A stretch of DNA of 56,642 nt. Source: an uncultured Chitinophagaceae bacterium. GTDB taxonomy: Bacteria > Bacteroidota > Ignavibacteria > UBA10030 > UBA8401. Under the pieces are notes generated by a model. It saw only the letters and a program-made list of their open reading frames with translations. It had not been told where the DNA came from and did not search any database. The position numbers and the translations under genes were made by a program. This document shows positions 1 to 56,642 of this stretch, piece by piece (the first letter of the stretch is position 1; each line of letters starts with the position of its first letter). Location: assembly GCA_964384415.1 (NCBI GenBank), contig CAYLMV010000002.1, positions 24,389 through 81,030 of the forward strand, given 5' to 3'.

Positions 1-2274
1 ACGGCTGACGGCAACGCCACCGCATCGCTCGTGAACGCGGGTACTCCGCAAGTGATTGAGATCTGGAATCTTGTCTTCATCCAGAACAATCGCAAGGCGA
101 ACGGTGAGCTCGAAGACCTTCCGATGAAGCATGTCGACACCGGCATGGGGTTCGAGCGAGTCTGTGCCGTGATGGAAGCGATGAAGAGTAATTTCAAACG
201 CCCTTCCTCCAACTACGATTCTGATGTCTTCACACCGCTCATCAAGAAGATTTCCGAGATTTCGGGAATACCATACGGCTCGGAAACCGAGTCCGACATT
301 GCCATGAGAGTGATCTCCGACCATATCCGGGCTTTGACCTTTGCCATCGCCGACGGCGCCATTCCGTCCAACGAAGGGCGCGGATACGTTTTGAGAAGAA
401 TTCTCCGGCGCGCGGCACGCTTTGGAAGAAACCTGGGACTGCACGAGCCGTTTCTTTACAAGCTGGTCGATACGCTTGTCGCGACCATGGCTCACGTCTT
501 TCCGGAAATCAAAGAGCATCAGCAGCACGTCGAACGGGTCATCAAAGGAGAAGAAGAGGGATTCAACCAGACGCTTGACCGGGGGTTGGAGATCTTTGAG
601 GAGGCGGTGAAAAGAGCTCTTAGTTCTAAGTCAAATGTCATAAGTGGCGAGGACGCGTTCAAACTATATGACACCTTTGGATTTCCATTGGATTTGACTC
701 AACTGCTTTGTTCTGAACGAGGCATAAGTGTCGACACTGAGACTTTTGCCCGGTTAATGGAGGAACAGAGAGATCGATCTAGGGAATCCGGCAAGACTAC
801 CGGAGTCCCTTCCGTCCTGAAATTCATGCAAAAGGACAACACTATCGATTCTTCGGAGTTTTTGGGTTATGATCTATTGGAAGCAGGGGCGATTATTAAG
901 AGTTTAGCCGAGGGATTTGTCGTACTCGACCGGACCCCTTTTTACGGTGAATCGGGGGGACAAGTCGGTGACACGGGAGAACTTCGATATCAGGACCGAA
1001 TCCTCCATGTCCTCGATACGCAGCGTGATGGAAAAATAATCGGTCACCGGGTTGCCGAACAAGTTGGAGATGCTTTCGCGCAAATGGTCACGGCTGTTGT
1101 CAACAAACCCCGGCGCCTCTCGATCATGCGCAATCACACCGCGACGCATTTGGTCCATGCGGCAATGCGCAAGGTGTTGGGGACGCATGTGCATCAGGCA
1201 GGCTCGCTCGTGGCTCCGAACTACCTGCGATTTGACTTCGCTCATTTTGCCAAAGTCAGCGAAGCGGAACTCGCGGAAATCGAGAACATCGTCAACGAGA
1301 AAATCATCGAGAACATTCATCTCCAGCATCACCGGAACATCCCATTCGAACAAGCGCAGAAGATGGGGGCGTTGATGTTTTTCGGCGACAAATATGGCGA
1401 CAAAGTGAATGTGGTTCAGTTCGGCGATTTCAGCAAAGAGTTCTGCGGCGGCACTCATATCAATAGCACCGGCGAGATCGGATTTTTCAAAATCCGTTCG
1501 GAGTCGAGCAGTGCAAGCGGAGTGAGACGCATCGAGGCAATCACCTCTGATTATGCCGTTGAGTACCTCAAGCTCCAGAACTCGACATACAAAGAACGGA
1601 TCGAGCATGGGTACGAGCTCATCGACGAAATTCAGTCGCTCCAGAAAGAGATTGTGAAGCTTAGCGGCGGTTCTTCTCCCCTCTCCAAAGAAGAGACGAT
1701 GAATCTGGATATAGACCTGCGCAAACTGGAGCAAATACCGGACTTGCCGGCGGCGGCCGCTACGGAAAAGCTCTCCCTGGAATTCGAAGCGCTTCATCAG
1801 CGATTCCACGCTTTGGAAGATTACCTTATGATGCTTGCGGAAAAAAAGAAAGCGTTTGAAAAGGAAGAGGCAAAATATACCTTGAAATCGGCCGCATCCG
1901 ACATCGATGCGCTCGTTCTTCAGGGAGTCGCTCTCAATGGTTTCAAAATCGTCGCCTCGAAAGTGAACGCTGGGGACATGGAATCGTTGAAATCGATCGG
2001 CGATACGCTCCGGTCAAAGATCGGGAGCGGTGTCGGAGTGCTCGCTTCGGTGATCGACGACAAAGTTGCCTTGGTCTGTATCGTGAGCGACGACCTGATC
2101 AAGACAAAGAATATCCAGGCAGGAAAAATTGTCGGCGCGCTCGCAAAAATAGTGGGGGGCGGCGGAGGCGGCAAGCCTCATCTCGCCACGGCCGGCGGCA
2201 AGGATGTCTCGAAACTCGACGATGCTCTGAGGAGCGTGGAGGGAGTTGTAAAGGAAATGATGGGGAAAGTGTAA
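1..2274 (+). CDS. alaS: Alanine--tRNA ligase, 5'-truncated by the window edge
   Basis: Frame is open from base 1. Motifs IEIWNLVF, VDTGMGFER, DHIR, GRGYVLRRILRRA, TPFYGESGGQVGD, HTATHL, EFCGGTH, GVRRIEA and C-terminal GGGGG-P--A-AGG. Confidence 0.98.
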   Translation, partial: TADGNATASLVNAGTPQVIEIWNLVFIQNNRKANGELEDLPMKHVDTGMGFERVCAVMEAMKSNFKRPSSNYDSDVFTPLIKKISEISGIPYGSETESDIAMRVISDHIRALTFAIADGAIPSNEGRGYVLRRILRRAARFGRNLGLHEPFLYKLVDTLVATMAHVFPEIKEHQQHVERVIKGEEEGFNQTLDRGLEIFEEAVKRALSSKSNVISGEDAFKLYDTFGFPLDLTQLLCSERGISVDTETFARLMEEQRDRSRESGKTTGVPSVLKFMQKDNTIDSSEFLGYDLLEAGAIIKSLAEGFVVLDRTPFYGESGGQVGDTGELRYQDRILHVLDTQRDGKIIGHRVAEQVGDAFAQMVTAVVNKPRRLSIMRNHTATHLVHAAMRKVLGTHVHQAGSLVAPNYLRFDFAHFAKVSEAELAEIENIVNEKIIENIHLQHHRNIPFEQAQKMGALMFFGDKYGDKVNVVQFGDFSKEFCGGTHINSTGEIGFFKIRSESSSASGVRRIEAITSDYAVEYLKLQNSTYKERIEHGYELIDEIQSLQKEIVKLSGGSSPLSKEETMNLDIDLRKLEQIPDLPAAAATEKLSLEFEALHQRFHALEDYLMMLAEKKKAFEKEEAKYTLKSAASDIDALVLQGVALNGFKIVASKVNAGDMESLKSIGDTLRSKIGSGVGVLASVIDDKVALVCIVSDDLIKTKNIQAGKIVGALAKIVGGGGGGKPHLATAGGKDVSKLDDALRSVEGVVKEMMGKV

Positions 2275-2305
2275 AAGTAAAAGTGTAAAGTTAAAAGTGA
2301 CAAAT
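2264..2305 (+). repeat. Short degenerate tandem array (nnAAAGT units) overlapping the alaS stop
   Basis: ggaaagt gtaaaagt aaaagt gtaaagt taaaagt gacaaat; the alaS stop at 2272-2274 lies inside the array. Confidence 0.65.
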
Positions 2306-2369
2306 TAAGAGCGGTTTGACTGAAGTAGAAGTTGACCTTCTTTTATCCGAATAAACAGAACACTCAGCA

Positions 2370-3113
2370 ATGTCCATCTATCAGAATCTGCTCTCGGCTG
2401 CGGCGAATAAAGGCGCGGCATACCTTGTTCTTGTCGACCCGGACAAAATTGACCGGGGCAACTTTCCAAACTTTGTCGAACAGGCAACCGCGGCCGGCGT
2501 CGATGGGTTTCTCGTCGGCGGCAGCCTTGTCCTTGCCGATTCTTTTGAAGAGTCGATCAAGATTCTCAAACACCATACGAACGTGCCGGTGGTGATCTTT
2601 CCAGGGAGCGTCCAACAGATTTCTAAGGAAGCCGATGCAATCTTGTATTTGTCGCTGCTGAGCGGACGGAATGCCGAACACATCATCGGAAGCCAGGTAA
2701 CGGCTGCTCCGATCATCAAGAAGATGAACCTGGAAGCGATCTCGACTGCCTATATGCTCGTCGAGTCGGGCAGGACGACATCGGCTGAATTCATGAGCAA
2801 CACGAAACCGCTCCCCCGAAATAAACCCGACATCGCCGTCGCGCATGCGATTGCAGCGGAGTATATCGGATTCAAATTCCTCTATTTAGAAGCGGGCAGC
2901 GGCGCCGAACATTCGGTCCCGGAAGACATGATCAGCGCCGTTGCGAAATACTCCTCTGTTCCGCTGATCGTCGGCGGAGGCATTACGACGGCGGAGGATG
3001 CGCACAAAAAGGTACAAGCGGGGGCAAAATTTGTCGTCACCGGGAACGTTCTGGAAAAGAGCGGCTCGAAAGATCTCATCAAAGAATTCGCGTCGGCGAT
3101 CCACGTTCGATAA
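2370..3113 (+). CDS. Geranylgeranylglyceryl/heptaprenylglyceryl phosphate synthase (PcrB/GGGPS family)
   Basis: Motifs LVLVDPDK, FLVGGS, PVVIFPG, ADAILYLSLLSGRN, YLEAGSGA, PLIVGGGI; 247 aa, TIM-barrel size. Confidence 0.92.
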   Translation: MSIYQNLLSAAANKGAAYLVLVDPDKIDRGNFPNFVEQATAAGVDGFLVGGSLVLADSFEESIKILKHHTNVPVVIFPGSVQQISKEADAILYLSLLSGRNAEHIIGSQVTAAPIIKKMNLEAISTAYMLVESGRTTSAEFMSNTKPLPRNKPDIAVAHAIAAEYIGFKFLYLEAGSGAEHSVPEDMISAVAKYSSVPLIVGGGITTAEDAHKKVQAGAKFVVTGNVLEKSGSKDLIKEFASAIHVR

Positions 3114-3148
3114 TCGTATCTGAGCCGAATTACAAGGAAAGAACACGC

Positions 3149-3754
3149 ATGGCACATCTTCCACTCACGCTCGTCTACCGTCAGCGCTTCATCCAGGATT
3201 CGTTGAAAGCGAGCGCTGAATTGAAATTGAAGATCGCTGAACAGTGCAGCGCGGACATTTCGAAAGCCATCGACATGCTCGTCAATGCATTCAACCATAA
3301 GAAGAAGATTCTCTTATGCGGAAACGGCGGAAGCGCCGCGGATGCCCAGCACCTTGCGACCGAATTTGTCGTAAGACTCTCCCCGAACATCAAACGCCCG
3401 GGACTGCCGGCGATCGCCCTGACGACAGATTCGTCAACGCTCACAGCCGGCTCCAATGATTTTGGATACAACGCCGTATTCGCGCGGTCCGTCGAGGCGC
3501 TCGGCAACGAGGGAGACGTCCTCATCGGAATCAGCACAAGCGGCAATTCGGAAAGCGTGAACAACGCCTTCATGAAAGCGAAGGAGATGAAGATGGCGAC
3601 AATGGCCTTGCTCGGAAGGGACGGCGGCAAAGCAAAGAGCCTGGCCGACCTTGCGATCGTCGTCCCATCGGACGACACCCAGCGGATTCAGGAAGGACAC
3701 ATCACCATCGGCCACATTATTTTTCAGGAAGTTGAACAAGAGATCTTCGGCTGA
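3149..3754 (+). CDS. gmhA: D-sedoheptulose 7-phosphate isomerase (SIS domain)
   Basis: Motifs CGNGGSAADAQH, NDFGY, ISTSGNS, RIQEGH. Confidence 0.93.
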   Translation: MAHLPLTLVYRQRFIQDSLKASAELKLKIAEQCSADISKAIDMLVNAFNHKKKILLCGNGGSAADAQHLATEFVVRLSPNIKRPGLPAIALTTDSSTLTAGSNDFGYNAVFARSVEALGNEGDVLIGISTSGNSESVNNAFMKAKEMKMATMALLGRDGGKAKSLADLAIVVPSDDTQRIQEGHITIGHIIFQEVEQEIFG

Positions 3755-3809
3755 GGATTTAGCGCATCGACGAGCCGGTGAAGTTAGCCACTAACAGAGA
3801 AGGACGGCA

Positions 3810-4160
3810 ATGAAAGGTATTCCGGGTTTGGGAGGAAATATGCAGGGGATGCTGAAGCAAGTTCAGCAGATGCAGGAGAAGATGGCGAAGGTGCAGGAGG
3901 AGCTGGAACAGAAGACCGTCGTCGCCGAATCGGGAGGCGGGATGGTAAAGGTGACCGCAAACGGCAGACAGCAAATCCAGAAGATCACCCTTGAGAAAGA
4001 AGTCATCAACCCGCAGGAAAGCGAAATGCTGGAGGACCTTATTGTCGCAGCCGTCAACAAAGCGCTCGAGGACTCGAACAAGCTTGCGCAATCCGAAATG
4101 GCAAAAGTAACCAGCGGCATTCTGCCGAACATCCCAGGACTCAATCTACCCGGCTTCTGA
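3810..4160 (+). CDS. ybaB: YbaB/EbfC nucleoid-associated protein
   Basis: [12 protein letters not shown]...[11 protein letters not shown]...[13 protein letters not shown]; directly upstream of recR. Confidence 0.95.
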
Positions 4161-4756
4161 TGCGCTACACATCCGAATCTGTCGAACAACTCGTCGAAGA
4201 GTTTGCCCAGCTTCCCGGCATCGGGAAAAAGACCGCGCAAAGACTTGCCCTCTATGTCCTGAAGCTTCCCCGGGAAAAAGTTGCCGGTTTTGCTCAGGCG
4301 CTGGTGAATATCAAGGACCGGGTCCGCTATTGCTCCATCTGCAGCAACATTACCGAGAGCGATCCGTGTATCATCTGTGCGAGTCCGAAACGGAATAGAC
4401 GCGTCATCTGTGTCGTCGAGGAGCCCAACGACGTCATGGCTCTCGAAAAAACGAATGAGTTCAACGGCCTGTATCATGTACTCGGCGGCGCCCTCTCTCC
4501 CCTCGACAATATCGGTCCGGAGGATTTGAAGGTGAAGGAGCTGCTTTCCCGGATTACTGACGAGATCGAAGAAATCATTCTCGCCATGAACCCGAACGTC
4601 GAAGGTGAAACGACGACGATCTATCTTTCCAGGCTTCTGAAACCTCTCAAAGTGAACGTCACCCGGATTGCCAGGGGCTTGCCGATTGGCGGCGACCTGG
4701 AATTTGCCGACGAGGCGACCTTGTCTCGCGCACTGGAAGGTCGAATTGCGATCTAG
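4160..4756 (+). CDS. recR: Recombination mediator RecR
   Basis: [13 protein letters not shown] HhH, C4 zinc finger (CSICSN...CIIC), TOPRIM motif, [12 protein letters not shown]; TGATG overlap with ybaB. Confidence 0.97.
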
Positions 4757-5333
4757 GAATTCAGCATTATTGTGTGTCGCTCTGGCGCTGATCTTCGGCG
4801 CATGCGGATTGTTAAAGACTCGGGATCCCGAATCACCGGATACGGGAAACGCCGCAAATCCTCCGGCATTCTCGCCGGAGACTGTCGTCACGAACCTCAC
4901 TTCATCCTTCGAGAACAAGAACGTCAGCGACTACGCTAAGGTATTCGCAGACACATCCTCGGCTGGGAGGCAGTACGTATTCATCCCAACCCAAAAAGCG
5001 ACCGCTACCTATGCCGGATTCTTCTCCCACTGGGGGGTTGATGCTGAAACGAATTATTTTCGAAAGGCGGTATCGAGCGTCAGTGCGGCATTCGCGCCGG
5101 CCGTCAGTTTTACTCAGCCGGTTTCCACCCAGTATCACTCGGATTCTTCGCTCTATGAGGCCAACTACACAGTGTTTCTTGCTCCGAACACCTATGTGGG
5201 TCACGCACGCCTGTATATGATTCCGAATAAAAACACCGGCATTTGGTCGATTTATCGCTGGGAGGATTTTCCGTCTACTCAGAATCCCGACACGTCCAGC
5301 TGGAGTGATCTGAAGGGGCAATTCAGTCAATGA
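4746..5333 (+). CDS. Hypothetical lipoprotein (possible NTF2/SnoaL-like fold)
   Basis: Start revised from the ORF track to TTG 4746, with GGAAGG 5 nt upstream. This gives the signal [20 protein letters not shown] (lipobox). Confidence 0.7.
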
Positions 5334-5842
5334 AGTCACAGTTCTTCGTGATGATGTGTTCGATCGCCGTGTGCGGCTGCCTAAACCCTTTTGCGCCGGC
5401 GCTTGATAATTCCAATCTGTCGGGCGGCTCGATCCTCGGCGACCAGAGAACTGTGGACGGAGTGTTTCAGAATTTCAAGCAGGCGTATCTCTTCAAGGAT
5501 ACTACTATCTACGGCCAGGTGCTTGCGCCCGATTTCATTTTTGTTTACCGGGATTATGACGTGGGAGTTGATGTCTTTTGGGGACGCGATGACGACATGC
5601 GCACGACGAATGGACTCTTCCAGAATGCACAGAGCCTGGATTTGGTCTGGAACAATACGATACCGATCAACGGGGACACGACGGATGTCAAGGTGAACGT
5701 GACGAGGAATTTCAATCTTACGGTGACGTTCAGCCCGACCGACATTGTGCGCATCGACGGGTACGCCAGCCTCACGCTTGAACGCCCGACATCGAAAGAC
5801 AACTGGCGCATCGGGCGATGGGACGACCAGTCGAACTACTAG
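5330..5842 (+). CDS. Hypothetical lipoprotein, probable paralogue of the preceding gene
   Basis: ATGA overlap; signal ending AVCG-C; VFQNFKQAY..KD...Y..VLAPDF resembles [11 protein letters not shown]...Y..VF of the upstream gene. Confidence 0.72.
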   Translation: MKSQFFVMMCSIAVCGCLNPFAPALDNSNLSGGSILGDQRTVDGVFQNFKQAYLFKDTTIYGQVLAPDFIFVYRDYDVGVDVFWGRDDDMRTTNGLFQNAQSLDLVWNNTIPINGDTTDVKVNVTRNFNLTVTFSPTDIVRIDGYASLTLERPTSKDNWRIGRWDDQSNY

Positions 5843-5862
5843 CTGGGTAATGTAGGATGAAG

Positions 5863-5947
5863 CGCCAAGGCGCGAAGAACGCGAAGCAGAATTTTTTAAG
5901 AGCGACTGGATTTCTGTTTTTGTCTTGGCGCCCTTCGCACCTATGCG
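5863..5947. repeat. Imperfect inverted repeat built of 8-9-nt CGCnAAG units
   Basis: Left arm cgccaaggcgcgaagaacgcgaag (5863-5886) matches the reverse complement of 5924-5947 at 18/24 with no gaps; inner cagaa...ttctg also pairs. Confidence 0.7.
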
Positions 5948-5994
5948 GTCTTGTTATTCGATTACTCGACTGAAGAAGTACACAACAATATCTC

Positions 5995-6828
5995 ATGAAA
6001 ACTAAAGTATCATACCAGGGAGAGCCCGGGGCTTTCAGCGAGCAGGCTGCGAAATCTTATTTCGGCAGAGGCTGCGCTGCAATCGCTCGCGAGTCGTTTC
6101 GGGACATATTTGAAGATGTCCTTAAGAAGCGATCGGCGCATGCCATGGTTCCGATCGAGAATTCGCTGCACGGAAGCGTTCACCAGAACTATGACCTGCT
6201 CTGGAAGTATAATCTCTTTATCGTCGGCGAAGTGAAACTCCGGATCAAAATGAACCTGCTCACGCTTCCCGGAACGAAGCTGAAGGACGTCCGCGCCGTC
6301 TATTCGCATCCGCAGGCCCTCGGCCAGTGCGAAAAATTCCTGCATACGCTCAAGGGGGTCTCGGTGAACCCCTTTTACGATACCGCCGGGGCCGCAAAAA
6401 TGATTGCGGCGGAGCGAAGGGCGGACGCGGCGGCAATCGCCAGTTCTCAGGCGGCTTCGGACTACGGCTTGGTCATCATCCGTCCAGGAATCGAAAACGA
6501 CCATCGGAATTATACGAGGTTTCTTGTAATTGGACGGCGGCAATTGCGCCCCGGGAAGAACCCCAAGACTTCATTGATCTTCGCGACAAAGAACATTCCC
6601 GGTGCGCTGTTCAAGTGCCTTTCCGTCTTTGCGCTTCGCAATATCAATCTTTTGAAAATAGAGTCTCGGCCTTTAGTAGGGTCGCCGTGGGAATATCTTT
6701 TCTACGTCGATATCGAAGGTGACGCGAAGAAGAGTGATTGTCTCAATGCATTGAGCCACCTCCAGGAGCTTACTTCGAGCTACAAAAATCTCGGATCGTA
6801 TGAAACGGGCGTGATTGTCGAACCTTAG
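5995..6828 (+). CDS. pheA: Prephenate dehydratase (PDT + ACT, monofunctional)
   Basis: YQGEPGAFSEQAA, VPIENSLHGSV, YSHPQALGQC, NYTRF, INLLKIESRP, YLFYVDIEG. Confidence 0.95.
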   Translation: MKTKVSYQGEPGAFSEQAAKSYFGRGCAAIARESFRDIFEDVLKKRSAHAMVPIENSLHGSVHQNYDLLWKYNLFIVGEVKLRIKMNLLTLPGTKLKDVRAVYSHPQALGQCEKFLHTLKGVSVNPFYDTAGAAKMIAAERRADAAAIASSQAASDYGLVIIRPGIENDHRNYTRFLVIGRRQLRPGKNPKTSLIFATKNIPGALFKCLSVFALRNINLLKIESRPLVGSPWEYLFYVDIEGDAKKSDCLNALSHLQELTSSYKNLGSYETGVIVEP

Positions 6829-6893
6829 AGTGACGGGCGAGTCACCTCATGAACGATGCATAGTCCGATCATCCAAGTGATCTCAAAGCTGCA

Positions 6894-7778
6894 ATGAATA
6901 TCTTCTACATACTCAAAGAAGGCATATCGGGCTTCAAGCGGGCTCGGCTGTCGATGGTCATCTCCATTTTCACCATTACGATATCGTTGATCCTGCTTGG
7001 ACTCTTCACGATTGTTTTCCGTAACACAAACCAGATTGTCGAATCGTTCCGTGACCGCGTCGAAATGGAAGCCTTCCTTGAAGAACCAGTCACTGAAGAG
7101 ACATCTCCGATCGTCGAGAAGAAGATCCTCGCGATTCCGGGCATCAAGCAGGTAAAGTATATCTCCAAGGATCAGGCGGCAAAAATCTTCAAAGAACAGT
7201 ATGGAGAGGATATCCATAGCATCCTCGATTTCAATCCCCTTCCCCCATCATTCAAAATCTACCTGGAACAAGAGTACAAAAATTCCGACAGCGCCAAGGT
7301 GGTCTACGCACAGTTGAAGCAGATCGGGGGAATCGACGAAATCATCTATCGAAAGACATTGCTCGAGTTGTTGGATCGCCGGGCGCAGTTGTTCGCTATG
7401 GGGAGCCTCGGCGCCGGAATTGCGCTTCTTATCACTGCAATTTTTCTAGTTTCCAACACGATACGGCTGGCAATTTACGCCAAGCGGAAAATCATCATGA
7501 CCATGAAACTGGTGGGCGCCACGCGAATGTTCATTCGCCTTCCATTCTTAGTGGAAGGGGTCATTCAAGGAGTCCTGGGAGGCCTTTTCTCTTCGGGCTT
7601 CATTTATCTGGCAGTCGACTACGCATCTAAACTATTCGGGGGCGATCTGGCGCCGATCGTTTACGTCGAACCGACATTTTACATTATTGTTCTTGCGGCG
7701 GGCACGCTGCTTGGATTTCTCGGGAGCATCATTTCGGTGAGGAAATTTATCACCGAGAGTGTCGTGCTGACAAATTAA
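6894..7778 (+). CDS. ftsX: Cell division permease-like protein FtsX
   Basis: N-terminal TM, NPLPPSF extracellular motif, SNTIRLAIYAKR.I..MKLVGAT..FIRLPF.VEG; no adjacent ftsE. Confidence 0.92.
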   Translation: MNIFYILKEGISGFKRARLSMVISIFTITISLILLGLFTIVFRNTNQIVESFRDRVEMEAFLEEPVTEETSPIVEKKILAIPGIKQVKYISKDQAAKIFKEQYGEDIHSILDFNPLPPSFKIYLEQEYKNSDSAKVVYAQLKQIGGIDEIIYRKTLLELLDRRAQLFAMGSLGAGIALLITAIFLVSNTIRLAIYAKRKIIMTMKLVGATRMFIRLPFLVEGVIQGVLGGLFSSGFIYLAVDYASKLFGGDLAPIVYVEPTFYIIVLAAGTLLGFLGSIISVRKFITESVVLTN

Positions 7779-7785
7779 GTTACCG

Positions 7786-7820
7786 ATAACCTTGACAAGG
7801 TTCATAACCTTGACAAGGTC
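7786..7820. repeat. Tandem REP-like palindromes upstream of RAYT
   Basis: ATAACCTTGACAAGGTTC + ATAACCTTGACAAGGTC; the core AACCTTG-A-CAAGGTT (7788-7802) is a perfect palindrome with 7-bp arms. Confidence 0.85.
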
Positions 7821-7841
7821 AAACGTCAATTGGGGGGCACG

Positions 7842-8402
7842 ATGAAGTACCTAGTCGGTCACTATTACCATATCTACAATCGGGGAGCACATAGAAAGGA
7901 TATATTTCACGAGGCCGAAAACTACTTCTACCTGGTTTCGCTTTTCAGGAAGTATATCAACCGGTATGAAGTGGCCGTCGTCGCCTATTGCCTAATGCCG
8001 AATCACTATCATTTGGTTATTAGACAAAACGAATACGGCGACATCGGGGGTTTTCTAAAGACATCCTTCAACGCTTATACCCAGGCTATGAATAGGCGCT
8101 ACGGACATTCCGGCACCCTTTTCCAGGGGCAATGCAAGTGCAAACATGTCGATAGTCGGGAATATTGTCTCCGGCTCGTACGATATATACACCGGAACCC
8201 GCTCTCCTCGCAAATGGTGAGCCATCTGAGGGATTGGATGTTTTCTGATTACCTTGAATGGATTGGCATAAGAACACGATTGCTGGCCGATTTTGAACTG
8301 CGCGATGCTTTCTTCAAGTCTCCTTCTAAATACGAGCGTTATGTAGAAGAGTATGTTGAGGATAATGAAGTATCTATCGATCTAAGAACATTTGTCGCTT
8401 AG
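7842..8402 (+). mobile_element. REP-associated tyrosine transposase (RAYT, IS200-like Y1 HUH)
   Basis: YYHIYNRG, YCLMPNHYHL (HUH), RYIHRNP (catalytic Tyr), W.FSDY; ATG 7842 preferred over TTG 7830; AT-richer than its neighbours. Confidence 0.9.
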
Positions 8403-8426
8403 GACCTTTCAGCCAGTTTGGAAGTT
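8403..8426. repeat. Possible degenerate REP remnant downstream of RAYT
   Basis: gacctttc...tttggaagtt right after the stop; only loosely similar to the upstream palindrome. Confidence 0.3.
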
Positions 8427-8453
8427 GAGATTTTCGCTAATCTTTAATACATT
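8425..8453 (+). promoter_or_regulatory. sigma70-type promoter for sdhCDAB
   Basis: TTGAGA-17 nt-TACATT, about 95 nt upstream of the sdhC ATG. Confidence 0.55.
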
Positions 8454-8548
8454 ACCACCGTTTCAGACCTCTGTCATTCGTGCCCGCGATGTGACGGAGC
8501 CCCCGGAAAATCAAATTCATCGCCGCTAGCCATAGGAGCATACTTCGA

Positions 8549-8962
8549 ATGTCGAGCAACTATCCTGCACGAGGGTGGGCTAGAATAATACTCACCTATC
8601 ATAAATTTGCCGGAAGCTGGGCATGGGTGCTGCACCGCATCACCGGCCTCGTCCTCACCGGCTATATCATGCTGCATATCTTCGCGTTGATGTCGCTCCA
8701 AAAAGGGAAAGCGGCATTCGATTCCGAGATGGTTCTTTTCCGGACTCCGGTCTTTCTATTTTTGGAGTGGTTCCTTTTCGCTTTTCTCCTCTTCCATGCA
8801 TTGAACGGCATCCGCATCGTGCTTGTGGATCTCGCTGAAGGCGCCCGATATCACAAACAATTATACTACGCCGTCGTCATCATCGGTCTTGTCCTCTTCC
8901 TTGGGATGGGATACATCATGTTTACGCAGGACACGCTGCATGCGGTTGCCGCGGTGAAATAA
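8549..8962 (+). CDS. sdhC: Succinate dehydrogenase cytochrome b subunit
   Basis: WVLHRITG, FHALNGIRIVLVD; 3 TMs; first gene of the sdh cluster. Confidence 0.92.
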   Translation: MSSNYPARGWARIILTYHKFAGSWAWVLHRITGLVLTGYIMLHIFALMSLQKGKAAFDSEMVLFRTPVFLFLEWFLFAFLLFHALNGIRIVLVDLAEGARYHKQLYYAVVIIGLVLFLGMGYIMFTQDTLHAVAAVK

Positions 8963-8985
8963 CGTAGATCAAAAGGGTAATTCCT

Positions 8986-9339
8986 ATGTCTTCTAAATAT
9001 TATGGTTCGAGGAGTTCGGGAGCGCTGTCGTGGTACCTGCAGCGCGTGACCGGCATGGTGCTTTTTGTTGTCGCGATTGGCCACTATATCCTCATGCATT
9101 ATCATCTCGATTCCGGCCACACGTACGATGCCGTCCTCTCCCGGATGCAGAACCCGTTATACAAGGCGCTGCAAATTTCGTTCGTCGTGCTCGGACTCTA
9201 CCACGGCCTCTCAGGAACCTGGAGCATCTTTCGCGACTACAAAATGCCCGGATGGTTGAGCTGGACGATCCTTGGCTTGCTCTATATCGCCGGCGTCGGT
9301 TTCGGCGCACTTGGTATTGCGACAATTCTCTCGTTTTAA
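8986..9339 (+). CDS. sdhD: Succinate dehydrogenase hydrophobic anchor subunit
   Basis: WYLQRVTG, GHYILMH, LYHGLSG; 3 TMs. Confidence 0.9.
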   Translation: MSSKYYGSRSSGALSWYLQRVTGMVLFVVAIGHYILMHYHLDSGHTYDAVLSRMQNPLYKALQISFVVLGLYHGLSGTWSIFRDYKMPGWLSWTILGLLYIAGVGFGALGIATILSF

Positions 9340-9433
9340 GCAAAGCTCGATCTTAAAGGAACGAAGGATGTAAGCTCAAGATGCCTTCACAATGTGTTTT
9401 CACTTGATTTGATTATTTTCTTCGGAGTTCTCA

Positions 9434-11188
9434 ATGGTCCATACTTTTGACGTCGTGATTGTCGGTGCAGGCGGTGCAGGCTTGCGGGCCGCTTTGGAAA
9501 TCCCTCAGGGTTTCAGCTGCGCGGTATTGTCCAAAGTCTATCCATCCCGGTCGCACACCGGTACGGCACAGGGAGGCGTGTGTGCCGCGCTGGCAAATGA
9601 AGAGGAGGACTCGTGGGAATGGCACATGTTCGACACGGTGAAAGGGAGCGACTACCTGGGCGATCAGGATGCGATCGAAATCATGTGCCGCGATGCCGTC
9701 CGGGCAATTATCGAGCTGGAACACATGGGACTCCCCTTCTCGCGAACTCCCGAAGGGAAAATTGCACAGAGAAAATTCGGCGGACATACCCGGCCCGAAA
9801 ATCCCTCTGACCCGAACTCGAAGCGCGTCGCAGTCCGCCGCGCCTGCTACTCTGCAGACAGAACAGGTCACGTCATGCTTCACACACTGTTTGAGAACTG
9901 CATCAAGCAGGGCGTTCACTTCTACAATGAGTTCTTCGTCACCGACCTGATTATGAACAAAGGAGTTTGCTGCGGCATCGTGGCGTTGGAGATCGGAACA
10001 GGCGAGCTTCACATCTTTCACGCCAGGGCGGTGATGTTCGCGACAGGAGGCTACGGCCGCGCATTCCGCATCACATCGAACGCTTTGATCGGCACGGGCG
10101 ACGGCTGCAATATTGCGTACGAGAACGAAATTCCGATGGAGGATATGGAGTTCTTCCAATTCCATCCAACCGGATTATGGAAACTCGGGATATTGATCTC
10201 CGAGGCCGCTCGCGGCGAAGGAGGCATCCTTCGCAACAGCTCTGGCGAACGCTTTATGGAACGCTACGCTCCGACCGTAAAAGATCTCGCGCCCCGCGAC
10301 ATGGTCTCGAGGGCAATCTACACAGAAATCAAGGAAGGGCGCGGCATCAAAGGCAGCGACGGAACATACTACGTGAACCTGGACCTTACACACCTCGGCG
10401 AACAAACCATCCGCGAGAAAATCCCCGAGATCACCGGATTCGCGCGTACGTATCTCGGCGTGGAACCGCTCAAGGAACCAATTCCCATTCAGCCGACTGC
10501 CCACTACGCCATGGGTGGAATCCCGACAGATAACGATGCTAGAGTCATCCTCAACGCGAAAGGAAAAATCCTTCCGGGGTTCTATTCCGCGGGAGAATGT
10601 GCCTGCGTCTCGGTTCATGGCGCGAATCGTTTGGGAACAAATTCGCTCCTCGACATCATCGTGTTCGGACGCCGCGGCGGAAAAGCAATCGCGCAATTTC
10701 TGAAGGAGGCCGACTTCACTTCTCTCCCCAAGGATCCCGAAGCGCGGACCATGGAAATGATCGACGGCATCTTCACGAGCAAAGGGAGCGAGAATGTTGC
10801 ACAGATCCGCTTGACAATGCAGGAAGTTATGATGGATAAGTGTTCGGTCTACCGCGAAGCCAAGACGATGAAAGAGCTCGTCGGGGATATCCATGAATTG
10901 AAAAGCCGTTACAAGAAGATTTCCATCGCCGACCACGGGAAGAAATTCAACACTGAACTGATGGAGGCTATCGAGCTTCGGAATCTTCTCGGAACTGCCG
11001 AGACGATCGCGGTTTCTGCGCTCAATCGCCAGGAAAGCCGGGGAGCCCACGCACGGGTCGATTTCCCCAAGCGGGACGATAAGAAATGGCTTAAACATAG
11101 TTTCATTCATTACAACGCCGGCCATCCGAAAATCTCATACAAGCCGGTAGTCGTGACAAAGTTTCAACCGAAGGAGCGAGTGTATTAG
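9434..11188 (+). CDS. sdhA: Succinate dehydrogenase flavoprotein subunit
   Basis: GAGGAGLRAA, RSHTGTAQGG (FAD-binding His), QFHPTG, HYAMGGI, HGANRLGTNSL, ESRGAH. Confidence 0.98.
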   Translation: MVHTFDVVIVGAGGAGLRAALEIPQGFSCAVLSKVYPSRSHTGTAQGGVCAALANEEEDSWEWHMFDTVKGSDYLGDQDAIEIMCRDAVRAIIELEHMGLPFSRTPEGKIAQRKFGGHTRPENPSDPNSKRVAVRRACYSADRTGHVMLHTLFENCIKQGVHFYNEFFVTDLIMNKGVCCGIVALEIGTGELHIFHARAVMFATGGYGRAFRITSNALIGTGDGCNIAYENEIPMEDMEFFQFHPTGLWKLGILISEAARGEGGILRNSSGERFMERYAPTVKDLAPRDMVSRAIYTEIKEGRGIKGSDGTYYVNLDLTHLGEQTIREKIPEITGFARTYLGVEPLKEPIPIQPTAHYAMGGIPTDNDARVILNAKGKILPGFYSAGECACVSVHGANRLGTNSLLDIIVFGRRGGKAIAQFLKEADFTSLPKDPEARTMEMIDGIFTSKGSENVAQIRLTMQEVMMDKCSVYREAKTMKELVGDIHELKSRYKKISIADHGKKFNTELMEAIELRNLLGTAETIAVSALNRQESRGAHARVDFPKRDDKKWLKHSFIHYNAGHPKISYKPVVVTKFQPKERVY

Positions 11189-11189
11189 A

Positions 11190-11217
11190 ATCCCGGGGCG
11201 TCCGACGCCTCCCGGAT
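11190..11217. repeat. Intergenic GC-rich hairpin (REP-like) between sdhA and sdhB
   Basis: Core GGCGTC-C-GACGCC with an outer atcc..ggat stem; no U-tract. Confidence 0.5.
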
Positions 11218-11293
11218 AAGCTAGCGTGCGTGTGTCCAAACTACGACAACTTAACTAACGCAGGTGTCGGACACCTGTCGAAGGGAAACCGCG

Positions 11294-12001
11294 ATGCAAG
11301 TAACTTTTCGTATCCAAAAATACAATCCCGAAACGGACACCACGCCTCACTACCAGGAGTTCCTGGTCGACGATGTCGATGAATCGTGGCGTGTGCTGGA
11401 CGTGCTCGAAAAGATCAAAGGCTCGTTGGATGGAACGCTGACGTACCGGCGCTCCTGCGCCCACGGAGTATGCGGTTCGGATGGCATGCGCATCAACGGC
11501 AGAAACAGACTCGCGTGTTCAATTCTGTTGAAGGATCTGGATTTCCGCGAAGTTGTGACGCTCGAGCCCCTTCCCTCCATGCCGGTCATCAAGGACCTCG
11601 TCGTCGATTTGACGGATTTCTACAAGAAATACGAACTCGTAAAACCGTACCTGATAACAAAAACCAATCCCCCTGAAACCGAACGTCTGCAGAGCAACGA
11701 AGACGCTGAGAAGCTCTTCGAGTCGGCCAAGTGCATTCTCTGTGCATGCTGTTCGACATCCTGCCCGTCGCTTTGGACCAACGAGAACTACCTCGGCCCG
11801 GCGGCCTTACTCAAGGCTTACCGGTTCGCTTTTGACACCCGCGATGAAGCGGGCGATGAGAGATTGGACGTGATCGATACACAAGATGGAGTGTGGCGCT
11901 GTCACACGATCTTCAACTGTATCGAGGCGTGTCCTAAGGAAATTAATATTACATGGCACATTTCTCAATTGAAGAAAGCGATGGTAAACAGAGAAATCTG
12001 A
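11294..12001 (+). CDS. sdhB: Succinate dehydrogenase iron-sulfur subunit
   Basis: SCAHGVCGSDG...LAC, CILCACCSTSCP, CHTIFNCIEACP; start revised to ATG 11294 (MQVTFRI). Confidence 0.97.
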   Translation: MQVTFRIQKYNPETDTTPHYQEFLVDDVDESWRVLDVLEKIKGSLDGTLTYRRSCAHGVCGSDGMRINGRNRLACSILLKDLDFREVVTLEPLPSMPVIKDLVVDLTDFYKKYELVKPYLITKTNPPETERLQSNEDAEKLFESAKCILCACCSTSCPSLWTNENYLGPAALLKAYRFAFDTRDEAGDERLDVIDTQDGVWRCHTIFNCIEACPKEINITWHISQLKKAMVNREI

Positions 12002-12046
12002 TCGTCAATCTCCGGTCTCCCCGATCGGACGGTCGGCATGACAATG

Positions 12047-12080
12047 AAAAAGGCTGGTGCGTTGAAGCGCCAGCCTTTTT
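12047..12080. terminator. Bidirectional intrinsic terminator between sdhB and the T9SS gene
   Basis: aaaaaggctggtgc-gttgaa-gcgccagccttttt between convergent genes. Confidence 0.85.
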
Positions 12081-12102
12081 GTTTAACGCACTATGCCGCC
12101 GA

Positions 12103-14517
12103 TCATTTCATTAACACTAGTTTCTTGGCAACGGTGGCGCTGCCGGACCGAAGCTGATAGAAATAGATGCCGCTCGCCATTGCTGATGCATTCCAGCGCA
12201 CCGAGTGACTTCCCGCTGTCATTTCCCCCGAAATAAGCGCGGCTACCTCCCTTCCAACGATATCATATATCTTGAGCGTAGTGAAGCCGGCAGTTGGGAG
12301 AGCGAAGGAAATTGTAGTCGTTGGATTGAAAGGGTTAGGATAGTTCTGCAGAAGTTCATATCGAGTCGGCAACACCTGGGATGGCTTATCGCCAACCGCG
12401 GCGACTCCACCGCTCGTTGTATGGAGAATTGTCCCGTTCGACCCGACGACCCACCCGTTATTAGCATCTACAAACTCGGCAGCATAAAAATCGCTATTGA
12501 CGCTCGTGAGCTGTTTATTCCATGCCGCTCCACCGTCCGTCGACTTGTAGATATTTGAATTATCACCAACAACCCATATTGTTGAAGAATTCATACCGTG
12601 CGCACAACGGTAGTTGCCTACGATGTTCGGTTTGGCTGTCCAATTGGCGCCCCCATCCGTGGTTGAATAGGTATTCCCATATGCGCCCACTGCCATCCCA
12701 ACATTTGCGTCGGCAAAAATCACCGAGTACAGTATGTTTGTAGGACTCATTTGAGAATTCCATGATGTGCCGCCATCGGTCGTCTTATATATTGGTCCAG
12801 AGCCAACGACCCAGCCTATGCTTGAACTCACCATCGATATAGCACAAAGTTGACCATACCCTGGGTTTTGAGACGTCCAGGTTGTTCCACCGTTGGTTGT
12901 TTTCAGAATTGTTGCCTGTCCCGCTCCTCCCACAGCCCATCCGGTACTTCCGTCGATAAATTGAACCGCCAGAAGATTATCCGCCGTAGTTGAATTCTGG
13001 GATGTCCAAGTGCTGCCACCGTCGGTTGTCATCTTAATGATACCGCCATTACCGACCAACCAGCCAGTCGAAGTATTGAGGAAATAGATTCCGTTGATGT
13101 CGGCTGATGTGTTCGTTGTTTGGCTTGACCATGCTGCACCGGCATTAGTTGTTTTCAGTAGAGTTCCGTTTGAACCGGCAACCCAGCCGTTCGTTGTGTT
13201 GACAAACATTACCGCCATTAACGAACTCGAAGTGTTACTCGTTTGAGGCAGCCATGAAATGGATCCAACAGAAATAATGAGGTTCTTGTCACCGGGTTGA
13301 GCTTGTGGAATATTCTTGTCATACCCCAAATTCTCTGGAAGATCATCGATGCCAAGCTGGTAATTAGAGTACCTTTTTGTAACGTGGAGGGTGAAATTGC
13401 CCGTGCTGGGATCAGAGCTGGCATTGGTCTGCCCATAACTTTGGGCATACGTGTACAACCTGAACGAGAGACCGCCGGGCGCATGACCATCGACGGTGAT
13501 TTTCCCGGTAATGGAATCATCAGCTGTATATGCGGTCATGTCAACGCGCAAACTGTCATATTGATGGAGAGAGATTGAACTGACGAATGGCGGAAAGTAG
13601 GACGGGGCAACTCCTTCAGTGTTAGCTTGAATATTCCAAATGGGGAATGACGTGATGTCATTTAATGTGTATCCGAAAGCGTAGAAGCCGTTTGCGTCAG
13701 TCGTTGCGGATTTGTTTCCTCCGCCATACCCATAGAATTGTGGGTTGGAATTAATGATCACGCCTGCCAATGCCCGCCCATCTTCTCCCTTCAAATAACC
13801 GACGAGTTTCGCCGCCGCTGAAACAAACGTGAAGTTCACATCAGTATAACTCTTTGACAAGGTGAGAGTAATGCTGCTGGGTGTGACTGCATAAGGGGAA
13901 AACTGACCCGCCACGGATACTTTCATCTGCTGGCCGCTCACGGAAGCATTGAAATTCATAGTGTAATTGCCCCCGGCATCCGTCAATGCCATCCATCCCG
14001 GCCCTCTGTCCCCTCCTGTTTGAATCAGAATGTTCTGTGCGCTGATTCCGGGTGGCGGTGTTACTTTTCCGGATATCGTGAATGCAGGCGATGGCATCGT
14101 CGTTACCGTTCCGGTTATCGTTTGGCCGATCCCATTATTGGTGAACTTTAGAACATAGTTGGCAGGTGCAAGGCCAAAATTTGAGACCGTGAGGAGGCAG
14201 TGGCCGTTCGCTACGCTATCCATGTCACCGGGCCCGCTGTCTCCGCTGAAGCTGCCGTCGGTCTGCGTAATTGTCCCGAATAACTGAATGTCGGTTGCTG
14301 GATCGATGACTCCATTTCCGTTTACATCAATCCAGATTTCACAATCGGCCGAACTCCCCAGGGGAAGATTATACTCCCACGTGAAAAAGTCGCCTTGCGT
14401 GAAACTAAAATTCGATGCGGAGCCGTTGACAGTCAGGTTGGTTACCTGTGCGTCTGCATTCGATTGGAGGAAGAAAATCAAGCATACTATTGAAATTATC
14501 AGGGATATCTTTTTCAT
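12103..14517 (-). CDS. T9SS type A sorted protein with Ig-like/carboxypeptidase-regulatory-like domains and a YCF48/BNR beta-propeller
   Basis: Start revised to ATG 14517 (MKKISLIISIV..., AGGA RBS); repeated LKTT-GG-TW units; C-terminal QNYPNPFNPTT...KKLVLMK. Confidence 0.88.
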   Translation of the reverse strand: MKKISLIISIVCLIFFLQSNADAQVTNLTVNGSASNFSFTQGDFFTWEYNLPLGSSADCEIWIDVNGNGVIDPATDIQLFGTITQTDGSFSGDSGPGDMDSVANGHCLLTVSNFGLAPANYVLKFTNNGIGQTITGTVTTMPSPAFTISGKVTPPPGISAQNILIQTGGDRGPGWMALTDAGGNYTMNFNASVSGQQMKVSVAGQFSPYAVTPSSITLTLSKSYTDVNFTFVSAAAKLVGYLKGEDGRALAGVIINSNPQFYGYGGGNKSATTDANGFYAFGYTLNDITSFPIWNIQANTEGVAPSYFPPFVSSISLHQYDSLRVDMTAYTADDSITGKITVDGHAPGGLSFRLYTYAQSYGQTNASSDPSTGNFTLHVTKRYSNYQLGIDDLPENLGYDKNIPQAQPGDKNLIISVGSISWLPQTSNTSSSLMAVMFVNTTNGWVAGSNGTLLKTTNAGAAWSSQTTNTSADINGIYFLNTSTGWLVGNGGIIKMTTDGGSTWTSQNSTTADNLLAVQFIDGSTGWAVGGAGQATILKTTNGGTTWTSQNPGYGQLCAISMVSSSIGWVVGSGPIYKTTDGGTSWNSQMSPTNILYSVIFADANVGMAVGAYGNTYSTTDGGANWTAKPNIVGNYRCAHGMNSSTIWVVGDNSNIYKSTDGGAAWNKQLTSVNSDFYAAEFVDANNGWVVGSNGTILHTTSGGVAAVGDKPSQVLPTRYELLQNYPNPFNPTTTISFALPTAGFTTLKIYDIVGREVAALISGEMTAGSHSVRWNASAMASGIYFYQLRSGSATVAKKLVLMK

Positions 14518-14643
14518 ACAATTTGTCCTTTCTTGACAAAGCGGTGCTGCTCTCTTTATTTTATCTTCAAAAAGAGGCTCTGCGTGTAGCCGCTTTGGCG
14601 CTCCGGAGACTAACAAACACCTTTCTCCAGCACTCCAAAACTC

Positions 14644-14684
14644 AAACAAAAAAGCCTCTGCCAGCGTACGCCAACAGAGGCTTT
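14644..14684 (-). terminator. Intrinsic terminator inside the 5' leader of the T9SS gene
   Basis: Minus strand AAAGCCTCTG-ttggcgtacgctgg-CAGAGGCTTT followed by TTTGTTTG. Confidence 0.75.
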
Positions 14685-14759
14685 CACATACTCATAATCG
14701 GGATTTCAAACTTCCAAGCACATGTAAAACCCCTGTTCGGCGAACGGGGCCTGTATCAT

Positions 14760-14788
14760 AGTGTATGCTTAATCGAGCCTAATGTCAA
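14760..14788 (-). promoter_or_regulatory. sigma70-type promoter
   Basis: Minus strand TTGACA-17 nt-TACACT. Confidence 0.65.
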
Positions 14789-14943
14789 CCGACGGAAGAG
14801 CATCCGTGTGCAGCATCACACTTCGCACTACGATCCTCAGCGCTAGACAATTTCGCCAACCGATCCGCGTCAAACATCCCCAACGCCGTCTCTAGAAACT
14901 TATGCAGCAGATTGCGCGAGCAAGTCCGCTCGCGAAAGAATAT

Positions 14944-16758
14944 TTATTTGTCCCTCGACCGATTCGGTTGAGGAGCTGCCGGGCGCGCAGGTTGCTGCGG
15001 CTGAGGACGAGGCGCCTGTTGTTGGATTTGAGGACGAGGCGCCTGTTGGACCTGCGGCCGCGGTGCCGGTTGAGTCTGTTCCCAGATATTTCTCTGATAC
15101 TCCTGGGCTTTGTGTATCGTATTAAAATTGTACGTGGGCGTCGGCCTCGGAGCGACGACGGGTTCGGGTACCGGTCGGTCGACCTGGGAAGACTGCGGTC
15201 TCACAGGTTGAGGTGAGATGTGAGGCCGCGGTGCGGGTGCCGGCACCGTTGAGCCTGAGTTGGGTTCCGATGCGTCTATAGTTCTTGCCGGCTTCACAGC
15301 TGGGGCTGTCGTCGTTGGCACGGGTTCGGCATCCACGCGGTTCAGGGGTCGCGAAATGATCTGGCCGGGATCGGTACCGAGAACCGGCATTGGCCGCACG
15401 ATTCTTGCCGGCGGCTGTTTTTCCGGTTGGGCTATGGCATCACCCCCATCGTCCTGAGTCGCCAGCGGTCTTGGCCTGGGGTTGTTCACAAGGGCGGGAT
15501 ATTTCGTTTCATTGCCTTTATAGTAATCATCGCGCGCAAGCGGAGTCAACCGCTTTCCGCCGAGTTTGTTCTGCGCATCGATATCCAACGATGCCAATTG
15601 CTTGATGACCTCTGGCCGTCTTGTCCTGTTCGTCGTGAAGTCTTTCGGCAAATAATCCTTCCTCTGGTGCACCCAGTTGTGAACTATCCTGCTGTTTCCT
15701 CCGGGGTTCCTTCCCCGGCCGTAATAGTGGTCCACGTACCTGTCGCAGAGGTGAGGATACCGATGCACATGTTCCGGACGATAGAAATACCAGGTTGTGA
15801 AGTAGCGCGACGGCGAACCGATGATCACGATATGTCCGTGCCTGTCATGGTAAAACCCGCAATCAAACCAAAATGGATAGGGATACCAATAATCGTAAGG
15901 ATACCAGGTTGGGTAACCGAACCAGTATGGATATGGATTACACGTGTAGTTGTCGACATACTCCGGATCCGGCGCAGCGCTGACGTCGTCCTCCGTGTAG
16001 CCGTTTTCCGTAGCATAATCTTCCCCCGCCTTGTTCAAGTCGTCCTGCGCTTCCGGATCGCTTTGGATGGATTCCTTCCATGCCGCCGCATCGATGGCAT
16101 TCTGCCGGATCTCAGCCAAATTGAGCGAGTCGGCTTTGTGGATCACTCCCTGGGGATTGCGTCTGTAACGATCGCCCACGCGGACCGTGAGTCCAAGATG
16201 ATCATTCAGCAGGTTAATGATCTCCGGAAACAGGACCAGCTCTTTTAGCGCTTCCTGGGTCTCAGGTGGATAATCCGCAAGTATCTCGTCAAACGCAGAG
16301 TCCGTCTTCGTCTGAATTGCATCCATCTTGCGAAGCACATCATAATGATTGGTGCCGTATTCCATGCCCGTCTGGCGAATCTCCGCAGGATAGTCTTTCA
16401 GGATTGCGATGATTTTCTCAACGGACTGATCGCCTTCCCTGGCGAGCCGGGAGATCAGCCCCGGATAGCGGCTGAGATTCCAGAAATCTTCCTGTTCGTC
16501 CTTGGTATAACCTCCGATTAGCTCGACAAATTCCTGGCTGGAATTCTTCTGAAGGCTTGCGATGCTCACAATCGATGAAGGGTACTGAGACGCCTCGAAA
16601 ATATCGAGGCGAATCGTATCCGGATACATGATCAGAGCGTTGAAAGCGGCAGAATCTTCTTTCATCAGGTGTTTGTGAGTTGCAGTCTGATCCTGTGCCG
16701 CGGCCGTTGCAGCAGCGACTGTGATGAGTGCGAGGATTACCCCAATTGTGGCTTTCAT
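14944..16758 (-). CDS. Secreted DUF3300-like protein with Tyr/Trp/Pro-rich middle and Pro/Gln-rich tail
   Basis: Start revised to MKATIGVILALITVAAATAAAQ (signal peptide); ALIMYPD...EASQYP resembles the DUF3300 motif; C-terminal APRPQ repeats. Confidence 0.7.
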   Translation of the reverse strand: MKATIGVILALITVAAATAAAQDQTATHKHLMKEDSAAFNALIMYPDTIRLDIFEASQYPSSIVSIASLQKNSSQEFVELIGGYTKDEQEDFWNLSRYPGLISRLAREGDQSVEKIIAILKDYPAEIRQTGMEYGTNHYDVLRKMDAIQTKTDSAFDEILADYPPETQEALKELVLFPEIINLLNDHLGLTVRVGDRYRRNPQGVIHKADSLNLAEIRQNAIDAAAWKESIQSDPEAQDDLNKAGEDYATENGYTEDDVSAAPDPEYVDNYTCNPYPYWFGYPTWYPYDYWYPYPFWFDCGFYHDRHGHIVIIGSPSRYFTTWYFYRPEHVHRYPHLCDRYVDHYYGRGRNPGGNSRIVHNWVHQRKDYLPKDFTTNRTRRPEVIKQLASLDIDAQNKLGGKRLTPLARDDYYKGNETKYPALVNNPRPRPLATQDDGGDAIAQPEKQPPARIVRPMPVLGTDPGQIISRPLNRVDAEPVPTTTAPAVKPARTIDASEPNSGSTVPAPAPRPHISPQPVRPQSSQVDRPVPEPVVAPRPTPTYNFNTIHKAQEYQRNIWEQTQPAPRPQVQQAPRPQIQQQAPRPQPQQPARPAAPQPNRSRDK

Positions 16759-16852
16759 TTTCGCGTTCCTCCAAATAGAGAGATCAAATACGAATACATT
16801 TCCCTTACCTATAGTAACACGCTGAATGGGGAATAGCAAATCGGCGATATGC

Positions 16853-17044
16853 TCATTCGTCTTCCTGGCGGGCTTCCACCTGCACCATTTCGCTGTCTGC
16901 CGAGGTTACGATCAACGTGATCGGCCTGCAGCATACTTCGCAGTCCTCTATATACTCCTGGCTGGGAAGAGAGCAATCGATCAACACCTCGATCGTCTCC
17001 CCGCAATAAGGGCACTCTATGAAAACGCCTTTGAGGAGATCCAT
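16853..17044 (-). CDS. CPXCG-motif cysteine-rich small protein
   Basis: MDLLKGVFIECPYCGETIEVLIDCS...YIEDCEVCCRPI; start revised to ATG 17044. Confidence 0.85.
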   Translation of the reverse strand: MDLLKGVFIECPYCGETIEVLIDCSLPSQEYIEDCEVCCRPITLIVTSADSEMVQVEARQEDE

Positions 17045-17171
17045 AATGCCGGCCTTGCTCGCCCCTGGACGTACGTCGGATGTCGTGAGCACACTGAGTT
17101 GCGCGATCACCGTCGGGCTCGGACATGTTCTGCTTCCATACTTCTTGCCGCCCGCCGGCAGAGGAGCCATG

Positions 17172-19355
17172 CTATTTCTTTGTCATCACGAAAACCCCGT
17201 TCCAGTTCTCCGGCGGAGGCGAGTCGATAAACATCATCGATCGCTGGATGTAAATATTAGACACGATATCATCCCGGCGGATTAAGAGCCCCTGCTGGAA
17301 TTGCTCAACGGCGCTCTTCCATGCGCGTTTCTTGTATGCCTCGAGACCGGCATGGTAATAATCCAGGAACTTCTTCGTGGCGTCGTTCTGCACTTCGTCC
17401 GCCATTGCAATAAGTTCGTAGATGCGAACCGGCTCCGTTTTTCCCACCACGACAACGAGATCCATTTCGCGCGAGAGAACGGCATCCGACACGCGGCGGT
17501 AGGTAAACTCGCTCATCAGAAGGCGTGTGCCGTATTCCTTGTTGACTCCCTCCAGCCTCGAGGCGAGGTTCACCGCATCGCCAACAGCCGTGTAGTTGAA
17601 TTTGGCTTCGGCGCCCATGTTTCCGACTACGGCTTTGCCGCTGTTGAGCCCGATGCGCTGATTGACCACCGGTTTGCCGAACCGGATCCATTTCGCATGA
17701 AGGCCTTCAAGTCTCTTTTGCATTCTGAGGGCGGCGGCGCAGGCGTGAACAGGGTGTTGAGAGTCGTCGAGAGGAGCTCCCCAAAACGCCATGATTGCAT
17801 CGCCGATATATTTATCCAGCGTCCCTCCTTCTTCGATGATGATATTCGTCATTTCAGTGAGATACGTATTCAGGAGGCCGACGGTGTTTTGAGGTCCGAG
17901 CGATTCCGCCATTCGCGTGAAGCCTTCAATATCGGCGAACAAGGTGGTGATTTCGCGCTCTTCGCCTCCAAGTTTCAGGAGGGATGGATTTTCAATGAGC
18001 CGCTCGACGACCGACGCGTCGATATACTTCTGGAACATCCCTTTGATGATTGCCTTTTGCTTTCCCTCGGTGGCAGAAATGTAACTCATGGCTCCTGCGT
18101 AGCTGAAGAAGATGGCAAAGATCGGCTCGGTGAGGCTATACATCGTGCCGGTATTGGCGAAGGCAGCATAGGCGAACATCAGATACAGTACGAGCAACAC
18201 AGCTGCGACAGGAAAACTCCAACGGAGTCTGAGCAGCATTGAGGCCATTGTCACGGCTAACGTCACAAGGATGAGCAGCACAAGCTGCGTTGCAACGGAA
18301 GGCCGGCTGATGTATTGACCAGACACGATCTGGTCGTAGACATTCGCGTGAGCGTAGCAGTTGGGAGACTTTTCCGAAACGGGAGTTGCTCCGATGTCTG
18401 CGATGGAACGCGCGGTCGGCCCGATGATGACGACGGCATCCTTGAAGATGGACAGCGTTTGCGTGTCTCCGCGTGTAAAGGCATCGAGTACATCGTAGAA
18501 TGAAATGTCTTTGTAGATGTTATTTTTGCCCGCATAATCAATTTCGATCTCGCCGCGGGATGTCAGGGGGATTTCGCGTACGCCTGCATGGACAACCATT
18601 CCCTCGTCGGTAAGCGTGACGGTAATCGAATCCAGGTTGATGTTGAGGGCGTGAAACGCGAGTGCCGCTCCGAACGCCGCGTAGTAGTCGCCGGCGTAGT
18701 CGACGAAAAATGGCATCTTGCGGATGATACCGTCCACGGAATCCGGAGAGAGAAGAATATGTCCGACGCCGGAGGCCAGCGAAGCAAGCGAATCGAATGG
18801 TTTTTCATCGATGTATGTCGCACGGGGAAAAGCAAGCCGTACCCCCCTTTCCGGTACTGCGAACGGATGAAGAGCCGCATACGCCTCTTGGTCGACATCT
18901 TCCGGTTTGAGTTCGCCGATATCTTCGCTTGGCACGAAGGGTCCGACAGCATGAAACACATTCTTCGAGAGGCCGGCAAAGCGCAGAAACAAGGCGTTCT
19001 GGAATTGCGAGGCGCTGTCTTGTTTCATCGTGGGGAATGTATAGTCAACGCCGATGGCTTTTGCCCCGCTGGCAGAGATAATGTACAGAAGCGACCCGAA
19101 TTTGTCGCGTGGAACGGGATAGTCGAGCTCCTTCAGCGTGTTCTCGTCGATCTTGACGATAACGACGTTCGAAGTGTGCGGCCGCTCGCCGCGTGCGCGG
19201 ATGAGCGCGTCGTACGACTTACGCTCAAGTGCAGGGAAAAAATTAGAGCCCAGAACGTTTTCCACCCAATTCGTCCGGAAGAGGAGCAGCGAAAAAGCGA
19301 CCGAGCCGGCTGCGATGAGAACTCCCACCAGGATCTTCATCAATTGCTTATTCAT
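17172..19355 (-). CDS. CHASE2-domain class III adenylate cyclase
   Basis: N-terminal TM, CHASE2 (VVIVKIDE, DGIIRK, IIGPTA..IAD..ATP), 3 TMs, cyclase motifs FADIEGFT, DKYIGDAIMAFWGAP, YTAVGDAVNLASRLE. The Lys/Thr pair suggests ATP specificity. Confidence 0.93.
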   Translation of the reverse strand: MNKQLMKILVGVLIAAGSVAFSLLLFRTNWVENVLGSNFFPALERKSYDALIRARGERPHTSNVVIVKIDENTLKELDYPVPRDKFGSLLYIISASGAKAIGVDYTFPTMKQDSASQFQNALFLRFAGLSKNVFHAVGPFVPSEDIGELKPEDVDQEAYAALHPFAVPERGVRLAFPRATYIDEKPFDSLASLASGVGHILLSPDSVDGIIRKMPFFVDYAGDYYAAFGAALAFHALNINLDSITVTLTDEGMVVHAGVREIPLTSRGEIEIDYAGKNNIYKDISFYDVLDAFTRGDTQTLSIFKDAVVIIGPTARSIADIGATPVSEKSPNCYAHANVYDQIVSGQYISRPSVATQLVLLILVTLAVTMASMLLRLRWSFPVAAVLLVLYLMFAYAAFANTGTMYSLTEPIFAIFFSYAGAMSYISATEGKQKAIIKGMFQKYIDASVVERLIENPSLLKLGGEEREITTLFADIEGFTRMAESLGPQNTVGLLNTYLTEMTNIIIEEGGTLDKYIGDAIMAFWGAPLDDSQHPVHACAAALRMQKRLEGLHAKWIRFGKPVVNQRIGLNSGKAVVGNMGAEAKFNYTAVGDAVNLASRLEGVNKEYGTRLLMSEFTYRRVSDAVLSREMDLVVVVGKTEPVRIYELIAMADEVQNDATKKFLDYYHAGLEAYKKRAWKSAVEQFQQGLLIRRDDIVSNIYIQRSMMFIDSPPPENWNGVFVMTKK

Positions 19356-19373
19356 AGGGAGAGGCCTTTTTTC

Positions 19374-19533
19374 AATTAAAAGTTAAAAGTGCAAAAGGTA
19401 AAGGTAGAGTGAAGAGTTCAAAGTGGCCACTCAATTCTGTAATCGTGCAGACGCTCTCCATAACGCGGCAGGCGTGCTTCCCACTTTGAACTTTGGACTT
19501 TAACTTTGCCTTTTGCATTTTGAATTTTGAATT
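19374..19533. repeat. 53-bp heptamer-periodic inverted repeat around a 54-nt core
   Basis: Arm 19374-19426 matches the reverse complement of 19481-19533 at 43/53 with no gaps. Confidence 0.9.
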
Positions 19534-19537
19534 CCCG

Positions 19538-22045
19538 TCACGCCTTCCAGTATAAGAAATCCTTCAGGTCCGAAAGTTGCGTCGGATCGATCCCCCGGCG
19601 CCCTCCGAAGACGAACCTGTTCTCGCCCCGCCGGATTCTCGCCGTGTTCGGGCGGGAATTCTTCTTCGCGGCGATATCCTGGAGTGCCGCAAAAAGAAGA
19701 CTCTGCAATTCGGTCCGGTCGATCGTGGCCCCCTTTTCCGCCGCGCGAGTCTTCGTCATTTCGGAGACGATATGGTCGATGCCGAGTTCGGCGTAGGCAT
19801 CTTCCTGAGACGGGAATTTGGAGACGGCCGTCGCAAAGGAATTCACCGTTGCCTGATGATCGCCGCCGAGGTATTGCAGCAGCCCCATATTCAGGTCGAT
19901 ACCGCCGTCTTTGTTGTCGGCGTCGAGAGCCGCCGCATACGATTTGTAGGCGTTCGCCGAATCGCCCTGCAGCAGATAGATGTTGCCGAGGTTGTTCTTG
20001 GTCGATGCGCCCGACAGGCTCTTCAGAGTTGAAATTGCTTCGCTGTAGCGGCCGCTGTTTGCGAGATACATCGCGGCAAGGTTGAGCGATTTCTCATCCC
20101 CAAGTTGTTTGAGGCTTGCAACTTTTTGATCGAGCATCTCGCCGTTTATTCTGGCAACGTTTTTCAAGTCAGCGTTCATCAGCGCACTCACTTTTTCGGC
20201 CGGCGGCGCCTCGGAGGGTTTGGCGTTTACTCCAAGATTCGCCGGAGGAAACTGCTCCCATGCCTCGCGGACGTCGATGATATCGAGTCTACCCTGCGCA
20301 TCGGAGATTCTGTAGTAACCGTCCGCAGCCAGCCTCCACGCTTCGACAAACGGATGGTTGATGATCGTGGTCTCGAGGGGAATCCACACCGTATTGTTCC
20401 TCACGACATAGTCCTTCGGGTTCAGGCTGATTCTTGAGGCATTCTTCTTGTTGACACCCGTGTCAAAGATAATGAAGACATGGTCGGATGTTCCGACAAG
20501 GGCCGTGCGGATACCGATATTTTCCAGACAGGCCGCCAATAGCACGGAACTGCCGCTGCAGTTTGCGGTATGATTCGCGAGTGTCTCGCGGGGATACTGA
20601 ATGTCGTCAAGCAAATCCGCATCGGCGACCCGCCACGGCGCACTGACGTAGTTGATCGAAAATGCGCGGATGGCTTCCCACACGGCCATCGCGTTCAGAA
20701 CATTTTTCGGCGCTCCTTCAACGAGCGTCTGATCGTATTTTACAGAGCCGAGAACATAGCGCGAAAAATTCTTAACCGCCTCGTCGTTCGAAGTGATGAA
20801 CGCGCCGACGGAATTGGGGCGCGACCAGGTGATCGACGTTCGGCTGTACACCGTCACCGGCTTCACCAGGCTCCTGGACTTCTGCTCCCCGCCAAGCGTG
20901 TACGTCAATTCCGCCTTGATCTGAGCGACCGTATTCTCATTGATCGCGAGCATCTGCTTCGCATCAAGCGTCACTGAAACAGGGAACGTCTCCTTGGAAG
21001 AGGCTTTTAGGAGAGGGATCACCTGTTCCGAAGGAAGCTGCATATAATTCGGCACGAAGAAGCTTGCCTTCACGTTGTTGATATCGGTCTTGCCGGTGTT
21101 TTCGATGGTGATCTGTCCGATTGGATGGTAGGCGTAATAATTGTAGGCAGACGGGAAAATGTTCTCAACTTTGAATTCCGAGATCTCCAGAGCGTTTGGC
21201 ACCGCATAACTCACTTTCGCTTTCGTTCCCGTCACCTTCGTATTGACGTCGATGCGGTTTCCGGTGAACGATTCGACTTTGTACTCCGGCATCGAAGAGA
21301 ATTGCTTCCGTAGATCGTCGATCGATCCACGAATCCATGCATCCATGACGGCCGCATCGCCTTCCATGTACCGGAGTTTCATTTTCTGGATCATCGGGAT
21401 CTTGCCGGGGAGGTCCTGTTCGATCTTCATCAGCGACGCGTCGTTCACTCCAAGAAGCGCGAGCTGAATGGCGACTGGCTTCTCTTTCGCCTCCTTCAGG
21501 TTTTTCGCGACCTTTGCCACCAGGTCGTCTGCCAGGATTCCACCCAGTTCATCGAGAGCCTTGGACGCGGCCTGCGATTTGCCCTGGGACGCCTTTTTTG
21601 CGGTGGCGCTTGCGACAGCGAGAATGTCCCCGGTATCTGTGATGATCACCTTCACTTCGCCATCGGCGGTATACTCGACCGTTTTTATTCCGTAGGTCTC
21701 TCTCTCTTCACCGAACACAGCTTGCGCGCCGCCGGCGATAATCAATTCGGCTCCGAAGCGTCTTCCGAGCTCCTTTGCTTTCGTCGGATTGAGATCGCCG
21801 AGGGAGAGATCCCGGGCTCGCACCGATTCGAACTGCGATTTGTCGACAAGCCGGTAGCCTTTTGCGAGAAAGGCGCTTTCAATTTTTCCTGTAACCTTCT
21901 GCGCCGTGGCGTCTTTGTCGTCTATCTTCTCATCGACGACGACCATGATGCGCGGCATGTCGGAGTCTTGTGCCGCCACGCGGCTCGTGGAGGCAAATGT
22001 TGCCATGATAGATAAAATGAGTAGAAGGGTCATCACTCGTTTCAT
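19538..22045 (-). CDS. Exported protein: FlgT/CsgG-like N-domain, Ig-like domain, transglutaminase-like domain, TPRs
   Basis: Signal peptide; KIESAFLAKGYRLVD...AKELGRRFGAELII; ANCSGSSVLLAACLENIG...DHVF; C-terminal NNLGNIY/LNMGLL TPR pattern. Confidence 0.72.
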   Translation of the reverse strand: MKRVMTLLLILSIMATFASTSRVAAQDSDMPRIMVVVDEKIDDKDATAQKVTGKIESAFLAKGYRLVDKSQFESVRARDLSLGDLNPTKAKELGRRFGAELIIAGGAQAVFGEERETYGIKTVEYTADGEVKVIITDTGDILAVASATAKKASQGKSQAASKALDELGGILADDLVAKVAKNLKEAKEKPVAIQLALLGVNDASLMKIEQDLPGKIPMIQKMKLRYMEGDAAVMDAWIRGSIDDLRKQFSSMPEYKVESFTGNRIDVNTKVTGTKAKVSYAVPNALEISEFKVENIFPSAYNYYAYHPIGQITIENTGKTDINNVKASFFVPNYMQLPSEQVIPLLKASSKETFPVSVTLDAKQMLAINENTVAQIKAELTYTLGGEQKSRSLVKPVTVYSRTSITWSRPNSVGAFITSNDEAVKNFSRYVLGSVKYDQTLVEGAPKNVLNAMAVWEAIRAFSINYVSAPWRVADADLLDDIQYPRETLANHTANCSGSSVLLAACLENIGIRTALVGTSDHVFIIFDTGVNKKNASRISLNPKDYVVRNNTVWIPLETTIINHPFVEAWRLAADGYYRISDAQGRLDIIDVREAWEQFPPANLGVNAKPSEAPPAEKVSALMNADLKNVARINGEMLDQKVASLKQLGDEKSLNLAAMYLANSGRYSEAISTLKSLSGASTKNNLGNIYLLQGDSANAYKSYAAALDADNKDGGIDLNMGLLQYLGGDHQATVNSFATAVSKFPSQEDAYAELGIDHIVSEMTKTRAAEKGATIDRTELQSLLFAALQDIAAKKNSRPNTARIRRGENRFVFGGRRGIDPTQLSDLKDFLYWKA

Positions 22046-22112
22046 AGGTGGATCTCCTTAAAACGTGAGCGTTGCATTTCAATGATACTCTTTGAGTGCT
22101 TCGGGGCATTCC

Positions 22113-22895
22113 CTATTTCGTTTCTTTCTTCATTTTGGTGATCAGAACCGCCAGCTCTTCCACCTTCTGCTTCGCCGGTTCATAGCCGTTGGATTCATCC
22201 CAGGCTTTCTGATACATGGATTTCGCGCTTTCGAACGCCGCAATCGCATCGGCATGCTTGCCTTGCTTCTCCAGTTTACGGCCGTTGTCTTCGGTGTCGA
22301 GTGCCTGGGCGTACGTCACATACCCGTTGAATTTTCCATCCTTCGAAGCTTCAAGTTCGTTTTCTTCTCCCTTGCTCAGTTTCACCTCGAGGTCGTCCGA
22401 AATCTTCTTGACGAGAGATTTGAGCATCGTCAGAAACTGATCGAGGTCTCCCGTCTCCTCTTCCGCATTCAGAGTAACGCCCGTTTCCGTCGCCACGATT
22501 CTCGCGTCGATGCGGAGCTTGTCGCCAAAAAGGTTTGAGAAGCCGCCGAACAACAGCACCTTCGCTCCGAGCAGCTTTCCCATCTTTTGTGATGTCCCTT
22601 TGTCGACGAGATCCGTTTCGCCCAGGTTCAGCTCTTCGACGACCGATTGAATCCGCTGCCGTTCCACAACTTTCAGCCCTTTGATCTTGGACATCTCGGT
22701 AATCAGCATGTCCGCCAGCCCCTTTTTCAAAGGGTCGAGTTTATCCTTATCCACAACGCTGTTATTTTCAAAATAGAGAATCGCAATCGTCTGCTGGGGT
22801 GCTTCCTGCGCAGGAAGTTCCGCCGCACACATGCTCATTAGCAAAACAACCAACACTGCCCATCGAACAAGGCGACTTTTATCACTCTGATTCAT
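22113..22895 (-). CDS. CsgG/HfaB-like exported protein with C-terminal helical/TPR region
   Basis: TIAILYFEN...LDPLKKGLADMLITEMSK...VVERQRI...GKLLGAK; signal peptide. Confidence 0.78.
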   Translation of the reverse strand: MNQSDKSRLVRWAVLVVLLMSMCAAELPAQEAPQQTIAILYFENNSVVDKDKLDPLKKGLADMLITEMSKIKGLKVVERQRIQSVVEELNLGETDLVDKGTSQKMGKLLGAKVLLFGGFSNLFGDKLRIDARIVATETGVTLNAEEETGDLDQFLTMLKSLVKKISDDLEVKLSKGEENELEASKDGKFNGYVTYAQALDTEDNGRKLEKQGKHADAIAAFESAKSMYQKAWDESNGYEPAKQKVEELAVLITKMKKETK

Positions 22896-22941
22896 AAATG
22901 TATCCTTCCAGATGATGAGATAATGAGAACCTACATTCTGC

Positions 22942-24108
22942 TCAAAACTGCACGCGCCCGCTTCCGCCGAATTCGATGCCGGTGACGTTGTTCTTTATGT
23001 TCTCGATCACAACGCTTCCGATGCCGTACTTGGCGTCGAACGCGAGTCCGAACCAGGAGGCAAGCGTGAACCCGACTTCCCCCCCGATCAACGCGAGCTG
23101 CGCTTTGCCGGTTTCATAGATACCGACTCCGAATGGAATCTGATCTCCGGTATGGTATTTCCCCTGCAAGATCCCCGAAAGAGCGCACCACTGCACCGGA
23201 AACCAGGATGCGGTGTACTGAATTTCATAGTGCTGCGAACTTTTGTAACTTTCGGCGGCCCCCGAATTGTACAGCTTGCTCTGAGTGCGCAGGCGCGTCC
23301 TGAATTGAATCAGGTGCGTTATCGGACCCCACTTGAGCGAATAGACGGCAAGGGTCATAAACCGCAGCCCGGACTGAATGAAATTTTGACCGTTGAGCTT
23401 GTCGGGAAGATAGTTCGTAGCCGTGAGGTCGAGCGAGATTCTCTCTGTCTTCGAAAAAGTCATGTAGTCCAGTCCGGCGTTCACCGAAATCTCATCTCCG
23501 GGATCGTACTTGTCGCTGAACCCAGTTATCGAGGCGGGCTGGTATTCGCCTTTATAGACGTACGAAGTTCCGAAGCCGAAAATGAGACGCCGCTGGGCCG
23601 CGTAGGCGTACGCGAGGCCGAGATTCGCGTTCGTTCCCTGGCCGAAAACGGGAACGCGATAGTCGAAGGCGGATTCCGAGAGAATCGTCGCGACAGAAAG
23701 CTCGTTTTGAGTCAGTTTCGTAATTCCGGTCGGGAGGCTCGCCCCCCCGTTGATCCAGACCCGGTCGCCGGGAACGACATACGAGAAGCCGAGTCTCGTG
23801 TCTGTGATGCCCTGAAGTTTCAGCGAGTCGAGCGTTGAGAGCGCCGGAGCGTTCGCGACCGTAATGAGAATCCTGTTGGAGAGCGGTACCGAAAGCGACA
23901 CCGGCGCCGATTGTTCGAGTACGGTCCCTTCGTTCTTCAATTTCCACTCCTGCTGCCATCCTCCCATCGTAAAGCCGGTCAAACCGCGGAACAGAAGCCG
24001 CTCGTCATATTTCGGCCCTTGCAGCTGTGCGCACAACCGTTCGTTCAGAAATCCGAACAATGCCGTTGCCAGCATCCAGCAGAAAATATGTCGTGCGTAT
24101 TTATTCAC
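22942..24108 (-). CDS. Putative outer-membrane beta-barrel protein
   Basis: Signal peptide, alternating aromatic/Gly beta-strand pattern, C-terminal Phe (GRVQF). Confidence 0.65.
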   Translation of the reverse strand: MNKYARHIFCWMLATALFGFLNERLCAQLQGPKYDERLLFRGLTGFTMGGWQQEWKLKNEGTVLEQSAPVSLSVPLSNRILITVANAPALSTLDSLKLQGITDTRLGFSYVVPGDRVWINGGASLPTGITKLTQNELSVATILSESAFDYRVPVFGQGTNANLGLAYAYAAQRRLIFGFGTSYVYKGEYQPASITGFSDKYDPGDEISVNAGLDYMTFSKTERISLDLTATNYLPDKLNGQNFIQSGLRFMTLAVYSLKWGPITHLIQFRTRLRTQSKLYNSGAAESYKSSQHYEIQYTASWFPVQWCALSGILQGKYHTGDQIPFGVGIYETGKAQLALIGGEVGFTLASWFGLAFDAKYGIGSVVIENIKNNVTGIEFGGSGRVQF

Positions 24109-24131
24109 CAGGGTTCAATTCCGGAGTTGGA

Positions 24132-27100
24132 TCATTTGAGGAAAACAAGTTTTCTCACCGCGCTGAATTCCTCTGTCCGCATTCTGCAAAAATATATCCC
24201 GCTCGCATTCTTTTCCCCTTTGTCGTTGCTTCCATCCCACACTGCCGAATAACTCCCGATCTTCCGATCTCCTTCGACGAGTGTTTTGACCTTCTGACCG
24301 AGAAGGCTAAAGATACTGATCTCCACATGAGCGCTGTGACCCAGCGTGTATTGAATCGTTGTCGAGGGATTGAATGGGTTTGGAAAATTCTGTTCCAGCG
24401 AGTAAGCGACAGGAATGACCGGAATCCCGTTTGTATTCTTCGAGACATAGTCGCTCGTCCCCACGACCAGCCGGAATACCCGGTCGGTCTCATTCTTGTT
24501 GAACTTGAAATTGTAGGAGAGAGCGGAACCGATATCCGCTACCCGTTCGGTGGACATATCGACCAGCATCATCTCAAAGCCAGACGGAATATTTCCGGCC
24601 CGTTCGAACTGAACAGCCACAGCGGCTTCTGACTTTGCCGACGCGATGTCGAAGTCCCAGTAATTTCCATCCTCATGAACCGACCGAAAATCTCCGGCGT
24701 ACCTTCCAGGGTTGGTCTTCCAATCCCCGTGGTTAAAGGACAGCATCAGGTATCCCGTCGGAGCCGGGGGAGGTTCTGAAAAATCGTTAACGTCCCAAGC
24801 ATCGCTCGCAGAGCGCAATACGCCCGCCACATTGCTGTTGTCGCTCGCGGTCCCGTCTGTAGCCCGAATGTCAACCTGCCATTCGCCCTGGGCAAATGTG
24901 CGTTCGGTTGAACTCAATTTCGGCAGCGCTCCTGGGGACGAGATGTCGGCTGGATTGATATAGACGGTGACGCCGTTCCGGAGGCTCTTGAGGAAGTAGC
25001 CCGTGAAAGGTTCCATGACGTTCGACTCTTGCTGAAATCCATTTCCGTCGAAACGCCAGAGCCACGACTCGACGGAATCGGGCGTCGGACGTCGTGAGTT
25101 CGCCCAGCTCACCTCGTACGGGAAAGGATTTCCGATTAAGTTGTATCCAGAGTCGAGCTGGATGGGGAAGAAATCCTGCGCCGTTGAAGCAGCCGCTGAG
25201 CCGAGCGTGAGCGTTTGCGATCCTTTTGTGATGAGCCAGTATCCTTCTCCCCGCTTGAACGAGAGAAATCCGGGACTTGGAAACTCCAGGTATTCAGCGC
25301 CATCCCAGCGCCCGTAGAGCCTCCATTTGGTGATATCGACGCTCCCCAGATCTTTGAGTACATCCAGAATACTGGCGTCGGCGAGGTCGTACGGGATGCT
25401 GATGATCTGATACTGATTGCTCGGAGTTGGCTTCGGAACTTTGACCGTATAATTCGATGTGTAGCCAAAAACATTGAGCGCAAACTGAAGATTCTTTCCG
25501 GCCAGAATTCCCATCAATGGATTCAGCGCCGGGTCACTGCTGTTAATATCCGACCAGAGATCCAGGTCCCCGATCAGCAAAATCCTTCCCTTCCCAATCT
25601 GGCTCATCGCGGCTACGACAGGCTGGAGAATTTTGTGCTGGGTGGAGTCGCTCGTGAGCCCGAATGAGACGGGACTGCCTTTCAGAAATGGTACGGCATT
25701 AGCGGAGACATTAATGCTCGATCCGCCAAAAAACACAAGCGTGTCAATTCCTTTCAGGAAGGGATGTGTGGGATCGACAAATGCCGAGAAGGCCGGTGAA
25801 GCCGGAGAGCCGAGATCATTATGGGAGTAATCGTACACCACATCGCCGTTCAAGGCAAGCCCTGTAGAGTCGTAGGGTGGATCCACAACCCACTGGTAGT
25901 TAGCGAGCAATTTATTGATGATATCGTTTCCGGGCGACTTTCCCGAATCGCCGAGCATGACGACAAATCCGCCGTTGAGGACATATTGTTGAAGACGGTT
26001 TTCTTCGAAGGGCGTATATCCCGTTGCAGGCGCTGCGATAACGATTGCGTCGTACGGAGCGGCGAGGGGATCGAACGGCGTGACGCCCTGCAGAACAACC
26101 ATCCCACTTCCCTGGAGCGCCTTGATGAATTGAGAGAAATATTGTGAGATGGAACCTGCGGGGATGTTTGAAGAAAGTCCATGGGTTGTTTCAAGCAATA
26201 TTGTCCGCGCCACTGCGGCTTTCGCGACGCTCGTTCCCTGAACTTTCACGACTAAGGTCGGCGCCGTCGGATCGGTCGAAGTGAAGGTGAGGGCAGCTTG
26301 AAGCGCACCCGAAGTTTTCGGCATAAACTGGATCGTAAATGATCCGGTACTGCCGGGGTCGACAGAGAGCGGTGCTGCCCCGCCGATGACGGAAAAATCC
26401 GGTGAACCGGTGAAGCCTGTATACGAAATCGTAACAGCCTGCAGCCCCGCATTCCTGAATGTAACCGTTTGGGTGGATGATGCGCCGACGTTCATGGTGC
26501 CAAAATCTAAACTGCTCTGCAGCAAGGTGACGGAGGTGCCAAAATCCACTTTTGTCACTCCGCGATTGCTTCCAATAAACAACACTCCCTGGGCGTACCC
26601 GCCCGTTCCAATTGAAAAGTATGAGGTACTGGAGTCGCCGCCGAGTTTATTCCACGTGACCCCGGCGTCCGAGCTTCTCTGTATTCCTGACGGCCCATCG
26701 CAAATAAGCATGGAAGAATTGCTCGTGTCTATGACGATGTCGAATGCTGGTATTCCCAGGGAATTCCAGTTGGCGCCTCCGTCTGTCGTTCTGAACACTG
26801 AGAAAGGATTTGAACCGGCGATCGTTGGCAGGTACATGACATTTGCGTTCTTCGGATCGACACGCGGATGAATTCCAAGAAGCGGGTAAAGGGTCCCGCC
26901 AACCGTCACGTTCGGCGGCAGATTCCCGCCCTTCGCCGTCCATGTTTTTCCCAAGTCGGTCGACTTCCAAACGCCATTGGCCGAAAAATAAACGGTTGTC
27001 GGACTGATAGGATCAAACTCGATATTCTCGATCAGGTTTGACTGCAGGACTTTCTGTGGTGCCGTCAGCGCATTCCATGTCACGCCGGCATCCGTGCTGC

Positions 27101-28544
27101 TCATGAAATCCCCCGTGAGCGCACAGACCAGAAGATTACGAGAATCAACGGGCGACACTCTGATCGTGCCGTCCTCGGAGTTATTGTTGAACGGCGAGAG
27201 AGAATCGTGCGGGATGTTCTGTATCGATAGCTTTTGCCACGTCTTTGCGGTGTCGGCACTCTTGTAAAGTCCGTAGACACTCCCGGCGTAGAGAGCATTG
27301 CTGTTCTTGGGGTCCGCAACGATTGCCCGGATGTACGGATTTTCCAGACCAGAGTTTGCCGGAATCCATGTCGTTCCGCCGTTGGTGGATTTAAATATGC
27401 CGCCGCCGTAAACTCCGGCAAAGAGATTGCCGGGGTTCGAATTCATCACTGCAATTGTACGGACAAAAGCATTGTTGAATCCGATGTTCTGTCGCGACCA
27501 CGACGCCCCGCCATCATAGCTGATATAGATTCCGTCGGAGGTTGCCAGATAGATTTTTTTGGGATTCGAAGCCGGAACGAAAATTGAATTCACATCGACT
27601 GCCGCTTTGAACAGCGATTCCCAAGACACGCCGGAATCCGTCGAGCGATAGAGTCCGCCGCGAATTGGCTGCGGCGAAGACGTCCACTCGTTTCCGTTGG
27701 TTCCGAGATAGATTGTGTCGGTCGAAGCACTGCCGAACGCAAGCGAGGATTGCACCACCGGATCATCGAGGAACGCTCCGGCGATCGGTGTCCATGGAAT
27801 GCCCCCCGGACAAAAATACTCGCCGGCAGCAGTCCCGGCAAACAGCCCCACTCCGGTGATGAACAAGAGTGAATGAACACGAAGCGAGTTGCCCGACAGC
27901 CCGTTGTTATTGACGAACGAGGTCCAATTGTTTCCCCCGTCACTTGTCCTGTAGACCCCGGCATTATCCGTACCGGCATAGGCGATAACCGCGCCCGCCT
28001 GGCTGGCCGGGTCGATTACGATTGCGGTAACTACAGCGGTCGTCGGCAGTCCGCCGGAAACCGAAATCCATGTGCGTCCGGCATCGATGCTCTTTGTTAC
28101 GCCGTTGCCTCCCTGCGCCTGCGAACGCACGTCGGAAGCATAGACGACGGAATCAAGCGAAGGATGGATTGCAATGGCGGCGGTGGGATTCGAGAGGCTC
28201 GTCAACGACCAGTTCGATCCCCCGTTGATGCTCACAAACAATCCCTGGTTCGTGGCGGCATAGACAAGGCTCTGGTTCTTCGGATCGAACACCATGCCGT
28301 TCACTTGAACCGAGCCGGTGAGCGTGTGCGACCAGCTCGAGCCGCCGTCGGATGAGGCATAGACGCCGTCGGAACGAGTACCAACGAGGACAACCGCGTC
28401 GTTCGCATTGCCGCGGATGACGTCGGCAATTCCCCCGTCAGGCCCGATGGCAGAAACTCCCGTCCCCTGCGCGAAGAGGGGTTGGAACGATGAGAGTGCA
28501 ATGAAGAAAAACAGAACGAAGTTATTTCGTAACAAAAGTTTCAT
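24132..28544 (-). CDS. Large T9SS type A sorted protein: BNR/sortilin-like propellers, ASH/choice-of-anchor D Ig domain, GldG/IFT52 (GIFT)-like domain, FlgD-like CTD
   Basis: S-DGG-SW repeats; LDFGTMNVGASSTQTVTFRNAG; YDAIVIAAP...LQQYVLNGGFVVMLGD...RILLIGD; QNFPNPFNPST...WDGSNDKG. Confidence 0.85.
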   Translation of the reverse strand: MKLLLRNNFVLFFFIALSSFQPLFAQGTGVSAIGPDGGIADVIRGNANDAVVLVGTRSDGVYASSDGGSSWSHTLTGSVQVNGMVFDPKNQSLVYAATNQGLFVSINGGSNWSLTSLSNPTAAIAIHPSLDSVVYASDVRSQAQGGNGVTKSIDAGRTWISVSGGLPTTAVVTAIVIDPASQAGAVIAYAGTDNAGVYRTSDGGNNWTSFVNNNGLSGNSLRVHSLLFITGVGLFAGTAAGEYFCPGGIPWTPIAGAFLDDPVVQSSLAFGSASTDTIYLGTNGNEWTSSPQPIRGGLYRSTDSGVSWESLFKAAVDVNSIFVPASNPKKIYLATSDGIYISYDGGASWSRQNIGFNNAFVRTIAVMNSNPGNLFAGVYGGGIFKSTNGGTTWIPANSGLENPYIRAIVADPKNSNALYAGSVYGLYKSADTAKTWQKLSIQNIPHDSLSPFNNNSEDGTIRVSPVDSRNLLVCALTGDFMSSTDAGVTWNALTAPQKVLQSNLIENIEFDPISPTTVYFSANGVWKSTDLGKTWTAKGGNLPPNVTVGGTLYPLLGIHPRVDPKNANVMYLPTIAGSNPFSVFRTTDGGANWNSLGIPAFDIVIDTSNSSMLICDGPSGIQRSSDAGVTWNKLGGDSSTSYFSIGTGGYAQGVLFIGSNRGVTKVDFGTSVTLLQSSLDFGTMNVGASSTQTVTFRNAGLQAVTISYTGFTGSPDFSVIGGAAPLSVDPGSTGSFTIQFMPKTSGALQAALTFTSTDPTAPTLVVKVQGTSVAKAAVARTILLETTHGLSSNIPAGSISQYFSQFIKALQGSGMVVLQGVTPFDPLAAPYDAIVIAAPATGYTPFEENRLQQYVLNGGFVVMLGDSGKSPGNDIINKLLANYQWVVDPPYDSTGLALNGDVVYDYSHNDLGSPASPAFSAFVDPTHPFLKGIDTLVFFGGSSINVSANAVPFLKGSPVSFGLTSDSTQHKILQPVVAAMSQIGKGRILLIGDLDLWSDINSSDPALNPLMGILAGKNLQFALNVFGYTSNYTVKVPKPTPSNQYQIISIPYDLADASILDVLKDLGSVDITKWRLYGRWDGAEYLEFPSPGFLSFKRGEGYWLITKGSQTLTLGSAAASTAQDFFPIQLDSGYNLIGNPFPYEVSWANSRRPTPDSVESWLWRFDGNGFQQESNVMEPFTGYFLKSLRNGVTVYINPADISSPGALPKLSSTERTFAQGEWQVDIRATDGTASDNSNVAGVLRSASDAWDVNDFSEPPPAPTGYLMLSFNHGDWKTNPGRYAGDFRSVHEDGNYWDFDIASAKSEAAVAVQFERAGNIPSGFEMMLVDMSTERVADIGSALSYNFKFNKNETDRVFRLVVGTSDYVSKNTNGIPVIPVAYSLEQNFPNPFNPSTTIQYTLGHSAHVEISIFSLLGQKVKTLVEGDRKIGSYSAVWDGSNDKGEKNASGIYFCRMRTEEFSAVRKLVFLK

Positions 28545-28556
28545 TCAATCCTGATT

Positions 28557-29900
28557 CTATTTCGGGGGCGTCGGAGGACCCGGCAGAGGCGAAGCAACCG
28601 ACGTCGGCTGAGGGGAAGAACTAGGGCCGGGCACGAACCCGGAATTGACGTTGGCCGTGGTTGTGGTGACCCTCTCCGAAACCGCGGTCATGCTTTCTCT
28701 CGCCGCCGTGCTGCTAGGCGGAGGCGGCACGGGTGCCGGCGTTTGAACCCCGGTTCCGCCCGAGGGTGAACTGCTTTGTATCATTTGCTGTGTTTTTTGG
28801 GCGGTGGCAAGGCTTGACTTGGCCTGAGAAAATTTCGGGTCTGACTGAACTGCGCCCGAATAGGACTGCACGGCCTGAACATACATTCCTTTGTCTTCGT
28901 AGTCCATTCCCTGGGAGTATTGCAGGAAAGCGAAGAAATTCTCCGTCGGAATTTCAAGAATGGCTTCTCTCTCCTTATCCGTTATTCGAATCTTCAGTTC
29001 ATCCAGTATTTTGAAAACGAGCTCTTTCTCAAGACGAAAGAACTCCGTCATGTTTCCGCTGATGTCGGTGACACCGTCGAGACTGCCCGTCCTCGTCTGG
29101 GCGACCAGTGCATCGATTCTCATTTTCTCGCTGGTGAGATCGAAGAATGTTCCCTTCACCAGCCGGTACGCTCCGAGAAGTTTGCCAAGACGGGGAGCTG
29201 ACCGCTCATCCACGAGGTTTGATTCGCTGAAATTCAATTCTTCCATCAGTTTCTGGAGACGAAGCCTTTCGACGACCCTGACCGATTGTACTTTTGATAG
29301 ATCGGTGATCATCATATCGGCGATCCCCTTCTGCAGCGGATCCAGATTCCGCATGCTTCCCTTATTCTCAAAGTACAAGACCGCGATAGTATTGGTGGGG
29401 ATGGATGCGACATCGAGCTGCGACTCTTCCACCAGCGCCATCTTTGCTTCGATATCCATCTGCTGGCGGTAGAGGATCTTGATGCGGGCTTCCACAATAT
29501 CCCGGTACTCTCCGAAGACCGTGAGTTCCTGATATTTTCTGTAATACTGAATGGCTTTGGGATAGTCGACGACTCCCTCATAACACGAAGCCAGATAATA
29601 GACCGCCTGGTCGTCTTCGGGATCCACCGAGACGGACCGATCCAGCCATGGCTCGGCCTCAGCATAATACTTCTTGTTATAGAGGCCGATGCCAAGATAT
29701 TTCAGAAACAGCGGATCGTCGGGGTTACGGGCGAGGTTGGATCGGGACATGGCAATCGCTTCGTCGTTCTTCCCCTGTTCCAGCAATCCGGAGGTAATCT
29801 CATATGACGTGGGGGCACAGGCGGAGAACAGGAGGAGGAACGGGAATAAGAAGAGCGCGGAAGGTCTTGTGCGCGTGAAGCAGGGTTGCATGGTGATCAT
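28557..29900 (-). CDS. TPR + CsgG-like lipoprotein
   Basis: Lipobox LFSA-C; N-terminal TPRs; TIAVLYFEN...LDPLQKGIADMMITDLSK...VVERLRL...GKLLGAY; Pro/Ser-rich tail. Confidence 0.8.
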   Translation of the reverse strand: MITMQPCFTRTRPSALFLFPFLLLFSACAPTSYEITSGLLEQGKNDEAIAMSRSNLARNPDDPLFLKYLGIGLYNKKYYAEAEPWLDRSVSVDPEDDQAVYYLASCYEGVVDYPKAIQYYRKYQELTVFGEYRDIVEARIKILYRQQMDIEAKMALVEESQLDVASIPTNTIAVLYFENKGSMRNLDPLQKGIADMMITDLSKVQSVRVVERLRLQKLMEELNFSESNLVDERSAPRLGKLLGAYRLVKGTFFDLTSEKMRIDALVAQTRTGSLDGVTDISGNMTEFFRLEKELVFKILDELKIRITDKEREAILEIPTENFFAFLQYSQGMDYEDKGMYVQAVQSYSGAVQSDPKFSQAKSSLATAQKTQQMIQSSSPSGGTGVQTPAPVPPPPSSTAARESMTAVSERVTTTTANVNSGFVPGPSSSPQPTSVASPLPGPPTPPK

Positions 29901-30079
29901 TGTAGGAGGTTGGCACTTCCCTTAAAAAGCATGAACCAAACGTAGTGTGACCCTTCTCTTCGCGAGCTAATATTGCAAAAAAAGGGTCGGTTGTCAAGGA
30001 AGGGCATGAACCGAACGCATCGACAATGTCCACTATTTGAGCTGAAATCGCCCTATTCCCGGATTGCTAGATTGACTTC

Positions 30080-30095
30080 TGTGACGAAATTCACA
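30080..30095. promoter_or_regulatory. Consensus CRP-family binding site
   Basis: TGTGA-cgaaat-TCACA, a 10/10 match, in the divergent intergenic region. Confidence 0.65.
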
Positions 30096-30127
30096 ATATT
30101 CAAAACGTCAATCCCAATCGGAATTAA

Positions 30128-31168
30128 ATGGAATCATCGCCAAGAGGCACCGTCTTCCTCACTGGTTCTACCGGATTTATCGGATCGCGGGTAATTCAGG
30201 ATCTTTGCCTGCAAGGGTGGAGGGTGAGGGGGCTAGTACGCGACAAGGAAAAAGCGAGAGCACTCTTCGGAGAGTGGGAGGCGGACTATGAAGGCCAAGT
30301 CGAACTTGTTGAAGGAGATTTGTTTTCCGGCACGCCCGCTGAACGGATGAAGCTCTTCCGTGAATGCCTCAGCGGGTCTCATCTCGTGATCCATCTTGCA
30401 GAGGCGAAATCCAAAATCAAAGAGTTCGATGCGAAAAACATCAAAACATTCGGGCTTCTCCTTGAAGCCGCCGCTGAATCCCGGAATCTGCAGCGTTTTG
30501 TTTTCGTCTCGGCCTTCATGGCCGGCGGCCTCCCCCAGCCTTTGCCGCCGATCCTCACGGAGGAAATGACGGGAGTTCGATTTCCGGACCCCTATTATAG
30601 CTGGAAGAGATCCGCAGAGCGGCTGCTTATGAAAGCCTCGAAGGAATCTCATTTTAGCTATTCAATAATCAGGCCCGCCCTTGTCTATGGACCGAAGGCC
30701 GACTGGCTGGTACCTATGCTTACCGCAATCAGAAGATTTGGAAGGTATTATCTTCCCCTCCCAAACGGCGGGAATGCCTTGTTGGGGACGGTTCACGTGG
30801 AGGATGTCGCCAACACAATAGCCTCGGCAGGGGCGAACAGGTATGCGGAGAACCAAATCATTCACGCTGTCGACAACGGCGGCACTACGTACAAAGACTG
30901 GATGAACACCATCGCAGCCGCGGCAGGATGGAAGGTAAGAATTGGGAGCATCCCCTCCTCCCTGACGAAGGCGGCCGCGAAAGAAGTTGATGCCGCTTCG
31001 TCAATCTTCGGCCTGCACTACGGCGCATTTCTCTGGGCACAGGTACTCTCCGAGGGATGCGGATATTCAAATGAAAAAATGAAACGGATCATCGGCAACC
31101 TTAAGTATCCAACAATCCGTGAAGGAATTCCTGGTATGATGGATTGGTTTAAAACACTTCACTCCTGA
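30128..31168 (+). CDS. NAD-dependent epimerase/dehydratase (extended SDR)
   Basis: LTGSTGFIG Rossmann motif, YYSWK (YxxxK), IIRPALVYGP. Confidence 0.85.
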   Translation: MESSPRGTVFLTGSTGFIGSRVIQDLCLQGWRVRGLVRDKEKARALFGEWEADYEGQVELVEGDLFSGTPAERMKLFRECLSGSHLVIHLAEAKSKIKEFDAKNIKTFGLLLEAAAESRNLQRFVFVSAFMAGGLPQPLPPILTEEMTGVRFPDPYYSWKRSAERLLMKASKESHFSYSIIRPALVYGPKADWLVPMLTAIRRFGRYYLPLPNGGNALLGTVHVEDVANTIASAGANRYAENQIIHAVDNGGTTYKDWMNTIAAAAGWKVRIGSIPSSLTKAAAKEVDAASSIFGLHYGAFLWAQVLSEGCGYSNEKMKRIIGNLKYPTIREGIPGMMDWFKTLHS

Positions 31169-31184
31169 AGATATGTCGCCCTCT

Positions 31185-31226
31185 CTTTCCATCGTCCCTC
31201 ATCCATCTTCCCTCTTCCATCATCCC
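31185..31226. repeat. Heptamer tandem array TCnTCC(A/C)
   Basis: ctttcca tcgtccc tcatcca tcttccc tcttcca tcatccc, 6 nt after the sulfurtransferase stop. Confidence 0.75.
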
Positions 31227-31232
31227 ACCTCC

Positions 31233-32084
31233 TTACTTCTCTATCGGTGCATCGATAAGATTTCCCCACTCGGTCCACGACCCGTCGTAATTCCGCACTT
31301 TTGGATATCCTAACAAGTACTTGAGCACAAACCAGGTGTGCGACGAGCGTTCACCGATGCGGCAATACGCGGTTATCTCTTCCAGATCCGGTTTCACTCC
31401 CTTCGACTCATAAAGTGCCTTCAGCTCCTGAGCGGTCTTGAAGGTTCCATCCTCATTTACCGTTTGAGACCATGGAATGTTTTTCGCGCCCGGAATGTGT
31501 CCGCCGCGGAGGGACAATTCGGCTATTCCCGGAGGAGCGATGACTTTTCCCGTATACTCATCAACCGACCGGACGTCAACGAGTCCATGGGAATGATCGT
31601 CGAGCCGGGCATAGACAAAATCTCTGTGAGCGCGCAGGTCATTGTGAACTTCGCCTACTTTGTACGAGGTCTTGTTATACTTCGGTGTATTCAGCGTAAG
31701 CGGCTTTCCTTCGGCAACCCATTTTTTTCTTCCGCCGTTGATCAACCGGACATCTGCGTGTCCGTAGTATTTCAGCAGCCAGAATGCATAGGCCGCGAAC
31801 CAGTTATTGTTGTCGCCATAGAGAATAAGCGGCGTGTCCGGTGTGACCCCGGATTCGCCGAGAAATTTTTCGATCTGGTCCTTGCTGAGGATATCCCGAC
31901 GGGTCTGGTCCTGCAATTGTGTTTTCCAATTCCAGCCGATAGCTCCCTCGATATGTCCCTTATCATATTCACCCGTGTCCACGTCTACCTCAACGAACTT
32001 CAAAGCCGCATCATTTTTGTGCTCGAACGCCCAATCGGTCGTTACGAGCACGTTGGGATTTGCATATCCATTACCTGAAGCCAT
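31233..32084 (-). CDS. Thiosulfate sulfurtransferase (two-domain rhodanese, CysA/SseA-like)
   Basis: GHIEGA, LVDVRS..EYTG, GHIPGAKNIPW, active-site loop YCRIGERS, YDGSWTEWG. Confidence 0.95.
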   Translation of the reverse strand: MASGNGYANPNVLVTTDWAFEHKNDAALKFVEVDVDTGEYDKGHIEGAIGWNWKTQLQDQTRRDILSKDQIEKFLGESGVTPDTPLILYGDNNNWFAAYAFWLLKYYGHADVRLINGGRKKWVAEGKPLTLNTPKYNKTSYKVGEVHNDLRAHRDFVYARLDDHSHGLVDVRSVDEYTGKVIAPPGIAELSLRGGHIPGAKNIPWSQTVNEDGTFKTAQELKALYESKGVKPDLEEITAYCRIGERSSHTWFVLKYLLGYPKVRNYDGSWTEWGNLIDAPIEK

Positions 32085-32240
32085 ACTTCCTCCTCATTAT
32101 TTTGAAATGTGTTTCTCCATCGAAATGCTGATACTCCATATTGACAAACGCAATATCCATCACAAAGAGCGCCAATAGATCTCACTCCCCAAGTACATTT
32201 GCCGCCGTTTCAATCATGATTCTGCTTGACGGATCCGATC

Positions 32241-32705
32241 TCAGAAGTTCACGACTCGCTTAAGAGCTGCACGCGTGAAAAACGATAATCTCCGCAGCCT
32301 GAGATACAGGTAGCATCCGACACAGATATTAACGGTCAGGTTTACGACGGCGAGCACGACTACCAGACCTGCAAGGCTCCATCCGATGACGGGAGATTCC
32401 GCAGTCGTCAGGGAATAAAACGAGGCTGCTAGAAATGCGCCGCCAAGCCCTTGAGCGAACAGGTGCTGAACATTGTCTTCTTCGACGATGTCGGGGTGAA
32501 CGATGCCGAGAGGGCGAAGAAGATGAGAGTAGAGAAGCTTGAAGGCTCCCGCTGAAGGTACGACCGTCCCGATGATCATGACGAGAGAGACAAGGGCGAC
32601 AAGCCACTCGAGTTTGAAGGCGAACGAAATCACGAGAAGCGTGACGATCGAGCCCTGGTTGATTTTAAGAGCCGTCCGATCGACGCGTGAAATTGCGTTT
32701 GGCAT
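32241..32705 (-). CDS. DUF4395 family membrane protein
   Basis: N-terminal VDRTALKINQ, 4 TMs, C-terminal ICVGCYLY (CxGC) signature; upstream of the sulfurtransferase. Confidence 0.8.
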   Translation of the reverse strand: MPNAISRVDRTALKINQGSIVTLLVISFAFKLEWLVALVSLVMIIGTVVPSAGAFKLLYSHLLRPLGIVHPDIVEEDNVQHLFAQGLGGAFLAASFYSLTTAESPVIGWSLAGLVVVLAVVNLTVNICVGCYLYLRLRRLSFFTRAALKRVVNF

Positions 32706-32731
32706 GTAAGTCTATCCTTTCTGTGTGGATG

Positions 32732-32766
32732 AAAATAAAAAACCCTCTTCATAATGGAAGAGGGTT
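32732..32766 (-). terminator. Intrinsic terminator (attenuator) in the leader of the DUF4395-sulfurtransferase operon
   Basis: Minus strand AACCCTCTTC-cattat-GAAGAGGGTT followed by TTTTATTTT, ending 27 nt before the DUF4395 ATG. Confidence 0.88.
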
Positions 32767-32794
32767 CGTTTGTCTTTAGACTTGTAGTTCGCTT

Positions 32795-32923
32795 TTACGC
32801 GGCGACTGCGATCCTTTCGCTTCCATCAATAATCAATGATCCGGGACAGCAACAACATGCTGCACAACAGCAAACTCCGCAGAGCTGTCTGATGGATTCG
32901 ATATGAACGGGATTGGATGGCAT
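32795..32923 (-). CDS. Poly-cysteine leader peptide (uORF, 42 aa)
   Basis: MPSNPVHIESIRQLCGVCCCAACCCCPGSLIIDGSERIAVAA*; 8 Cys in codons 15-26; below the ORF-track size cut-off. Confidence 0.85.
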   Translation of the reverse strand: MPSNPVHIESIRQLCGVCCCAACCCCPGSLIIDGSERIAVAA

Positions 32924-32931
32924 TAGTATAT

Positions 32932-32959
32932 AATCTACTATTCCTGGAACAATTGTCAA
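32932..32959 (-). promoter_or_regulatory. sigma70-type promoter placing the TSS at or near the uORF ATG
   Basis: Minus strand TTGACA-16 nt-TAGATT, then 8 nt to ATG; no Shine-Dalgarno sequence. Confidence 0.55.
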
Positions 32960-32999
32960 GTTTCGAAAGTGCCCGTTAGTCGGGCATTTTCAGAATAAA

Positions 33000-33094
33000 G
33001 TCATTGCGAGGACCCCGACGTTTTACGTCGGGGGACGAAGCAATCTCCTCTTGAAATAAGGGGATTGCTTCGGCAATGCACGCCTCGCAAAGAC
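33000..33094. repeat. Branched palindromic REP-like element (GTCATTGCGAGG...CGAAGCAATC...GATTGCTTCG...CCTCGCAAAGAC)
   Basis: Nested inverted repeats: outer gtcattgcgagg/cctcgcaaagac, inner cgaagcaatc/gattgcttcg, plus a ccccgacg/cgtcgggg hairpin. Confidence 0.85.
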
Positions 33095-33310
33095 CTGTTT
33101 TTCGAAATGTCTCAGTAGCAAGTGCCCGAATGAAAAGGGGCAACATCTGCGGCCCGGATCGCTCAGTTGTTCCCAATCATAGAGTGAGATCGAGAAAGAA
33201 CAAAGTCCATGCCCGTGTTATCTCGTTCGCAAACTCTCCCGCTTCCGCGGGACAACCTGTTTGGGTACGAGCATTGCAGTAGACTTTTCATCCCCGCCCG
33301 CCAATGTTTT

Positions 33311-34036
33311 CTAAGGCCGAACATCATTTCCGAAGGAGGCTTTTTTCTCCAGCAATGCATCAACGATCGGCGCAGACATGAGAAGTATGCCTGCGATGAA
33401 GAGAGCCCAGCTGTACTCGGTCGGCAGGTCCAAGCGGATATTTCCCTTCCCTCCAAGCACAAGGCGCAGGGAGTGCTCCATGAACGCATAGAGAGCAAGC
33501 ACGATGCCGCAGCAATGGAGCAACCAACTTAAATTGCGGACGGACTGAGGGGTGCCGCTAAGATCACTCCGCGTCATTTGGGTACCCAACACGATGAGGA
33601 CTAACGATACCAGCATAGGAGCCAGGACAGGTCCCCACCATGGGAGCGGCAGCAAAAACAGCACGTCCCAGTCGAACATTGTATGAGGCCATCCGACAAT
33701 TACTTTCAGAAAGAGATAGTAGAAAATATCCCACACACCGAAAGCAAGGATGAAACATCCGAATCTGCTTCGCCACGACCGACCAGCCAGCCACCCGACG
33801 GCAGCAAGCATTACGAGGGTGGCAGTTTCGCGAAAAAGCTCCGTCGCTCCAAGAAAAGGCGCTGCGGGCAACGGAGAGAGCTGGTAGGGTTCTACCCGGT
33901 GCAACAGCGTTCTCAGGTATGCGACGCAAGCGGCCTCTACCCAGGCCATGGCAATGGCAAAGAGTGCCACAACGGCGAGCCGTTTTTCGGCGATCATTTT
34001 CACTTCCGCAGCCGATGCATTATCGAGAACCTTCAT
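33311..34036 (-). CDS. Conserved hypothetical multi-pass membrane protein
   Basis: About 6 TM segments; AIAMAWVEAACVAYLR, FGVWDIFYY, DVLFLLPLPWWGPVLAP. Confidence 0.78.
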   Translation of the reverse strand: MKVLDNASAAEVKMIAEKRLAVVALFAIAMAWVEAACVAYLRTLLHRVEPYQLSPLPAAPFLGATELFRETATLVMLAAVGWLAGRSWRSRFGCFILAFGVWDIFYYLFLKVIVGWPHTMFDWDVLFLLPLPWWGPVLAPMLVSLVLIVLGTQMTRSDLSGTPQSVRNLSWLLHCCGIVLALYAFMEHSLRLVLGGKGNIRLDLPTEYSWALFIAGILLMSAPIVDALLEKKASFGNDVRP

Positions 34037-34058
34037 CGATTCTTTTCTCGGAACAGGC

Positions 34059-34193
34059 TCACTTCCGTAACAACGCCCGGATCAGTTGAAGGCCAATCAG
34101 CGCGGCGATGACAAAAGGAATTGCAAGCCGCGGCGCCTTTGCGCGTGCAGGGCACTCCATCGATTCGATCCCGAATTGTCCCTTCTTGGTCAT
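34059..34193 (-). CDS. Small single-pass membrane protein (44 aa)
   Basis: MTKKGQFGIESMECPARAKAPRLAIPFVIAALIGLQLIRALLRK*; ATGA overlap with the upstream stop; fills the operon gap. Confidence 0.62.
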   Translation of the reverse strand: MTKKGQFGIESMECPARAKAPRLAIPFVIAALIGLQLIRALLRK

Positions 34194-34636
34194 ACCGAAA
34201 CTCCATTGCCTGTCTCAATTTTTCCGGGCAGGGTCTTTTGAGATTGCGCAATAAACTTTCCAAGGTACGCTCCCCCGAACGACGGAACGAACGCAATGAG
34301 TGATCCGGCGCCGTCGGGGAGCAAGAGGCCGGTCTGGTGAGTCGCGGCGAGCCAGGCAAATTGCGAAATTGGCACAAAGACCCCCATTGTCAATGCATAT
34401 TTCCAAACGTGTTGACGGGTCAAATACCCGATAAAGAATCCGAACGAGAGAAGGAGCAATACCGGGAATTGAGGTTCCGAAGAGTTCAGATTGACAAAAG
34501 CGGTGAGCCAGCCGAGAAACAGGGTTGTCATCATTCCGAACAGTGCAGGCCGAAAATAGACGACTATGACTCCCGCAAGAAAGACAAGAGCAAGTCCGTT
34601 GAATCCGACTATTGTGAACATAAGTTTAATCGGCAT
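34190..34636 (-). CDS. Hypothetical membrane protein (4-5 TM)
   Basis: Hydrophobic 148-aa ORF with GAGAGGTGG RBS-like sequence. Confidence 0.72.
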   Translation of the reverse strand: MPIKLMFTIVGFNGLALVFLAGVIVVYFRPALFGMMTTLFLGWLTAFVNLNSSEPQFPVLLLLSFGFFIGYLTRQHVWKYALTMGVFVPISQFAWLAATHQTGLLLPDGAGSLIAFVPSFGGAYLGKFIAQSQKTLPGKIETGNGVSV

Positions 34637-34821
34637 CTTCCACCTCTCTCAAAATGATCAATGGGTTGAATTAAGGTCGATCTCCGACAAATTTCGAGTC
34701 AATGTAGAATTCCATCACAAACTTTCATCCGCCGCTTCCCGGCAATCGGCAGAGATCACACTGACGCCGTTCCGCAACAATGATGAAACGCCGATCGACC
34801 GTCCAGCGAACAGGAGGTTTC

Positions 34822-35121
34822 TCATTTGCTTTGACGGATTAATTTTTCGAGAGCATTGAGATGCTCTGTGAAGGCTTTTCGTCCTGACACAGTTACGGAA
34901 TAGGTGGTGAGAGTCTTCTTCCCAACAAACTCTTTGTCTACCTTGACATATTTTTTGTGTTCCAGGACCGCGATATGTGTAGCCAGATTCCCGTCGGTGA
35001 GACTGAGCATTTGCTTCAGTGAATTGAAGTCGACAGAGTCGTTCACCACCAGTATTGACATCACAGCAAGGCGGACTCGGTTCTCGAATGCTTTGTTAAG
35101 ACTTTCAACAATATCTTTCAC
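34822..35121 (-). CDS. Winged-helix transcriptional regulator (ArsR/MarR-like)
   Basis: FENRVRLAVMSIL...DFNSLKQMLSLTDGNLATHI..LE...GRKAF..HL; GTGA overlap. Confidence 0.9.
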   Translation of the reverse strand: MKDIVESLNKAFENRVRLAVMSILVVNDSVDFNSLKQMLSLTDGNLATHIAVLEHKKYVKVDKEFVGKKTLTTYSVTVSGRKAFTEHLNALEKLIRQSK

Positions 35122-35720
35122 TTTTCGTACTTCATATACATGAACGCTCCATAGAGAACGTGCAGCATCCCGAATCCAGCCCCCCAGAGAATCAGGCCGT
35201 AGTCAGGCCACATTGCCCCCATCAGACCGAGGCCTATTTCGCTGATGCCCAGGTACCGGATCTCTCTCAGCGTATACTTGCTGGCGTTCAGGAGCGCGAG
35301 GCCGTAAAAGATGAGCATCGCGGCAGCGATGAGCCAATAGATCCCGTGATAGGCCAGAATACCGCAGAACGCGCCGCCGGCAGCGAGCGGAACAAAGAGA
35401 TTCATCACAAGATATTTCGTTGCGGCAGTCCAGACCTCGAGACCATTGCGCTTCGCCATGCGGGTGGAAAAATAGGCGGCGAGCCCTATCGCGCACGCCA
35501 ACGTGACGACGGCTTCAAGACTGTAAAGCAGAAGCATCTGAGTATCGGCATGGTCGGAGCCCGATTTGCCCAGCTGCATCCATGCGATGGCGCAGGCCGC
35601 AATGCCAACCGCGCCGGCGCTCACGCCCGACAACCCGCTCAGCGAAAGAAACTTCGAGGATTGTTCCATCAGGGATCGGATTTCGGCAATGTCTTTGAGT
35701 CGATTATCGATGGAGTCCAT
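35118..35720 (-). CDS. Hypothetical membrane protein coupled to the wHTH regulator
   Basis: IAEIRSLMEQSSKFLSLSGLSG, FYGLALLNASKYT, GFGMLHVLYG; about 6 TMs. Confidence 0.82.
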   Translation of the reverse strand: MDSIDNRLKDIAEIRSLMEQSSKFLSLSGLSGVSAGAVGIAACAIAWMQLGKSGSDHADTQMLLLYSLEAVVTLACAIGLAAYFSTRMAKRNGLEVWTAATKYLVMNLFVPLAAGGAFCGILAYHGIYWLIAAAMLIFYGLALLNASKYTLREIRYLGISEIGLGLMGAMWPDYGLILWGAGFGMLHVLYGAFMYMKYEK

Positions 35721-35776
35721 GGCATGTCACCGCTGTCGTGAATAAATTCCCGTCCATTTGTGCTTAAATACAAAGC

Positions 35777-35817
35777 ACTTTCTACTACAAAGTAATCATC
35801 CGGGAAGAGACTGTCAA
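35777..35817 (-). promoter_or_regulatory. sigma70-type promoter with an overlapping palindromic operator
   Basis: Minus strand TTGACA-17 nt-TACTTT; ACTTT-N7-AAAGT (35777-35793) overlaps the -10 element. Confidence 0.6.
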
Positions 35818-35842
35818 GAGAAATATTCAGGGAGCTTTGAGG

Positions 35843-36553
35843 TTAAAAGTGGAGGAATTGTATTGCCAGGCCGCATGCCAATACCGTCAGGCCGGCAAGC
35901 GCGTGACTGTAGCGTTCAAGCTTTCCAACGGGGAGAAGGGAGAGTCCGAAGAGCGACGTCAAGACGACGGTGAGCATCGTGGCGATGGTAATGATGCCGA
36001 ATATCACGCTCACCGCCGCGACCTGACCATAATGCCCTTTCGCGGCTGGGTACATGAGGATAGGAATAAGCGGTTCGCAGGGACCGAAGACGAAAATCGT
36101 GAAGAGGATCCACGGCGTCATAGACTCCTTCTCTTCTTCATGGACATGGAGATGTTCCATCTGGTGTGTATGTTCATGAGTATGGAAGGTCCCGTCCGGG
36201 TGGACGTGAACATGGTGATGAGGCCTATTCCTTAACGCCCGCCGGATTCCCCACACGAGGTAGACAAGGCCGAATGCAATGAGAAACCAGCCGGCGAAAT
36301 TTCCCCGGAAGGACTCGATCCACTGCAAATGCATAATGGCAACGCCGAACATAATTCCAACAATACCGAGAACAACCGAACTGCCGACATGACCGATGCC
36401 GCAGAGAATGGTCACCCAGATTGTCTTGACCCGTGACCACTTCCCCGCCCGGGCCATCACGATGAACGGGAGATAATGATCCGGACCAAAGAGCGTATGA
36501 ATGAACGCTACCGAAACTGCGGTAAGAAGCAAGAGTGACAACTCGCCGGTCAT
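35843..36553 (-). CDS. Ni/Co transporter-like permease (UreH/RcnA-like; TauE/DsbD_2 superfamily)
   Basis: HTLFGPDH motif, His-rich loop HHHVHVHPDGTFHTHEHTHQMEHLHVH, GPCEPLIP; second ATG preferred on RBS spacing. Confidence 0.78.
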   Translation of the reverse strand: MTGELSLLLLTAVSVAFIHTLFGPDHYLPFIVMARAGKWSRVKTIWVTILCGIGHVGSSVVLGIVGIMFGVAIMHLQWIESFRGNFAGWFLIAFGLVYLVWGIRRALRNRPHHHVHVHPDGTFHTHEHTHQMEHLHVHEEEKESMTPWILFTIFVFGPCEPLIPILMYPAAKGHYGQVAAVSVIFGIITIATMLTVVLTSLFGLSLLPVGKLERYSHALAGLTVLACGLAIQFLHF

Positions 36554-36630
36554 GAACATCCTTTGCTGTTGTACAAAATAAATCGCACCCCCTAGAAAAT
36601 ACGGAATTCTTCAGATCAACTCAATGCATT

Positions 36631-37941
36631 TCAGAAACTATTGTCCAGCGCTCTCCGGAGATCGTAGATAATATCCTCGGCTTTCTCAAGACCGACGGAG
36701 AGACGGATTCCCTCGGGATCAATTCCGCGTTTCAATTGTTCTTCCGGCGGGATGGCGGCATGGGTCATGGAGCCGGGGTGCTCGATGAGTGTCCGGATCG
36801 TTCCGAGACTCACCGCAAGCGTGATCGTATACGATTTCTTGGCGATGAAATTGACCAGAGAATCGGCGCGGCGCCTCCGCTCTTTCGGCGTACTCCCTTT
36901 CGGAAGGAAGTACAGAAGAGTCCCGGGGGCAAAATTTCCGTCGTAGTCGACAAGCTGGGAATGAGCCAACGATCGCTGTGGAAATGAATCGAGGCCGGGA
37001 TAACTCACCGACGCGATTCGCTTGTCGCGCTCAAGCGCCTCCGCGACTTTTTGCGCAGACTCAATTTGCTGACGGAACCGTACCGCAAGCGACGGAAGTC
37101 CGTAGACAAGAATCGGCCAGGCGCTCTTTGTCGCCAGCACCCCGCCGAAATCCTTACGGTATAACATCAGGTGGTCGTAACTCCATTGCGGACCGATGAC
37201 GACTCCCCCCATGTCCGTGCTGAAACCGCATAACCCCTTCGTAAGAGATTCCACCACAAAGTCGACCCCGAAGGACATGGGCCGTTGACAAAAGGGAGTC
37301 GCAAACGTGTTGTCCACCACAGTGAAGATGCGGTGCAGAGGTGTCCGATGCGCGTTGTGCAGCTTGGCCAGCGCTACGATCTTCTGAATATCGATGAGCT
37401 CCATCGTCGGATTCACCGGCGTTTCAAAATAGAGCATGCGCGTTTGCGGCGTGATGGCCTTGCTCAACGCTTTGGCGTCGTTGAAGTCTACCCAGGTGAC
37501 CTTAATCTTGTACCGCGGGTACCAGTTTTTGAAGAGAGAATAAGTGCACCCATACAACATTTTGTGCGCGACGATCTCGCTCCCCGTGCCGGCGAGGATC
37601 CCGCACACGGCAGAGATCGCCGCCATCCCCGTCGAAAATGTAATGGCGCACTCTCCCCCTTCGGCCATCGCCAGATTTTCTTCCAGAATCTCCTTGTTGG
37701 GTTCGCCGAGACGGTCATAAATATAGATCGGGGCCTTCGATTTTACCTGAAAATCATCTCCGTGATGCGCGAATTCTATGAAGCCTTTCGCGCCGCGTTT
37801 CGTCGTGTCGAGCCGATACGTAGAAGATGACGAGATTGGGGGAATAAGATGGTGGCTGTAATCCCACTTTGTCGTGTAGGGTTTTCCGTAGATGAGCCGT
37901 GTTTCGGCGGCGTATGCTCTTGCCTTCGATTTCTTTTTCAT
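36631..37941 (-). CDS. PLP-dependent Cys/Met metabolism enzyme (methionine gamma-lyase-like)
   Basis: FSTGMAAI, LYGCTY, YFETPVNP, VDNTFATP, SLTK (PLP Lys), AVSLG...LIEHPGSMTH, IRLSVGLE. Confidence 0.88.
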   Translation of the reverse strand: MKKKSKARAYAAETRLIYGKPYTTKWDYSHHLIPPISSSSTYRLDTTKRGAKGFIEFAHHGDDFQVKSKAPIYIYDRLGEPNKEILEENLAMAEGGECAITFSTGMAAISAVCGILAGTGSEIVAHKMLYGCTYSLFKNWYPRYKIKVTWVDFNDAKALSKAITPQTRMLYFETPVNPTMELIDIQKIVALAKLHNAHRTPLHRIFTVVDNTFATPFCQRPMSFGVDFVVESLTKGLCGFSTDMGGVVIGPQWSYDHLMLYRKDFGGVLATKSAWPILVYGLPSLAVRFRQQIESAQKVAEALERDKRIASVSYPGLDSFPQRSLAHSQLVDYDGNFAPGTLLYFLPKGSTPKERRRRADSLVNFIAKKSYTITLAVSLGTIRTLIEHPGSMTHAAIPPEEQLKRGIDPEGIRLSVGLEKAEDIIYDLRRALDNSF

Positions 37942-38311
37942 GGAAATACTCCTTTCGGCAATAGGCTAAGATCTCTCAAGCCGCATGCCCGGTTTCAGAA
38001 ACAACGCGCGATCCAGACAATCGGAGAAAACAGAAAGATTCCCAAAAGAACGAATCGATTTCCATTTTCAATAAGCACACCTCTTCGAATGCCTGTCCAT
38101 AGCGCATCTGCCATTCGCCGGTTGGATCGGGTCCCATATGGAATAGATTCACTCAAAGCCACTCCCTGCATTCGTTCGGTTGCGCGCCGTTCCACATATC
38201 ATTGATATGCCGTCAGGTGTCGCAAGTATCGTACCAAAGCGCATCATATATAGGTGGGTTAACTGACAGGTTAGCAGGGAATGGATGGCGAATTTAACTG
38301 GCTTGAAATAG

Positions 38312-38353
38312 AAAAGCCGCACCTTTTGTCCGGGGTGCGGCTTTCTTTTTTTT
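38312..38353. terminator. Intrinsic terminator after the ferritin gene (U-tracts on both strands)
   Basis: aaaagccgcacc-ttttgtccgg-ggtgcggcttt followed by ctttttttt. Confidence 0.8.
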
Positions 38354-38376
38354 GAATGATCTCGACGGCGGTGGTT

Positions 38377-38871
38377 CTACTTGCTTGCCCTCGCTGCCAA
38401 TTGACGATCCATCATGATGATGCTCACCGGGGAATCGTCGATCATCTTCAACTGGTCCAGAATATCTCCCGCAGTCCTTTCCTCTTCTACTTGCTCGGTG
38501 ATAAACCACTGGAGCATGATTTGGGTGGGATAGTCTTTCTCTTTGACCGCGAGTTCGTACAGTTTGGTGATCATTCCGGTCACTTTTTGTTCATGCTCAA
38601 GCACTTGCTTGAAGACATCTGCCGGAGATTTGAATTTCGTCTGGGGCTTTTCAATAACATCAAGTTCGACGTGGCCGTTTCGTTCGATGACATATCCGTA
38701 GAACTTCATCGCATGACCGTACTCCTCGCCGCTCTGCACGCGCATCCAGCTGGCAAAGCCGGACAAATTCGCCTCGGCAAAATGCGAAGACATGGCTAAG
38801 TAAAGATAGGAAGAGTAGATCTCCTTGTTGATCTGGTGGTTCAGGGCATCCTGTATCGCCTTACTGAGCAT
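38377..38871 (-). CDS. ftnA: Non-heme ferritin
   Basis: LNHQINKEIYSSYLYLAMS, EEYGHAMK, LQWFITEQVEEE. Confidence 0.95.
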   Translation of the reverse strand: MLSKAIQDALNHQINKEIYSSYLYLAMSSHFAEANLSGFASWMRVQSGEEYGHAMKFYGYVIERNGHVELDVIEKPQTKFKSPADVFKQVLEHEQKVTGMITKLYELAVKEKDYPTQIMLQWFITEQVEEERTAGDILDQLKMIDDSPVSIIMMDRQLAARASK

Positions 38872-39081
38872 CGCGCTCTCCTTTCAAAAGAATGAGAAAA
38901 CTTGTGATTGCATTGTTGCTCTCAATATAACAATCTGAACCTTGTGATGCATCTCAGGAGGTCTGCCGAGCAATAGTTCATCATTTGAGCGCTCGTGGGT
39001 TGTTGGAAATGCTGTGCAGCGTCATCCTGTGGACCCGTACACATACTCAAATAGCGACACTATCGGCTCATGAAGAATAGC

Positions 39082-39096
39082 AGCCTTCCGAAGGCT
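39082..39096. repeat. REP-like palindrome AGCCTTC-C-GAAGGCT at the glgP 3' end
   Basis: Perfect 7-bp arms; the 15-mer gcagccttccgaagg recurs on the minus strand at 47603-47617. Confidence 0.7.
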
Positions 39097-39100
39097 TGCT

Positions 39101-41662
39101 TCATGCCCACAACACCAACCCCTGTTTCGAAGGGTTGTCGATGTCCTGGTTCCTGGGGAGGACACGGATCGTGTAGCCATGGCGTCCGCTTGAATCCGAC
39201 TTGATCGTGCCGACAAATTCGAACACTGTCCCTTTCGGTTTTCCGAACGGGGTCATCCTGCCGACCGTCGGATTGACAATTGCGCCGTTGGAATCGAGCG
39301 CTCCGTGATAAAGTTCGAGCGAGACGTCTTCCGGGGTGAGATTTACAAGATCGATGCTTGCCCGGACATCGAGCGATTCGCCGACTTTCATTCCCTTTTG
39401 ACCATCCGATGTAATCTCGATGAACCTCAGTCCGGGCCAATTTGACTGGAGCTTCATCCGCCAGGCCGCAAGCGCCTTTGCTCCCCGCAGCTTGTCGCCG
39501 GAGAGGGAAACAGAATGAGAGTGTGCCCGCAGGTAGTAATCTTCCGTGTACTGCCTGACCATCCGGTTTGTGTTAAAGACCGGGCAAATTTCCCTCATTG
39601 AGGTCTTCATCTTGCTGATCCATGCACGCGGCAAGCCGTCTCCGCCTCGGTTGTAAAATAATGGAACGAGTTCTTTTTCGAGCAAATCGTACAGGGCATT
39701 CGATTCGACTTCGTCCTGGTAATTATCGTCCCCATATTCTTCTCCCCGGCCGATCGCCCATCCGGTATTGGAGTTGTATCCTTCAACCCACCATCCATCG
39801 AGAACGCTGAGATTCAGCGCTCCATTGACAGCCGCTTTCATCCCGCTTGTGCCGCTTGCCTCAAGAGGACGCTTCGGCGTATTGAGCCACACATCAACGC
39901 CCTGAACGAGATAGCGTGCGACGACCATGTCGTAGTCTTCAATAAAGACGACTCGCCGCCGCACTTCCGGCTGTCTGGCAAAATGGAGAATCTCCCGGAT
40001 CAATTCTTTGCCCGGGTTGTCCATCGGATGGGCCTTCCCCGCGAAAATGATCTGCACGGGACGGTCCTTATCATTAAGAATGCGAATGAGTCTCTCTGCA
40101 TCTCGGAGAAGCAGCGTTGCTCGCTTATAGGTCGCGTACCTGCGCGCAAAGCCGATCGTCAGAGCATCCGAATTGAGGACTTCAGCTCCTTGAGCGACTT
40201 CCGTTCTGAGCGCTCCGCGCGATTCCAGCTGGCTGCGAAGCCGCTGCCGGGCAAATGCGACGAGCCGTTCCCGACGCCGCTCATGAGTCCGCCACAACTC
40301 CTCGTCTGGAATGCGATGCACGAAACTCCAGAGGGCGTTCTCGTTCATATCATCTTTCCATCGCGGGCCGAGGTATCGTTCAAACAGCCCGGCCATATCG
40401 CGGCTAACCCAAGAGGGGACGTGAACGCCGTTCGTAATGGAACCAATCGGCGTATCGGCGACCGGGATGCCCGGCCACACATTCTGCCACATCGCCCGGG
40501 AAACCTCTCCGTGGAGCTTGCTCACTCCGTTGCTGTAGGCGGACATCCGCAACGCCAGGATGGTCATACAAAAATCTTCCGCGTCGTCGTTGAGGTTTCT
40601 TCGCCCGAGCCCTAAGAATTCCTTTCGGCTGAGGCCGCACTTCCTATAAAAATCAACGAAGTACTTGTCCATGAGGGCAGGCGTAAAATAGTCGTTCCCT
40701 GCCGGTACCGGTGTATGAGTGGTGAAAACGGTCCCGGCTGTTGCAGCTTCGCGCGCTTCCGAGAAAGAGATGCCGTACTCGTTCATCAACTGCCGGCACA
40801 GTTCGAGCGATAGAAACGCCGAATGCCCTTCGTTCATATGGCATACGGTCGGCCGCATACCTATGGCGCACAGCGCTCGGTAACCGCCGATCCCGAGCAT
40901 GATTTCCTGTTTGATCCTGATCTCGCGGTCGCCGCCGTACAGCTGATCGGTAATATCCTGGTCTTCCTGCGAGTTGAGAGGGATGTTGGTATCCAGAAGA
41001 AACACGGGAATTCGACCAGCCTGGACTCTCCATACCTGGGCAAAGACATTTCGGCCGGGAAATTCGACGCTTATCGTGACCGGCTTCTCATCCTTATCCC
41101 GCTCAATCTGAATCGGCTGGGTATAGAAATCATTTTCAGGATGACGTTCCTGCTGCCATCCGTCGGCGTTGAGATATTGGCTGAAGTACCCCTGCTGATA
41201 GAGGAGTCCCACGCCGATGAGCGGAACGCCAAGATCGCTCGCCGATTTGATATGATCGCCGGAGAGAATCCCGAGACCTCCCGAATAGTTCGGGAGACAC
41301 TCGGTCAATCCAAATTCCGCCGAAAAATATGCAATGGTGGGAGTGCTCTCTTTACCATGCTTCTTTTGATACCAGCTCGAGCTCATGTCGAGGTACTGGC
41401 TGTAACGATCCCAGGCCCGGTCGAGCTCTCCAAGAAATGCTTCATCGCGCGAGAGCGTATTGAGACGTTCTTGCTTGATGGCGCCGAGCATCTGCACGGG
41501 GTTGTGGTGCGATGCTTCCCACAGATCTGTATCGAGCCGCATGAACAACTCGAGGAGTTCATGATCCCACACCCACACAAGATTGTACGCGAGGGCATAA
41601 AGGCGCTGAAGCGGTTCGGGAAGCGATGGGGCGATTGAATAAGTGAAAATCGGGCGAGTCAT
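39101..41662 (-). CDS. glgP: Alpha-glucan (glycogen) phosphorylase
   Basis: YFSAEFGL, YSGGLGILSGDH, HMNEGH, GFARRYATYKRA, EASGTSGMKA (PLP Lys); start revised to ATG 41662 with GGAGG RBS. Confidence 0.96.
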   Translation of the reverse strand: MTRPIFTYSIAPSLPEPLQRLYALAYNLVWVWDHELLELFMRLDTDLWEASHHNPVQMLGAIKQERLNTLSRDEAFLGELDRAWDRYSQYLDMSSSWYQKKHGKESTPTIAYFSAEFGLTECLPNYSGGLGILSGDHIKSASDLGVPLIGVGLLYQQGYFSQYLNADGWQQERHPENDFYTQPIQIERDKDEKPVTISVEFPGRNVFAQVWRVQAGRIPVFLLDTNIPLNSQEDQDITDQLYGGDREIRIKQEIMLGIGGYRALCAIGMRPTVCHMNEGHSAFLSLELCRQLMNEYGISFSEAREAATAGTVFTTHTPVPAGNDYFTPALMDKYFVDFYRKCGLSRKEFLGLGRRNLNDDAEDFCMTILALRMSAYSNGVSKLHGEVSRAMWQNVWPGIPVADTPIGSITNGVHVPSWVSRDMAGLFERYLGPRWKDDMNENALWSFVHRIPDEELWRTHERRRERLVAFARQRLRSQLESRGALRTEVAQGAEVLNSDALTIGFARRYATYKRATLLLRDAERLIRILNDKDRPVQIIFAGKAHPMDNPGKELIREILHFARQPEVRRRVVFIEDYDMVVARYLVQGVDVWLNTPKRPLEASGTSGMKAAVNGALNLSVLDGWWVEGYNSNTGWAIGRGEEYGDDNYQDEVESNALYDLLEKELVPLFYNRGGDGLPRAWISKMKTSMREICPVFNTNRMVRQYTEDYYLRAHSHSVSLSGDKLRGAKALAAWRMKLQSNWPGLRFIEITSDGQKGMKVGESLDVRASIDLVNLTPEDVSLELYHGALDSNGAIVNPTVGRMTPFGKPKGTVFEFVGTIKSDSSGRHGYTIRVLPRNQDIDNPSKQGLVLWA

Positions 41663-41721
41663 ATTTCCTCCGTCTGCAACGTTGAGGGAAAAAGCCAATC
41701 GAAGCCTAGTAAACTTTTCGG

Positions 41722-43335
41722 CTAATGCAATTCATCGAGCGGCAGGCCGTCTACCGTACGCGGATAATTAATCCTGAGGATGAGGGCAAGCGTCGGCGCT
41801 ATATCAACCGTGTGAACTTCTCGCCCGACGTTCAATGCTCTTGTTCCGTCTCCCCAGAAAACGATGGGGACGTGAGTATCATAACGGTACACTGACCCAT
41901 GACTCGTTCCGGTGGGACTCTCTTCGATAAGATAGTACTCACGGAAGCGGACTTGAAAGTCTTCCCCTCGTCCCGGATAATAACTTCGCCTGAACTCATC
42001 CAGGTACGGCCGCTCCGGAGTGGCCGGATTCAGAAGTTCACGTCGGAAGAACAGATCCGCGACGCAGGAGATCGTCCGCATGGCATCGCCGACGCGTTGT
42101 TCGAACTGAAGGCTGTCTTTGCCGACACGGAGAGCCTCGCGGTAATTCAGAAATCCTCGTTCTTCAAAGATCGATTTGTTCATTCCCCATTCCGTCCGGA
42201 TTGCCCAATCGATTGAATCGAGCTGCGGTTTTAACTGGGACTGATACAGAACGCGGTGTGCTTCCTGGTGTCGGTATTGAACGAGGAATTCCGGAAGCGG
42301 CATCACGCCGTGATCGGCGCTGAGCACCACAAGCACATTGGACCTTCCCACTGCGGAATCCACAAAAGAGAGGAACGACCCGAGACCCGCATCGAGCCGG
42401 AACAACAGGTCCATGATCTCATGACTGTTCGGTCCGAACGCGTGCCCGACGTAGTCGCAATCGGAAAGGCTGACACACAGGATGTCGGGAACGCCGCGTT
42501 GTCCAAGTTTTTCATAGGTGATCGCCTTGCGGGCAAAGTCCAGAACAAGAAGGTCGCCATAGGGAGAAGTCAGAATCTGGCCCGCCTTCTTCGCGGGAGA
42601 GAATCGATGCGGGAATGATGAAGAAGAATCCCATTTTGCCTCGGAGACAAAATCGTCCGGACCTTCTCTCTCATAGACACTGTCGGGGAGTAGTTTCGTC
42701 CATGCAGCCGGCACGTGGTTCGCCACCCAGCCGGAATTGTTAAAATCTCTTGTCCAATCCGGGAGATGCCCGGTGTAATAATCGGAAGTCGTCATATGAC
42801 CGCTCTTCCGGCTGTACCAAAAGGCGTAGTCGGGATGTTTCCCTCCCATCAGGATCGCCGCGCGATCCTTGCCGGAGATGGCGATCACTTTGGATTTGGG
42901 GGATGAGGCCTTGAGCCAATCGCCGACAGCCGGCACGAGCAAGTTATCGGGGGACGATCCGCCTCCTTCGCCATCCACCTCGTGCGCGGTACTGTCTTCC
43001 ACGCAGTAAACCGATTTCCGGGTGACAGGATTGATCCATTCATTTTCAAGGATGCCGCTGGTCTTTGGGTATGCGCCTGTGCTCAGGGAGGCATGTCCTA
43101 AACACGTGACGCTCGAGGCATAGTTGAGCCCTGCGTTCGAGAAGAAAGTCCCCTCCATGTAGAGACTCTTCAGGCCTCCGGTAAAATACGGCGAGAAACG
43201 ATCGAAATAGTCCTCGCGCATTTGATCGACGGAGATGAAAACCACCAATCGCGGTGGCTCGAGTGCGTGCACGGGGAGCGAGAGAAGAAGGGCGGCGATG
43301 ACCGATGAGAGAAGAACCCGGCGGATGCTGAGCAT
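41722..43335 (-). CDS. Alkaline phosphatase superfamily protein (PafA-like)
   Basis: Signal peptide; VVFISVDQMR, TCLGHASLSTG, DYVGHAFGP, SADHG, SHGS.Y.YDTHVP. Confidence 0.9.
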   Translation of the reverse strand: MLSIRRVLLSSVIAALLLSLPVHALEPPRLVVFISVDQMREDYFDRFSPYFTGGLKSLYMEGTFFSNAGLNYASSVTCLGHASLSTGAYPKTSGILENEWINPVTRKSVYCVEDSTAHEVDGEGGGSSPDNLLVPAVGDWLKASSPKSKVIAISGKDRAAILMGGKHPDYAFWYSRKSGHMTTSDYYTGHLPDWTRDFNNSGWVANHVPAAWTKLLPDSVYEREGPDDFVSEAKWDSSSSFPHRFSPAKKAGQILTSPYGDLLVLDFARKAITYEKLGQRGVPDILCVSLSDCDYVGHAFGPNSHEIMDLLFRLDAGLGSFLSFVDSAVGRSNVLVVLSADHGVMPLPEFLVQYRHQEAHRVLYQSQLKPQLDSIDWAIRTEWGMNKSIFEERGFLNYREALRVGKDSLQFEQRVGDAMRTISCVADLFFRRELLNPATPERPYLDEFRRSYYPGRGEDFQVRFREYYLIEESPTGTSHGSVYRYDTHVPIVFWGDGTRALNVGREVHTVDIAPTLALILRINYPRTVDGLPLDELH

Positions 43336-43562
43336 GATCTGATTGTTTCCCTGCCTATTGGCTCAAAGATACGACAAAGTTGATAGGATAGATAGCCTAT
43401 TCCGAAAAATCTTTTTTTTGTGTATCTTGATTTATTAATGAAATGTTACGAGATAACCGAGAAGAGGCCAAGAAATTCGGAAATGTCTTTCGTCGAAGCC
43501 TTTTCCGATCTTGCGGTTGGGCCTCCAACGTAAATCAATTCACCATTAACTTAGGACTCCCC

Positions 43563-45071
43563 ATGCGTTTCTCCCCGTTGAAATCGTTGCTTATTGCGGC
43601 CTGTTTTTCGGTCTTCTTGAGCTGTTCGCTTCTCTCGCAGCCGAAGACGCTCACAATTCTTCACACGAACGACCTCCACGCGAATTTCATTCCTCACGAA
43701 GCAACCTGGATAAGGACGACGCCAAAGCCGATGGCTGGAGGGTTCAACGAACTATCCATTGCCATCGACAGTATTCGACACACCAATAACGCAACGCTGT
43801 TGCTTGACGCAGGGGATGTCATGACCGGCAACCCGGTCACCGAATACGCGTACCACGGAGCATTGGGAGGAGCCCTGTTTGAAATGATGAATATGATCGG
43901 GTATGAAGCCTGGTGCTTTGGCAACCACGACTTTGACCTCGGTCAAAAGAACTTGCTCCAACTGACCAAGATCGCTCAATTCCCCACCCTCTCGGCGAAC
44001 GTGGTCAATGACGACAACGGGTATCCCCTCAACAACAAGCCGTATACCATCATCCAGAAGAACGGATTGACCATTGGTATTATCGGCATTATGTCGCAAC
44101 AACTGTATGGGTTGGTCAATCAGACAAACCTTGTCGGCATCAAAGTGCTTTCGCCGACCGCGACCGCTCAGAAATTCATCGATGAACTGCTCCCGAAAAC
44201 CGATCTTATTATCGCCCTGACACACGAGGGTGTCGAAGACGATTCTCTTCTCGCCACAAAAGTGACAGGGCTGAACGTTATCGTCGGCGGACACTCTCAC
44301 ACGCGTCTGAAGGCGCCGAAACTTGTCAACGGGGTCATTATTGTTCAAGCCGGTACCGCCGCGGAATACTTAGGAGTGCTGAACTTGTCGGTCGAGAATA
44401 AGAAGGTTGTGAGTTACAACGGTTCTCTGCTTTCATTGTGGTACAATGGCTCGCGGCCGAAGACTACGCTATCGACGTTCATCGATTCTGTGCAGCGTGG
44501 AATTGAACTTGACTACAGCCAGGACATCGGCACGCTGAAAGAGGATTGGGTGCGGAACGACAACGGAGAATCCGGGATCGGCAATTTTATTTCGGACGCC
44601 CAGCGTGAAGCTGCCCATGCCGATGTCGGCTTCATGAACGACTTCGGCATCCGAAAGAACCTCAGCGCAGGCCCTATCTCCAAAAGAGATGTTTTTGAAG
44701 TTCTTCCCTTCAGAAACATCCTTACGACATTTACTCTCACCGGTGCCGAACTAAAGACCATTGTCCTCAACTACATCGAACAAGATCTCAAAATCCAGAC
44801 TTCGGGCATACGCTGCGAATGGAAGCGCAATGCAGAAGGAAAAGTCGAGATCCTTAAACTCGAGATCAACGGAAGGCCGTTTGACGAAAAAGGAAGCTAC
44901 ACCGGAGCGGCAAGCGACTATTTTGTCGGGGAAGCGAAGCATTATCTCGGCATGGAGATCCTCCATCCAATATACCTGCAGCGCACGGTGTTCGAGGCGA
45001 TCGAAAAGAAAGTGCGGGATGAGAAGGTTGTGGATTCGAAAGTCGAAAACAGGATAAAAGAAATCAAGTAG
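43563..45071 (+). CDS. Secreted 5'-nucleotidase / metallophosphoesterase
   Basis: HTNDLH, DAGD, GNHDFD, LTHEG, GGHSH plus a 5'-nucleotidase C-domain; start revised to ATG 43563. Confidence 0.92.
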   Translation: MRFSPLKSLLIAACFSVFLSCSLLSQPKTLTILHTNDLHANFIPHEATWIRTTPKPMAGGFNELSIAIDSIRHTNNATLLLDAGDVMTGNPVTEYAYHGALGGALFEMMNMIGYEAWCFGNHDFDLGQKNLLQLTKIAQFPTLSANVVNDDNGYPLNNKPYTIIQKNGLTIGIIGIMSQQLYGLVNQTNLVGIKVLSPTATAQKFIDELLPKTDLIIALTHEGVEDDSLLATKVTGLNVIVGGHSHTRLKAPKLVNGVIIVQAGTAAEYLGVLNLSVENKKVVSYNGSLLSLWYNGSRPKTTLSTFIDSVQRGIELDYSQDIGTLKEDWVRNDNGESGIGNFISDAQREAAHADVGFMNDFGIRKNLSAGPISKRDVFEVLPFRNILTTFTLTGAELKTIVLNYIEQDLKIQTSGIRCEWKRNAEGKVEILKLEINGRPFDEKGSYTGAASDYFVGEAKHYLGMEILHPIYLQRTVFEAIEKKVRDEKVVDSKVENRIKEIK

Positions 45072-45289
45072 CAGGCCGTACAGGCCTGCGACAAGAAATA
45101 TCGCACCGAGTTGCACTTAACATTTTTTTCTTGATAGCGCCGCCAGGAGCAACATGATCTAGCAGTCAACAGCCTTAAGCGCAAAGAGTTCCTTCGGAGC
45201 GAAAAACGGACAAGAGAACGAATTCGCACCGAAGTTGTTCACTTCCCATCGCGCACGACAATTTAGCAACCTTCAAGAAAGGATATTTC

Positions 45290-46003
45290 ATGAACAATAA
45301 ACATTTCCCGATCCTTATCATCATCGGCCGCCCTGCTGCCGGAAAATCCGAAGTCATAGATTTCTTGAAGAAGACAGACTCGCGACAGCGAAGTGAAAAA
45401 TTTCACATCGGCGAGTTCGAGGAACTGGACGACTTCGTTTATGTGTGGGAGACCTTCGAGGCCGATGACATCCTTTCGAAGCACGGCAGACCGCGCAAGT
45501 GGACCGACAAGAAATACTGGTTCAAAGATGAATTCATCTGGAACCTCTACATCGAGCGCATCAGCCTGGAATACCGAAAAAAGCTTGCCCGCAATCCCGC
45601 CTATCACGAGAAGATGACGACCCTCATCGAATTCGCGCGCGGCGGAAAAAACGGGATCCGCGAAGCGCTGACGTACCTTCATGAGGATATTCTGCAGCAT
45701 GCGGCGTTGATGTATATCCGCGTATCGTACGAGGAGTCCGTCAGAAAGAATCACCGCCGTGCGCGGAAGGGACAGGAAGATTCCATCCTTTATCACTCCC
45801 TGCCGGACGAGAAGATGGAGTACTACTACAAGACGAACGACTGGAACAAACTGGAGAAGAAAGACCCGAACTTCATCACCGTGAAGGGTTTTAAAATTCC
45901 GTACGCAGTTTTTGAAAACGAGCCGGAGAAGACCCTGGATCCGTCGCTGATAAGCCGGGAATTAGAGCGGGTAACGACAAAACTGTGGGCGCTGAAGAAA
46001 TAA
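45290..46003 (+). CDS. Uncharacterised P-loop NTPase/kinase-like protein
   Basis: IIIIGRPAAGKS Walker A near the N-terminus, LIEFARG, YIRVSYEESVRKN; nucleoside/sugar-kinase-like topology. Confidence 0.75.
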   Translation: MNNKHFPILIIIGRPAAGKSEVIDFLKKTDSRQRSEKFHIGEFEELDDFVYVWETFEADDILSKHGRPRKWTDKKYWFKDEFIWNLYIERISLEYRKKLARNPAYHEKMTTLIEFARGGKNGIREALTYLHEDILQHAALMYIRVSYEESVRKNHRRARKGQEDSILYHSLPDEKMEYYYKTNDWNKLEKKDPNFITVKGFKIPYAVFENEPEKTLDPSLISRELERVTTKLWALKK

Positions 46004-46082
46004 AGAAGTCAGATTTGCAGGATCCTTCTGCGGATGATCAAATAAGAATCATCACTGATCCCGCTGTGTGAAACGAACGCGG

Positions 46083-47489
46083 TCAATGAGACGACTTCCC
46101 TTTCGGAACCGCATTCCAGAGGCGTGACATCACAAACGCGCCGACAAGGGCAAACGGGATCGGCGCCCAATGCCACGCGTTCCAACCCCAGTTCGTTGTG
46201 ATGTAGCCCACCCCAACTCCGACGAATGCACCCGCGAGGTACTGCATCCCGTCAAAGAGCCCGGCCGCAGTCGCAACAGCTTTTTTCCCTCCAAAGTCCA
46301 TCGATGCCGCACCGCCAATCATCCCGTGAGCTCCATTGACGAAAAATGAAAGGAGCACGAGACAGCACGCCGCCACCACCGGCCCAAAGTTGAGCATATC
46401 CGAGAAACCGAACAACGCCAGGACGACGGCCATCCCGATAAACCCAAACACGATCACGGGTGCCCGGCGTCCCCCAAAGGTGCGATCAGACGCAATTCCA
46501 AAAACAAATCCGCCGGCAATTCCCGCAAGCGCAATTCCCCACGTAGCGATGATATAGGGAGGATACGTTGCAAACGCCGATCGGTTGGCGCCGTGGAAGT
46601 CCACAAAATATTTCGGCCACCAGGCATCGACGACGCTGCGGCGAACGAAGCCGATCATCATCGAGCCGAGCGCGATCATCCACATGACCGGCGAGGCAAA
46701 CACCTTCTGGACGACATACTTCAGGGATGAGGGTTTATCTGCGTCGATTTCTACTTCGTCGCCGGTCTCAAAATCTCCCAACCCGGCATCCTTCGGCGAG
46801 TTGTGCATGAAAAAGAGATTCTCGAAGAACAGCACCACCACGCACAGAGCCGGAATCCAAAACGCATATTGCCATGGAAGCACGAGCAGGATGAGCGGAA
46901 CTCCCTGGAATGCAAGCAGCAGCCCCATCCGGATCAGGACGCCGAAGATTCCGGCGAATGTTCCGCGCTCACGAACGTGGAACCACTGCGCGTTGACCTT
47001 CACGATCGAGAGCGCACCGAAAGACTGGAAGAATCCGTTCAGGCCCCAGACGATCGCCATCATCGTGAGAATCATTCCGCCCGAAAGCCCGAACTTGAAG
47101 ACGGCCGGAGTCACGACATGGCGGGCCATGCCGGTTCCTTCCCAGACGGCGGTGCTCACAATTGCGAGGCCTGCCAATCCAAACAGGAAATTCATCAGGG
47201 CAACACCGACGGCTCCAAAAAGAAACGCCTTCTTGCCGCCGATGCGGTCTGCAAGCGGGCCGTTGAAAACGACCGACAGCCCGTAGACTAAAGGCATCAA
47301 CGTCTCGAAAACACCAAGGTCCGTATTTTTCCATCCAAAGAGATCGGCGAGGGTCGGAGCAACAGCCGTGTAATTGTAGCGGGTCATGTAGAAGACAGCG
47401 TAAAGAAAGCCGAGCGATAGCCAATTGACAACCCGCCTCGTGCGAAACTCGGGCGTGATAATGGGTCGATCAGGAATTGAAACTGCCAT
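46083..47489 (-). CDS. MFS transporter, GlpT/UhpT (organophosphate:Pi antiporter) family
   Basis: YAVFYMTRYN, GPLADRIGG, NGFFQSFG...VNAQWF..RERG, DFGGKKAVATAAGLFDG.QY. Confidence 0.88.
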   Translation of the reverse strand: MAVSIPDRPIITPEFRTRRVVNWLSLGFLYAVFYMTRYNYTAVAPTLADLFGWKNTDLGVFETLMPLVYGLSVVFNGPLADRIGGKKAFLFGAVGVALMNFLFGLAGLAIVSTAVWEGTGMARHVVTPAVFKFGLSGGMILTMMAIVWGLNGFFQSFGALSIVKVNAQWFHVRERGTFAGIFGVLIRMGLLLAFQGVPLILLVLPWQYAFWIPALCVVVLFFENLFFMHNSPKDAGLGDFETGDEVEIDADKPSSLKYVVQKVFASPVMWMIALGSMMIGFVRRSVVDAWWPKYFVDFHGANRSAFATYPPYIIATWGIALAGIAGGFVFGIASDRTFGGRRAPVIVFGFIGMAVVLALFGFSDMLNFGPVVAACCLVLLSFFVNGAHGMIGGAASMDFGGKKAVATAAGLFDGMQYLAGAFVGVGVGYITTNWGWNAWHWAPIPFALVGAFVMSRLWNAVPKGKSSH

Positions 47490-47535
47490 GGGCTTCCTTT
47501 TTCAGGTTGGATGGCGAGCGATTCCGGGATATGGA

Positions 47536-47617
47536 AACCTTCCGAAGGCTTTTCTGAAAAGTTCAAACGAAGACGGAAACACCATGCCGCCTGATAGCAG
47601 GTCCTTCGGAAGGCTGC
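47536..47617. repeat. Inverted pair of CCTTCSGAAGG REP-like palindromes
   Basis: ccttccgaagg at 47538-47548, followed by cttttc-t-gaaaag; reverse copy ccttcggaagg at 47603-47613, downstream of tkt. Confidence 0.65.
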
Positions 47618-47624
47618 GAACTAC

Positions 47625-49625
47625 TCAGCCTAACAGCGCTTCTGCCTTCTTCAACACATTCTCTACCGTGAATCCGTATTCCTTGTACAGCACTTCGAAC
47701 GGCGCGGACGCTCCAAATTTTGTGATCCCGAGGATCGCGCCGGCATCTCCCACATATTTTTCCCAGCCCATCGGCACTCCGGCTTCGACAGCGATCCGTT
47801 TTTTGACTGATGGAGTCAGAACTTTTTCGCGGTATTCCCTCGGCTGCCTCTCAAAAAGTTCCCATGAAGGCATACTGACAACGCGGGCTGCCACTCCTTT
47901 CTTAACGAGAAGTTCATAGGCTCCAAGCGCAAATTGCACCTCCGAACCTGTCCCGATAAGGATGATCGCAGGCTGAGCTGAACTTTCTGCAAGCGTGTAG
48001 GCACCCTTCGAAAAGAGCTCGGCCGGTGCATATTTTGTCCTGTCGATCGTCGGGACTTTCTGGCGCGTGAGAGCAAGCGCCACGGGTCCGGATCGATGTT
48101 CAATGGCGTACTTCCAGGCCTCGGCGGTTTCGTTGGCATCGCATGGACGAAGAAGCGTTATATTGGGAATCGACCTGAGCGCTGCCATCTGCTCGATAGG
48201 CTGATGTGTCGGTCCGTCTTCTCCCAGTCCGATGCTGTCGTGTGTAAAAACATAAATCGGCCGGATCCCCATGAGGGCCGCGAGCCGAATCGGGGGGCGC
48301 ATGTAATCGGAGAAGATTAAAAATGTACCGCCGTAGGGAATAATTCCATCAGTCAGAGCCATGCCGTTGAGCACGGAACCCATCGCATGTTCACGCACGC
48401 CGAAATGAAAATTTCTTCCTTCGTAACTTCCCGGCTGGAATTCACCAAAATCTTTCAGAAACGTATTATTGGACGGGCGCAAGTCCGCAGATCCGCCGAT
48501 GAGAGACGGCAGGTGCGATACGATTGCATTGAGCACCTTGCCCGATGCTTCGCGAGTAGCCATGCCCGCCTCGGGGCCAAACTTGGGGAGCGCTTTGATC
48601 CACTCGCTTCCCAAGCTTCCTTCTCTCACATTTTCAAGTTCGGCGGCAAGCTCAGGGTGGGATTTCTTATACTGCGAAAAATTGTTTCGCCATTCTTCAT
48701 CAGCGGCCTTGCCTTTCCCGATCGCCCTGCGAAAATGGTCGAGGGCGTCCTGCGGAATGAAGAATTTCTTTTCAGGATCCCATCCGTATGCCTTCTTTGT
48801 AAGCTTCACCTCCTCATCACCTAATGGCGTTCCGTGCACTCCTCCCGTGTCGTGTTTGTTCGGGCTTCCATAACCGATATGAGTTCGCACGGCGATGATC
48901 GAAGGCCGGTCAGTCACCTTCTGAGCGGCCTGAATCGCCGCCGCGATTGCCTCGGTATCATTGCCGTCCGAAACGCTCTGCGTATGCCACTGGTATGCTT
49001 CAAACCTCTTCATCCGATCTTCGGTGAACGCGAAATCGGTTTCTCCGTCGATGCTGATATGGTTATCGTCGTAGAGATAAATAATGTTGCCCAGCTTCAA
49101 ATGGCCTGCCAGCGACGCAGCTTCGGACGAAACTCCTTCCATCAAATCACCGTCACCGCAGATGCCGTACACAAAATAATTCACGACATCGAAATTCGGC
49201 CGGTTGTAGCGTGCCGCCAGGTACCGCTGCGCGATCGCCATGCCGACCCCGTTGGCAAACCCCTGACCGAGCGGACCGGTAGTCGTCTCGACTCCGGGCG
49301 TCAGGTGATACTCCGGGTGTCCGGGAGTCTTGCTGCCGAATTGACGGAAATTTTTCAGGTCATCGAGAGAGAGGTCGTAGCCTGTCAGGTGGAGAAGGCT
49401 GTAGAGGAGCATCGAGCCGTGGCCCGCAGAAAGCACAAACCGGTCCCGGTTGTTCCAATGAGGATTGGAAGGGCTGTGCTTGAGAAACCGGTCCCAGAGA
49501 ACGTATGCCATCGGCGCTGCGCCCATGGGCATTCCCGGGTGGCCGGAGTTTGCTTTTTGAACTCCGTCAATTGCGAGAGTTCTGATAGTATCGATACATA
49601 ACTGGTCAAGTGCTTTGTCGCTCAC
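47625..49625 (-). CDS. tkt: Transketolase
   Basis: [28 protein letters not shown]...YDDN TPP motif, [16 protein letters not shown]; GTG start. Confidence 0.98.
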
Positions 49626-49894
49626 GTAAATCTCCTATCGGATAAAAGTGGAAGAAGATGAGTAAGATACGCCGTCATGCGAAGCAGCAACATATGGTGA
49701 ATGCAATTTTGTGCAGGGAATTGGATGACACCCCGTGACTGAAAGATAGAAAAAAATGACTTAAAATAAAAGAACCATGGAGGCAAAAAAAGCTGGCACA
49801 GGGACCCGCACCCTGGTTCTGTTGCAGGGCCTGACGAGGTTTTTGGGCTCACGCAGAAAGGATAGGAAAGACGTGACTGCGGCGAGAATGCCGA

Positions 49895-50413
49895 TCACTT
49901 CATCGTATGTCCGGCCCGCTCGACTGCTCTGCGTGCCGCTTCCATAACTTTCGGATCAGAGTTATGAGGGAGAATACGGACGTCGGCTGCTTGTTGCATC
50001 ATCTTCAAGAGGCCCGCTGCATCTTCGCCGATGGACTCTTCCGCAGCTTCGTAGAGTCCCTCGACTTCCTCTTCGAGCTTGTTGTGCAGGGTGAGAATTG
50101 AGCGGATCGTCAGAATGAGCGATGGTGTCGGGGGAGGGACCATGAGAGAAACCAGGGCGCCGTGATCGAGGCGGATTTTTGCAGCGATCGGCAGCGGCTC
50201 GCCTCCGCGCATGCGTTGCGCCGCCGGCATGAGGATTTTTTCTTCGATGCTGATGTGCCGGAGAAGCCCGGCACGGAATTGCGCGTACGCTTCGTCGTCG
50301 ATCTGGCCCGGTTCATCGCCTGCTCTCCGGAGCAATTCATCGAGCCTGAGATGGTCGTTCGCGAGAAATGTGTAGATGGGGCAGGCCAGATCAAATCCTT
50401 TCCTTCTAGACAC
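49895..50413 (-). CDS. Hemerythrin/HHE cation-binding domain protein
   Basis: DH..LD.L, LLRHISIEEKIL, DHG.L, HNKLEE...LY pattern; start uncertain. Confidence 0.78.
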   Translation of the reverse strand: MSRRKGFDLACPIYTFLANDHLRLDELLRRAGDEPGQIDDEAYAQFRAGLLRHISIEEKILMPAAQRMRGGEPLPIAAKIRLDHGALVSLMVPPPTPSLILTIRSILTLHNKLEEEVEGLYEAAEESIGEDAAGLLKMMQQAADVRILPHNSDPKVMEAARRAVERAGHTMK

Positions 50414-50433
50414 TCCACCTCGCCCGATGTCCG

Positions 50434-51096
50434 TCAGCCTTTGTCTTTGATCAAGCCATGTTCGATGGCGTACCGCACGAGATGGGCAACATCGTGAACG
50501 CCGATCTTGTGCATGATGTTCGTCCGGTGCGTGTCGATCGTTCTTGAACTGATGAACAGCTTCTGGGCAATTTGCTGGTTGGTGAGACCCTGCGAGACGA
50601 GCTCGAGAATTTCCAGCTCGCGGGCCGTGAGAAGTGACGACGGAGGCTCGGCCGTTTTGACGTGATCCCGATTGTCGAGGAACCCCTTCACGATAATCTC
50701 TTTCACTCTCCGGCTGAATGCTTTGTCGCCCTTAACGATGCTGCGAATCGCGGCTATCAGCTCATCCTTCTCGGCGCTTTTCAACAAGTACCCTTCGGCG
50801 CCGAACTCGAGCGCCTGTTGCACATATTCTTCCTGTTCGTACGCCGTGAGGATCAGGATATGGGTCTGAGGATAACTGTTGCGGACCGTCTTGGTTACCT
50901 CGAAGCCGGAGATAATGGGGATGAACAAGTCGAGAATAACGACATCGGGATGCAGTTCTTTCACTTTCTGCAACGCCGCATCGCCGTCCTCCGCCTCTCC
51001 AACGACGAGAAAATCCTCAACGTCCTTCAGTTGATTTCGAATCCCGAATCGCGCAAGCGGGTGGTCATCCACAATGAGCAGATGGATCTTCTTCAT
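50434..51096 (-). CDS. NarL/FixJ family response regulator (REC + LuxR HTH)
   Basis: IVDDH, PDVVILDL (phospho-acceptor Asp), GYLLK, LTARELEIL...TNQQIA..LFIS.RTIDTHR. Confidence 0.93.
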   Translation of the reverse strand: MKKIHLLIVDDHPLARFGIRNQLKDVEDFLVVGEAEDGDAALQKVKELHPDVVILDLFIPIISGFEVTKTVRNSYPQTHILILTAYEQEEYVQQALEFGAEGYLLKSAEKDELIAAIRSIVKGDKAFSRRVKEIIVKGFLDNRDHVKTAEPPSSLLTARELEILELVSQGLTNQQIAQKLFISSRTIDTHRTNIMHKIGVHDVAHLVRYAIEHGLIKDKG

Positions 51097-51216
51097 CAGT
51101 TAAGCCCTGCCATTAGGTATTCAGTTTGTTTCCCGGACGACGCATGGTGAGGAACAAATGGAGTGAAATTCTTAGGAAGAGCGGGCGCGACGCCGGTCAA
51201 ATTCCCGCAATCGACG

Positions 51217-51882
51217 TTATACCTTTGGCTGGACAAGGCCTTTTTCGATGGCATACCGGACAAGGTTTGCAACATCATGGATGTTGAGTTTTTGCATGAT
51301 ATTGGTGCGGTGGGTATCGACCGTTCGGGCGCTGATGAACAGCTTTTCGGCAATCTGCTGGTTCGTCAGTCCATCCGCAACAAGAGCGACGATTTCCTTT
51401 TCACGTTTCGTCAGAACGTCTTCGTCCGCGGAAATCTGGGTCTTTTGCCCTTCAGCTTTGCGGATGAAGGTTTCGAGAATGAGCTTTGAAATGCGCGGAC
51501 TAAAGAATTTCTCTCCCCGAACGACGGCAGCAACGGCTTCGAGAAGTTCTTCCTTCTCCACGCTCTTCAGAACATATCCTCCGGCGCCCGACCGGATGAT
51601 CTGGTAAACATAATCCTCGTTCTCGAACCCGGTTAGAATGAGTATCTTCGTTTCAGGATATTTCTTCTTGATCAGCTTCGTCGCTTCGATCCCCGAAAGC
51701 CCCGGCATGAAAATATCCATGATGACAAGGTCGGGCGTCAACGCTTTGGTCTTGGCAATTGCATCCTCGCCGTCCTCCGCTTCGCCAACGACGATGTAGT
51801 CATCGGAAGATTTCAGCTGGTTGATGACACCAAAGCGGACAAGGGGGTGGTCATCCACAACAAGAATTTTGGTTTTCTTCAT
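51217..51882 (-). CDS. NarL/FixJ family response regulator (REC + LuxR HTH)
   Basis: VVDDH, PDLVIMDI, GYVLK, LTKREKEI...TNQQIA..LFIS.RTVDTHR. Confidence 0.93.
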   Translation of the reverse strand: MKKTKILVVDDHPLVRFGVINQLKSSDDYIVVGEAEDGEDAIAKTKALTPDLVIMDIFMPGLSGIEATKLIKKKYPETKILILTGFENEDYVYQIIRSGAGGYVLKSVEKEELLEAVAAVVRGEKFFSPRISKLILETFIRKAEGQKTQISADEDVLTKREKEIVALVADGLTNQQIAEKLFISARTVDTHRTNIMQKLNIHDVANLVRYAIEKGLVQPKV

Positions 51883-51947
51883 GAGATTTCAGCCGGACGT
51901 AGGCAAAGGCAATGCTCTTCCCCGCTACTGCTCGATTCGCGTGCGTA

Positions 51948-51976
51948 AATGTATGAAGTATAAATTGTATTGTCAA
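51948..51976 (-). promoter_or_regulatory. sigma70-type promoter for the response regulator genes
   Basis: Minus strand TTGACA-17 nt-TACATT. Confidence 0.6.
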
Positions 51977-52030
51977 TTCCCCAAAAACGCAAAAGATTGC
52001 GGTTTTGCTTGAAGGTATTGCGTGGTGCGG

Positions 52031-52792
52031 TCAGATACTTTCACAGTCTTCTTCGGGAATCCAGCCGACCTTTCCGTCGGCAAGGCGGATCTTGCGCCAG
52101 CGATTGACGTTGTCCAGCACCTGAATTTTCAGCCCCTTATGCAGAACGAAGAGATCGTTCCCCTTGCTGTCGGGAGCGGATTTGATGTTTGCCGCATCGG
52201 CCATCACGATCGCAAATTCTGTGTTGGATTCCGTATACGACTGGACCCCGTATCCGATCATCGTCAGGACGAGGGCTGCGGAGAAAACCAGACCCGCGAA
52301 CATAGAAAGTCTCTTCTGAGAATAGGTCCCGGCGTAAAGGAAAAAGGCAAACGCGGCGAGCGTGAGAAGGAAGAAGGTGTAGACGATCCATCCCATCGTT
52401 GCAAGGGAGAAAAGGGTCAGCATCGTGTCAATCCATCGGTAAACAAAAATCTTCGGAACGACGTCGATCTTATCAACGACCTGGAGGTTCGCCAGTTGGA
52501 GATTGAACTGGACATCCTCATCGCGGGGAAGCAGTTCCTTGGCCCGCTCATATTCGAGGATTGCGTTCTGGATCTTCCCGCTCTTGTAATACGCGTTCCC
52601 CAGATTGTAATAGAGTTCCCCGCTTTCGTAACCGCTCTGGACGATTTTCTCGTACTGCGCGATCGCTTCCGCGTACTTCCCCTGAAGATAGAGTTGATTC
52701 GCTTCGTTGAAATTCTGAGAAGCCTCGTCCGCCCGCGCCGGGCCGGCAAAGAACGCGAACAGGAACACCATCGAAAGCATTCGTCTCATCAT
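52031..52792 (-). CDS. batE: BatE-like TPR + SH3 membrane protein
   Basis: Start revised to ATG 52792 (ATGA overlap with batD); FNEANQLY, YYNLGNAYYK, LFVLHKGLK, W.KIRL.DGKVGWI. Confidence 0.88.
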   Translation of the reverse strand: MMRRMLSMVFLFAFFAGPARADEASQNFNEANQLYLQGKYAEAIAQYEKIVQSGYESGELYYNLGNAYYKSGKIQNAILEYERAKELLPRDEDVQFNLQLANLQVVDKIDVVPKIFVYRWIDTMLTLFSLATMGWIVYTFFLLTLAAFAFFLYAGTYSQKRLSMFAGLVFSAALVLTMIGYGVQSYTESNTEFAIVMADAANIKSAPDSKGNDLFVLHKGLKIQVLDNVNRWRKIRLADGKVGWIPEEDCESI

Positions 52793-54636
52793 TTGTTCAA
52801 CTCCTTTTCCGTTGAGACGATAACGTTGCTTGCCATGCCGTAGATTTTGCTCTTCTCTTCCTGATCGGCGCTTGAAGGGGCAAACCGCGCGTACTCGCAC
52901 GCCTCCAGGCACTCCTTCAGCTGCGAGGCAACCTTCTGCGAAACCTTGGTGCCCTCCAACTGCTTCATGACGCTGTCGATCGATAGCGCGGAACGATCGA
53001 TGGCCAGTTTGTCGGAAACGTATGCCCACAATGCACGGGATATCTCTGCATAGAAGGCCTCCGCATTCTGCGATGTAAGAAGCGAGCGCGCATCCTTAAG
53101 TCTCTTCGTGGCTATTTTCATCGCCTTACGCGAGCGGAACGACGTCGCATCCGACAAGTCTTTTTGCGTTTTCTGCCGATAGGCCACGAGGCCGACGAAT
53201 GCCAGGAGCGGGACAAGCGACAGAATCGCCGCTGTCGATGCCGGGAGCGTATCATTCCCTTTTTTGCGAAATGCGCTGCTGTTCGTTTTGATGAACCGAA
53301 TATCCTCGCTGAGGAGTTTTACATCCTCCTTCGAAAGACCCGAACCGGCTGCGGGCGCTTCAGCGTTCCCTTTCTCAACCGTCAGGTCGAACGCGCCGGA
53401 GTGGAGTGTAACGTACTTCCCCGACGACGGATCGAAATACGAGAATTCGAGCGGGGTGATCTTCTTCTGACCCGGATACCTCGGCACGAGCAGCCATTCG
53501 AACGATTTGGACCCGTTCACGATGTTCCCGCTCCGGTCGATTGTTTCGTTCACCTTCGGATCGTATTTCTCAAATTCTGCGGGTATTTCGACATTCGGAG
53601 CTTCGAGGATCTTGATATTCCCCGTTCCTCCGACGGTCGCTTTCAGCGACAACGGCTCGTTGGTTTTGACATGATTGCTGCTCAGGGTTGCGTTCAGATT
53701 GAATTTGCCCACCGCCCCTTTGAACGAAACCGGGACATTGTTCTTCGGCAGCGGCAGCACCGAGACTTTCAGCGGAGGACTCTTTACGGCAACATTCGAC
53801 GTGGTGACATTGTTGAAAAACGGGTCGTTAAAGAATTGGTCGAAAAAGTCGTTGGAACGTTTGCGGTTCTCCATCTGGACCTGGCACACGATCTCGAGCG
53901 GACTGATTTCGAGAGACCCCGCCTGGGTCGGAAAAAGCGCGACCTTCTTGAGCACGGCAACTCTGTATTGTTTTCCATTTACTGTCTCGACGGTGAACGC
54001 TAAGTGTTGCGCTGTCACGAGTTCTTCACCCCAGAAACCGGTCATCGATGGGAGTTTATCAAACGTGATATTCGCAATGCTCACTCTGGTATAGAGTTTG
54101 AAAGTCGTCGTGATTTGCTCGCCAAGGTAGACACGCGCCCGGTCAACCGTCGCCCGCAGGAAGAGATTGTCGCCCAGCTGTACATCCTTGGTGTTGGATT
54201 GGGCGGCCGCAGCCGGCTGCTTTGGGTTTGCCGAGCTTTTAACGACGGTAATTTCGAGCGGCTGGGATGAGTACCGTTTGTTATCGACCTCAATTGTGGC
54301 AGCGCCAATGGTGAACTTTCCCGCCTCCCGCGGCTGCAAGGCGTACGAGTACGTGACGGACGACGAGACGGAGCCGTTGATGATCTGCATGCTCGACGAC
54401 TCGTTGGGTCCGGAGATAATCATGAATTTGCTGAGGTCGGGGAGCGCCAGGTTACGTCCTCCGTTCATTCCTCCGCCATTGAGAGTGAGTTGGAGTACAA
54501 ACTGCTCGCCGAGAGCGACAGTATTCCTATCCAAAGCCGCGCTGAACGACGGATCCGCCGCCTTCAATTGCCCCGGCGAGAAGACTATGCCAAGAAGGAA
54601 AGCAATCTTTACTATGTTAAACCAGGCTCGTATCAC
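52789..54636 (-). CDS. batD: BatD family protein
   Basis: Signal peptide, repeated Ig-like BatD domains, GAVGKF, FSYFDP, C-terminal TM and CE.ARFAP. Confidence 0.9.
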   Translation of the reverse strand: MIRAWFNIVKIAFLLGIVFSPGQLKAADPSFSAALDRNTVALGEQFVLQLTLNGGGMNGGRNLALPDLSKFMIISGPNESSSMQIINGSVSSSVTYSYALQPREAGKFTIGAATIEVDNKRYSSQPLEITVVKSSANPKQPAAAAQSNTKDVQLGDNLFLRATVDRARVYLGEQITTTFKLYTRVSIANITFDKLPSMTGFWGEELVTAQHLAFTVETVNGKQYRVAVLKKVALFPTQAGSLEISPLEIVCQVQMENRKRSNDFFDQFFNDPFFNNVTTSNVAVKSPPLKVSVLPLPKNNVPVSFKGAVGKFNLNATLSSNHVKTNEPLSLKATVGGTGNIKILEAPNVEIPAEFEKYDPKVNETIDRSGNIVNGSKSFEWLLVPRYPGQKKITPLEFSYFDPSSGKYVTLHSGAFDLTVEKGNAEAPAAGSGLSKEDVKLLSEDIRFIKTNSSAFRKKGNDTLPASTAAILSLVPLLAFVGLVAYRQKTQKDLSDATSFRSRKAMKIATKRLKDARSLLTSQNAEAFYAEISRALWAYVSDKLAIDRSALSIDSVMKQLEGTKVSQKVASQLKECLEACEYARFAPSSADQEEKSKIYGMASNVIVSTEKELNK

Positions 54637-54651
54637 GTGCGGCTAGTACTC

Positions 54652-55365
54652 CTACCAATCTTTCTCGACGTTGGTCTTGACAGCAGCTTTTCGGCGAAGT
54701 TTCTTCTGGACATTCTTCTCGTCATTCTTCAACGCATCGAGAATCCGTTGTGCATCAGCCCTGGACATCTGTTTTTCCTGCTGCTGTTGCTGCCGTTGTT
54801 GGTCCTGCTTATTCTGCTGCTGCTTTTGCTGATCTTGTTGTTTCTGCTGCTGATCCTGTTTCTGCTTGTCCTTTTGATTCTTCTGCTGATTCTTGTCGTT
54901 CTTGTCCTGCTTCTGCTGCTGCTTTTGTTGCTGCTGCTGTTTCAACATTTGTTCGGCGTAAGCGAGATTGTACTTCGTTTCTTCGTCGTCCGGGTTGAGC
55001 TTCAACGACCGTTTATATTCGTCGATGCCTTCCTGGTATTCCTTCTTCTCCAACTGGGCATTGCCGATATTGTGGTGAAGCTGAGCGCTGATTTTCGGGT
55101 CTGCCGTCTTCGTTAATGCATTCTGGTAGTTCTGGGCGGCTTCATCGTACCTCTGTTGTTTATAGAGCGCGTCGCCGAGATCAAAGTATCCCTGCATGAT
55201 TTGATTGTCTTTTTCCAGAGACTTCCGATACTCGGCCTCGGCATCGGCAAATTTCTGATCCTTGTAGAGGTTGTTGCCATCGCCGATATGCGATCGGACA
55301 GACTGGGCCATAAGCGCCGGTGCGATGTAGAGTATCAGGATCCCGTATCTGAAGAGTGACTTCAT
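54652..55365 (-). CDS. batC: BatC-like TPR protein
   Basis: GN.LYK...AEAEYRK, YK.SLKLNP.DEETKYNLAYA, Gln/Lys-rich linker, A.RIL.AL..DEK, EKDW end. Confidence 0.88.
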   Translation of the reverse strand: MKSLFRYGILILYIAPALMAQSVRSHIGDGNNLYKDQKFADAEAEYRKSLEKDNQIMQGYFDLGDALYKQQRYDEAAQNYQNALTKTADPKISAQLHHNIGNAQLEKKEYQEGIDEYKRSLKLNPDDEETKYNLAYAEQMLKQQQQQKQQQKQDKNDKNQQKNQKDKQKQDQQQKQQDQQKQQQNKQDQQRQQQQQEKQMSRADAQRILDALKNDEKNVQKKLRRKAAVKTNVEKDW

Positions 55366-55388
55366 TGTTGCTGGCAGAGAGTATTAAG

Positions 55389-55598
55389 TTTTGCGTTTTA
55401 CGTTCTACGTCTTACGTCTTACGTCTTACGTCTTACGTTTTACGTTTTACGTCTTTCATTTTACATTTTCCATCTTCCATTTTCCATCTTCCCTTGCTTT
55501 GTCCGTGATCCTCGACCTTAACCTTAATCTCGACCTGTTGATTGTTAATTGTTGATTGCTGATTGTCTGCTGTTGAATGTTTACTGTTTACTGCTCAT
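55389..55598. repeat. Composite tandem array: 15 heptamers + 7 hexamers + 9 heptamers
   Basis: 55389-55493 T(T/C)TTACG drifting to T(T/C)TTCCA; 55494-55535 TnnACC/ATC hexamers; 55536-55598 TG(T/C)TnAn heptamers running into the batB stop. Confidence 0.92.
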
Positions 55599-56634
55599 TG
55601 ATCACCCTGAACGGATTGATCTTGTCCAGCCAGGAAATCTTCTTATCCGACAAGAGGACTTCGATCAGCAAGAGCAGCAATCCCAATGCAACAAAGTATT
55701 GAAATTGATCTTCAAAATCAGTGAATTGCTTTGTGCCAAATTCGCTTTTTTGAAGCGCATTGACCTCTTTGTAGATCGCGTCCAATTCGTCCTGGGTGTT
55801 GCTGGCATGAAAATACTTCCCGTTCCCGAGCGCAGCAATTTTTTCGAGGGTTCCTTCGTCCAATTTCGTCAGGACGACGTTTCCCGAGCGATCCCGTTTG
55901 AAATCGACTTGGCGGCCGTTTGCATCGTAGATAGGGATGGGTGCACCCTCGGGCGAGCCCATGCCGATCGTGTAAATGAGGACTCCCTTCTTTGCGGCAT
56001 CCTCCGACTGGGCGACTGCGTCTCCCTCGTTGTTCTCTCCGTCCGTAATGATGACCAGCACCTTCTTAGTCCGATCATTCCAGTTGAACGATTTCGCGGC
56101 CTGCTCAACGGCAGAACCAATCGCCGTTCCAGGCGTCGGCACGGACTCGACATCGACGGCGTCCAGAAAGATATCGGCCGCGCTATAGTCGGTCGTCAGG
56201 GGAAACTGCACATAGCTTTCTCCGGAAAAGACAATCAGCCCAATTCTGTCTCCACCGAGACGATCGATCAGGTTTCCAATTTCGTATTTTGCCTTCGCCA
56301 GCCGATTCGGCTTCACGTCTTCGGCCTTCATGGATAAGGAGACATCGAGGGCAATAAAGATGTCGACGCCCTCCTGCTTCACCTCTTCCAGCCTCATGCC
56401 GATCTGGGGATTTGCGAGAGCGATGACGACGGATGAAATCGCAGCCATCATCAAAAGCATTTTCACCCATCGTTTCGCGCCGCTGGAATCCGAGGCAATC
56501 CGGCTGAACATGGCCGCCGAGGAGAATTTCTCCCTCGCCGTTTTCCGTTTTCTCGTCACATACCAGAACAACACGGCCATCAGCGGAACGAGTCCGAGCC
56601 AGTACAAATATTCAGGATGTGCGAAGCGGATCAT
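55588..56634 (-). CDS. batB: BatB-like VWA domain membrane protein
   Basis: RFAHPEYL, LANPQIG, DVSLSM.AED MIDAS, PLTTDY, ITDGE, TIGMGS.EG.PIP, FQYF. Confidence 0.9.
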   Translation of the reverse strand: MIRFAHPEYLYWLGLVPLMAVLFWYVTRKRKTAREKFSSAAMFSRIASDSSGAKRWVKMLLMMAAISSVVIALANPQIGMRLEEVKQEGVDIFIALDVSLSMKAEDVKPNRLAKAKYEIGNLIDRLGGDRIGLIVFSGESYVQFPLTTDYSAADIFLDAVDVESVPTPGTAIGSAVEQAAKSFNWNDRTKKVLVIITDGENNEGDAVAQSEDAAKKGVLIYTIGMGSPEGAPIPIYDANGRQVDFKRDRSGNVVLTKLDEGTLEKIAALGNGKYFHASNTQDELDAIYKEVNALQKSEFGTKQFTDFEDQFQYFVALGLLLLLIEVLLSDKKISWLDKINPFRVINEQ

Positions 56635-56642
56635 AGGGAGAA
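56631..56642 (-). CDS. Probable last codons of the upstream gene (batA expected)
   Basis: TGA overlapping the batB ATG (ATGA); only 12 nt visible, so identity is inferred from operon order. Confidence 0.3.
   Translation of the reverse strand, partial: FSL

Follow-up and report, generated by a model that had tools for sequence, protein, structure and literature searches.

Organization of the locus

Six co-directional open reading frames, designated g1 to g6, are located on the minus strand at positions 17172-29900 of the window, the whole 56.6-kb stretch of DNA that was analysed (Table 1). The host is an uncultured soil bacterium, and the cluster is flanked by housekeeping genes for alanyl-tRNA synthetase, subunits of succinate dehydrogenase/fumarate reductase, and transketolase. 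The coordinates obtained from the ORF listing are identical to those of an earlier note on this DNA, and the products described there agree with the domain assignments. From g1 to g6, the intergenic gaps measure 12, 23, 46, 67, and 182 nt, so that, as reported before, only the hairpin-filled gap preceding the cyclase gene falls outside the range of 12 to 67 nt. The promoter candidate listed upstream of g1 is a consensus match only, and such matches are no more common in this region than in shuffled sequence.

Table 1. Genes, selected protein domains and other features of the cluster
Feature	Position	Strand	Residues	Description
Promoter candidate	29969-29997	-		best sigma-70-like match 5' of g1, TTGACA-17-AATATT, extended TG; divergent intergenic region
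g1	28557-29900	-	447 aa	probable outer-membrane lipoprotein, TPR and CsgG-superfamily domain
g2	24132-28544	-	1470 aa	T9SS cargo
g2, pre-CTD module	24390-25442	-	1035-1385	conserved in the lineage
g2, sorting domain	24144-24386	-	1387-1467	type A sorting domain
g3	22942-24108	-	388 aa	predicted outer-membrane beta-barrel
g4	22113-22895	-	260 aa	exported, non-lipoprotein, CsgG-superfamily periplasmic domain
g5	19538-22045	-	835 aa	exported, FlgT/CsgG-like, Ig, Cys-His-Glu and TPR
g5, N-terminal part	21236-21952	-	32-270	two FlgT/CsgG-like alpha/beta domains
g5, Cys-His-Glu domain	20246-20833	-	405-600	putative transglutaminase-like domain; C496, H522, E558
g5, C-terminal tail	19541-19633	-	805-835	conserved, ENRFVFGGRRGIDPTQL..FLYWK
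g5-g6 gap hairpin	19374-19533	-		long, imperfect, followed by a U-rich stretch; probable terminator or attenuator
g6	17172-19355	-	727 aa	inner-membrane CHASE2 and class III cyclase
g6, CHASE2	18252-19244	-	38-368	PF05226
g6, cyclase domain	17454-17957	-	467-634	class IIIb-type adenylate cyclase; helical tail follows

The gap between g5 and g6 contains an inverted repeat that is unique in the window in having arms of 24 nt or longer. Its arms (19374-19426 and 19481-19533) are 53 nt each and 81% complementary, and the predicted folding energy is -49.6 kcal/mol (z = -2.8). No Rfam family matched the hairpin. In related genomes, a perfect GC-rich hairpin followed by a T-run is found at the same position between g5 and the cyclase gene. 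The structure probably acts as a terminator or attenuator that sets the cyclase gene apart from the structural genes. Regarding the operon proposed earlier, a single transcript of all six genes appears doubtful, since this conserved terminator-like hairpin splits the cyclase gene from g5.

Domain content of the deduced proteins

g1 and g4 are paralogues with 39% identity over 197 aa (E 5e-45), and the motif quoted in the earlier note as common to both is real. g1 carries a lipobox (FSAC), TPR at residues 38-126, a CsgG-superfamily domain at residues 168-300, a helical region, and a Pro/Ser-rich tail, as expected of the TPR-CsgG-like lipoprotein described before. In g4, the CsgG-superfamily periplasmic domain (residues 29-170) is followed by a helical C-terminal region; the N-terminus of this second CsgG-like exported protein has no lipobox, the sequence being MSMC with Met at -1. 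Both exceed the Pfam cutoff of 20.8 bits for CsgG (PF03783), g1 with 35.6 and g4 with 51.5 bits. For both proteins, CsgG was the sole sequence match in the PDB (g4 family profile, E 0.003, without the TM1/TM2 hairpins), and the Pfam match of g4 to LpoB is weak.

Like CsgG, the curli channel, g1 is probably a lipoprotein; g4, in contrast, is predicted not to be lipidated. Moreover, the domains of g1 and g4 are only about 140 aa long and cover the CsgG profile only at positions 4-98 of 210, leaving its C-terminal half unmatched. In alignments to CsgG (PDB 4uv2, 4uv3), equivalents of both pore-forming transmembrane beta-hairpins, TM1 and TM2, are missing. Therefore, a CsgG-type pore, and with it the secretion apparatus considered in the earlier note, is unlikely. 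The domains are periplasmic modules of the LpoB/GNA1162/FlgT type. Scans with Pfam and NCBIfam detected none of the curli partners csgA, csgB, csgE, and csgF among the cluster genes and their near neighbours.

g2 begins with a signal peptide, a hydrophobic N-terminal leader, followed by BNR/Sortilin propellers (residues 30-660; Sortilin-Vps10/BNR, E 6.7e-32), an Ig domain of the ASH/choice-of-anchor-D type (671-770), and a GldG/GIFT-like region (801-999), which stays below threshold (ABC_transp_aux, 32.2 versus 34.7 bits). The pre-CTD module had no match in Pfam or the PDB. At the C-terminus, the type A sorting domain scores 32.7 bits against TIGR04183 (NCBIfam cutoff 23), so that a T9SS-sorted propeller/GIFT protein, as stated earlier, is apparent except for the sub-threshold GIFT-like part. 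Genes for the type IX machinery were not seen within the window.

For g3, AlphaFold predicted a beta-barrel of about 16 strands (pLDDT 85.5), and the protein possesses a signal peptide and a C-terminal Phe. The best Foldseek matches were FadL (2e-9), then OmpG, CymA, and the PelB barrel, supporting the putative outer-membrane barrel of the earlier note; sequence matches were obtained neither in Pfam nor in NCBIfam or the PDB. The FadL-like barrel fold of g3 is related to that of PorV, the CTD-binding shuttle of the type IX system, but g3 shows no sequence similarity to PorV or to the barrels fused to distant g5 homologues described below (hhalign probability 1.5%).

g5 has the most complex architecture. 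The two N-terminal domains are followed by an Ig sandwich (residues 286-400), the Cys-His-Glu domain, TPR (616-770, Pfam), and a disordered linker leading to the conserved tail. In Foldseek searches with the AlphaFold model (pLDDT 80.6), residues 32-270 matched FlgT, GNA1162, and CsgG, the top hits being FlgT from the flagellar H-ring of Vibrio (8z5n, LPHT ring, E 3.4e-5; 3w1e, E 1.1e-4) with low TM-scores (0.24). The N-terminus is also related to the g4 family (hhalign, 72%, E 3.5e-5). C496, H522, and E558 are invariant in g5 alignments down to 24-30% identity. Thus, the FlgT/CsgG-like, Cys-His, and TPR parts noted before are all present.

The assignment of the Cys-His-Glu domain as transglutaminase-like is weakly supported, since it is based on these invariant residues and on sub-threshold matches. 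PF01841 (Transglut_core) reached 15.4 bits (E 0.023) in the g5 core of the window and, in a homologue (L072), 22.9 bits, where the cutoff is 23. A transglutaminase-like protein was the top, though weak, match of the g5 family profile in the PDB (E 1.3), and factor XIII was matched weakly by Foldseek (E 4.6e-3). The invariant Cys, His, and acidic residue are arranged and spaced as in transglutaminase-like cysteine peptidases (PF01841 and relatives), and G-D-C-D-D..L..LLE..GI of g5 resembles their catalytic Cys helix. However, the third residue is Glu instead of Asp, and enzymatic activity is regarded as putative.

g6 proved to be an inner-membrane CHASE2 class III cyclase, as proposed. It scores 144.9 bits against PF05226, and its cyclase domain scores 69.4 bits against PF00211; hydrophobic segments are located at residues 8-26, 357-375, and 381-399. 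All six canonical catalytic residues, D475, K515, D519, T589, N596, and R600, could be read from the motifs FADIEGFT, KYIGDA, and YTAVGDAVNLASRLE. By analogy to class III cyclases, we take D475 and D519 to be metal-binding, K515 and T589 to be substrate-specifying, and N596 and R600 to act on the transition state. K515 and T589 would fit an ATP-specific cyclase.

Conservation of the gene cluster

For 22 related Ignavibacteria-like genomes, termed type A, enough flanking sequence was available. All six genes are present in the same order in 19 of these, with g5 identities of 41 to 88%, and altogether order and content are kept over a range of 41 to 96% identity of g5. The exceptions are one locus without the cyclase gene (L012) and two without g2 (L014 and L044), in which the rest of the cluster is kept. 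The flanks vary between genomes, while the cluster, headed by g1, stays intact. The arrangement is far beyond chance, since dozens of species-level genomes contain the same set.

A second type of locus, found in Ignavibacteriaceae, contains a rearranged set. The cyclase gene is divergent and located upstream of an operon that comprises a pair of small CsgG-like genes, the gene for a giant T9SS protein ending in the C-terminal module of g2, and g5. Of the products of the two small genes, one is a lipoprotein and the other carries a transmembrane helix at its C-terminus. The part of g2 conserved in the giant proteins preceding g5 comprises its last approximately 430 aa. In Kryptonia, only g5 and g6 remain, placed between housekeeping genes with no cargo gene nearby. 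g6 directly follows g5 on the 3' side in type A and Kryptonia loci, and g3 is restricted to type A loci. Of all members of the cluster, g5 is the most constant one. Because Kryptonia retain only g5 and g6, this pair is the core of the cluster. Co-occurrence in other genomes, the main point on which the earlier proposal could have failed, was therefore found, both as the six-gene order and as the rearranged set of the second lineage. Searches in Pfam, NCBIfam, PADLOC, Rfam, and the literature yielded no named system equivalent to the six genes, in agreement with the previous impression.

The g5 core family

Proteins with the g5 core, consisting of Ig, Cys-His-Glu domain, and TPR in this order, form a family of about 2,200 sequence clusters. 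In this family, the core is frequently fused to PorV-like (PDB 6h3i_F, E 9e-8), OmpA-like, or other outer-membrane barrels, an architecture combining barrel, enzyme, and TPR that is outside the described type IX machinery, and the members adjoin large exported propeller proteins. Since homologues fuse the core to PorV-like or OmpA-like barrels, the core is predicted to lie at the outer membrane, on its periplasmic side.

A CHASE2 protein adjoins the g5 core in about 40% of the loci. Among distant loci, about 60% have no CHASE2 gene in view; a CHASE2 gene is located beside 10 of 21 PorV-like fusions and beside nine of 39 cores with other N-termini. Five outputs were detected on these partners, class III cyclase, CHAT, TIR, sigma-54 AAA+ ATPase activator, and SpoIIE/PP2C, and the periplasmic CHASE2 domain is all that the partners share. 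Functionally, the strongest link is that between the g5 core and CHASE2, whatever the output, which is narrower than the earlier proposal and at the same time more general. The g5 family is large and uncharacterised and often found beside CHASE2 sensors. In loci without CHASE2, the neighbours are large exported LVIVD, RCC1, Big_5, or fn3 proteins; because about 60% of the distant loci are of this kind, the primary role of the core may be the handling of such proteins rather than signalling.

Possible functions of the cluster

The earlier interpretation, a trans-envelope apparatus wired to cAMP, is supported in part: the predicted compartments and the co-occurrence hold, but secretion through a CsgG-type pore is unlikely. 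Sequence features and models fit predicted locations of g2 at the surface, g3 and g1 at the outer membrane, g4 and g5 in the periplasm, and g6 in the inner membrane. As the most likely of the readings considered, though a tentative one, the locus would specify a signalling module leading from the surface to the inner membrane with cAMP as output. After export, g2 would be displayed on the cell surface by way of type IX secretion; there, its propeller, Ig, and GIFT-like domains might bind something, or be attacked or shed. g3 would serve as the outer-membrane barrel. The lipid-anchored g1 and the soluble g4, with non-channel CsgG/LpoB-type domains and TPR or helical extensions, could form a scaffold beneath the outer membrane together with the FlgT-like N-terminus of g5. 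The g5 core, with its papain/transglutaminase-like Cys-His-Glu domain between Ig and TPR, would be the coupling element. It would bind or process either its own conserved tail at the C-terminus or some periplasmic portion of the surface assembly; in this way, the activating signal would be presented to CHASE2, the periplasmic domain of g6, and g6 would then produce cAMP. The analysis shows which domains the proteins contain, in which compartments they are predicted to reside, that the genes are conserved together, and that the g5 core is linked to CHASE2 irrespective of the output; the function, including physical contacts, catalysis by g5, sensing itself, and the nature and direction of the signal, is inferred.

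A precedent exists in Sinorhizobium meliloti, in which perception of an external protein signal by the CHASE2 cyclases CyaK and CyaD1/D2 depends on NsrA, an outer-membrane barrel (PMC13001267, PMC7529298). The likeness to the NsrA-CyaK/CyaD1/D2-Clr system is one of layout, a barrel outside, a CHASE2 cyclase inside, and cAMP as output (PMC13001267, PMC7529298); no T9SS cargo, CsgG-like proteins, or Ig/Cys-His-Glu/TPR partner are described there, and the organisms are unrelated. g3 is conserved together with g6 in type A loci and is absent from the other two lineage types. In TonB-dependent surface signalling of the FecA-FecR-FecI type, an event at the surface is relayed by an outer-membrane protein to one in the inner membrane, which switches a cytoplasmic output. 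The logic proposed here is the same, but a TonB-dependent transducer, FecR, and an ECF sigma factor are lacking, a CHASE2 protein would take the place of the receiver, and the coupler belongs to another protein family. Counted for the signalling module were the linkage, the rearranged sets, the Kryptonia pair, CHASE2 adjacency, the barrel fusions, the invariant residues of g5, the catalytic residues of g6, and the NsrA precedent; counted against it were the hairpin before g6, the CHASE2-less distant loci, the absence of the cyclase gene or g2 from three relatives, and the sub-threshold transglutaminase assignment.

Rather unlikely, and compatible with signalling rather than exclusive of it, is a machine for biogenesis or anchoring of a large surface protein. 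g3, g1, g4, and g5 would chaperone, process, or covalently anchor g2, or the giant T9SS protein elsewhere, with g5 as cargo-specific peptidase or transpeptidase and the cyclase only regulating or reporting. In Ignavibacteria-type loci, g5 is always located directly 3' of the gene for a CTD-bearing protein, whose likeness to g2 is limited to the last approximately 430 aa. Fusion of distant cores to a barrel resembling the CTD-binding PorV, the pairing of CHASE2-less cores with large exported propeller or Ig proteins, the catalysis suggested by the invariant Cys-His-Glu, and the separation of the cyclase gene by the hairpin point in the same direction. However, the Kryptonia pair has no cargo gene nearby, two type A loci keep the remaining cluster without g2, and CHASE2 adjacency with five unrelated outputs is hard to square with regulation of a single cargo.

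Defence appears improbable. A surface decoy or receptor and periplasmic sensors would respond to envelope breach or phage by triggering a nucleotide second messenger, with CHAT or TIR effectors in other lineages. The cyclase domain of g6 matches PycC models of PADLOC (up to E 7.7e-28), and a resemblance of the g5 core to the N-terminus of ProA, an anti-phage protein of NCBIfam, was noted (E 2.3e-18), with a score that stays far under the ProA cutoff. CHAT and TIR domains, found on CHASE2 partners of distant cores, are typical effectors of conflict systems. On the other hand, neither a Pycsar effector nor any other PADLOC component was detected among the other five cluster proteins, K515 and T589 would fit ATP as substrate, the flanks are housekeeping genes, and the cluster looks vertically conserved across the whole class, not patchy.

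A periplasmic ring akin to the flagellar H-ring or basal disk (FlgT/FlgP/FlgO-like), serving motility or outer-membrane stabilisation, is very improbable. FlgT, a periplasmic protein assembling beneath the outer membrane, is the best structural match of the g5 N-terminus, and Synergistaceae homologues of this domain, among full-length CsgG-TPR proteins, are recognised by Pfam as FlgT_N. g5 itself, however, does not match Pfam FlgT_N, FlgT_M, or FlgT_C and adds Ig, Cys-His-Glu, and TPR modules; the fold is common to non-flagellar lipoproteins (GNA1162, LptE, Cj1090c) with similar Foldseek scores, and flagellar genes were found neither within the window nor in any related locus. Finally, that the six genes are neighbours without common function is scarcely tenable: the hairpin before g6 and the few relatives lacking one member would allow it, but it is contradicted by the synteny data, the set surviving rearrangement and keeping its order and content down to 41% identity of g5 while the flanks vary.

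The gene cluster and its surroundings

The six neighbouring genes, designated g1 to g6 in the order of transcription, had been described in an earlier note made from the sequence alone. The ORF table agrees with the six minus-strand reading frames and their coordinates given there, and the description of each gene was borne out by family scans. The gaps between the genes, from g1 to g6, are 12, 23, 46, 67, and 182 nt in the ORF table.

Genes of the cluster and further genes in its surroundings, with family matches
Gene	Coordinates (nt)	Strand	Family matches
g1	28557-29900	-	TPR repeats, CsgG match above threshold, lipobox
g2	24132-28544	-	Sortilin/BNR propellers, Ig domain, type A T9SS sorting domain above the TIGR04183 cutoff
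g3	22942-24108	-	no family match in the scans
g4	22113-22895	-	CsgG match
g5	19538-22045	-	TPR repeats only (Pfam)
g6	17172-19355	-	CHASE2 and class III cyclase domain
631-aa exported protein, 3' of g6	14944-16839	-	weak DUF3300 match
second T9SS cargo, 3' of g6	12103-14649	-	BNR/Ycf48-like repeats, strong sorting domain
BatD-family protein	52789-54636	-	BatD, E 4.5e-48

A GldG/GIFT-like region of g2 was detected as a sub-threshold match in the same scans. The motif reported to be shared by the two CsgG-like proteins is real, g1 and g4 being paralogues with 39% identity across 197 amino acids (E 5e-45). In g6, the periplasmic CHASE2 domain spans aa 38-368, and all of the six canonical cyclase residues are present. 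Ordinary chromosomal genes flank the cluster, among them those for alanyl-tRNA synthetase, succinate dehydrogenase/fumarate reductase subunits, an epimerase, a rhodanese, and a transketolase. The gene for the 631-aa protein also follows the cyclase gene in the closest relatives, L006 and L033, and is absent from this place in more distant ones. The minus-strand ORFs around the BatD gene, at about 50-56 kb, may constitute a Bat-type aerotolerance operon.

Conservation of the cluster in related genomes

A scan with one genome per species yielded 73 loci with 10-kb flanks, which were analysed by tblastn and jackhmmer. Homologues of g5 were detected in metagenome-assembled genomes only, mostly labelled Bacteroidota or Ignavibacteria, the taxonomic labels being doubtful for several assemblies. 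Three layouts were distinguished. Type A (g5 identity 41-96%) shows the gene order g1-g2-g3-g4-g5-g6. Co-occurrence elsewhere, proposed earlier as a check on the cluster, was found in this group, since all six genes are present in 19 out of 22 loci with enough flank. The exceptions are L012, without the cyclase gene, and L014 and L044, without g2. In L012 (187-7370), three different CTD-bearing proteins of 542, 538, and 1303 aa stand in for g2, and g5 is not followed by a cyclase gene.

In type B (Ignavibacteriaceae-like, g5 identity 43-48%), g3 is absent and the cyclase gene is divergent from the operon, which consists of two small CsgG-like genes, a gene for a giant T9SS protein, and g5 in the last position. 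The two small CsgG-like products are a lipoprotein and a protein with a C-terminal transmembrane helix. The giant protein varies from 1158 to 5329 aa and has only its last ~430 aa in common with g2; the upstream part was seen in the seven or eight loci with a sufficiently short giant gene. Type C (Kryptonia, g5 identity 37-38%) comprises g5-g6 only, located among genes for aconitase, ferritin, and biotin ligase.

The flanks vary between genomes while the gene set persists. Chance adjacency of the six genes was rejected on these grounds, and the comparison argues that they are functionally linked, with g5-g6 as the predicted core pair. Near-identical clusters were also encountered under the labels Chitinophagaceae, Synechococcus sp., Acidobacteriota, or Bacteriovoracaceae (L006, L008, L009, L025, L058, P0037). 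Because the cluster otherwise follows Ignavibacteria-like genomes, these labels are probably binning or naming errors.

Domain identities and structure predictions

The model of g5 (pLDDT 80.6) comprises two alpha/beta domains (residues 32-270), an Ig sandwich (286-400), a mixed domain (405-600) bearing C496, H522, and E558, and TPR repeats (616-770), followed by a disordered linker and a short ordered tail. In Foldseek searches, the N-terminus grouped with FlgT (8z5n, 3w1e), GNA1162, Cj1090c, LptE, and CsgG; factor XIII ranked 50th among the g5 matches. Profile comparison aligned the g4 family to residues 61-145 of g5 (72%, E 3.5e-5), so that the earlier description of three CsgG/FlgT-like domains holds. 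A flagellar ring was considered and rejected. The CsgG-like domains are about 140 aa long, the Pfam model is matched over its first half only, and both membrane hairpins are missing in alignments to CsgG. A CsgG-type pore was rejected for these reasons, and a secretion apparatus of the kind envisaged earlier is unlikely to operate through such a pore; judged from their sequences, the domains should be periplasmic modules rather than pores. Some caution is indicated, as short Pfam matches to CsgG of this type are not secretion channels.

The Cys, His, and Glu residues of the g5 core, which consists of the Ig, Cys-His-Glu, and TPR parts, are invariant throughout the family. They look catalytic, but all matches to transglutaminase models are below threshold. 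The first ~300 positions of ProA, an NCBIfam anti-phage model of 1903 positions, match residues 305-596 of g5 (E 2.3e-18, far below the cutoff), and the Ig/Cys-His-Glu module may thus occur in a defence protein as well. At the C-terminus of most core proteins (19541-19633 in the window; L075-L158), a similar tail follows a low-complexity linker. It consists of a basic/Ala stretch, e.g. RA(S/A)(D/E), about ten residues, and a hydrophobic-(Y/F)-W element near the end, as in GGRRGIDPTQL..FLYWK, SGARASD...VMYWKG, and RASD..VEWDYE. A role of the tail as docking peptide, pseudo-substrate, or sorting tag is conceivable.

For g3, a barrel of ~16 strands was predicted (pLDDT 85.5), with FadL, OmpG, and CymA as best matches; sequence searches of Pfam, NCBIfam, and PDB gave none. 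The module of g2 preceding the CTD had no match in PDB or Pfam.

The g5 core family and its CHASE2 neighbours

In distant relatives of g5, residues 283-740 are kept and the N-terminus is replaced. The replacement is in many cases a barrel matching PorV (6h3i_F, E 9e-8); an OmpA-like barrel, NHL propellers with TPR, and another CsgG-like domain were also observed. No similarity was detected between g3 and the fused PorV-like barrels (hhalign probability 1.5%), and the idea that g3 may be their split-off counterpart therefore relies on fold class only. Searching 1.84 billion representative proteins with a 318-aa core revealed 2,214 relatives at E <=1e-3 and 836 at E <=1e-30, in which the position of the core varies widely. 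A core-alignment profile searched against an index of 5.8 billion proteins returned nine fragmentary matches only, without taxonomic breadth.

The metagenome scan added 80 loci. Among the loci returned by such pattern-based scans, which are no unbiased census, a CHASE2 gene adjoins the core gene in 46 of 63 informative loci with a FlgT-like N-terminus, in 10 of 21 with a PorV-like barrel, and in 9 of 39 with other N-termini. Five kinds of cytoplasmic part were found in these neighbours: class III cyclase, sigma-54 AAA+ activator (L075), CHAT (L082, L091, L092, L109), SpoIIE/PP2C (L083), and TIR (L105). The feature common to them is the periplasmic CHASE2 domain. Where CHASE2 is lacking, the core is paired with large exported LVIVD, RCC1, Big_5, fn3, or macroglobulin-like proteins, and CTD-bearing BNR proteins precede PorV-like fusions.

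CHASE2 is widespread as a sensor domain outside the cytoplasm, and little is known about its signal reception; the single studied example in the literature consulted depends on an outer-membrane protein. Tentatively, and with more doubt than confidence, the g5 core can be proposed as a general periplasmic partner of CHASE2 sensors that has so far escaped notice, an enzyme or adaptor tethered to the outer membrane by which events affecting a large surface protein would lead to CHASE2 activation. If true, this would be a widespread trans-envelope signalling route with cAMP, sigma-54 transcription, PP2C phosphatases, and CHAT and TIR effectors as outputs. A conserved, outer-membrane-linked partner family of ~2,200 sequence clusters, found beside CHASE2 whatever the output, provides a concrete hypothesis for how these sensors are fed.

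In three Synergistaceae assemblies (L076, L077, L078), clusters located at ~9.5-17.7 kb encode two proteins that share the N-terminal domain of g5, with a Pfam FlgT_N match in one of them. These alternate with two proteins combining a full-length CsgG domain (profile positions 8-199 of 210) and TPR. Neither a g5 core gene nor a CHASE2 gene is present, and these clusters may specify a different envelope structure from the same modules.

Proposed function and known systems

With CHASE2 outside the cytoplasm and its outputs inside, information should flow inward, which places the g5 core upstream of CHASE2. The core is also tied to the outer membrane, by barrel fusion in the distant proteins and, in the case of the window g5, presumably via the FlgT-like domains together with g1, g3, and g4. 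The locus is therefore read as a cell-surface signalling module, a function deduced from sequence, models, and gene neighbourhood. The T9SS-displayed propeller protein g2 would be the outward-facing part, and the assembly would be held by the barrel and a sub-membrane scaffold. Binding or processing of a periplasmic element by g5 would activate CHASE2, and activated g6 would produce cAMP. The main rival regards g3-g5 as cargo-specific biogenesis or anchoring factors for g2 and the cyclase as a regulator; the data are compatible with either reading, and both may be true. The gene set extends across the class in Ignavibacteria-like bacteria of soil and rhizosphere and, as a signalling module, may link a surface protein secreted by the type IX route with cAMP.

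That an outer-membrane element feeds an inner-membrane sensor is known general logic, unlike the parts and the proposed partnership of g5 core and CHASE2. Full-text literature searches revealed no paper linking CHASE2 to a transglutaminase-like or TPR partner. The nearest precedent is found in S. meliloti, whose CHASE2 cyclases need the barrel NsrA in order to sense an external protein (PMC13001267, PMC7529298). A Pycsar system was rejected, as no effector was found in the cluster and PADLOC gave generic PycC cyclase matches only. The cluster had not been recognised as a named system, and Pfam, NCBIfam, PADLOC, and Rfam indeed name none here; the Rfam search with the whole cluster was without a match at E values up to 1.

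The g5-g6 gap

An inverted repeat in the gap between g5 and g6, the sole long one in the window, has arms of 53 nt that are 81% complementary. The hairpin, at 19374-19533, folds at -49.6 kcal/mol, a value attained by none of 200 shuffled sequences, and has a U-rich stretch behind it. Folding and repeat search revealed it; a consensus terminator scan, which counts 20 stem pairs, missed it on account of its long arms. In many type A relatives, the gap contains a conserved perfect hairpin, GCAAGTTACCCTCC...GGAGGGTAACTTG, followed by TTTT, which by its sequence has the classic shape of an intrinsic terminator. Expression of the cyclase probably depends on read-through or on a promoter of its own and should be weaker than that of g1-g5. 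The sequencing runs containing the locus are DNA metagenomes from rhizosphere and peat, with no RNA run among them. In seven loci (L005, L013, L014, L016, L022, L028, L050), the element GCAAGTTACCCTCC(loop)GGAGGGTAACTTG plus TTTT between g5 and the cyclase gene is near-identical, although their g5 is only ~60% identical to that of the window, a striking conservation for an intergenic terminator.

What the first reader, a model, noticed from the sequence alone, without database searches (positions are those of the whole stretch)
32732..32959. Poly-cysteine leaderless uORF with antiterminator/terminator: candidate cysteine-sensing transcription attenuator
Seen: a minus-strand 42-aa ORF (32923-32795), MPSNPVHIESIRQLCGVCCCAACCCCPGSLIIDGSERIAVAA, has 8 Cys in codons 15-26. 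It has no SD and starts 8 nt after a TTGACA-16-TAGATT promoter, so it is probably leaderless. A 10-bp intrinsic terminator with a U-tract (32766-32732) follows 29 nt after the stop and lies just before DUF4395 and the sulfurtransferase. The uORF segment UGAUGGAAG (32828-32820, about 18-26 nt past the last Cys codon) can form 9 bp with CUUCCAUUA of the terminator 5' arm and loop (32760-32752). Inference: a ribosome stalled on the Cys codons leaves this antiterminator free and allows read-through, while a ribosome running to the stop melts it and the terminator forms. Established: leaderless poly-Cys uORF attenuators are described in mycobacteria, including upstream of a cysA-type sulfurtransferase operon. 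From recollection, those act without this classical intrinsic-terminator switch. I am not aware of a description in FCB-group bacteria.
Basis: partly seen in the sequence, partly recalled or inferred. Interest (0 to 1): 0.88.

Follow-up and report, generated by a model that had tools for sequence, protein, structure and literature searches.

The report
Cysteine-sensing leader peptide transcription attenuator
A tiny cysteine-rich reading frame followed by a terminator hairpin, placed in front of a sulfur-metabolism operon, looks like a switch that turns the operon on when the cell runs short of cysteine; the same design recurs in three bacterial phyla and controls the same unknown-function gene (DUF4395) as a proven, differently wired cysteine switch in mycobacteria.

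Summary
On the minus strand lie TTGACA-16-TAGATT, 8 nt, then a 42-codon sORF (32923-32795) with 8 Cys in 12 codons. An 11-bp hairpin with a U-tract (32767-32732) follows, then SD, DUF4395 and a CysA2-type rhodanese.

Among 160 loci encoding DUF4395 homologues, 26 distinct leaders including the window's have a Cys-dense sORF plus a terminator hairpin directly upstream of DUF4395 (13 Bacteroidota-type, 9 Ignavibacteria-type, 4 Chloroflexota). The sequences are unrelated between clades.

In each clade a segment inside the sORF, 3-24 nt past the last Cys codon, is complementary to that clade's own terminator 5' arm and loop. It is 98% paired within the window's clade, with one compensatory pair. 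In a swap test only 4 of 148 cross-clade combinations pair as well as the native ones.

The peptide is not conserved as a protein. Only the Cys codons and the RNA segment are.

In Mycolicibacterium the experimentally characterised poly-Cys sORF precedes the same gene pair (DUF4395-CysA2), but it has no terminator and acts by SD sequestration. That pairing is absent here.

Verdict: a very probable Cys-tRNA-sensing classical attenuator, apparently undescribed in these phyla. It is a new variant of a known kind. The OFF-state details and the actual cysteine response remain inferred.

The parts
32954..32959 (-). -35 hexamer TTGACA
   Evidence: TTGAC is invariant in the 11 aligned leaders; TTGAC(A/T) in all 13.
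32932..32937 (-). -10 hexamer TAGATT, after a 16-nt spacer
   Evidence: The spacer is 16 nt in all 13 clade members.
32795..32923 (-). Leader sORF, 42 codons plus TAA. The ATG lies 8 nt after the -10 and has no SD, so it is predicted to be leaderless.
   Evidence: The alignment has no indels from start to stop across 11 sequences, and the stop codon is aligned in all. Only this frame is consistently open.
32846..32881 (-). Cys-codon run: codons 15, 18-20 and 23-26, i.e. 8 of 12. This is the proposed sensor where ribosomes stall when Cys-tRNA is scarce.
   Evidence: Codons 23-26 are Cys in 10-11 of 11 aligned sequences.
32809..32829 (-). Segment 2, the antiterminator 5' strand: UUGAUGGAAGCGAAAGGAUCG, with core UGAUGGAAG at 32828-32820. 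It lies inside the sORF, starts 16 nt after the last Cys codon and ends 11 nt before the stop.
   Evidence: duplex -13.4 kcal/mol, z -2.8; 98.3% of cells paired, one compensatory pair; this pairing is the MFE of the nascent transcript; swap control.
32785..32807 (-). Tentative small hairpin with the sORF stop codon in its loop. The inner stem is CGC/GCG, 32801-32799 with 32792-32790.
   Evidence: It is predicted in most clade members with different stem sequences, but its energy is not better than shuffles, so it is not established.
32751..32767 (-). Segment 3: terminator 5' arm GAACCCUCUUC (32767-32757) plus loop CAUUAU (32756-32751). It pairs either with segment 2 or with the 3' arm.
32732..32750 (-). 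Segment 4: terminator 3' arm GAAGAGGGUU(U) and the U-tract UUUUAUUUU.
   Evidence: -16.4 kcal/mol, z -5.5; 100% paired in the clade, but invariant.
32715..32719 (-). Shine-Dalgarno AAGGA of the DUF4395 gene. About 12 nt lie between the U-tract and the SD, which leaves no room for a separate promoter.
   Evidence: One search finds no promoter-like site between the sORF and DUF4395.
32241..32705 (-). First regulated gene: a DUF4395 (PF14340) membrane protein of 154 aa with an invariant C128-x-G-C131 motif.
31233..32084 (-). Second regulated gene: a two-domain rhodanese / thiosulfate sulfurtransferase of the CysA2 type.
   Evidence: E 1e-91 to M. tuberculosis CysA2 structures 3HWI and 3AAX. It lies directly downstream of DUF4395 in 11 of the clade loci with at least 500 nt of downstream sequence, plus the truncated L086.

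Best explanation
This is a ribosome-mediated (leader-peptide) transcription attenuator that senses charged tRNA-Cys and controls a DUF4395 / CysA2-type sulfurtransferase operon.

Transcription starts at or 1 nt before the AUG of a 42-codon leader ORF. A 70S ribosome loads on the 5' end as soon as it emerges.

OFF state, cysteine replete. The ribosome runs through the eight Cys codons and across segment 2 (32829-32809) to the stop. It then sits between segment 2 and the terminator while RNA polymerase makes the terminator. The local hairpin 32767-32740 plus U-tract forms and transcription ends before DUF4395.

ON state, Cys-tRNA scarce. The ribosome stalls within 32881-32846 and leaves segment 2 naked. 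Segment 2 pairs with the terminator 5' arm and loop (32767-32751) as these emerge and before the 3' arm is made. The terminator cannot form, and polymerase reads into DUF4395 and the rhodanese.

Shown here: the anatomy, its conservation in three phyla, clade-specific co-variation of the segment 2 / segment 3 pairing, selection on the Cys codons rather than on the peptide, and the link to the experimentally Cys-responsive mycobacterial operon.

Inferred: the transcription start site, actual stalling, the kinetics of the OFF state, and the physiological response.
For: Anatomy.

Recurrence. 26 distinct leaders have at least 5 Cys per 12 codons upstream of DUF4395, against a maximum of 4 on the reverse strand of about 150 such regions. 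Runs of 7 or more occur 15 times upstream and twice elsewhere, both an artefact, in 737 kb x 6 frames.

Independent sequences, same layout. Peptides include MKAINPHIDSISCCSDVCCCAACCCC.. (Bacteroidota-type), MIKNNKYFTAACCCCCCNTC.. (Ignavibacteria) and MFALIASRPDSISNACCCMCC.. (Chloroflexota). Terminator arms are CCCUCUUC, CCCGCUG and GCCGGCUUCCC respectively.

Antiterminator.
- The best duplex between the post-Cys region and the terminator 5' arm plus loop always lies inside the sORF, at -9.5 to -21.6 kcal/mol (23 of 25 at -13 or stronger). It has p<=0.05 against dinucleotide shuffles in 18 of 25 leaders.
- Within the clade 98.3% of cells are paired, against 41-69% when the partners are slid. 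One pair changes from A-U (6 sequences) to G-C (4), and there are wobble changes in the otherwise free terminator loop.
- In the swap control the native pairing beats every other-clade region for 12 of 15 terminators, and 4 of 148 cross-clade combinations are as good.
- RNAalifold gives the terminator for the full leader and the antiterminator for the transcript lacking the 3' arm. The window's own folds agree.
- With a ribosome mask on the second Cys codon and the 5' side occupied, the terminator arm pairs with the sORF 3' part in 25 of 25 leaders. With no ribosome it does so in 10 of 25.

Coding frame and start. The -10 / 8 nt / ATG-or-GTG spacing holds in 13 of 13 leaders, there are no indels between start and stop, and only the Cys frame is consistently open.

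Peptide not under protein-level selection. Codon positions 1, 2 and 3 vary equally outside the Cys codons and segment 2, and non-synonymous codon differences number 1181 against 249 synonymous.

Functional link. The rhodanese matches Mtb CysA2 at E 1e-91. In M. chubuense the order is 29-aa poly-Cys sORF, DUF4395, CysA2, DUF1416. This is the layout of the M. smegmatis Ms5788A operon, which was shown by reporter, frameshift, deletion and proteomics experiments to respond to cysteine (bioRxiv 10.1101/834739).
Against: There is no transcript, TSS, Term-seq, Ribo-seq or reporter data for any of these uncultured organisms.

The OFF state is not cleanly explained. Segment 2 ends 10-31 nt before the stop in the Bacteroidota- and Ignavibacteria-type leaders. 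A +/-15-nt footprint on the stop codon therefore does not cover its core, and masked folds still allow the antiterminator in about half of the leaders. No statistically supported, conserved segment 1 was found (z -1.9 to +1.8).

The terminator stem is invariant within the window's clade, so it carries no covariation signal there.

Within-clade counts come from related sequences. The single compensatory pair may be one evolutionary event.

In Ignavibacteria-type leaders segment 2 begins only 5-15 nt after the last Cys codon. Only stalls on the earlier Cys codons would leave it free.
Confidence: 0.78

Rival explanations
1. The sORF encodes a functional Cys-rich micro-protein, for example a metal- or sulfur-binding partner of DUF4395. 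On this view the hairpin is simply its terminator, and constitutive leak-through feeds the downstream genes.
For: Within the window's clade there are conserved residues around the Cys run, HI(D/E)S near the N-terminus and D(G/R)SxR near the C-terminus. DUF4395 itself has an invariant CxGC motif, so a thiol-based partner is conceivable. Canestrari et al. leave open a role for the peptides.
Against: The three codon positions vary equally outside the Cys codons and segment 2, and non-synonymous differences far outnumber synonymous ones. The conserved C-terminal residues coincide with the RNA segment that pairs with the terminator. Peptides of different clades share nothing but Cys. It does not explain the clade-specific complementarity to the terminator arm and loop. 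There is no room for a separate DUF4395 promoter. A peptide function could still coexist with attenuation.
Confidence: 0.07
2. Ribosome stalling is caused by something other than low Cys-tRNA. It could be the nascent poly-Cys peptide itself, or redox, metal or sulfide chemistry acting on it, as with an arrest peptide. The attenuator would then report that signal instead.
For: The architecture only requires a stall in the Cys run and does not say why it occurs. The invariant block of four Cys codons (TGT TGT TGC TGT) is also conserved at synonymous sites, which hints at extra constraints.
Against: The number and spacing of Cys residues vary widely, from 4 to 10 in runs of 4-18 codons, with no conserved arrest motif. 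In the mycobacterial system the response follows cysteine supply and needs the Cys codons in frame. The regulated genes are of sulfur/cysteine type.
Confidence: 0.08
3. Regulation is translational, as in M. smegmatis. The Cys tract would sequester the DUF4395 Shine-Dalgarno unless a stalled ribosome covers it, and the hairpin would be incidental.
For: This is the mechanism proven for the same operon type in mycobacteria.
Against: Cys tract / SD-region duplexes are no better than shuffles: window -10.8 kcal/mol, z +0.7, and 7 of 8 leaders tested have z > -1. The M. chubuense leader reaches -23.7 kcal/mol. A canonical terminator lies between the sORF and the SD in all 26 leaders, and none is present in the mycobacterial leader.
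Confidence: 0.04
4. Chance or artefact. The Cys run would be an off-frame reading of low-complexity sequence and the hairpin an ordinary terminator.
For: Such an artefact does exist in this same window. At about 54,764-54,950(+), 7-9 Cys per 12 codons arise from the antisense, shifted reading of a poly-Gln tract in the gene 54652-55365(-).
Against: The finding lies in an intergenic leader and not inside a gene. The Cys frame has a conserved start, stop and length, and antisense frames are not consistently open. It recurs in 26 leaders from three phyla against a near-zero background.
Confidence: 0.01

Closest known systems
Mycobacterial polycysteine leaderless sORF attenuators (Ms5788A / Rv0815A, the 'Cys ribulon'; Shell 2015 PMC4633059; Canestrari 2020, bioRxiv 10.1101/834739)
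   Same: Both have a leaderless short ORF with a run of Cys codons as the first cistron. Both control the same gene types: in Mycolicibacterium chubuense the order is sORF, DUF4395 (PF14340), CysA2 rhodanese, and the window's rhodanese matches Mtb CysA2 at E 1e-91. A thioredoxin gene is adjacent in mycobacteria, and one follows DUF4395 in the Ignavibacteria and Chloroflexota versions. The logic is the same: a stall on the Cys codons turns the operon on.
   Different: In mycobacteria the Cys tract is at the very C-terminus and pairs with the SD of the next gene. That is translational control, with polarity acting on later genes, and there is no intrinsic terminator. Here the Cys run is mid-ORF. 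A separate downstream segment of the ORF pairs with a canonical intrinsic terminator, and Cys-tract / SD pairing is absent. The peptides share no similarity beyond Cys. The phyla differ.
Classical leader-peptide transcription attenuators of amino-acid operons (trp, his, leu, thr, ilv, pheA; Yanofsky model)
   Same: Both combine a leader ORF enriched in codons of the sensed amino acid, an intrinsic terminator before the first structural gene, and a mutually exclusive antiterminator whose 5' strand becomes available depending on where the ribosome is.
   Different: The regulatory amino acid is cysteine. The start is leaderless rather than SD-led in two of the three clades. No conserved 1:2 anti-antiterminator or pause hairpin was detected. 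The stop codon lies 10-31 nt beyond segment 2 rather than in or next to it.
uORFC-8-2 motif upstream of cysS in Rhodobacterales (Brewer et al. 2021, PMC8632094)
   Same: It is a predicted ribosome-mediated attenuator with Cys codons in a uORF and a U-tract terminator, and so is presumed to sense Cys-tRNA at the level of transcription.
   Different: It has only two tandem Cys codons, located within the first stem. It controls cysS and is confined to alpha-proteobacteria. It has no sequence relationship to the present leaders, which have 4-10 Cys codons and precede DUF4395. Neither element has been tested experimentally.
Candidate Cys leader peptides of Actinobacteria (Seliverstov et al. 2005, PMC1262725)
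   Same: These are short ORFs with runs of Cys codons near the stop, upstream of cys or cbs operons.
   Different: The authors explicitly found no terminator hairpins and left the mechanism open, suggesting Rho. Here a canonical terminator and antiterminator are present.

Membership tests
Classical ribosome-mediated (leader-peptide) transcription attenuator | A short translated ORF lies in the 5' leader, between the promoter and the first structural gene. | tested here: met
   The 42-codon ORF lies between a sigma-70-type promoter and DUF4395. Its frame, start and stop are conserved in 11 aligned leaders without indels. Translation itself was not tested.
Classical ribosome-mediated (leader-peptide) transcription attenuator | The ORF is enriched in codons for the sensed amino acid. 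| tested here: met
   8 Cys in 12 codons, against a shuffle maximum of 4-6. 26 homologous leaders have at least 5 per 12, against a reverse-strand maximum of 4. Background rate.
Classical ribosome-mediated (leader-peptide) transcription attenuator | An intrinsic terminator (GC-rich hairpin plus U-tract) lies between the leader ORF and the first gene. | tested here: met
   -16.4 kcal/mol, z -5.5. It is present in all 26 leaders, with clade-specific sequences. Termination activity was not tested.
Classical ribosome-mediated (leader-peptide) transcription attenuator | An antiterminator excludes the terminator, and its formation depends on the position of the ribosome. | tested here: met
   a conserved, covarying, clade-specific pairing between segment 2 (inside the ORF, 3' of the Cys run) and the terminator 5' arm plus loop.
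Classical ribosome-mediated (leader-peptide) transcription attenuator | An anti-antiterminator (1:2) or pause hairpin sequesters segment 2 when no ribosome is stalled. | tested here: inconclusive
   A 1:2 pairing of -13 to -17 kcal/mol exists in the window's own subclade. Across the family it is not better than shuffles (z -1.9 to +1.8).
Classical ribosome-mediated (leader-peptide) transcription attenuator | Read-through rises when the cognate aminoacyl-tRNA is limiting. | not testable with these tools
   This needs reporter, Term-seq or in-vitro coupled assays.
Mycobacterial polycysteine leaderless sORF attenuators (Ms5788A type) | The sORF is leaderless, with the start codon at the 5' end of the transcript. 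| tested here: met
   Predicted only. Exactly 8 nt separate the -10 from ATG/GTG, with no SD, in 13 of 13 Bacteroidota-type leaders. Three of four Chloroflexota leaders have 7-8 nt. Ignavibacteria-type leaders have 26-33 nt. The TSS is not mapped.
Mycobacterial polycysteine leaderless sORF attenuators (Ms5788A type) | The sORF has consecutive Cys codons and lies upstream of a cysteine- or sulfur-related operon. | tested here: met
   Runs CCC and CCCC. The downstream genes are DUF4395 and a CysA2-type rhodanese, the same gene types as in M. chubuense and the Ms5788 operon.
Mycobacterial polycysteine leaderless sORF attenuators (Ms5788A type) | The Cys tract base-pairs with the SD region of the next gene (translational attenuation), and there is no intrinsic terminator. 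| tested here: not met
   The window's Cys-tract / SD duplex is -10.8 kcal/mol, z +0.7, against -23.7 in the M. chubuense leader. A canonical terminator is present here and absent there.
Mycobacterial polycysteine leaderless sORF attenuators (Ms5788A type) | The leader peptide or leader RNA is homologous in sequence. | tested here: not met
   VSARLELSLTKRRAVDLCRVAGCCCCCSC and the window peptide share only Cys residues. The position of the Cys tract differs: C-terminal there, mid-ORF here.
uORFC-8-2 (cysS leader, Rhodobacterales) | Two tandem Cys codons at about positions 14-15 within the first stem; upstream of cysS; alpha-proteobacteria. | tested here: not met
   Here there are 4-10 Cys codons, the downstream gene is DUF4395, and the lineages are FCB-type and Chloroflexota. 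There is no Rfam match of any kind in the region.

The most novel reading that the evidence does not exclude
The pairing of a poly-Cys sensor ORF with DUF4395 is a cross-phylum regulatory module found in Actinomycetota, Bacteroidota-type FCB bacteria, Ignavibacteria and Chloroflexota. The same sensor principle has been wired to two different expression platforms: SD sequestration in mycobacteria, and a classical terminator/antiterminator, often on a leaderless mRNA, here. This arose either by repeated convergent evolution or from an ancient leader that diverged beyond recognition. It would mark DUF4395, a membrane protein with an invariant CxGC motif, as a core and so far unrecognised component of cysteine/sulfur acquisition. 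It works with a CysA2-type sulfurtransferase or a membrane-anchored thioredoxin, and is switched on directly by uncharged tRNA-Cys.
Probability: 0.45. Interest if true: 0.7.

Novelty: new variant of a known kind. Interest (0 to 1): 0.58.

Why it matters
Cysteine was long the amino acid without a described leader-peptide attenuator. The only tested cases are mycobacterial and translational, and one terminator-type case upstream of cysS in Rhodobacterales is a prediction.

This element would extend Cys-tRNA sensing by ribosome stalling to the FCB group and to Chloroflexota. It uses the textbook terminator/antiterminator design, but on an apparently leaderless transcript.

The same sensor guards the same unknown-function gene, DUF4395, in four phyla. 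That gives DUF4395 a concrete and testable functional context in cysteine/sulfur supply, together with a CysA2-type sulfurtransferase or a thioredoxin.

It also offers a natural comparison of how one sensing principle is coupled to transcriptional versus translational outputs. In practice the motif is a simple marker for annotating Cys-regulated operons in uncultured lineages.

Tried and rejected
1. Second Cys run in the window (about 54,764-54,950, + strand; 7-9 Cys per 12 codons). Rejected. It is an off-frame antisense reading of the poly-Gln/Lys tract of the gene 54652-55365(-).

2. Rfam. There were no matches at E<=1 in 30-36 kb, nor at gathering score anywhere in the window.

3. A conserved anti-antiterminator (segment 1). 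The best upstream partner of segment 2 is not better than shuffles across the family. It remains possible only for the window's own subclade.

4. A stop-codon hairpin. It is visible by eye, with different stems in different leaders, but its energies are not significant. It is kept as tentative only.

5. Simple footprint masking as an explanation of the OFF state. With a ribosome on the stop codon, the antiterminator is still allowed in about half of the leaders. Steric and kinetic arguments are needed instead.

6. Establishing that Ms5788 is a DUF4395 protein from the paper text, from the DUF4395 profile search, or from plasmid records. All three failed. It was resolved indirectly: the Mtb CysA2 sequence led to Mycolicibacterium homologues and their genomic context. 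M. smegmatis itself was not fetched.

7. The mycobacterial SD-sequestration mechanism was tested here and not supported.

8. Other poly-Cys leaders in the same genome (a 'ribulon') could not be sought, because only this 56-kb window and 3-6-kb loci were available.
Full report

Yes. Reading the minus strand gives, in order:
- TTGACA (32959-32954), a 16-nt spacer, TAGATT (32937-32932), then ATATACTA.
- ATG at 32923, opening a 42-codon ORF that ends with TAA at 32797-32795. Its peptide is MPSNPVHIESIRQLCGVCCCAACCCCPGSLIIDGSERIAVAA.
- 27 nt later, the hairpin GAACCCUCUUC-CAUUAU-GAAGAGGGUUU, followed by UUUUAUUUU (32767-32732).
- 12 nt later AAGGA, then the ATG of a DUF4395 gene (32705-32241; Pfam PF14340, E 3e-27).
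- After a 156-nt spacer, a two-domain rhodanese (32084-31233).

The consensus scan finds this promoter (10/12 match) and this terminator, and no other promoter between the sORF and DUF4395.

Eight Cys in twelve codons is far beyond chance. Thirty shuffles of the window reach at most 4-6.

The only other such run in the window (about 54.8-54.95 kb, + strand) is an artefact. It is the shifted antisense reading of a poly-Gln tract inside a real gene. It was a useful warning to check the frame.

**2. Comparative evidence**

I used the DUF4395 protein as the anchor. This fetched 80 loci from species-representative genomes and 80 from metagenomes.

*Cys-dense sORF.* A sense-strand ORF with at least 5 Cys per 12 codons lies within 450 nt upstream of DUF4395 in 26 distinct leaders:
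- 13 Bacteroidota-type, including the window;
- 9 Ignavibacteria-type;
- 4 Chloroflexota.

The reverse strand of the same roughly 150 regions never exceeds 4. Across all 737 kb held, in six frames, runs of 7 or more occur 15 times in that position and twice elsewhere, both being the artefact.

*Unrelated sequences.* The peptides are unrelated between clades except for the Cys run:
- MKAINPHIDSISCCSDVCCCAACCCCTLNDNIDRSGRMADAP
- MIKNNKYFTAACCCCCCNTCFPEAAGYFMNDLNIT
- MFALIASRPDSISNACCCMCCRLDSSWSGVA
- MQCMCCSCCYLSASIRVR (the 3' part of the L060 sORF, whose called start gives MINETIRCRTC...)

*Terminator.* Every one of these leaders has a GC-rich hairpin plus U-tract between the sORF stop and the SD of DUF4395. 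The gap from stop to hairpin is 19-40 nt, and from hairpin to start codon 24-63 nt. The stems are clade-specific: CCCUCUUC, CCCGCUG, GCCGGCUUCCC, GAAGCCGA and CGCCCACCGGGCC.

Where DUF4395 lacks the sORF, which is the case in most Chloroflexota and some Ignavibacteria, it sits inside an operon behind other genes.

**3. Frame, start and selection**

In the 11 aligned Bacteroidota-type leaders there is no indel from the start codon to the aligned stop codon.

All 13 leaders of this clade have -35 TTGAC(A/T), a 16-nt spacer, a -10 hexamer (TAxxTT in 12; poorly matched in L002), exactly 8 nt, and then ATG or GTG, with no SD. Three of the four Chloroflexota leaders have 7-8 nt. Seven Ignavibacteria-type leaders have a 26-33-nt 5' leader; the automatic start call failed for L010 and L113.

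Only the Cys frame is consistently open.

Outside the Cys codons and one RNA segment, codon positions 1, 2 and 3 vary equally. Non-synonymous codon differences outnumber synonymous ones, 1181 to 249. The product is therefore not conserved as a protein. What is conserved is the Cys codons, especially codons 23-26, and segment 2.

**4. The switch**

*Location of segment 2.* In 25 of 25 leaders analysed, and in L010 checked separately, the best duplex between the stretch after the last Cys codon and the terminator 5' arm plus loop lies inside the sORF. It starts 3-24 nt after the last Cys codon and, in most, ends 10-31 nt before the stop. Energies range from -9.5 to -21.6 kcal/mol (23 of 25 at -13 or stronger). 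Eighteen of 25 have p<=0.05 against dinucleotide shuffles.

*Covariation within the clade.* This helix is paired in 98.3% of cells, against 41-69% when the partners are slid by 1-3 columns. One pair changes from A-U (6 sequences) to G-C (4). Wobble changes fall in terminator-loop positions that have no other reason to be constrained. The terminator stem itself is invariant in this clade, so support for it comes from its recurrence with different sequences elsewhere.

*Swap control.* This keeps natural composition. For 12 of 15 terminators the native sORF region pairs better than the region from every other clade. Only 4 of 148 cross-clade combinations are as good.

*Folding.* RNAalifold returns the terminator for the full leader and the antiterminator once the 3' arm is removed. 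For the window itself:
- the nascent 32833-32751 RNA folds into the antiterminator (-18.5 kcal/mol, z -2.1);
- adding the 3' arm gives the terminator;
- the terminator alone is -16.4 kcal/mol, z -5.5.

*Ribosome masks.* With a footprint on the second Cys codon and the 5' side occupied, the terminator arm pairs with the sORF 3' part in 25 of 25 nascent leaders. With no ribosome it does so in only 10 of 25.

**5. What is not resolved**

A +/-15-nt mask on the stop codon does not cover the core of segment 2. The OFF state therefore cannot be explained by simple occlusion at the stop.

The likeliest explanation is inferred. The ribosome is on or just past segment 2 and sits inside the 50-60-nt loop that the antiterminator would have to close. 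Meanwhile the local terminator hairpin forms within a fraction of a second.

A trp-like 1:2 pairing exists in the window's subclade, where the whole sORF folds into a long hairpin with the Cys run at its apex. It is not statistically supported across the family. A small hairpin enclosing the stop codon is suggestive but not significant.

**6. What it controls, and the link to known biology**

The rhodanese is a close relative of M. tuberculosis CysA2/CysA3 (PDB 3HWI and 3AAX, E 1e-91). In the Bacteroidota-type clade it follows DUF4395 in all 11 loci with at least 500 nt of downstream sequence, and in the truncated L086.

In the Ignavibacteria- and Chloroflexota-type loci the gene after DUF4395 is instead a membrane-anchored thioredoxin (PF00085). 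DUF4395 is thus the constant partner of the Cys sORF.

I used the Mtb CysA2 sequence to reach mycobacterial genomes. In Mycolicibacterium chubuense the order is:
thioredoxin, then a 29-aa sORF (VSARLELSLTKRRAVDLCRVAGCCCCCSC), then DUF4395 (PF14340; 29% identical to the window's), then CysA2, then DUF1416.

This matches the Ms5788A-Ms5788-cysA2-Ms5790 operon of M. smegmatis in sORF length, spacer and gene sizes. Reporter, frameshift, deletion and proteomic experiments showed that operon to be cysteine-responsive through the sORF (bioRxiv 10.1101/834739). I did not fetch M. smegmatis itself.

The mycobacterial leader has its Cys tract at the stop codon and no terminator. Its Cys tract pairs with the SD region at -23.7 kcal/mol. 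The corresponding pairing in the window is -10.8 kcal/mol and no better than shuffles. The sensor and the regulated genes are therefore shared, but the expression platform is different.

**7. Comparison with the literature and novelty**

- Candidate Cys leader peptides without terminators were noted in Actinobacteria in 2005 (PMC1262725).
- The mycobacterial mechanism is translational.
- A two-Cys uORF with a terminator upstream of cysS in Rhodobacterales is a published prediction (PMC8632094).

Searches of the held literature found nothing on such an element in Bacteroidota, Ignavibacteria or Chloroflexota, and nothing linking DUF4395 to it. Rfam has no match.

I therefore classify this as a new variant of a known kind: a classical Cys attenuator. 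It is non-homologous to the described ones, is often leaderless, and guards DUF4395 across phyla.

**8. Verdict**

- Observation: confirmed.
- Interpretation: supported.
- Confidence that this is a Cys-tRNA-responsive, ribosome-mediated transcription attenuator: about 0.78.
- Interest: moderate to good (0.58). It is not surprising in principle. It is a clean, cross-phylum, testable case that gives a function context to a DUF and shows one sensor wired to two outputs.

Noticed in passing
window 54764-54950 (+), inside gene 54652-55365 (-): This is the second and denser 'poly-Cys' stretch in the window (up to 9 Cys per 12 codons). It is an off-frame antisense reading of a poly-Gln/Lys low-complexity tract in a 237-aa protein (KQQQQQKQQQKQDKND...). 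It is an artefact and not a uORF. CAG/CAA repeats read on the other strand in a shifted frame give TGC/TGT.
   Followed up: yes
L010:3437-3838, L092:1548-1943, L058:3462-3869, L148:1951-2400; L161:1345-1767: In the Ignavibacteria- and Chloroflexota-type loci, DUF4395 is followed, often with overlapping stop and start, by a 131-149-aa protein with an N-terminal TM segment and a CxxC thioredoxin domain (PF00085). In mycobacteria a thioredoxin gene sits immediately upstream of the poly-Cys sORF. This suggests a functional trio of DUF4395, thioredoxin and CysA2.
   Followed up: partly
proteins P0041, P0099, P0106, P0112, P0116; alignment A1: Some DUF4395 proteins are fused to a ThiS/MoaD-type sulfur-carrier domain (PF02597). 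In many Chloroflexota loci DUF4395 follows genes whose C-termini resemble cysteine synthase or MoeZ-type proteins; this was judged by eye only. DUF4395 has invariant D9, N16, Q17, H81, Q85 and a C128-x-G130-C131 motif. All of this points to a role in sulfur relay or cysteine metabolism.
   Followed up: partly
window 32965-33109: A cluster of inverted repeats lies just upstream of the promoter: 32965-32975/32981-32991, 33013-33021/33025-33033, 33036-33049/33059-33072, and an outer pair 32985-33011/33083-33109. The innermost abuts the -35, and its CGGGCACTT(T/C)C arm is also present upstream of the -35 in L001 and L002. It could be the terminator of the upstream gene or a regulator site.
   Followed up: partly
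window 32085-32240 and the equivalent spacer in L001-L008, L084, L085: The spacer between DUF4395 and the rhodanese varies widely among close relatives: about 25-40 nt in L003, L005-L008 and L084; 156 nt in the window; about 200-310 nt in L001, L004 and L085. No terminator-like site was found in the window's spacer. Its content was not examined.
   Followed up: no
window 36631-37941 (-), 34822-35121 (-), 35843-36559 (-): On the same strand, a few kb upstream of the attenuator, lie three genes of possible relevance. One is a Cys/Met-metabolism PLP enzyme of the methionine gamma-lyase / cystathionine family (best E 1e-90, below the equivalog cut-offs). One is a small HTH_34 winged-helix regulator. 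One is a DsbD_2-like membrane protein with a His-rich loop. This may be a loose sulfur/redox neighbourhood.
   Followed up: no
window 12103-14649 (-) and 19538-22045 (-): An 848-aa protein carries a T9SS type-A sorting domain (TIGR04183, E 7e-14), consistent with an FCB-group origin of the window. An 835-aa protein has a weak partial similarity to the anti-phage protein ProA (E 2e-18, 65 bits against a cut-off of 1500).
   Followed up: no
Chloroflexota loci, '-' strand about 700-800 nt upstream of DUF4395 (e.g. L019:2241, L027:2243, L035:2323): A recurrent motif of 5 Cys per 12 codons, ..QCRCCPNCCR.., appears in short stop-to-stop segments on the opposite strand. It is most likely an off-frame reading of a conserved upstream gene. 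It is the main source of background hits at the 5-Cys threshold.
   Followed up: no
L162 (Mycolicibacterium thermoresistibile) 2256-2345 and 2501-3337: Here the poly-Cys sORF (VFTRLEPLLTMRRAVDLCRTAGCFCCCSC) directly precedes the CysA2 rhodanese with no DUF4395 in between, as reported for M. tuberculosis. DUF4395 has therefore been lost or gained within mycobacteria while the sORF was kept.
   Followed up: partly

Follow-up and report, generated by a model that had tools for sequence, protein, structure and literature searches.

Although heptamer repeats between genes have been on record for decades, neither a mechanism nor a function has been attached to them. In heterocystous cyanobacteria, such heptamers form the short tandemly repeated repetitive (STRR) families, with STRR1-3 having the units CCCCAGT, TTGGTCA, and CAACAGT, respectively. 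According to Mrazek (2007), as cited in PMC4679880, heptamers are the commonest of the long simple repeats of prokaryotes, whose units are 5-11 nt long; in that account and in the study of Xanthomonas and Nostoc by Rehm et al. (2015, PMC4692102), no other class of long repeat is as abundant as heptamers, the distribution is scattered and lineage-specific, and polymerase slippage is proposed as the source. TAACTGA repeats (MacGregor 2015, PMC4679880) lie flush upstream of start codons in Beggiatoaceae and are also found in cyanobacteria and some Bacteroidetes. In Gramella, Elizabethkingia, and Microcystis, they form part of long assemblages together with other heptamers, and in Flexibacter litoralis a reverse-orientation set stands directly after a stop codon; the arrays differ by indels in 7-nt steps between close strains and are missing from the orthologous spacers of close relatives (PMC4679880).

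In this work, we analyzed a tandem array between batB and batC in an uncultured Ignavibacteria-like lineage of Bacteroidota. The array lies in a 56,642-nt stretch of DNA, which in its whole length is referred to as the window. The arrays of this genome share the three properties of long simple repeats given above, whereas the surveyed repeats, as portrayed in those sources, are near perfect and come without stop- or start-codon anchoring, paired hairpin forms, or word order. With STRR sequences they share tandem heptamers at many intergenic sites and several word families per genome, but no exact tandem copy of the three STRR1-3 units is present in this genome, which belongs to another phylum. 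With TAACTGA repeats they share intergenic tandem heptamers, TnACTGn units flush with start codons (11/13 genome-wide), mixed words, 7-nt indels, and absence from the matching spacers of near relatives; unlike those repeats, they are far more degenerate, predominantly in reverse orientation and anchored at stop codons, richer in words, and consistent in word order. Exact TAACTGA occurs here as only nine tandem pairs genome-wide and none at batB-batC, where the block next to the stop codon is a degenerate relative in reverse orientation. The TAACTGA study (PMC4679880) did not cover Ignavibacteria-like Bacteroidota MAGs and described no link to PF05635; it did point out that XisH (PF08814) is distributed similarly to the TAACTGA repeats, and XisH gave no match in the 31 genomes, the control genomes being silent too.

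The repeats are therefore of a kind already known from heptamer long simple repeats, STRR, and TAACTGA. What is new is the lineage, the dominance of the stop-anchored reverse orientation, the one-way word order, an operon junction for which the ancestral state is known and two strain alleles are documented, and an association with PF05635 in this genome. We regard the tract as probably a local stack of four words drawn from a genome-wide system of degenerate short-period arrays in transcribed spacers between same-direction genes. The system is built mostly of 7-nt units, with some units of 8 nt and a few of 6 nt. If the tract is only a neutral spacer, it is an ordinary case of a known repeat class in a new lineage.

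Architecture of the batB-batC tract

The operon is encoded on the minus strand of the window. batB (55588..56634) specifies a 348-aa protein with a BatA N-terminal domain and a von Willebrand A domain (ORF call; Pfam PF07584, PF00092, and PF13519), and batC (54652..55365) a 237-aa protein with TPR repeats (ORF call and Pfam); batD, confirmed by Pfam, follows batC after 15 nt. The batB/batC spacer, from the batB stop codon to the batC ATG, is 222 nt long (55366-55587). On the coding strand, 9 heptamers, 7 hexamers, and 15 heptamers tile positions 55389-55598 exactly. A first-pass annotation had described this 15/7/9 tiling of 210 nt, and we confirmed it on the sequence, by lag matching, and with TRF, which finds the same arrays at scores of 95-110. 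At lag 7, the match fraction amounts to 0.70 for block 1 and 0.85 for block 3, values attained by 0/5000 shuffles even with each shuffle given its best lag between 3 and 11. Periodicity is less marked in the hexamers, whose lag-6 match of 0.56 is reached by 4/5000 shuffles. As in long simple repeats, the units are arranged head to tail, fall within 5-11 nt, and run longer than expected by chance.

Block 1 (55536..55598, minus strand) begins within the end of batB and consists of nine degenerate heptamers of the CAGT/CAAT word, [A/T]CA[G/A]TNA on the mRNA strand. Its units, from 55598 to 55536, are ATGAGCA, GTAAACA, GTAAACA, TTCAACA, GCAGACA, ATCAGCA, ATCAACA, ATTAACA, and ATCAACA. The first two overlap the codons AAT GAG CAG TAA; the final batB codons are thus made of repeat units and the stop codon TAA (55588-55590) lies inside the block, in agreement with the earlier annotation. 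Block 2 (55494..55535, minus strand) has seven hexamers of the GTCGAG/ATTAAG/GTTAAG type, which read GGTCGA, GATTAA, GGTTAA, GGTCGA, GGATCA, CGGACA, and AAGCAA from 55535 to 55494, with a clear likeness in the first four or five only. The 15 heptamers of block 3 (55493-55389) pass from GGGAAGA/TGGAAAA through TGTAAAA and TGAAAGA to CGTAAAA/CGTAAGA. Divided by word, all on the minus strand, block 3a (55465..55493) has four GGAAGAT/GGAAAAT units, block 3b (55388..55450) has nine GTAAAAC/GTAAGAC units and contains the only exact 4-copy GTAAGAC run of the genome, and the transitional units GTAAAAT and GAAAGAC (55451..55464) join the two words by single-base steps. The stepwise heptamer drift that had been remarked on at first pass (GGAAGAT to GTAAAAT to GTAAAAC) is real and follows the same order at other loci. 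The segment at 55409-55450 (minus strand) is variable in length, with six units here and three in other strains. Between block 3b and the batC ATG there is a 22-nt non-repeat leader (55366..55387, minus strand) without the Shine-Dalgarno core, which about 35% of the genes in the genome possess.

The spacer RNA is 46% A and folds no better than shuffled sequence (z = +1.18). An Rfam scan of 54600-56642 at E ≤ 1 returned only a chance miRNA match, and a scan of the spacer for sigma-70 promoters and intrinsic terminators gave no signal above shuffled sequence. The most economical reading is that the spacer is likely an untranslated, unstructured stretch of the operon mRNA.

Several other identities were considered. 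Small ORFs in the 222-nt spacer were ruled out, as each of the three sense frames is interrupted by stops; on the antisense strand, ORFs of 50-54 aa derive from repeat units. The idea of a stop-codon "safety net" was rejected for batB-batC because frame 2 of the spacer runs for 155 nt without a stop. The units, 6-7 nt and contiguous, are not those of a CRISPR array, which has repeats of 24-48 nt with unique spacers. Nor does the tract resemble a MITE or an insertion sequence, as it has no inverted termini and only the unit words are common between loci; at hairpin-forming loci elsewhere in the genome, the loop sequences are unrelated to each other. batB-batC has no transposase, target duplication, or terminal inverted repeat that would betray a depositing element.

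batB-batC is not the sole expanded junction of the operon, because batA-batB also holds a composite array. That junction starts in the last 8 nt of the window (56635-56642) and extends for about 220 nt (G000:C2:81023-81250, G000 being this genome). The array is a run of N in this genome copy and was read in a contig from another assembly (L146:1277-1503), where it has the same word order as other composites: four CAGT units flush with the TAG stop, five GGACTNN/GAACCAA units, and 12-13 ACGTARA units. A second such contig (L147) differs from L146 in length by one unit (7 nt). The first-pass annotation had the remaining bat genes overlapping or 15 nt apart, which holds for batC-batD and does not hold for batA-batB.

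It should also be mentioned that the 3' half of batC contains a CTG-rich repeat of period 3, 12, and 36 (window 54769-54941), and that BatC has 238 aa in contigs L146 and L147 versus 237 aa in the window.

Junction history and strain alleles

We compared the batB-batC junction in 27 relatives, 15 outside the genus and 12 within it. Outside the genus, the genes overlap in 8/15 genomes, through ATGA (-4) in seven of them and over 10 nt in the eighth. In four others the genes stand 2, 5, 16, and 68 nt apart, and in G014 they are separated by 143 nt of non-array sequence; G021 and G025, in which batB appears longer, were excluded from the gap counts. Within the genus, all 12 genomes carry a spacer, which measures 45-188 nt and in most cases is a clear heptamer array, usually with ACAATGA/ACAATCA units including the stop codon followed by GGACTNN or GAACCAA units; no clear array is seen in G012 and G011. 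The overlaps outside the genus, set against the spacers within it, indicate that the spacer was gained in the genus ancestor and later turned over fast. An insertion at batB-batC, as first proposed, is borne out by the ATGA overlap or 2-16 nt gap of most outside-genus relatives. Judged from this comparison, the ancestral state is an ATGA overlap, with the two genes presumably once translationally coupled, and the insertion would probably have abolished that coupling.

The closest species (G003), with a BatB of 92% identity, has hexamers, GGAAAT, GAACCAA, and GTAAAAC in this order and in copy numbers other than those of the window. A non-repeat GC-rich segment replaces block 1 there, and a homologous hexamer block (GCTGAG, GTTGAG, TTTGAG, GTTAAG, ACTAAG) stands at the same place.

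Two other arrays in the window were followed only in those same-genus genomes whose orthologous spacer was recovered. The hairpin-type pair of TTCAAAN arrays at 19374-19533 is kept with substitutions in G003 and is ordinary sequence in G012; the TTCCATC array at 31185-31226 is likewise kept with substitutions in G003 and is ordinary sequence in G004, G006, and G001.

The words themselves also differ among species. Four consecutive GKAARAY units were sought in 30 relatives, including the 12 same-genus genomes, and gave 17 matches in the genome studied here, 0 in 29 relatives, and 1 in G025. Amplification of the block 3 word is confined to this species, where so young a word occupies at least seven separate loci, always on the mRNA strand. 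The same-genus genome G012 has zero CAGT/CAAT matches, yet it is rich in GACCTTG, GAGTTCG, and AGAATAC, with about 61 arrays per Mb in a 313-kb sample. The words look like a "library" that is amplified differently by species, which calls for some means of seeding words at new junctions.

Eight contigs with identical BatB were collected from ENA, JGI, and Logan assemblies. One of them (L148) is 100% identical to the window genome and was not counted as independent because it probably has the same source. The independent JGI contig L150 carries the same 222-nt allele with 1 mismatch in 1.5 kb, and the Logan contig L152 matches the first 162 nt of this allele before it ends inside the array. An ENA contig (L146) and a JGI contig (L147) carry a 201-nt allele, which is otherwise the same and lacks exactly three units (21 nt) within the run of two GTAAAAC and four GTAAGAC units. 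In each compared stretch of 1.4-2.6 kb, 2-4 SNPs set these two contigs apart from the window, with indels only in repeat tracts, and the flanks of the two alleles are about 99.8% identical. Because the alleles recur in independent assemblies, we conclude that the tract is real and that it varies by whole units in its most uniform part; such whole-unit variation between close strains is a further property of long simple repeats.

The recurrence of the alleles also bears on the possibility that the tract is an assembly artefact, i.e., a collapsed or chimeric repeat. Four contigs from other samples terminate inside the batB-batC array, several contigs of this genome end in arrays, and the neighbouring batA-batB array is a run of N in this genome copy, owing to either an assembly gap or withheld bases; nevertheless, the 222-nt allele is found in L150 and in its first 162 nt in L152, the 201-nt allele is found in two independent assemblies, and the units are degenerate enough to give unique k-mers, so this possibility is close to refuted. 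The copy-number polymorphism among near-identical strains would be expected of a phase-variable contingency switch, in which gain or loss of units toggles batC and the genes downstream. Such a switch is nonetheless very improbable: the units are located neither within an ORF nor between promoter elements, the promoter scan being at the level of shuffled sequence, the arrays are degenerate and not perfect, and about 200 loci of every functional kind have them. The locus amounts to a natural experiment at a conserved operon junction, with the ancestral ATGA overlap known, arrays replaced genus-wide, and alleles exactly three units apart.

Vocabulary, placement, and order of arrays genome-wide

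The assembly comprises 4.6 Mb in 440 contigs with 52% G+C. A lag-match scan of the whole genome yielded 138 segments of period 7, 94 of period 14, and 32 of period 8, with 0-1 segments at periods 4, 5, 6, 9-13, and 15; TRF gave 188, 141, and 65 rows at periods 7, 14, and 21, respectively. Merging leaves about 170-240 arrays, with periods of 7, 14, 21, or 8. Their vocabulary is small and includes CAGT/CAAT, GGAAGAT, GTAAAAC (= ACGTAAA), GAACCAA, GGACTNN, AAGAGAT, AAGAATT, and TTCAAAN, as well as the octamers GATTGCAA and TGGAATGN. The unit families of the tract, which the first-pass annotation had suggested seeking across the genome, occur at many other loci, and every batB-batC word is found again elsewhere. 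At least three consecutive GKAARAY units are present at 14 loci versus 0 in a reversed-sequence control, and at least four consecutive NCARTNN units at 71 loci versus 4; the hexamer word is rare, with a handful of loci. Several contigs begin or end in long near-perfect arrays (C147:1-83, C161:1-150, C52:1-109), for example of the octamer ACAGGATA in 10 copies. Since arrays fragment the assembly, their true number and length are underestimated.

The placement of the arrays was examined against 3480 genes predicted by our own caller from ORFs and codon scores, a set that contains some errors. Where both flanking genes were called, these point in the same direction at 111 arrays, converge at 17, and diverge at 6, compared with about 99, 11, and 24 expected from intergenic length (chi-square p = 1.4e-4), indicating that arrays avoid promoter-only regions. 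Sense-strand CART arrays are located at -14 to +7 nt from the upstream stop codon in 29/35 cases, many of them including the stop, and antisense CART arrays (TnACTGn) at -4 to +14 nt from the downstream start codon in 11/13 cases. Both orientations occur together in 11 spacers, in all of which the sense arm is 5' and whose folds have a median z of -4.2, whereas the 24 spacers with the sense arm alone show no excess of folding over shuffled sequence. Within the CART word, A occupies position 7 in 88% of units and position 6 is nearly random, a conservation profile that is partly circular because the core positions had been used to select the arrays.

In composite spacers, 19/19 ordered word pairs run in the same direction, with CAGT/CAAT or AAGAGAN at the stop, then GGAARAK, and then GRACYNN or ACGTNNA towards the start. 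All arrays of the GKAARAY word between same-direction genes are on the mRNA strand. The order from GGAARAT to GTAARAC, with the same single-step intermediates as in block 3, is also found on the mRNA strand at C6:35140 and C64:17096, and C198:3603 has GTAARAT/GTAARAC intermediates on the mRNA strand.

Strict strand polarity and stop- or start-codon anchoring would suit a post-transcriptional platform, on which a putative word-specific protein bound to mRNA or DNA sets batC-batE translation or mRNA stability, with copy number as the tuning variable. Candidate proteins would be a PF05635 paralog or S1-/Csp-like proteins, as proposed for TAACTGA repeats. The within-unit conservation at particular positions, with its partly circular profile (the 88% A at CART position 7), the same placement rule for TAACTGA repeats in Beggiatoaceae (PMC4679880), and the altered reporter output upon deletion of heptamer repeats in Nostoc (preprint 10.1101/2022.06.06.494920) are consistent with this explanation. 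Arrays at other loci, however, are kept only in the closest species and are absent from other same-genus orthologous spacers, and the blocks at batB-batC turn over between species; we consider a platform unlikely.

Another explanation is a purely local microsatellite, that is, a single motif evolving in place by slippage and point mutation without import, with shared words reflecting mutational or compositional bias. Such an origin would account for the whole-unit length polymorphism in the most uniform block, for the GGAARAT and GTAARAC words being bridged by single-base transitional units, and for the 14/21-nt higher-order periodicity typical of satellite dynamics, and it would agree with the polymerase slippage that Mrazek, as cited in PMC4679880, proposed for heptamers. 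It has to contend with four unrelated words in one spacer, one of them a hexamer, with the same, partly species-specific, words at 7-50 loci in fixed polarity and order, with GKAARAY confined to this species and yet present at seven or more loci, and with the strong tie of arrays to PF05635 genes. For these reasons, a local origin of the whole tract is distinctly improbable. The earlier claim that the tract is not simple slippage is upheld by the polar words shared among 7-50 loci, while the one change that can be seen between strains is a three-unit slippage in the uniform block.

In a stack of words from a genome-wide system, words would reach new junctions by a mechanism acting in trans, such as recombination between arrays, template switching, or the spread of PF05635 cassettes, which have arms of the same words. 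After arrival, an array may grow, shrink, and drift like a microsatellite by slipped-strand mispairing together with 14/21-nt higher-order duplications.

Heptamer words were also seen within coding sequences. The commonest strand variant of the T9SS C-terminal sorting domain, (V)ISYQL(A/P)VNS (16/146 sorting domains), has ATCAGTTATCAGTTA..., an in-frame CAGT heptamer array, as its coding sequence in nearly every case; sites in this genome include C20:9935, C110:6196, C110:6889, C242:1327, and C61:15469/21759/23058. This motif raises the question of an exchange between coding and non-coding copies. Counts of CARTNNN x4 in the relatives are inflated and unreliable because the coding motif matches the pattern, making up 12/20 sampled matches in G013 and about 10 in the genome studied here. 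In addition, three paralogous secreted proteins have in-frame CAAT/CAGT arrays in one loop (C45:29614-29648, C66:5742-5776, and C94:4609-4636), which encode N/Q/S/T-rich inserts of differing lengths.

PF05635 genes and their possible part in the spread of words

Classical ORF-bearing intervening sequences (IVS) sit in the helices of 23S rRNA. PF05635, the family of the "23S rRNA intervening-sequence protein", is a homologue of the DGR accessory protein Avd (PMC10053308). This genome has 11 PF05635 genes, all of them away from batB-batC, and 9/11 have a repeat array within 220 nt, for which the chance expectation is about 2% per gene. Complementary arms flank the genes at C153 (CAGT word), C23 (AAGAATT), C15, and C147 (octamer). 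At C350, GTTGAC/GTTAAG-type hexamers were noticed by eye, unscored, at the flanks of a PF05635 pseudogene, where automatic arm detection found none. The genes are co-oriented with both neighbours in 9/9 cases having both called, and the paralogs, 26-46% identical to one another, each have a different word. Unlike IVS, these cassettes occupy mRNA spacers, where inverted array arms bracket the gene, with a stop codon immediately ahead and the next start codon immediately behind.

A same-order relative (G021) has a complete PF05635 cassette filling its batA-batB junction (L022:2480-3040; G021:C57, minus strand). The cassette runs from the stop codon through a heptamer arm, the PF05635 ORF, and the complementary arm to the ATG, and its arms (GCAGTCA GCGATCA ... 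/ GCTGAAT GCTAATC ...) directly abut these two codons.

Array density among genomes is suggestive and points the same way as the association between arrays and PF05635. Three PF05635-poor genomes (0-1 genes) had 0 arrays in the 422 kb sampled and five PF05635-rich genomes had 10-61 arrays per Mb sampled; G001 (14 PF05635 genes) and G016 (10) had 0 arrays in their samples. None of the papers searched connects PF05635 with heptamer arrays.

The batB-batC tract itself lacks both a PF05635 ORF and a complementary arm; its four blocks are all rich in A on the same strand. Of its words, CAGT/CAAT matches an arm word of the PF05635 cassettes and the hexamer, by eye, is similar to one; a search of the fragmented 440-contig assembly for cassettes with GGAARAT or GTAARAC arms was negative. 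Because the ORF, the complementary arm, and a cassette with either of these arm words are all missing, a cassette origin of the tract can only be inferred. Arrays of GTAARAC nearly always occur alone and in sense orientation, a habit that fits an origin from cassette arms poorly. The first-pass annotation had spoken of repeat-depositing elements; no marks of such an element were seen at the locus, and the only candidate is the PF05635 cassette found elsewhere in the genome and in the batA-batB junction of the relative.

Tentatively, and with more doubt than belief, we propose that PF05635 paralogs, as Avd-like four-helix-bundle proteins, may write, spread, or read cognate words, each paralog lying between arms of its own word, with ORF-less hairpins and solo or stacked arrays being their derivatives or targets. 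If true, this would make PF05635 part of a junction-targeting element system common to many phyla, and batB-batC a multi-word record of repeated visits. Stop- and start-anchored polarity, fixed word order, species-specific amplification, and the PF05635 association are constraints on any mechanism.

As a further observation on these genes, at least 7/11 of them are preceded, within a few bases of the start codon, by 5-7 consecutive G (e.g., C153:2290, C52:16310, C79:1255, C147:490, and C9:43685), a conserved Shine-Dalgarno-like element of unusual strength.
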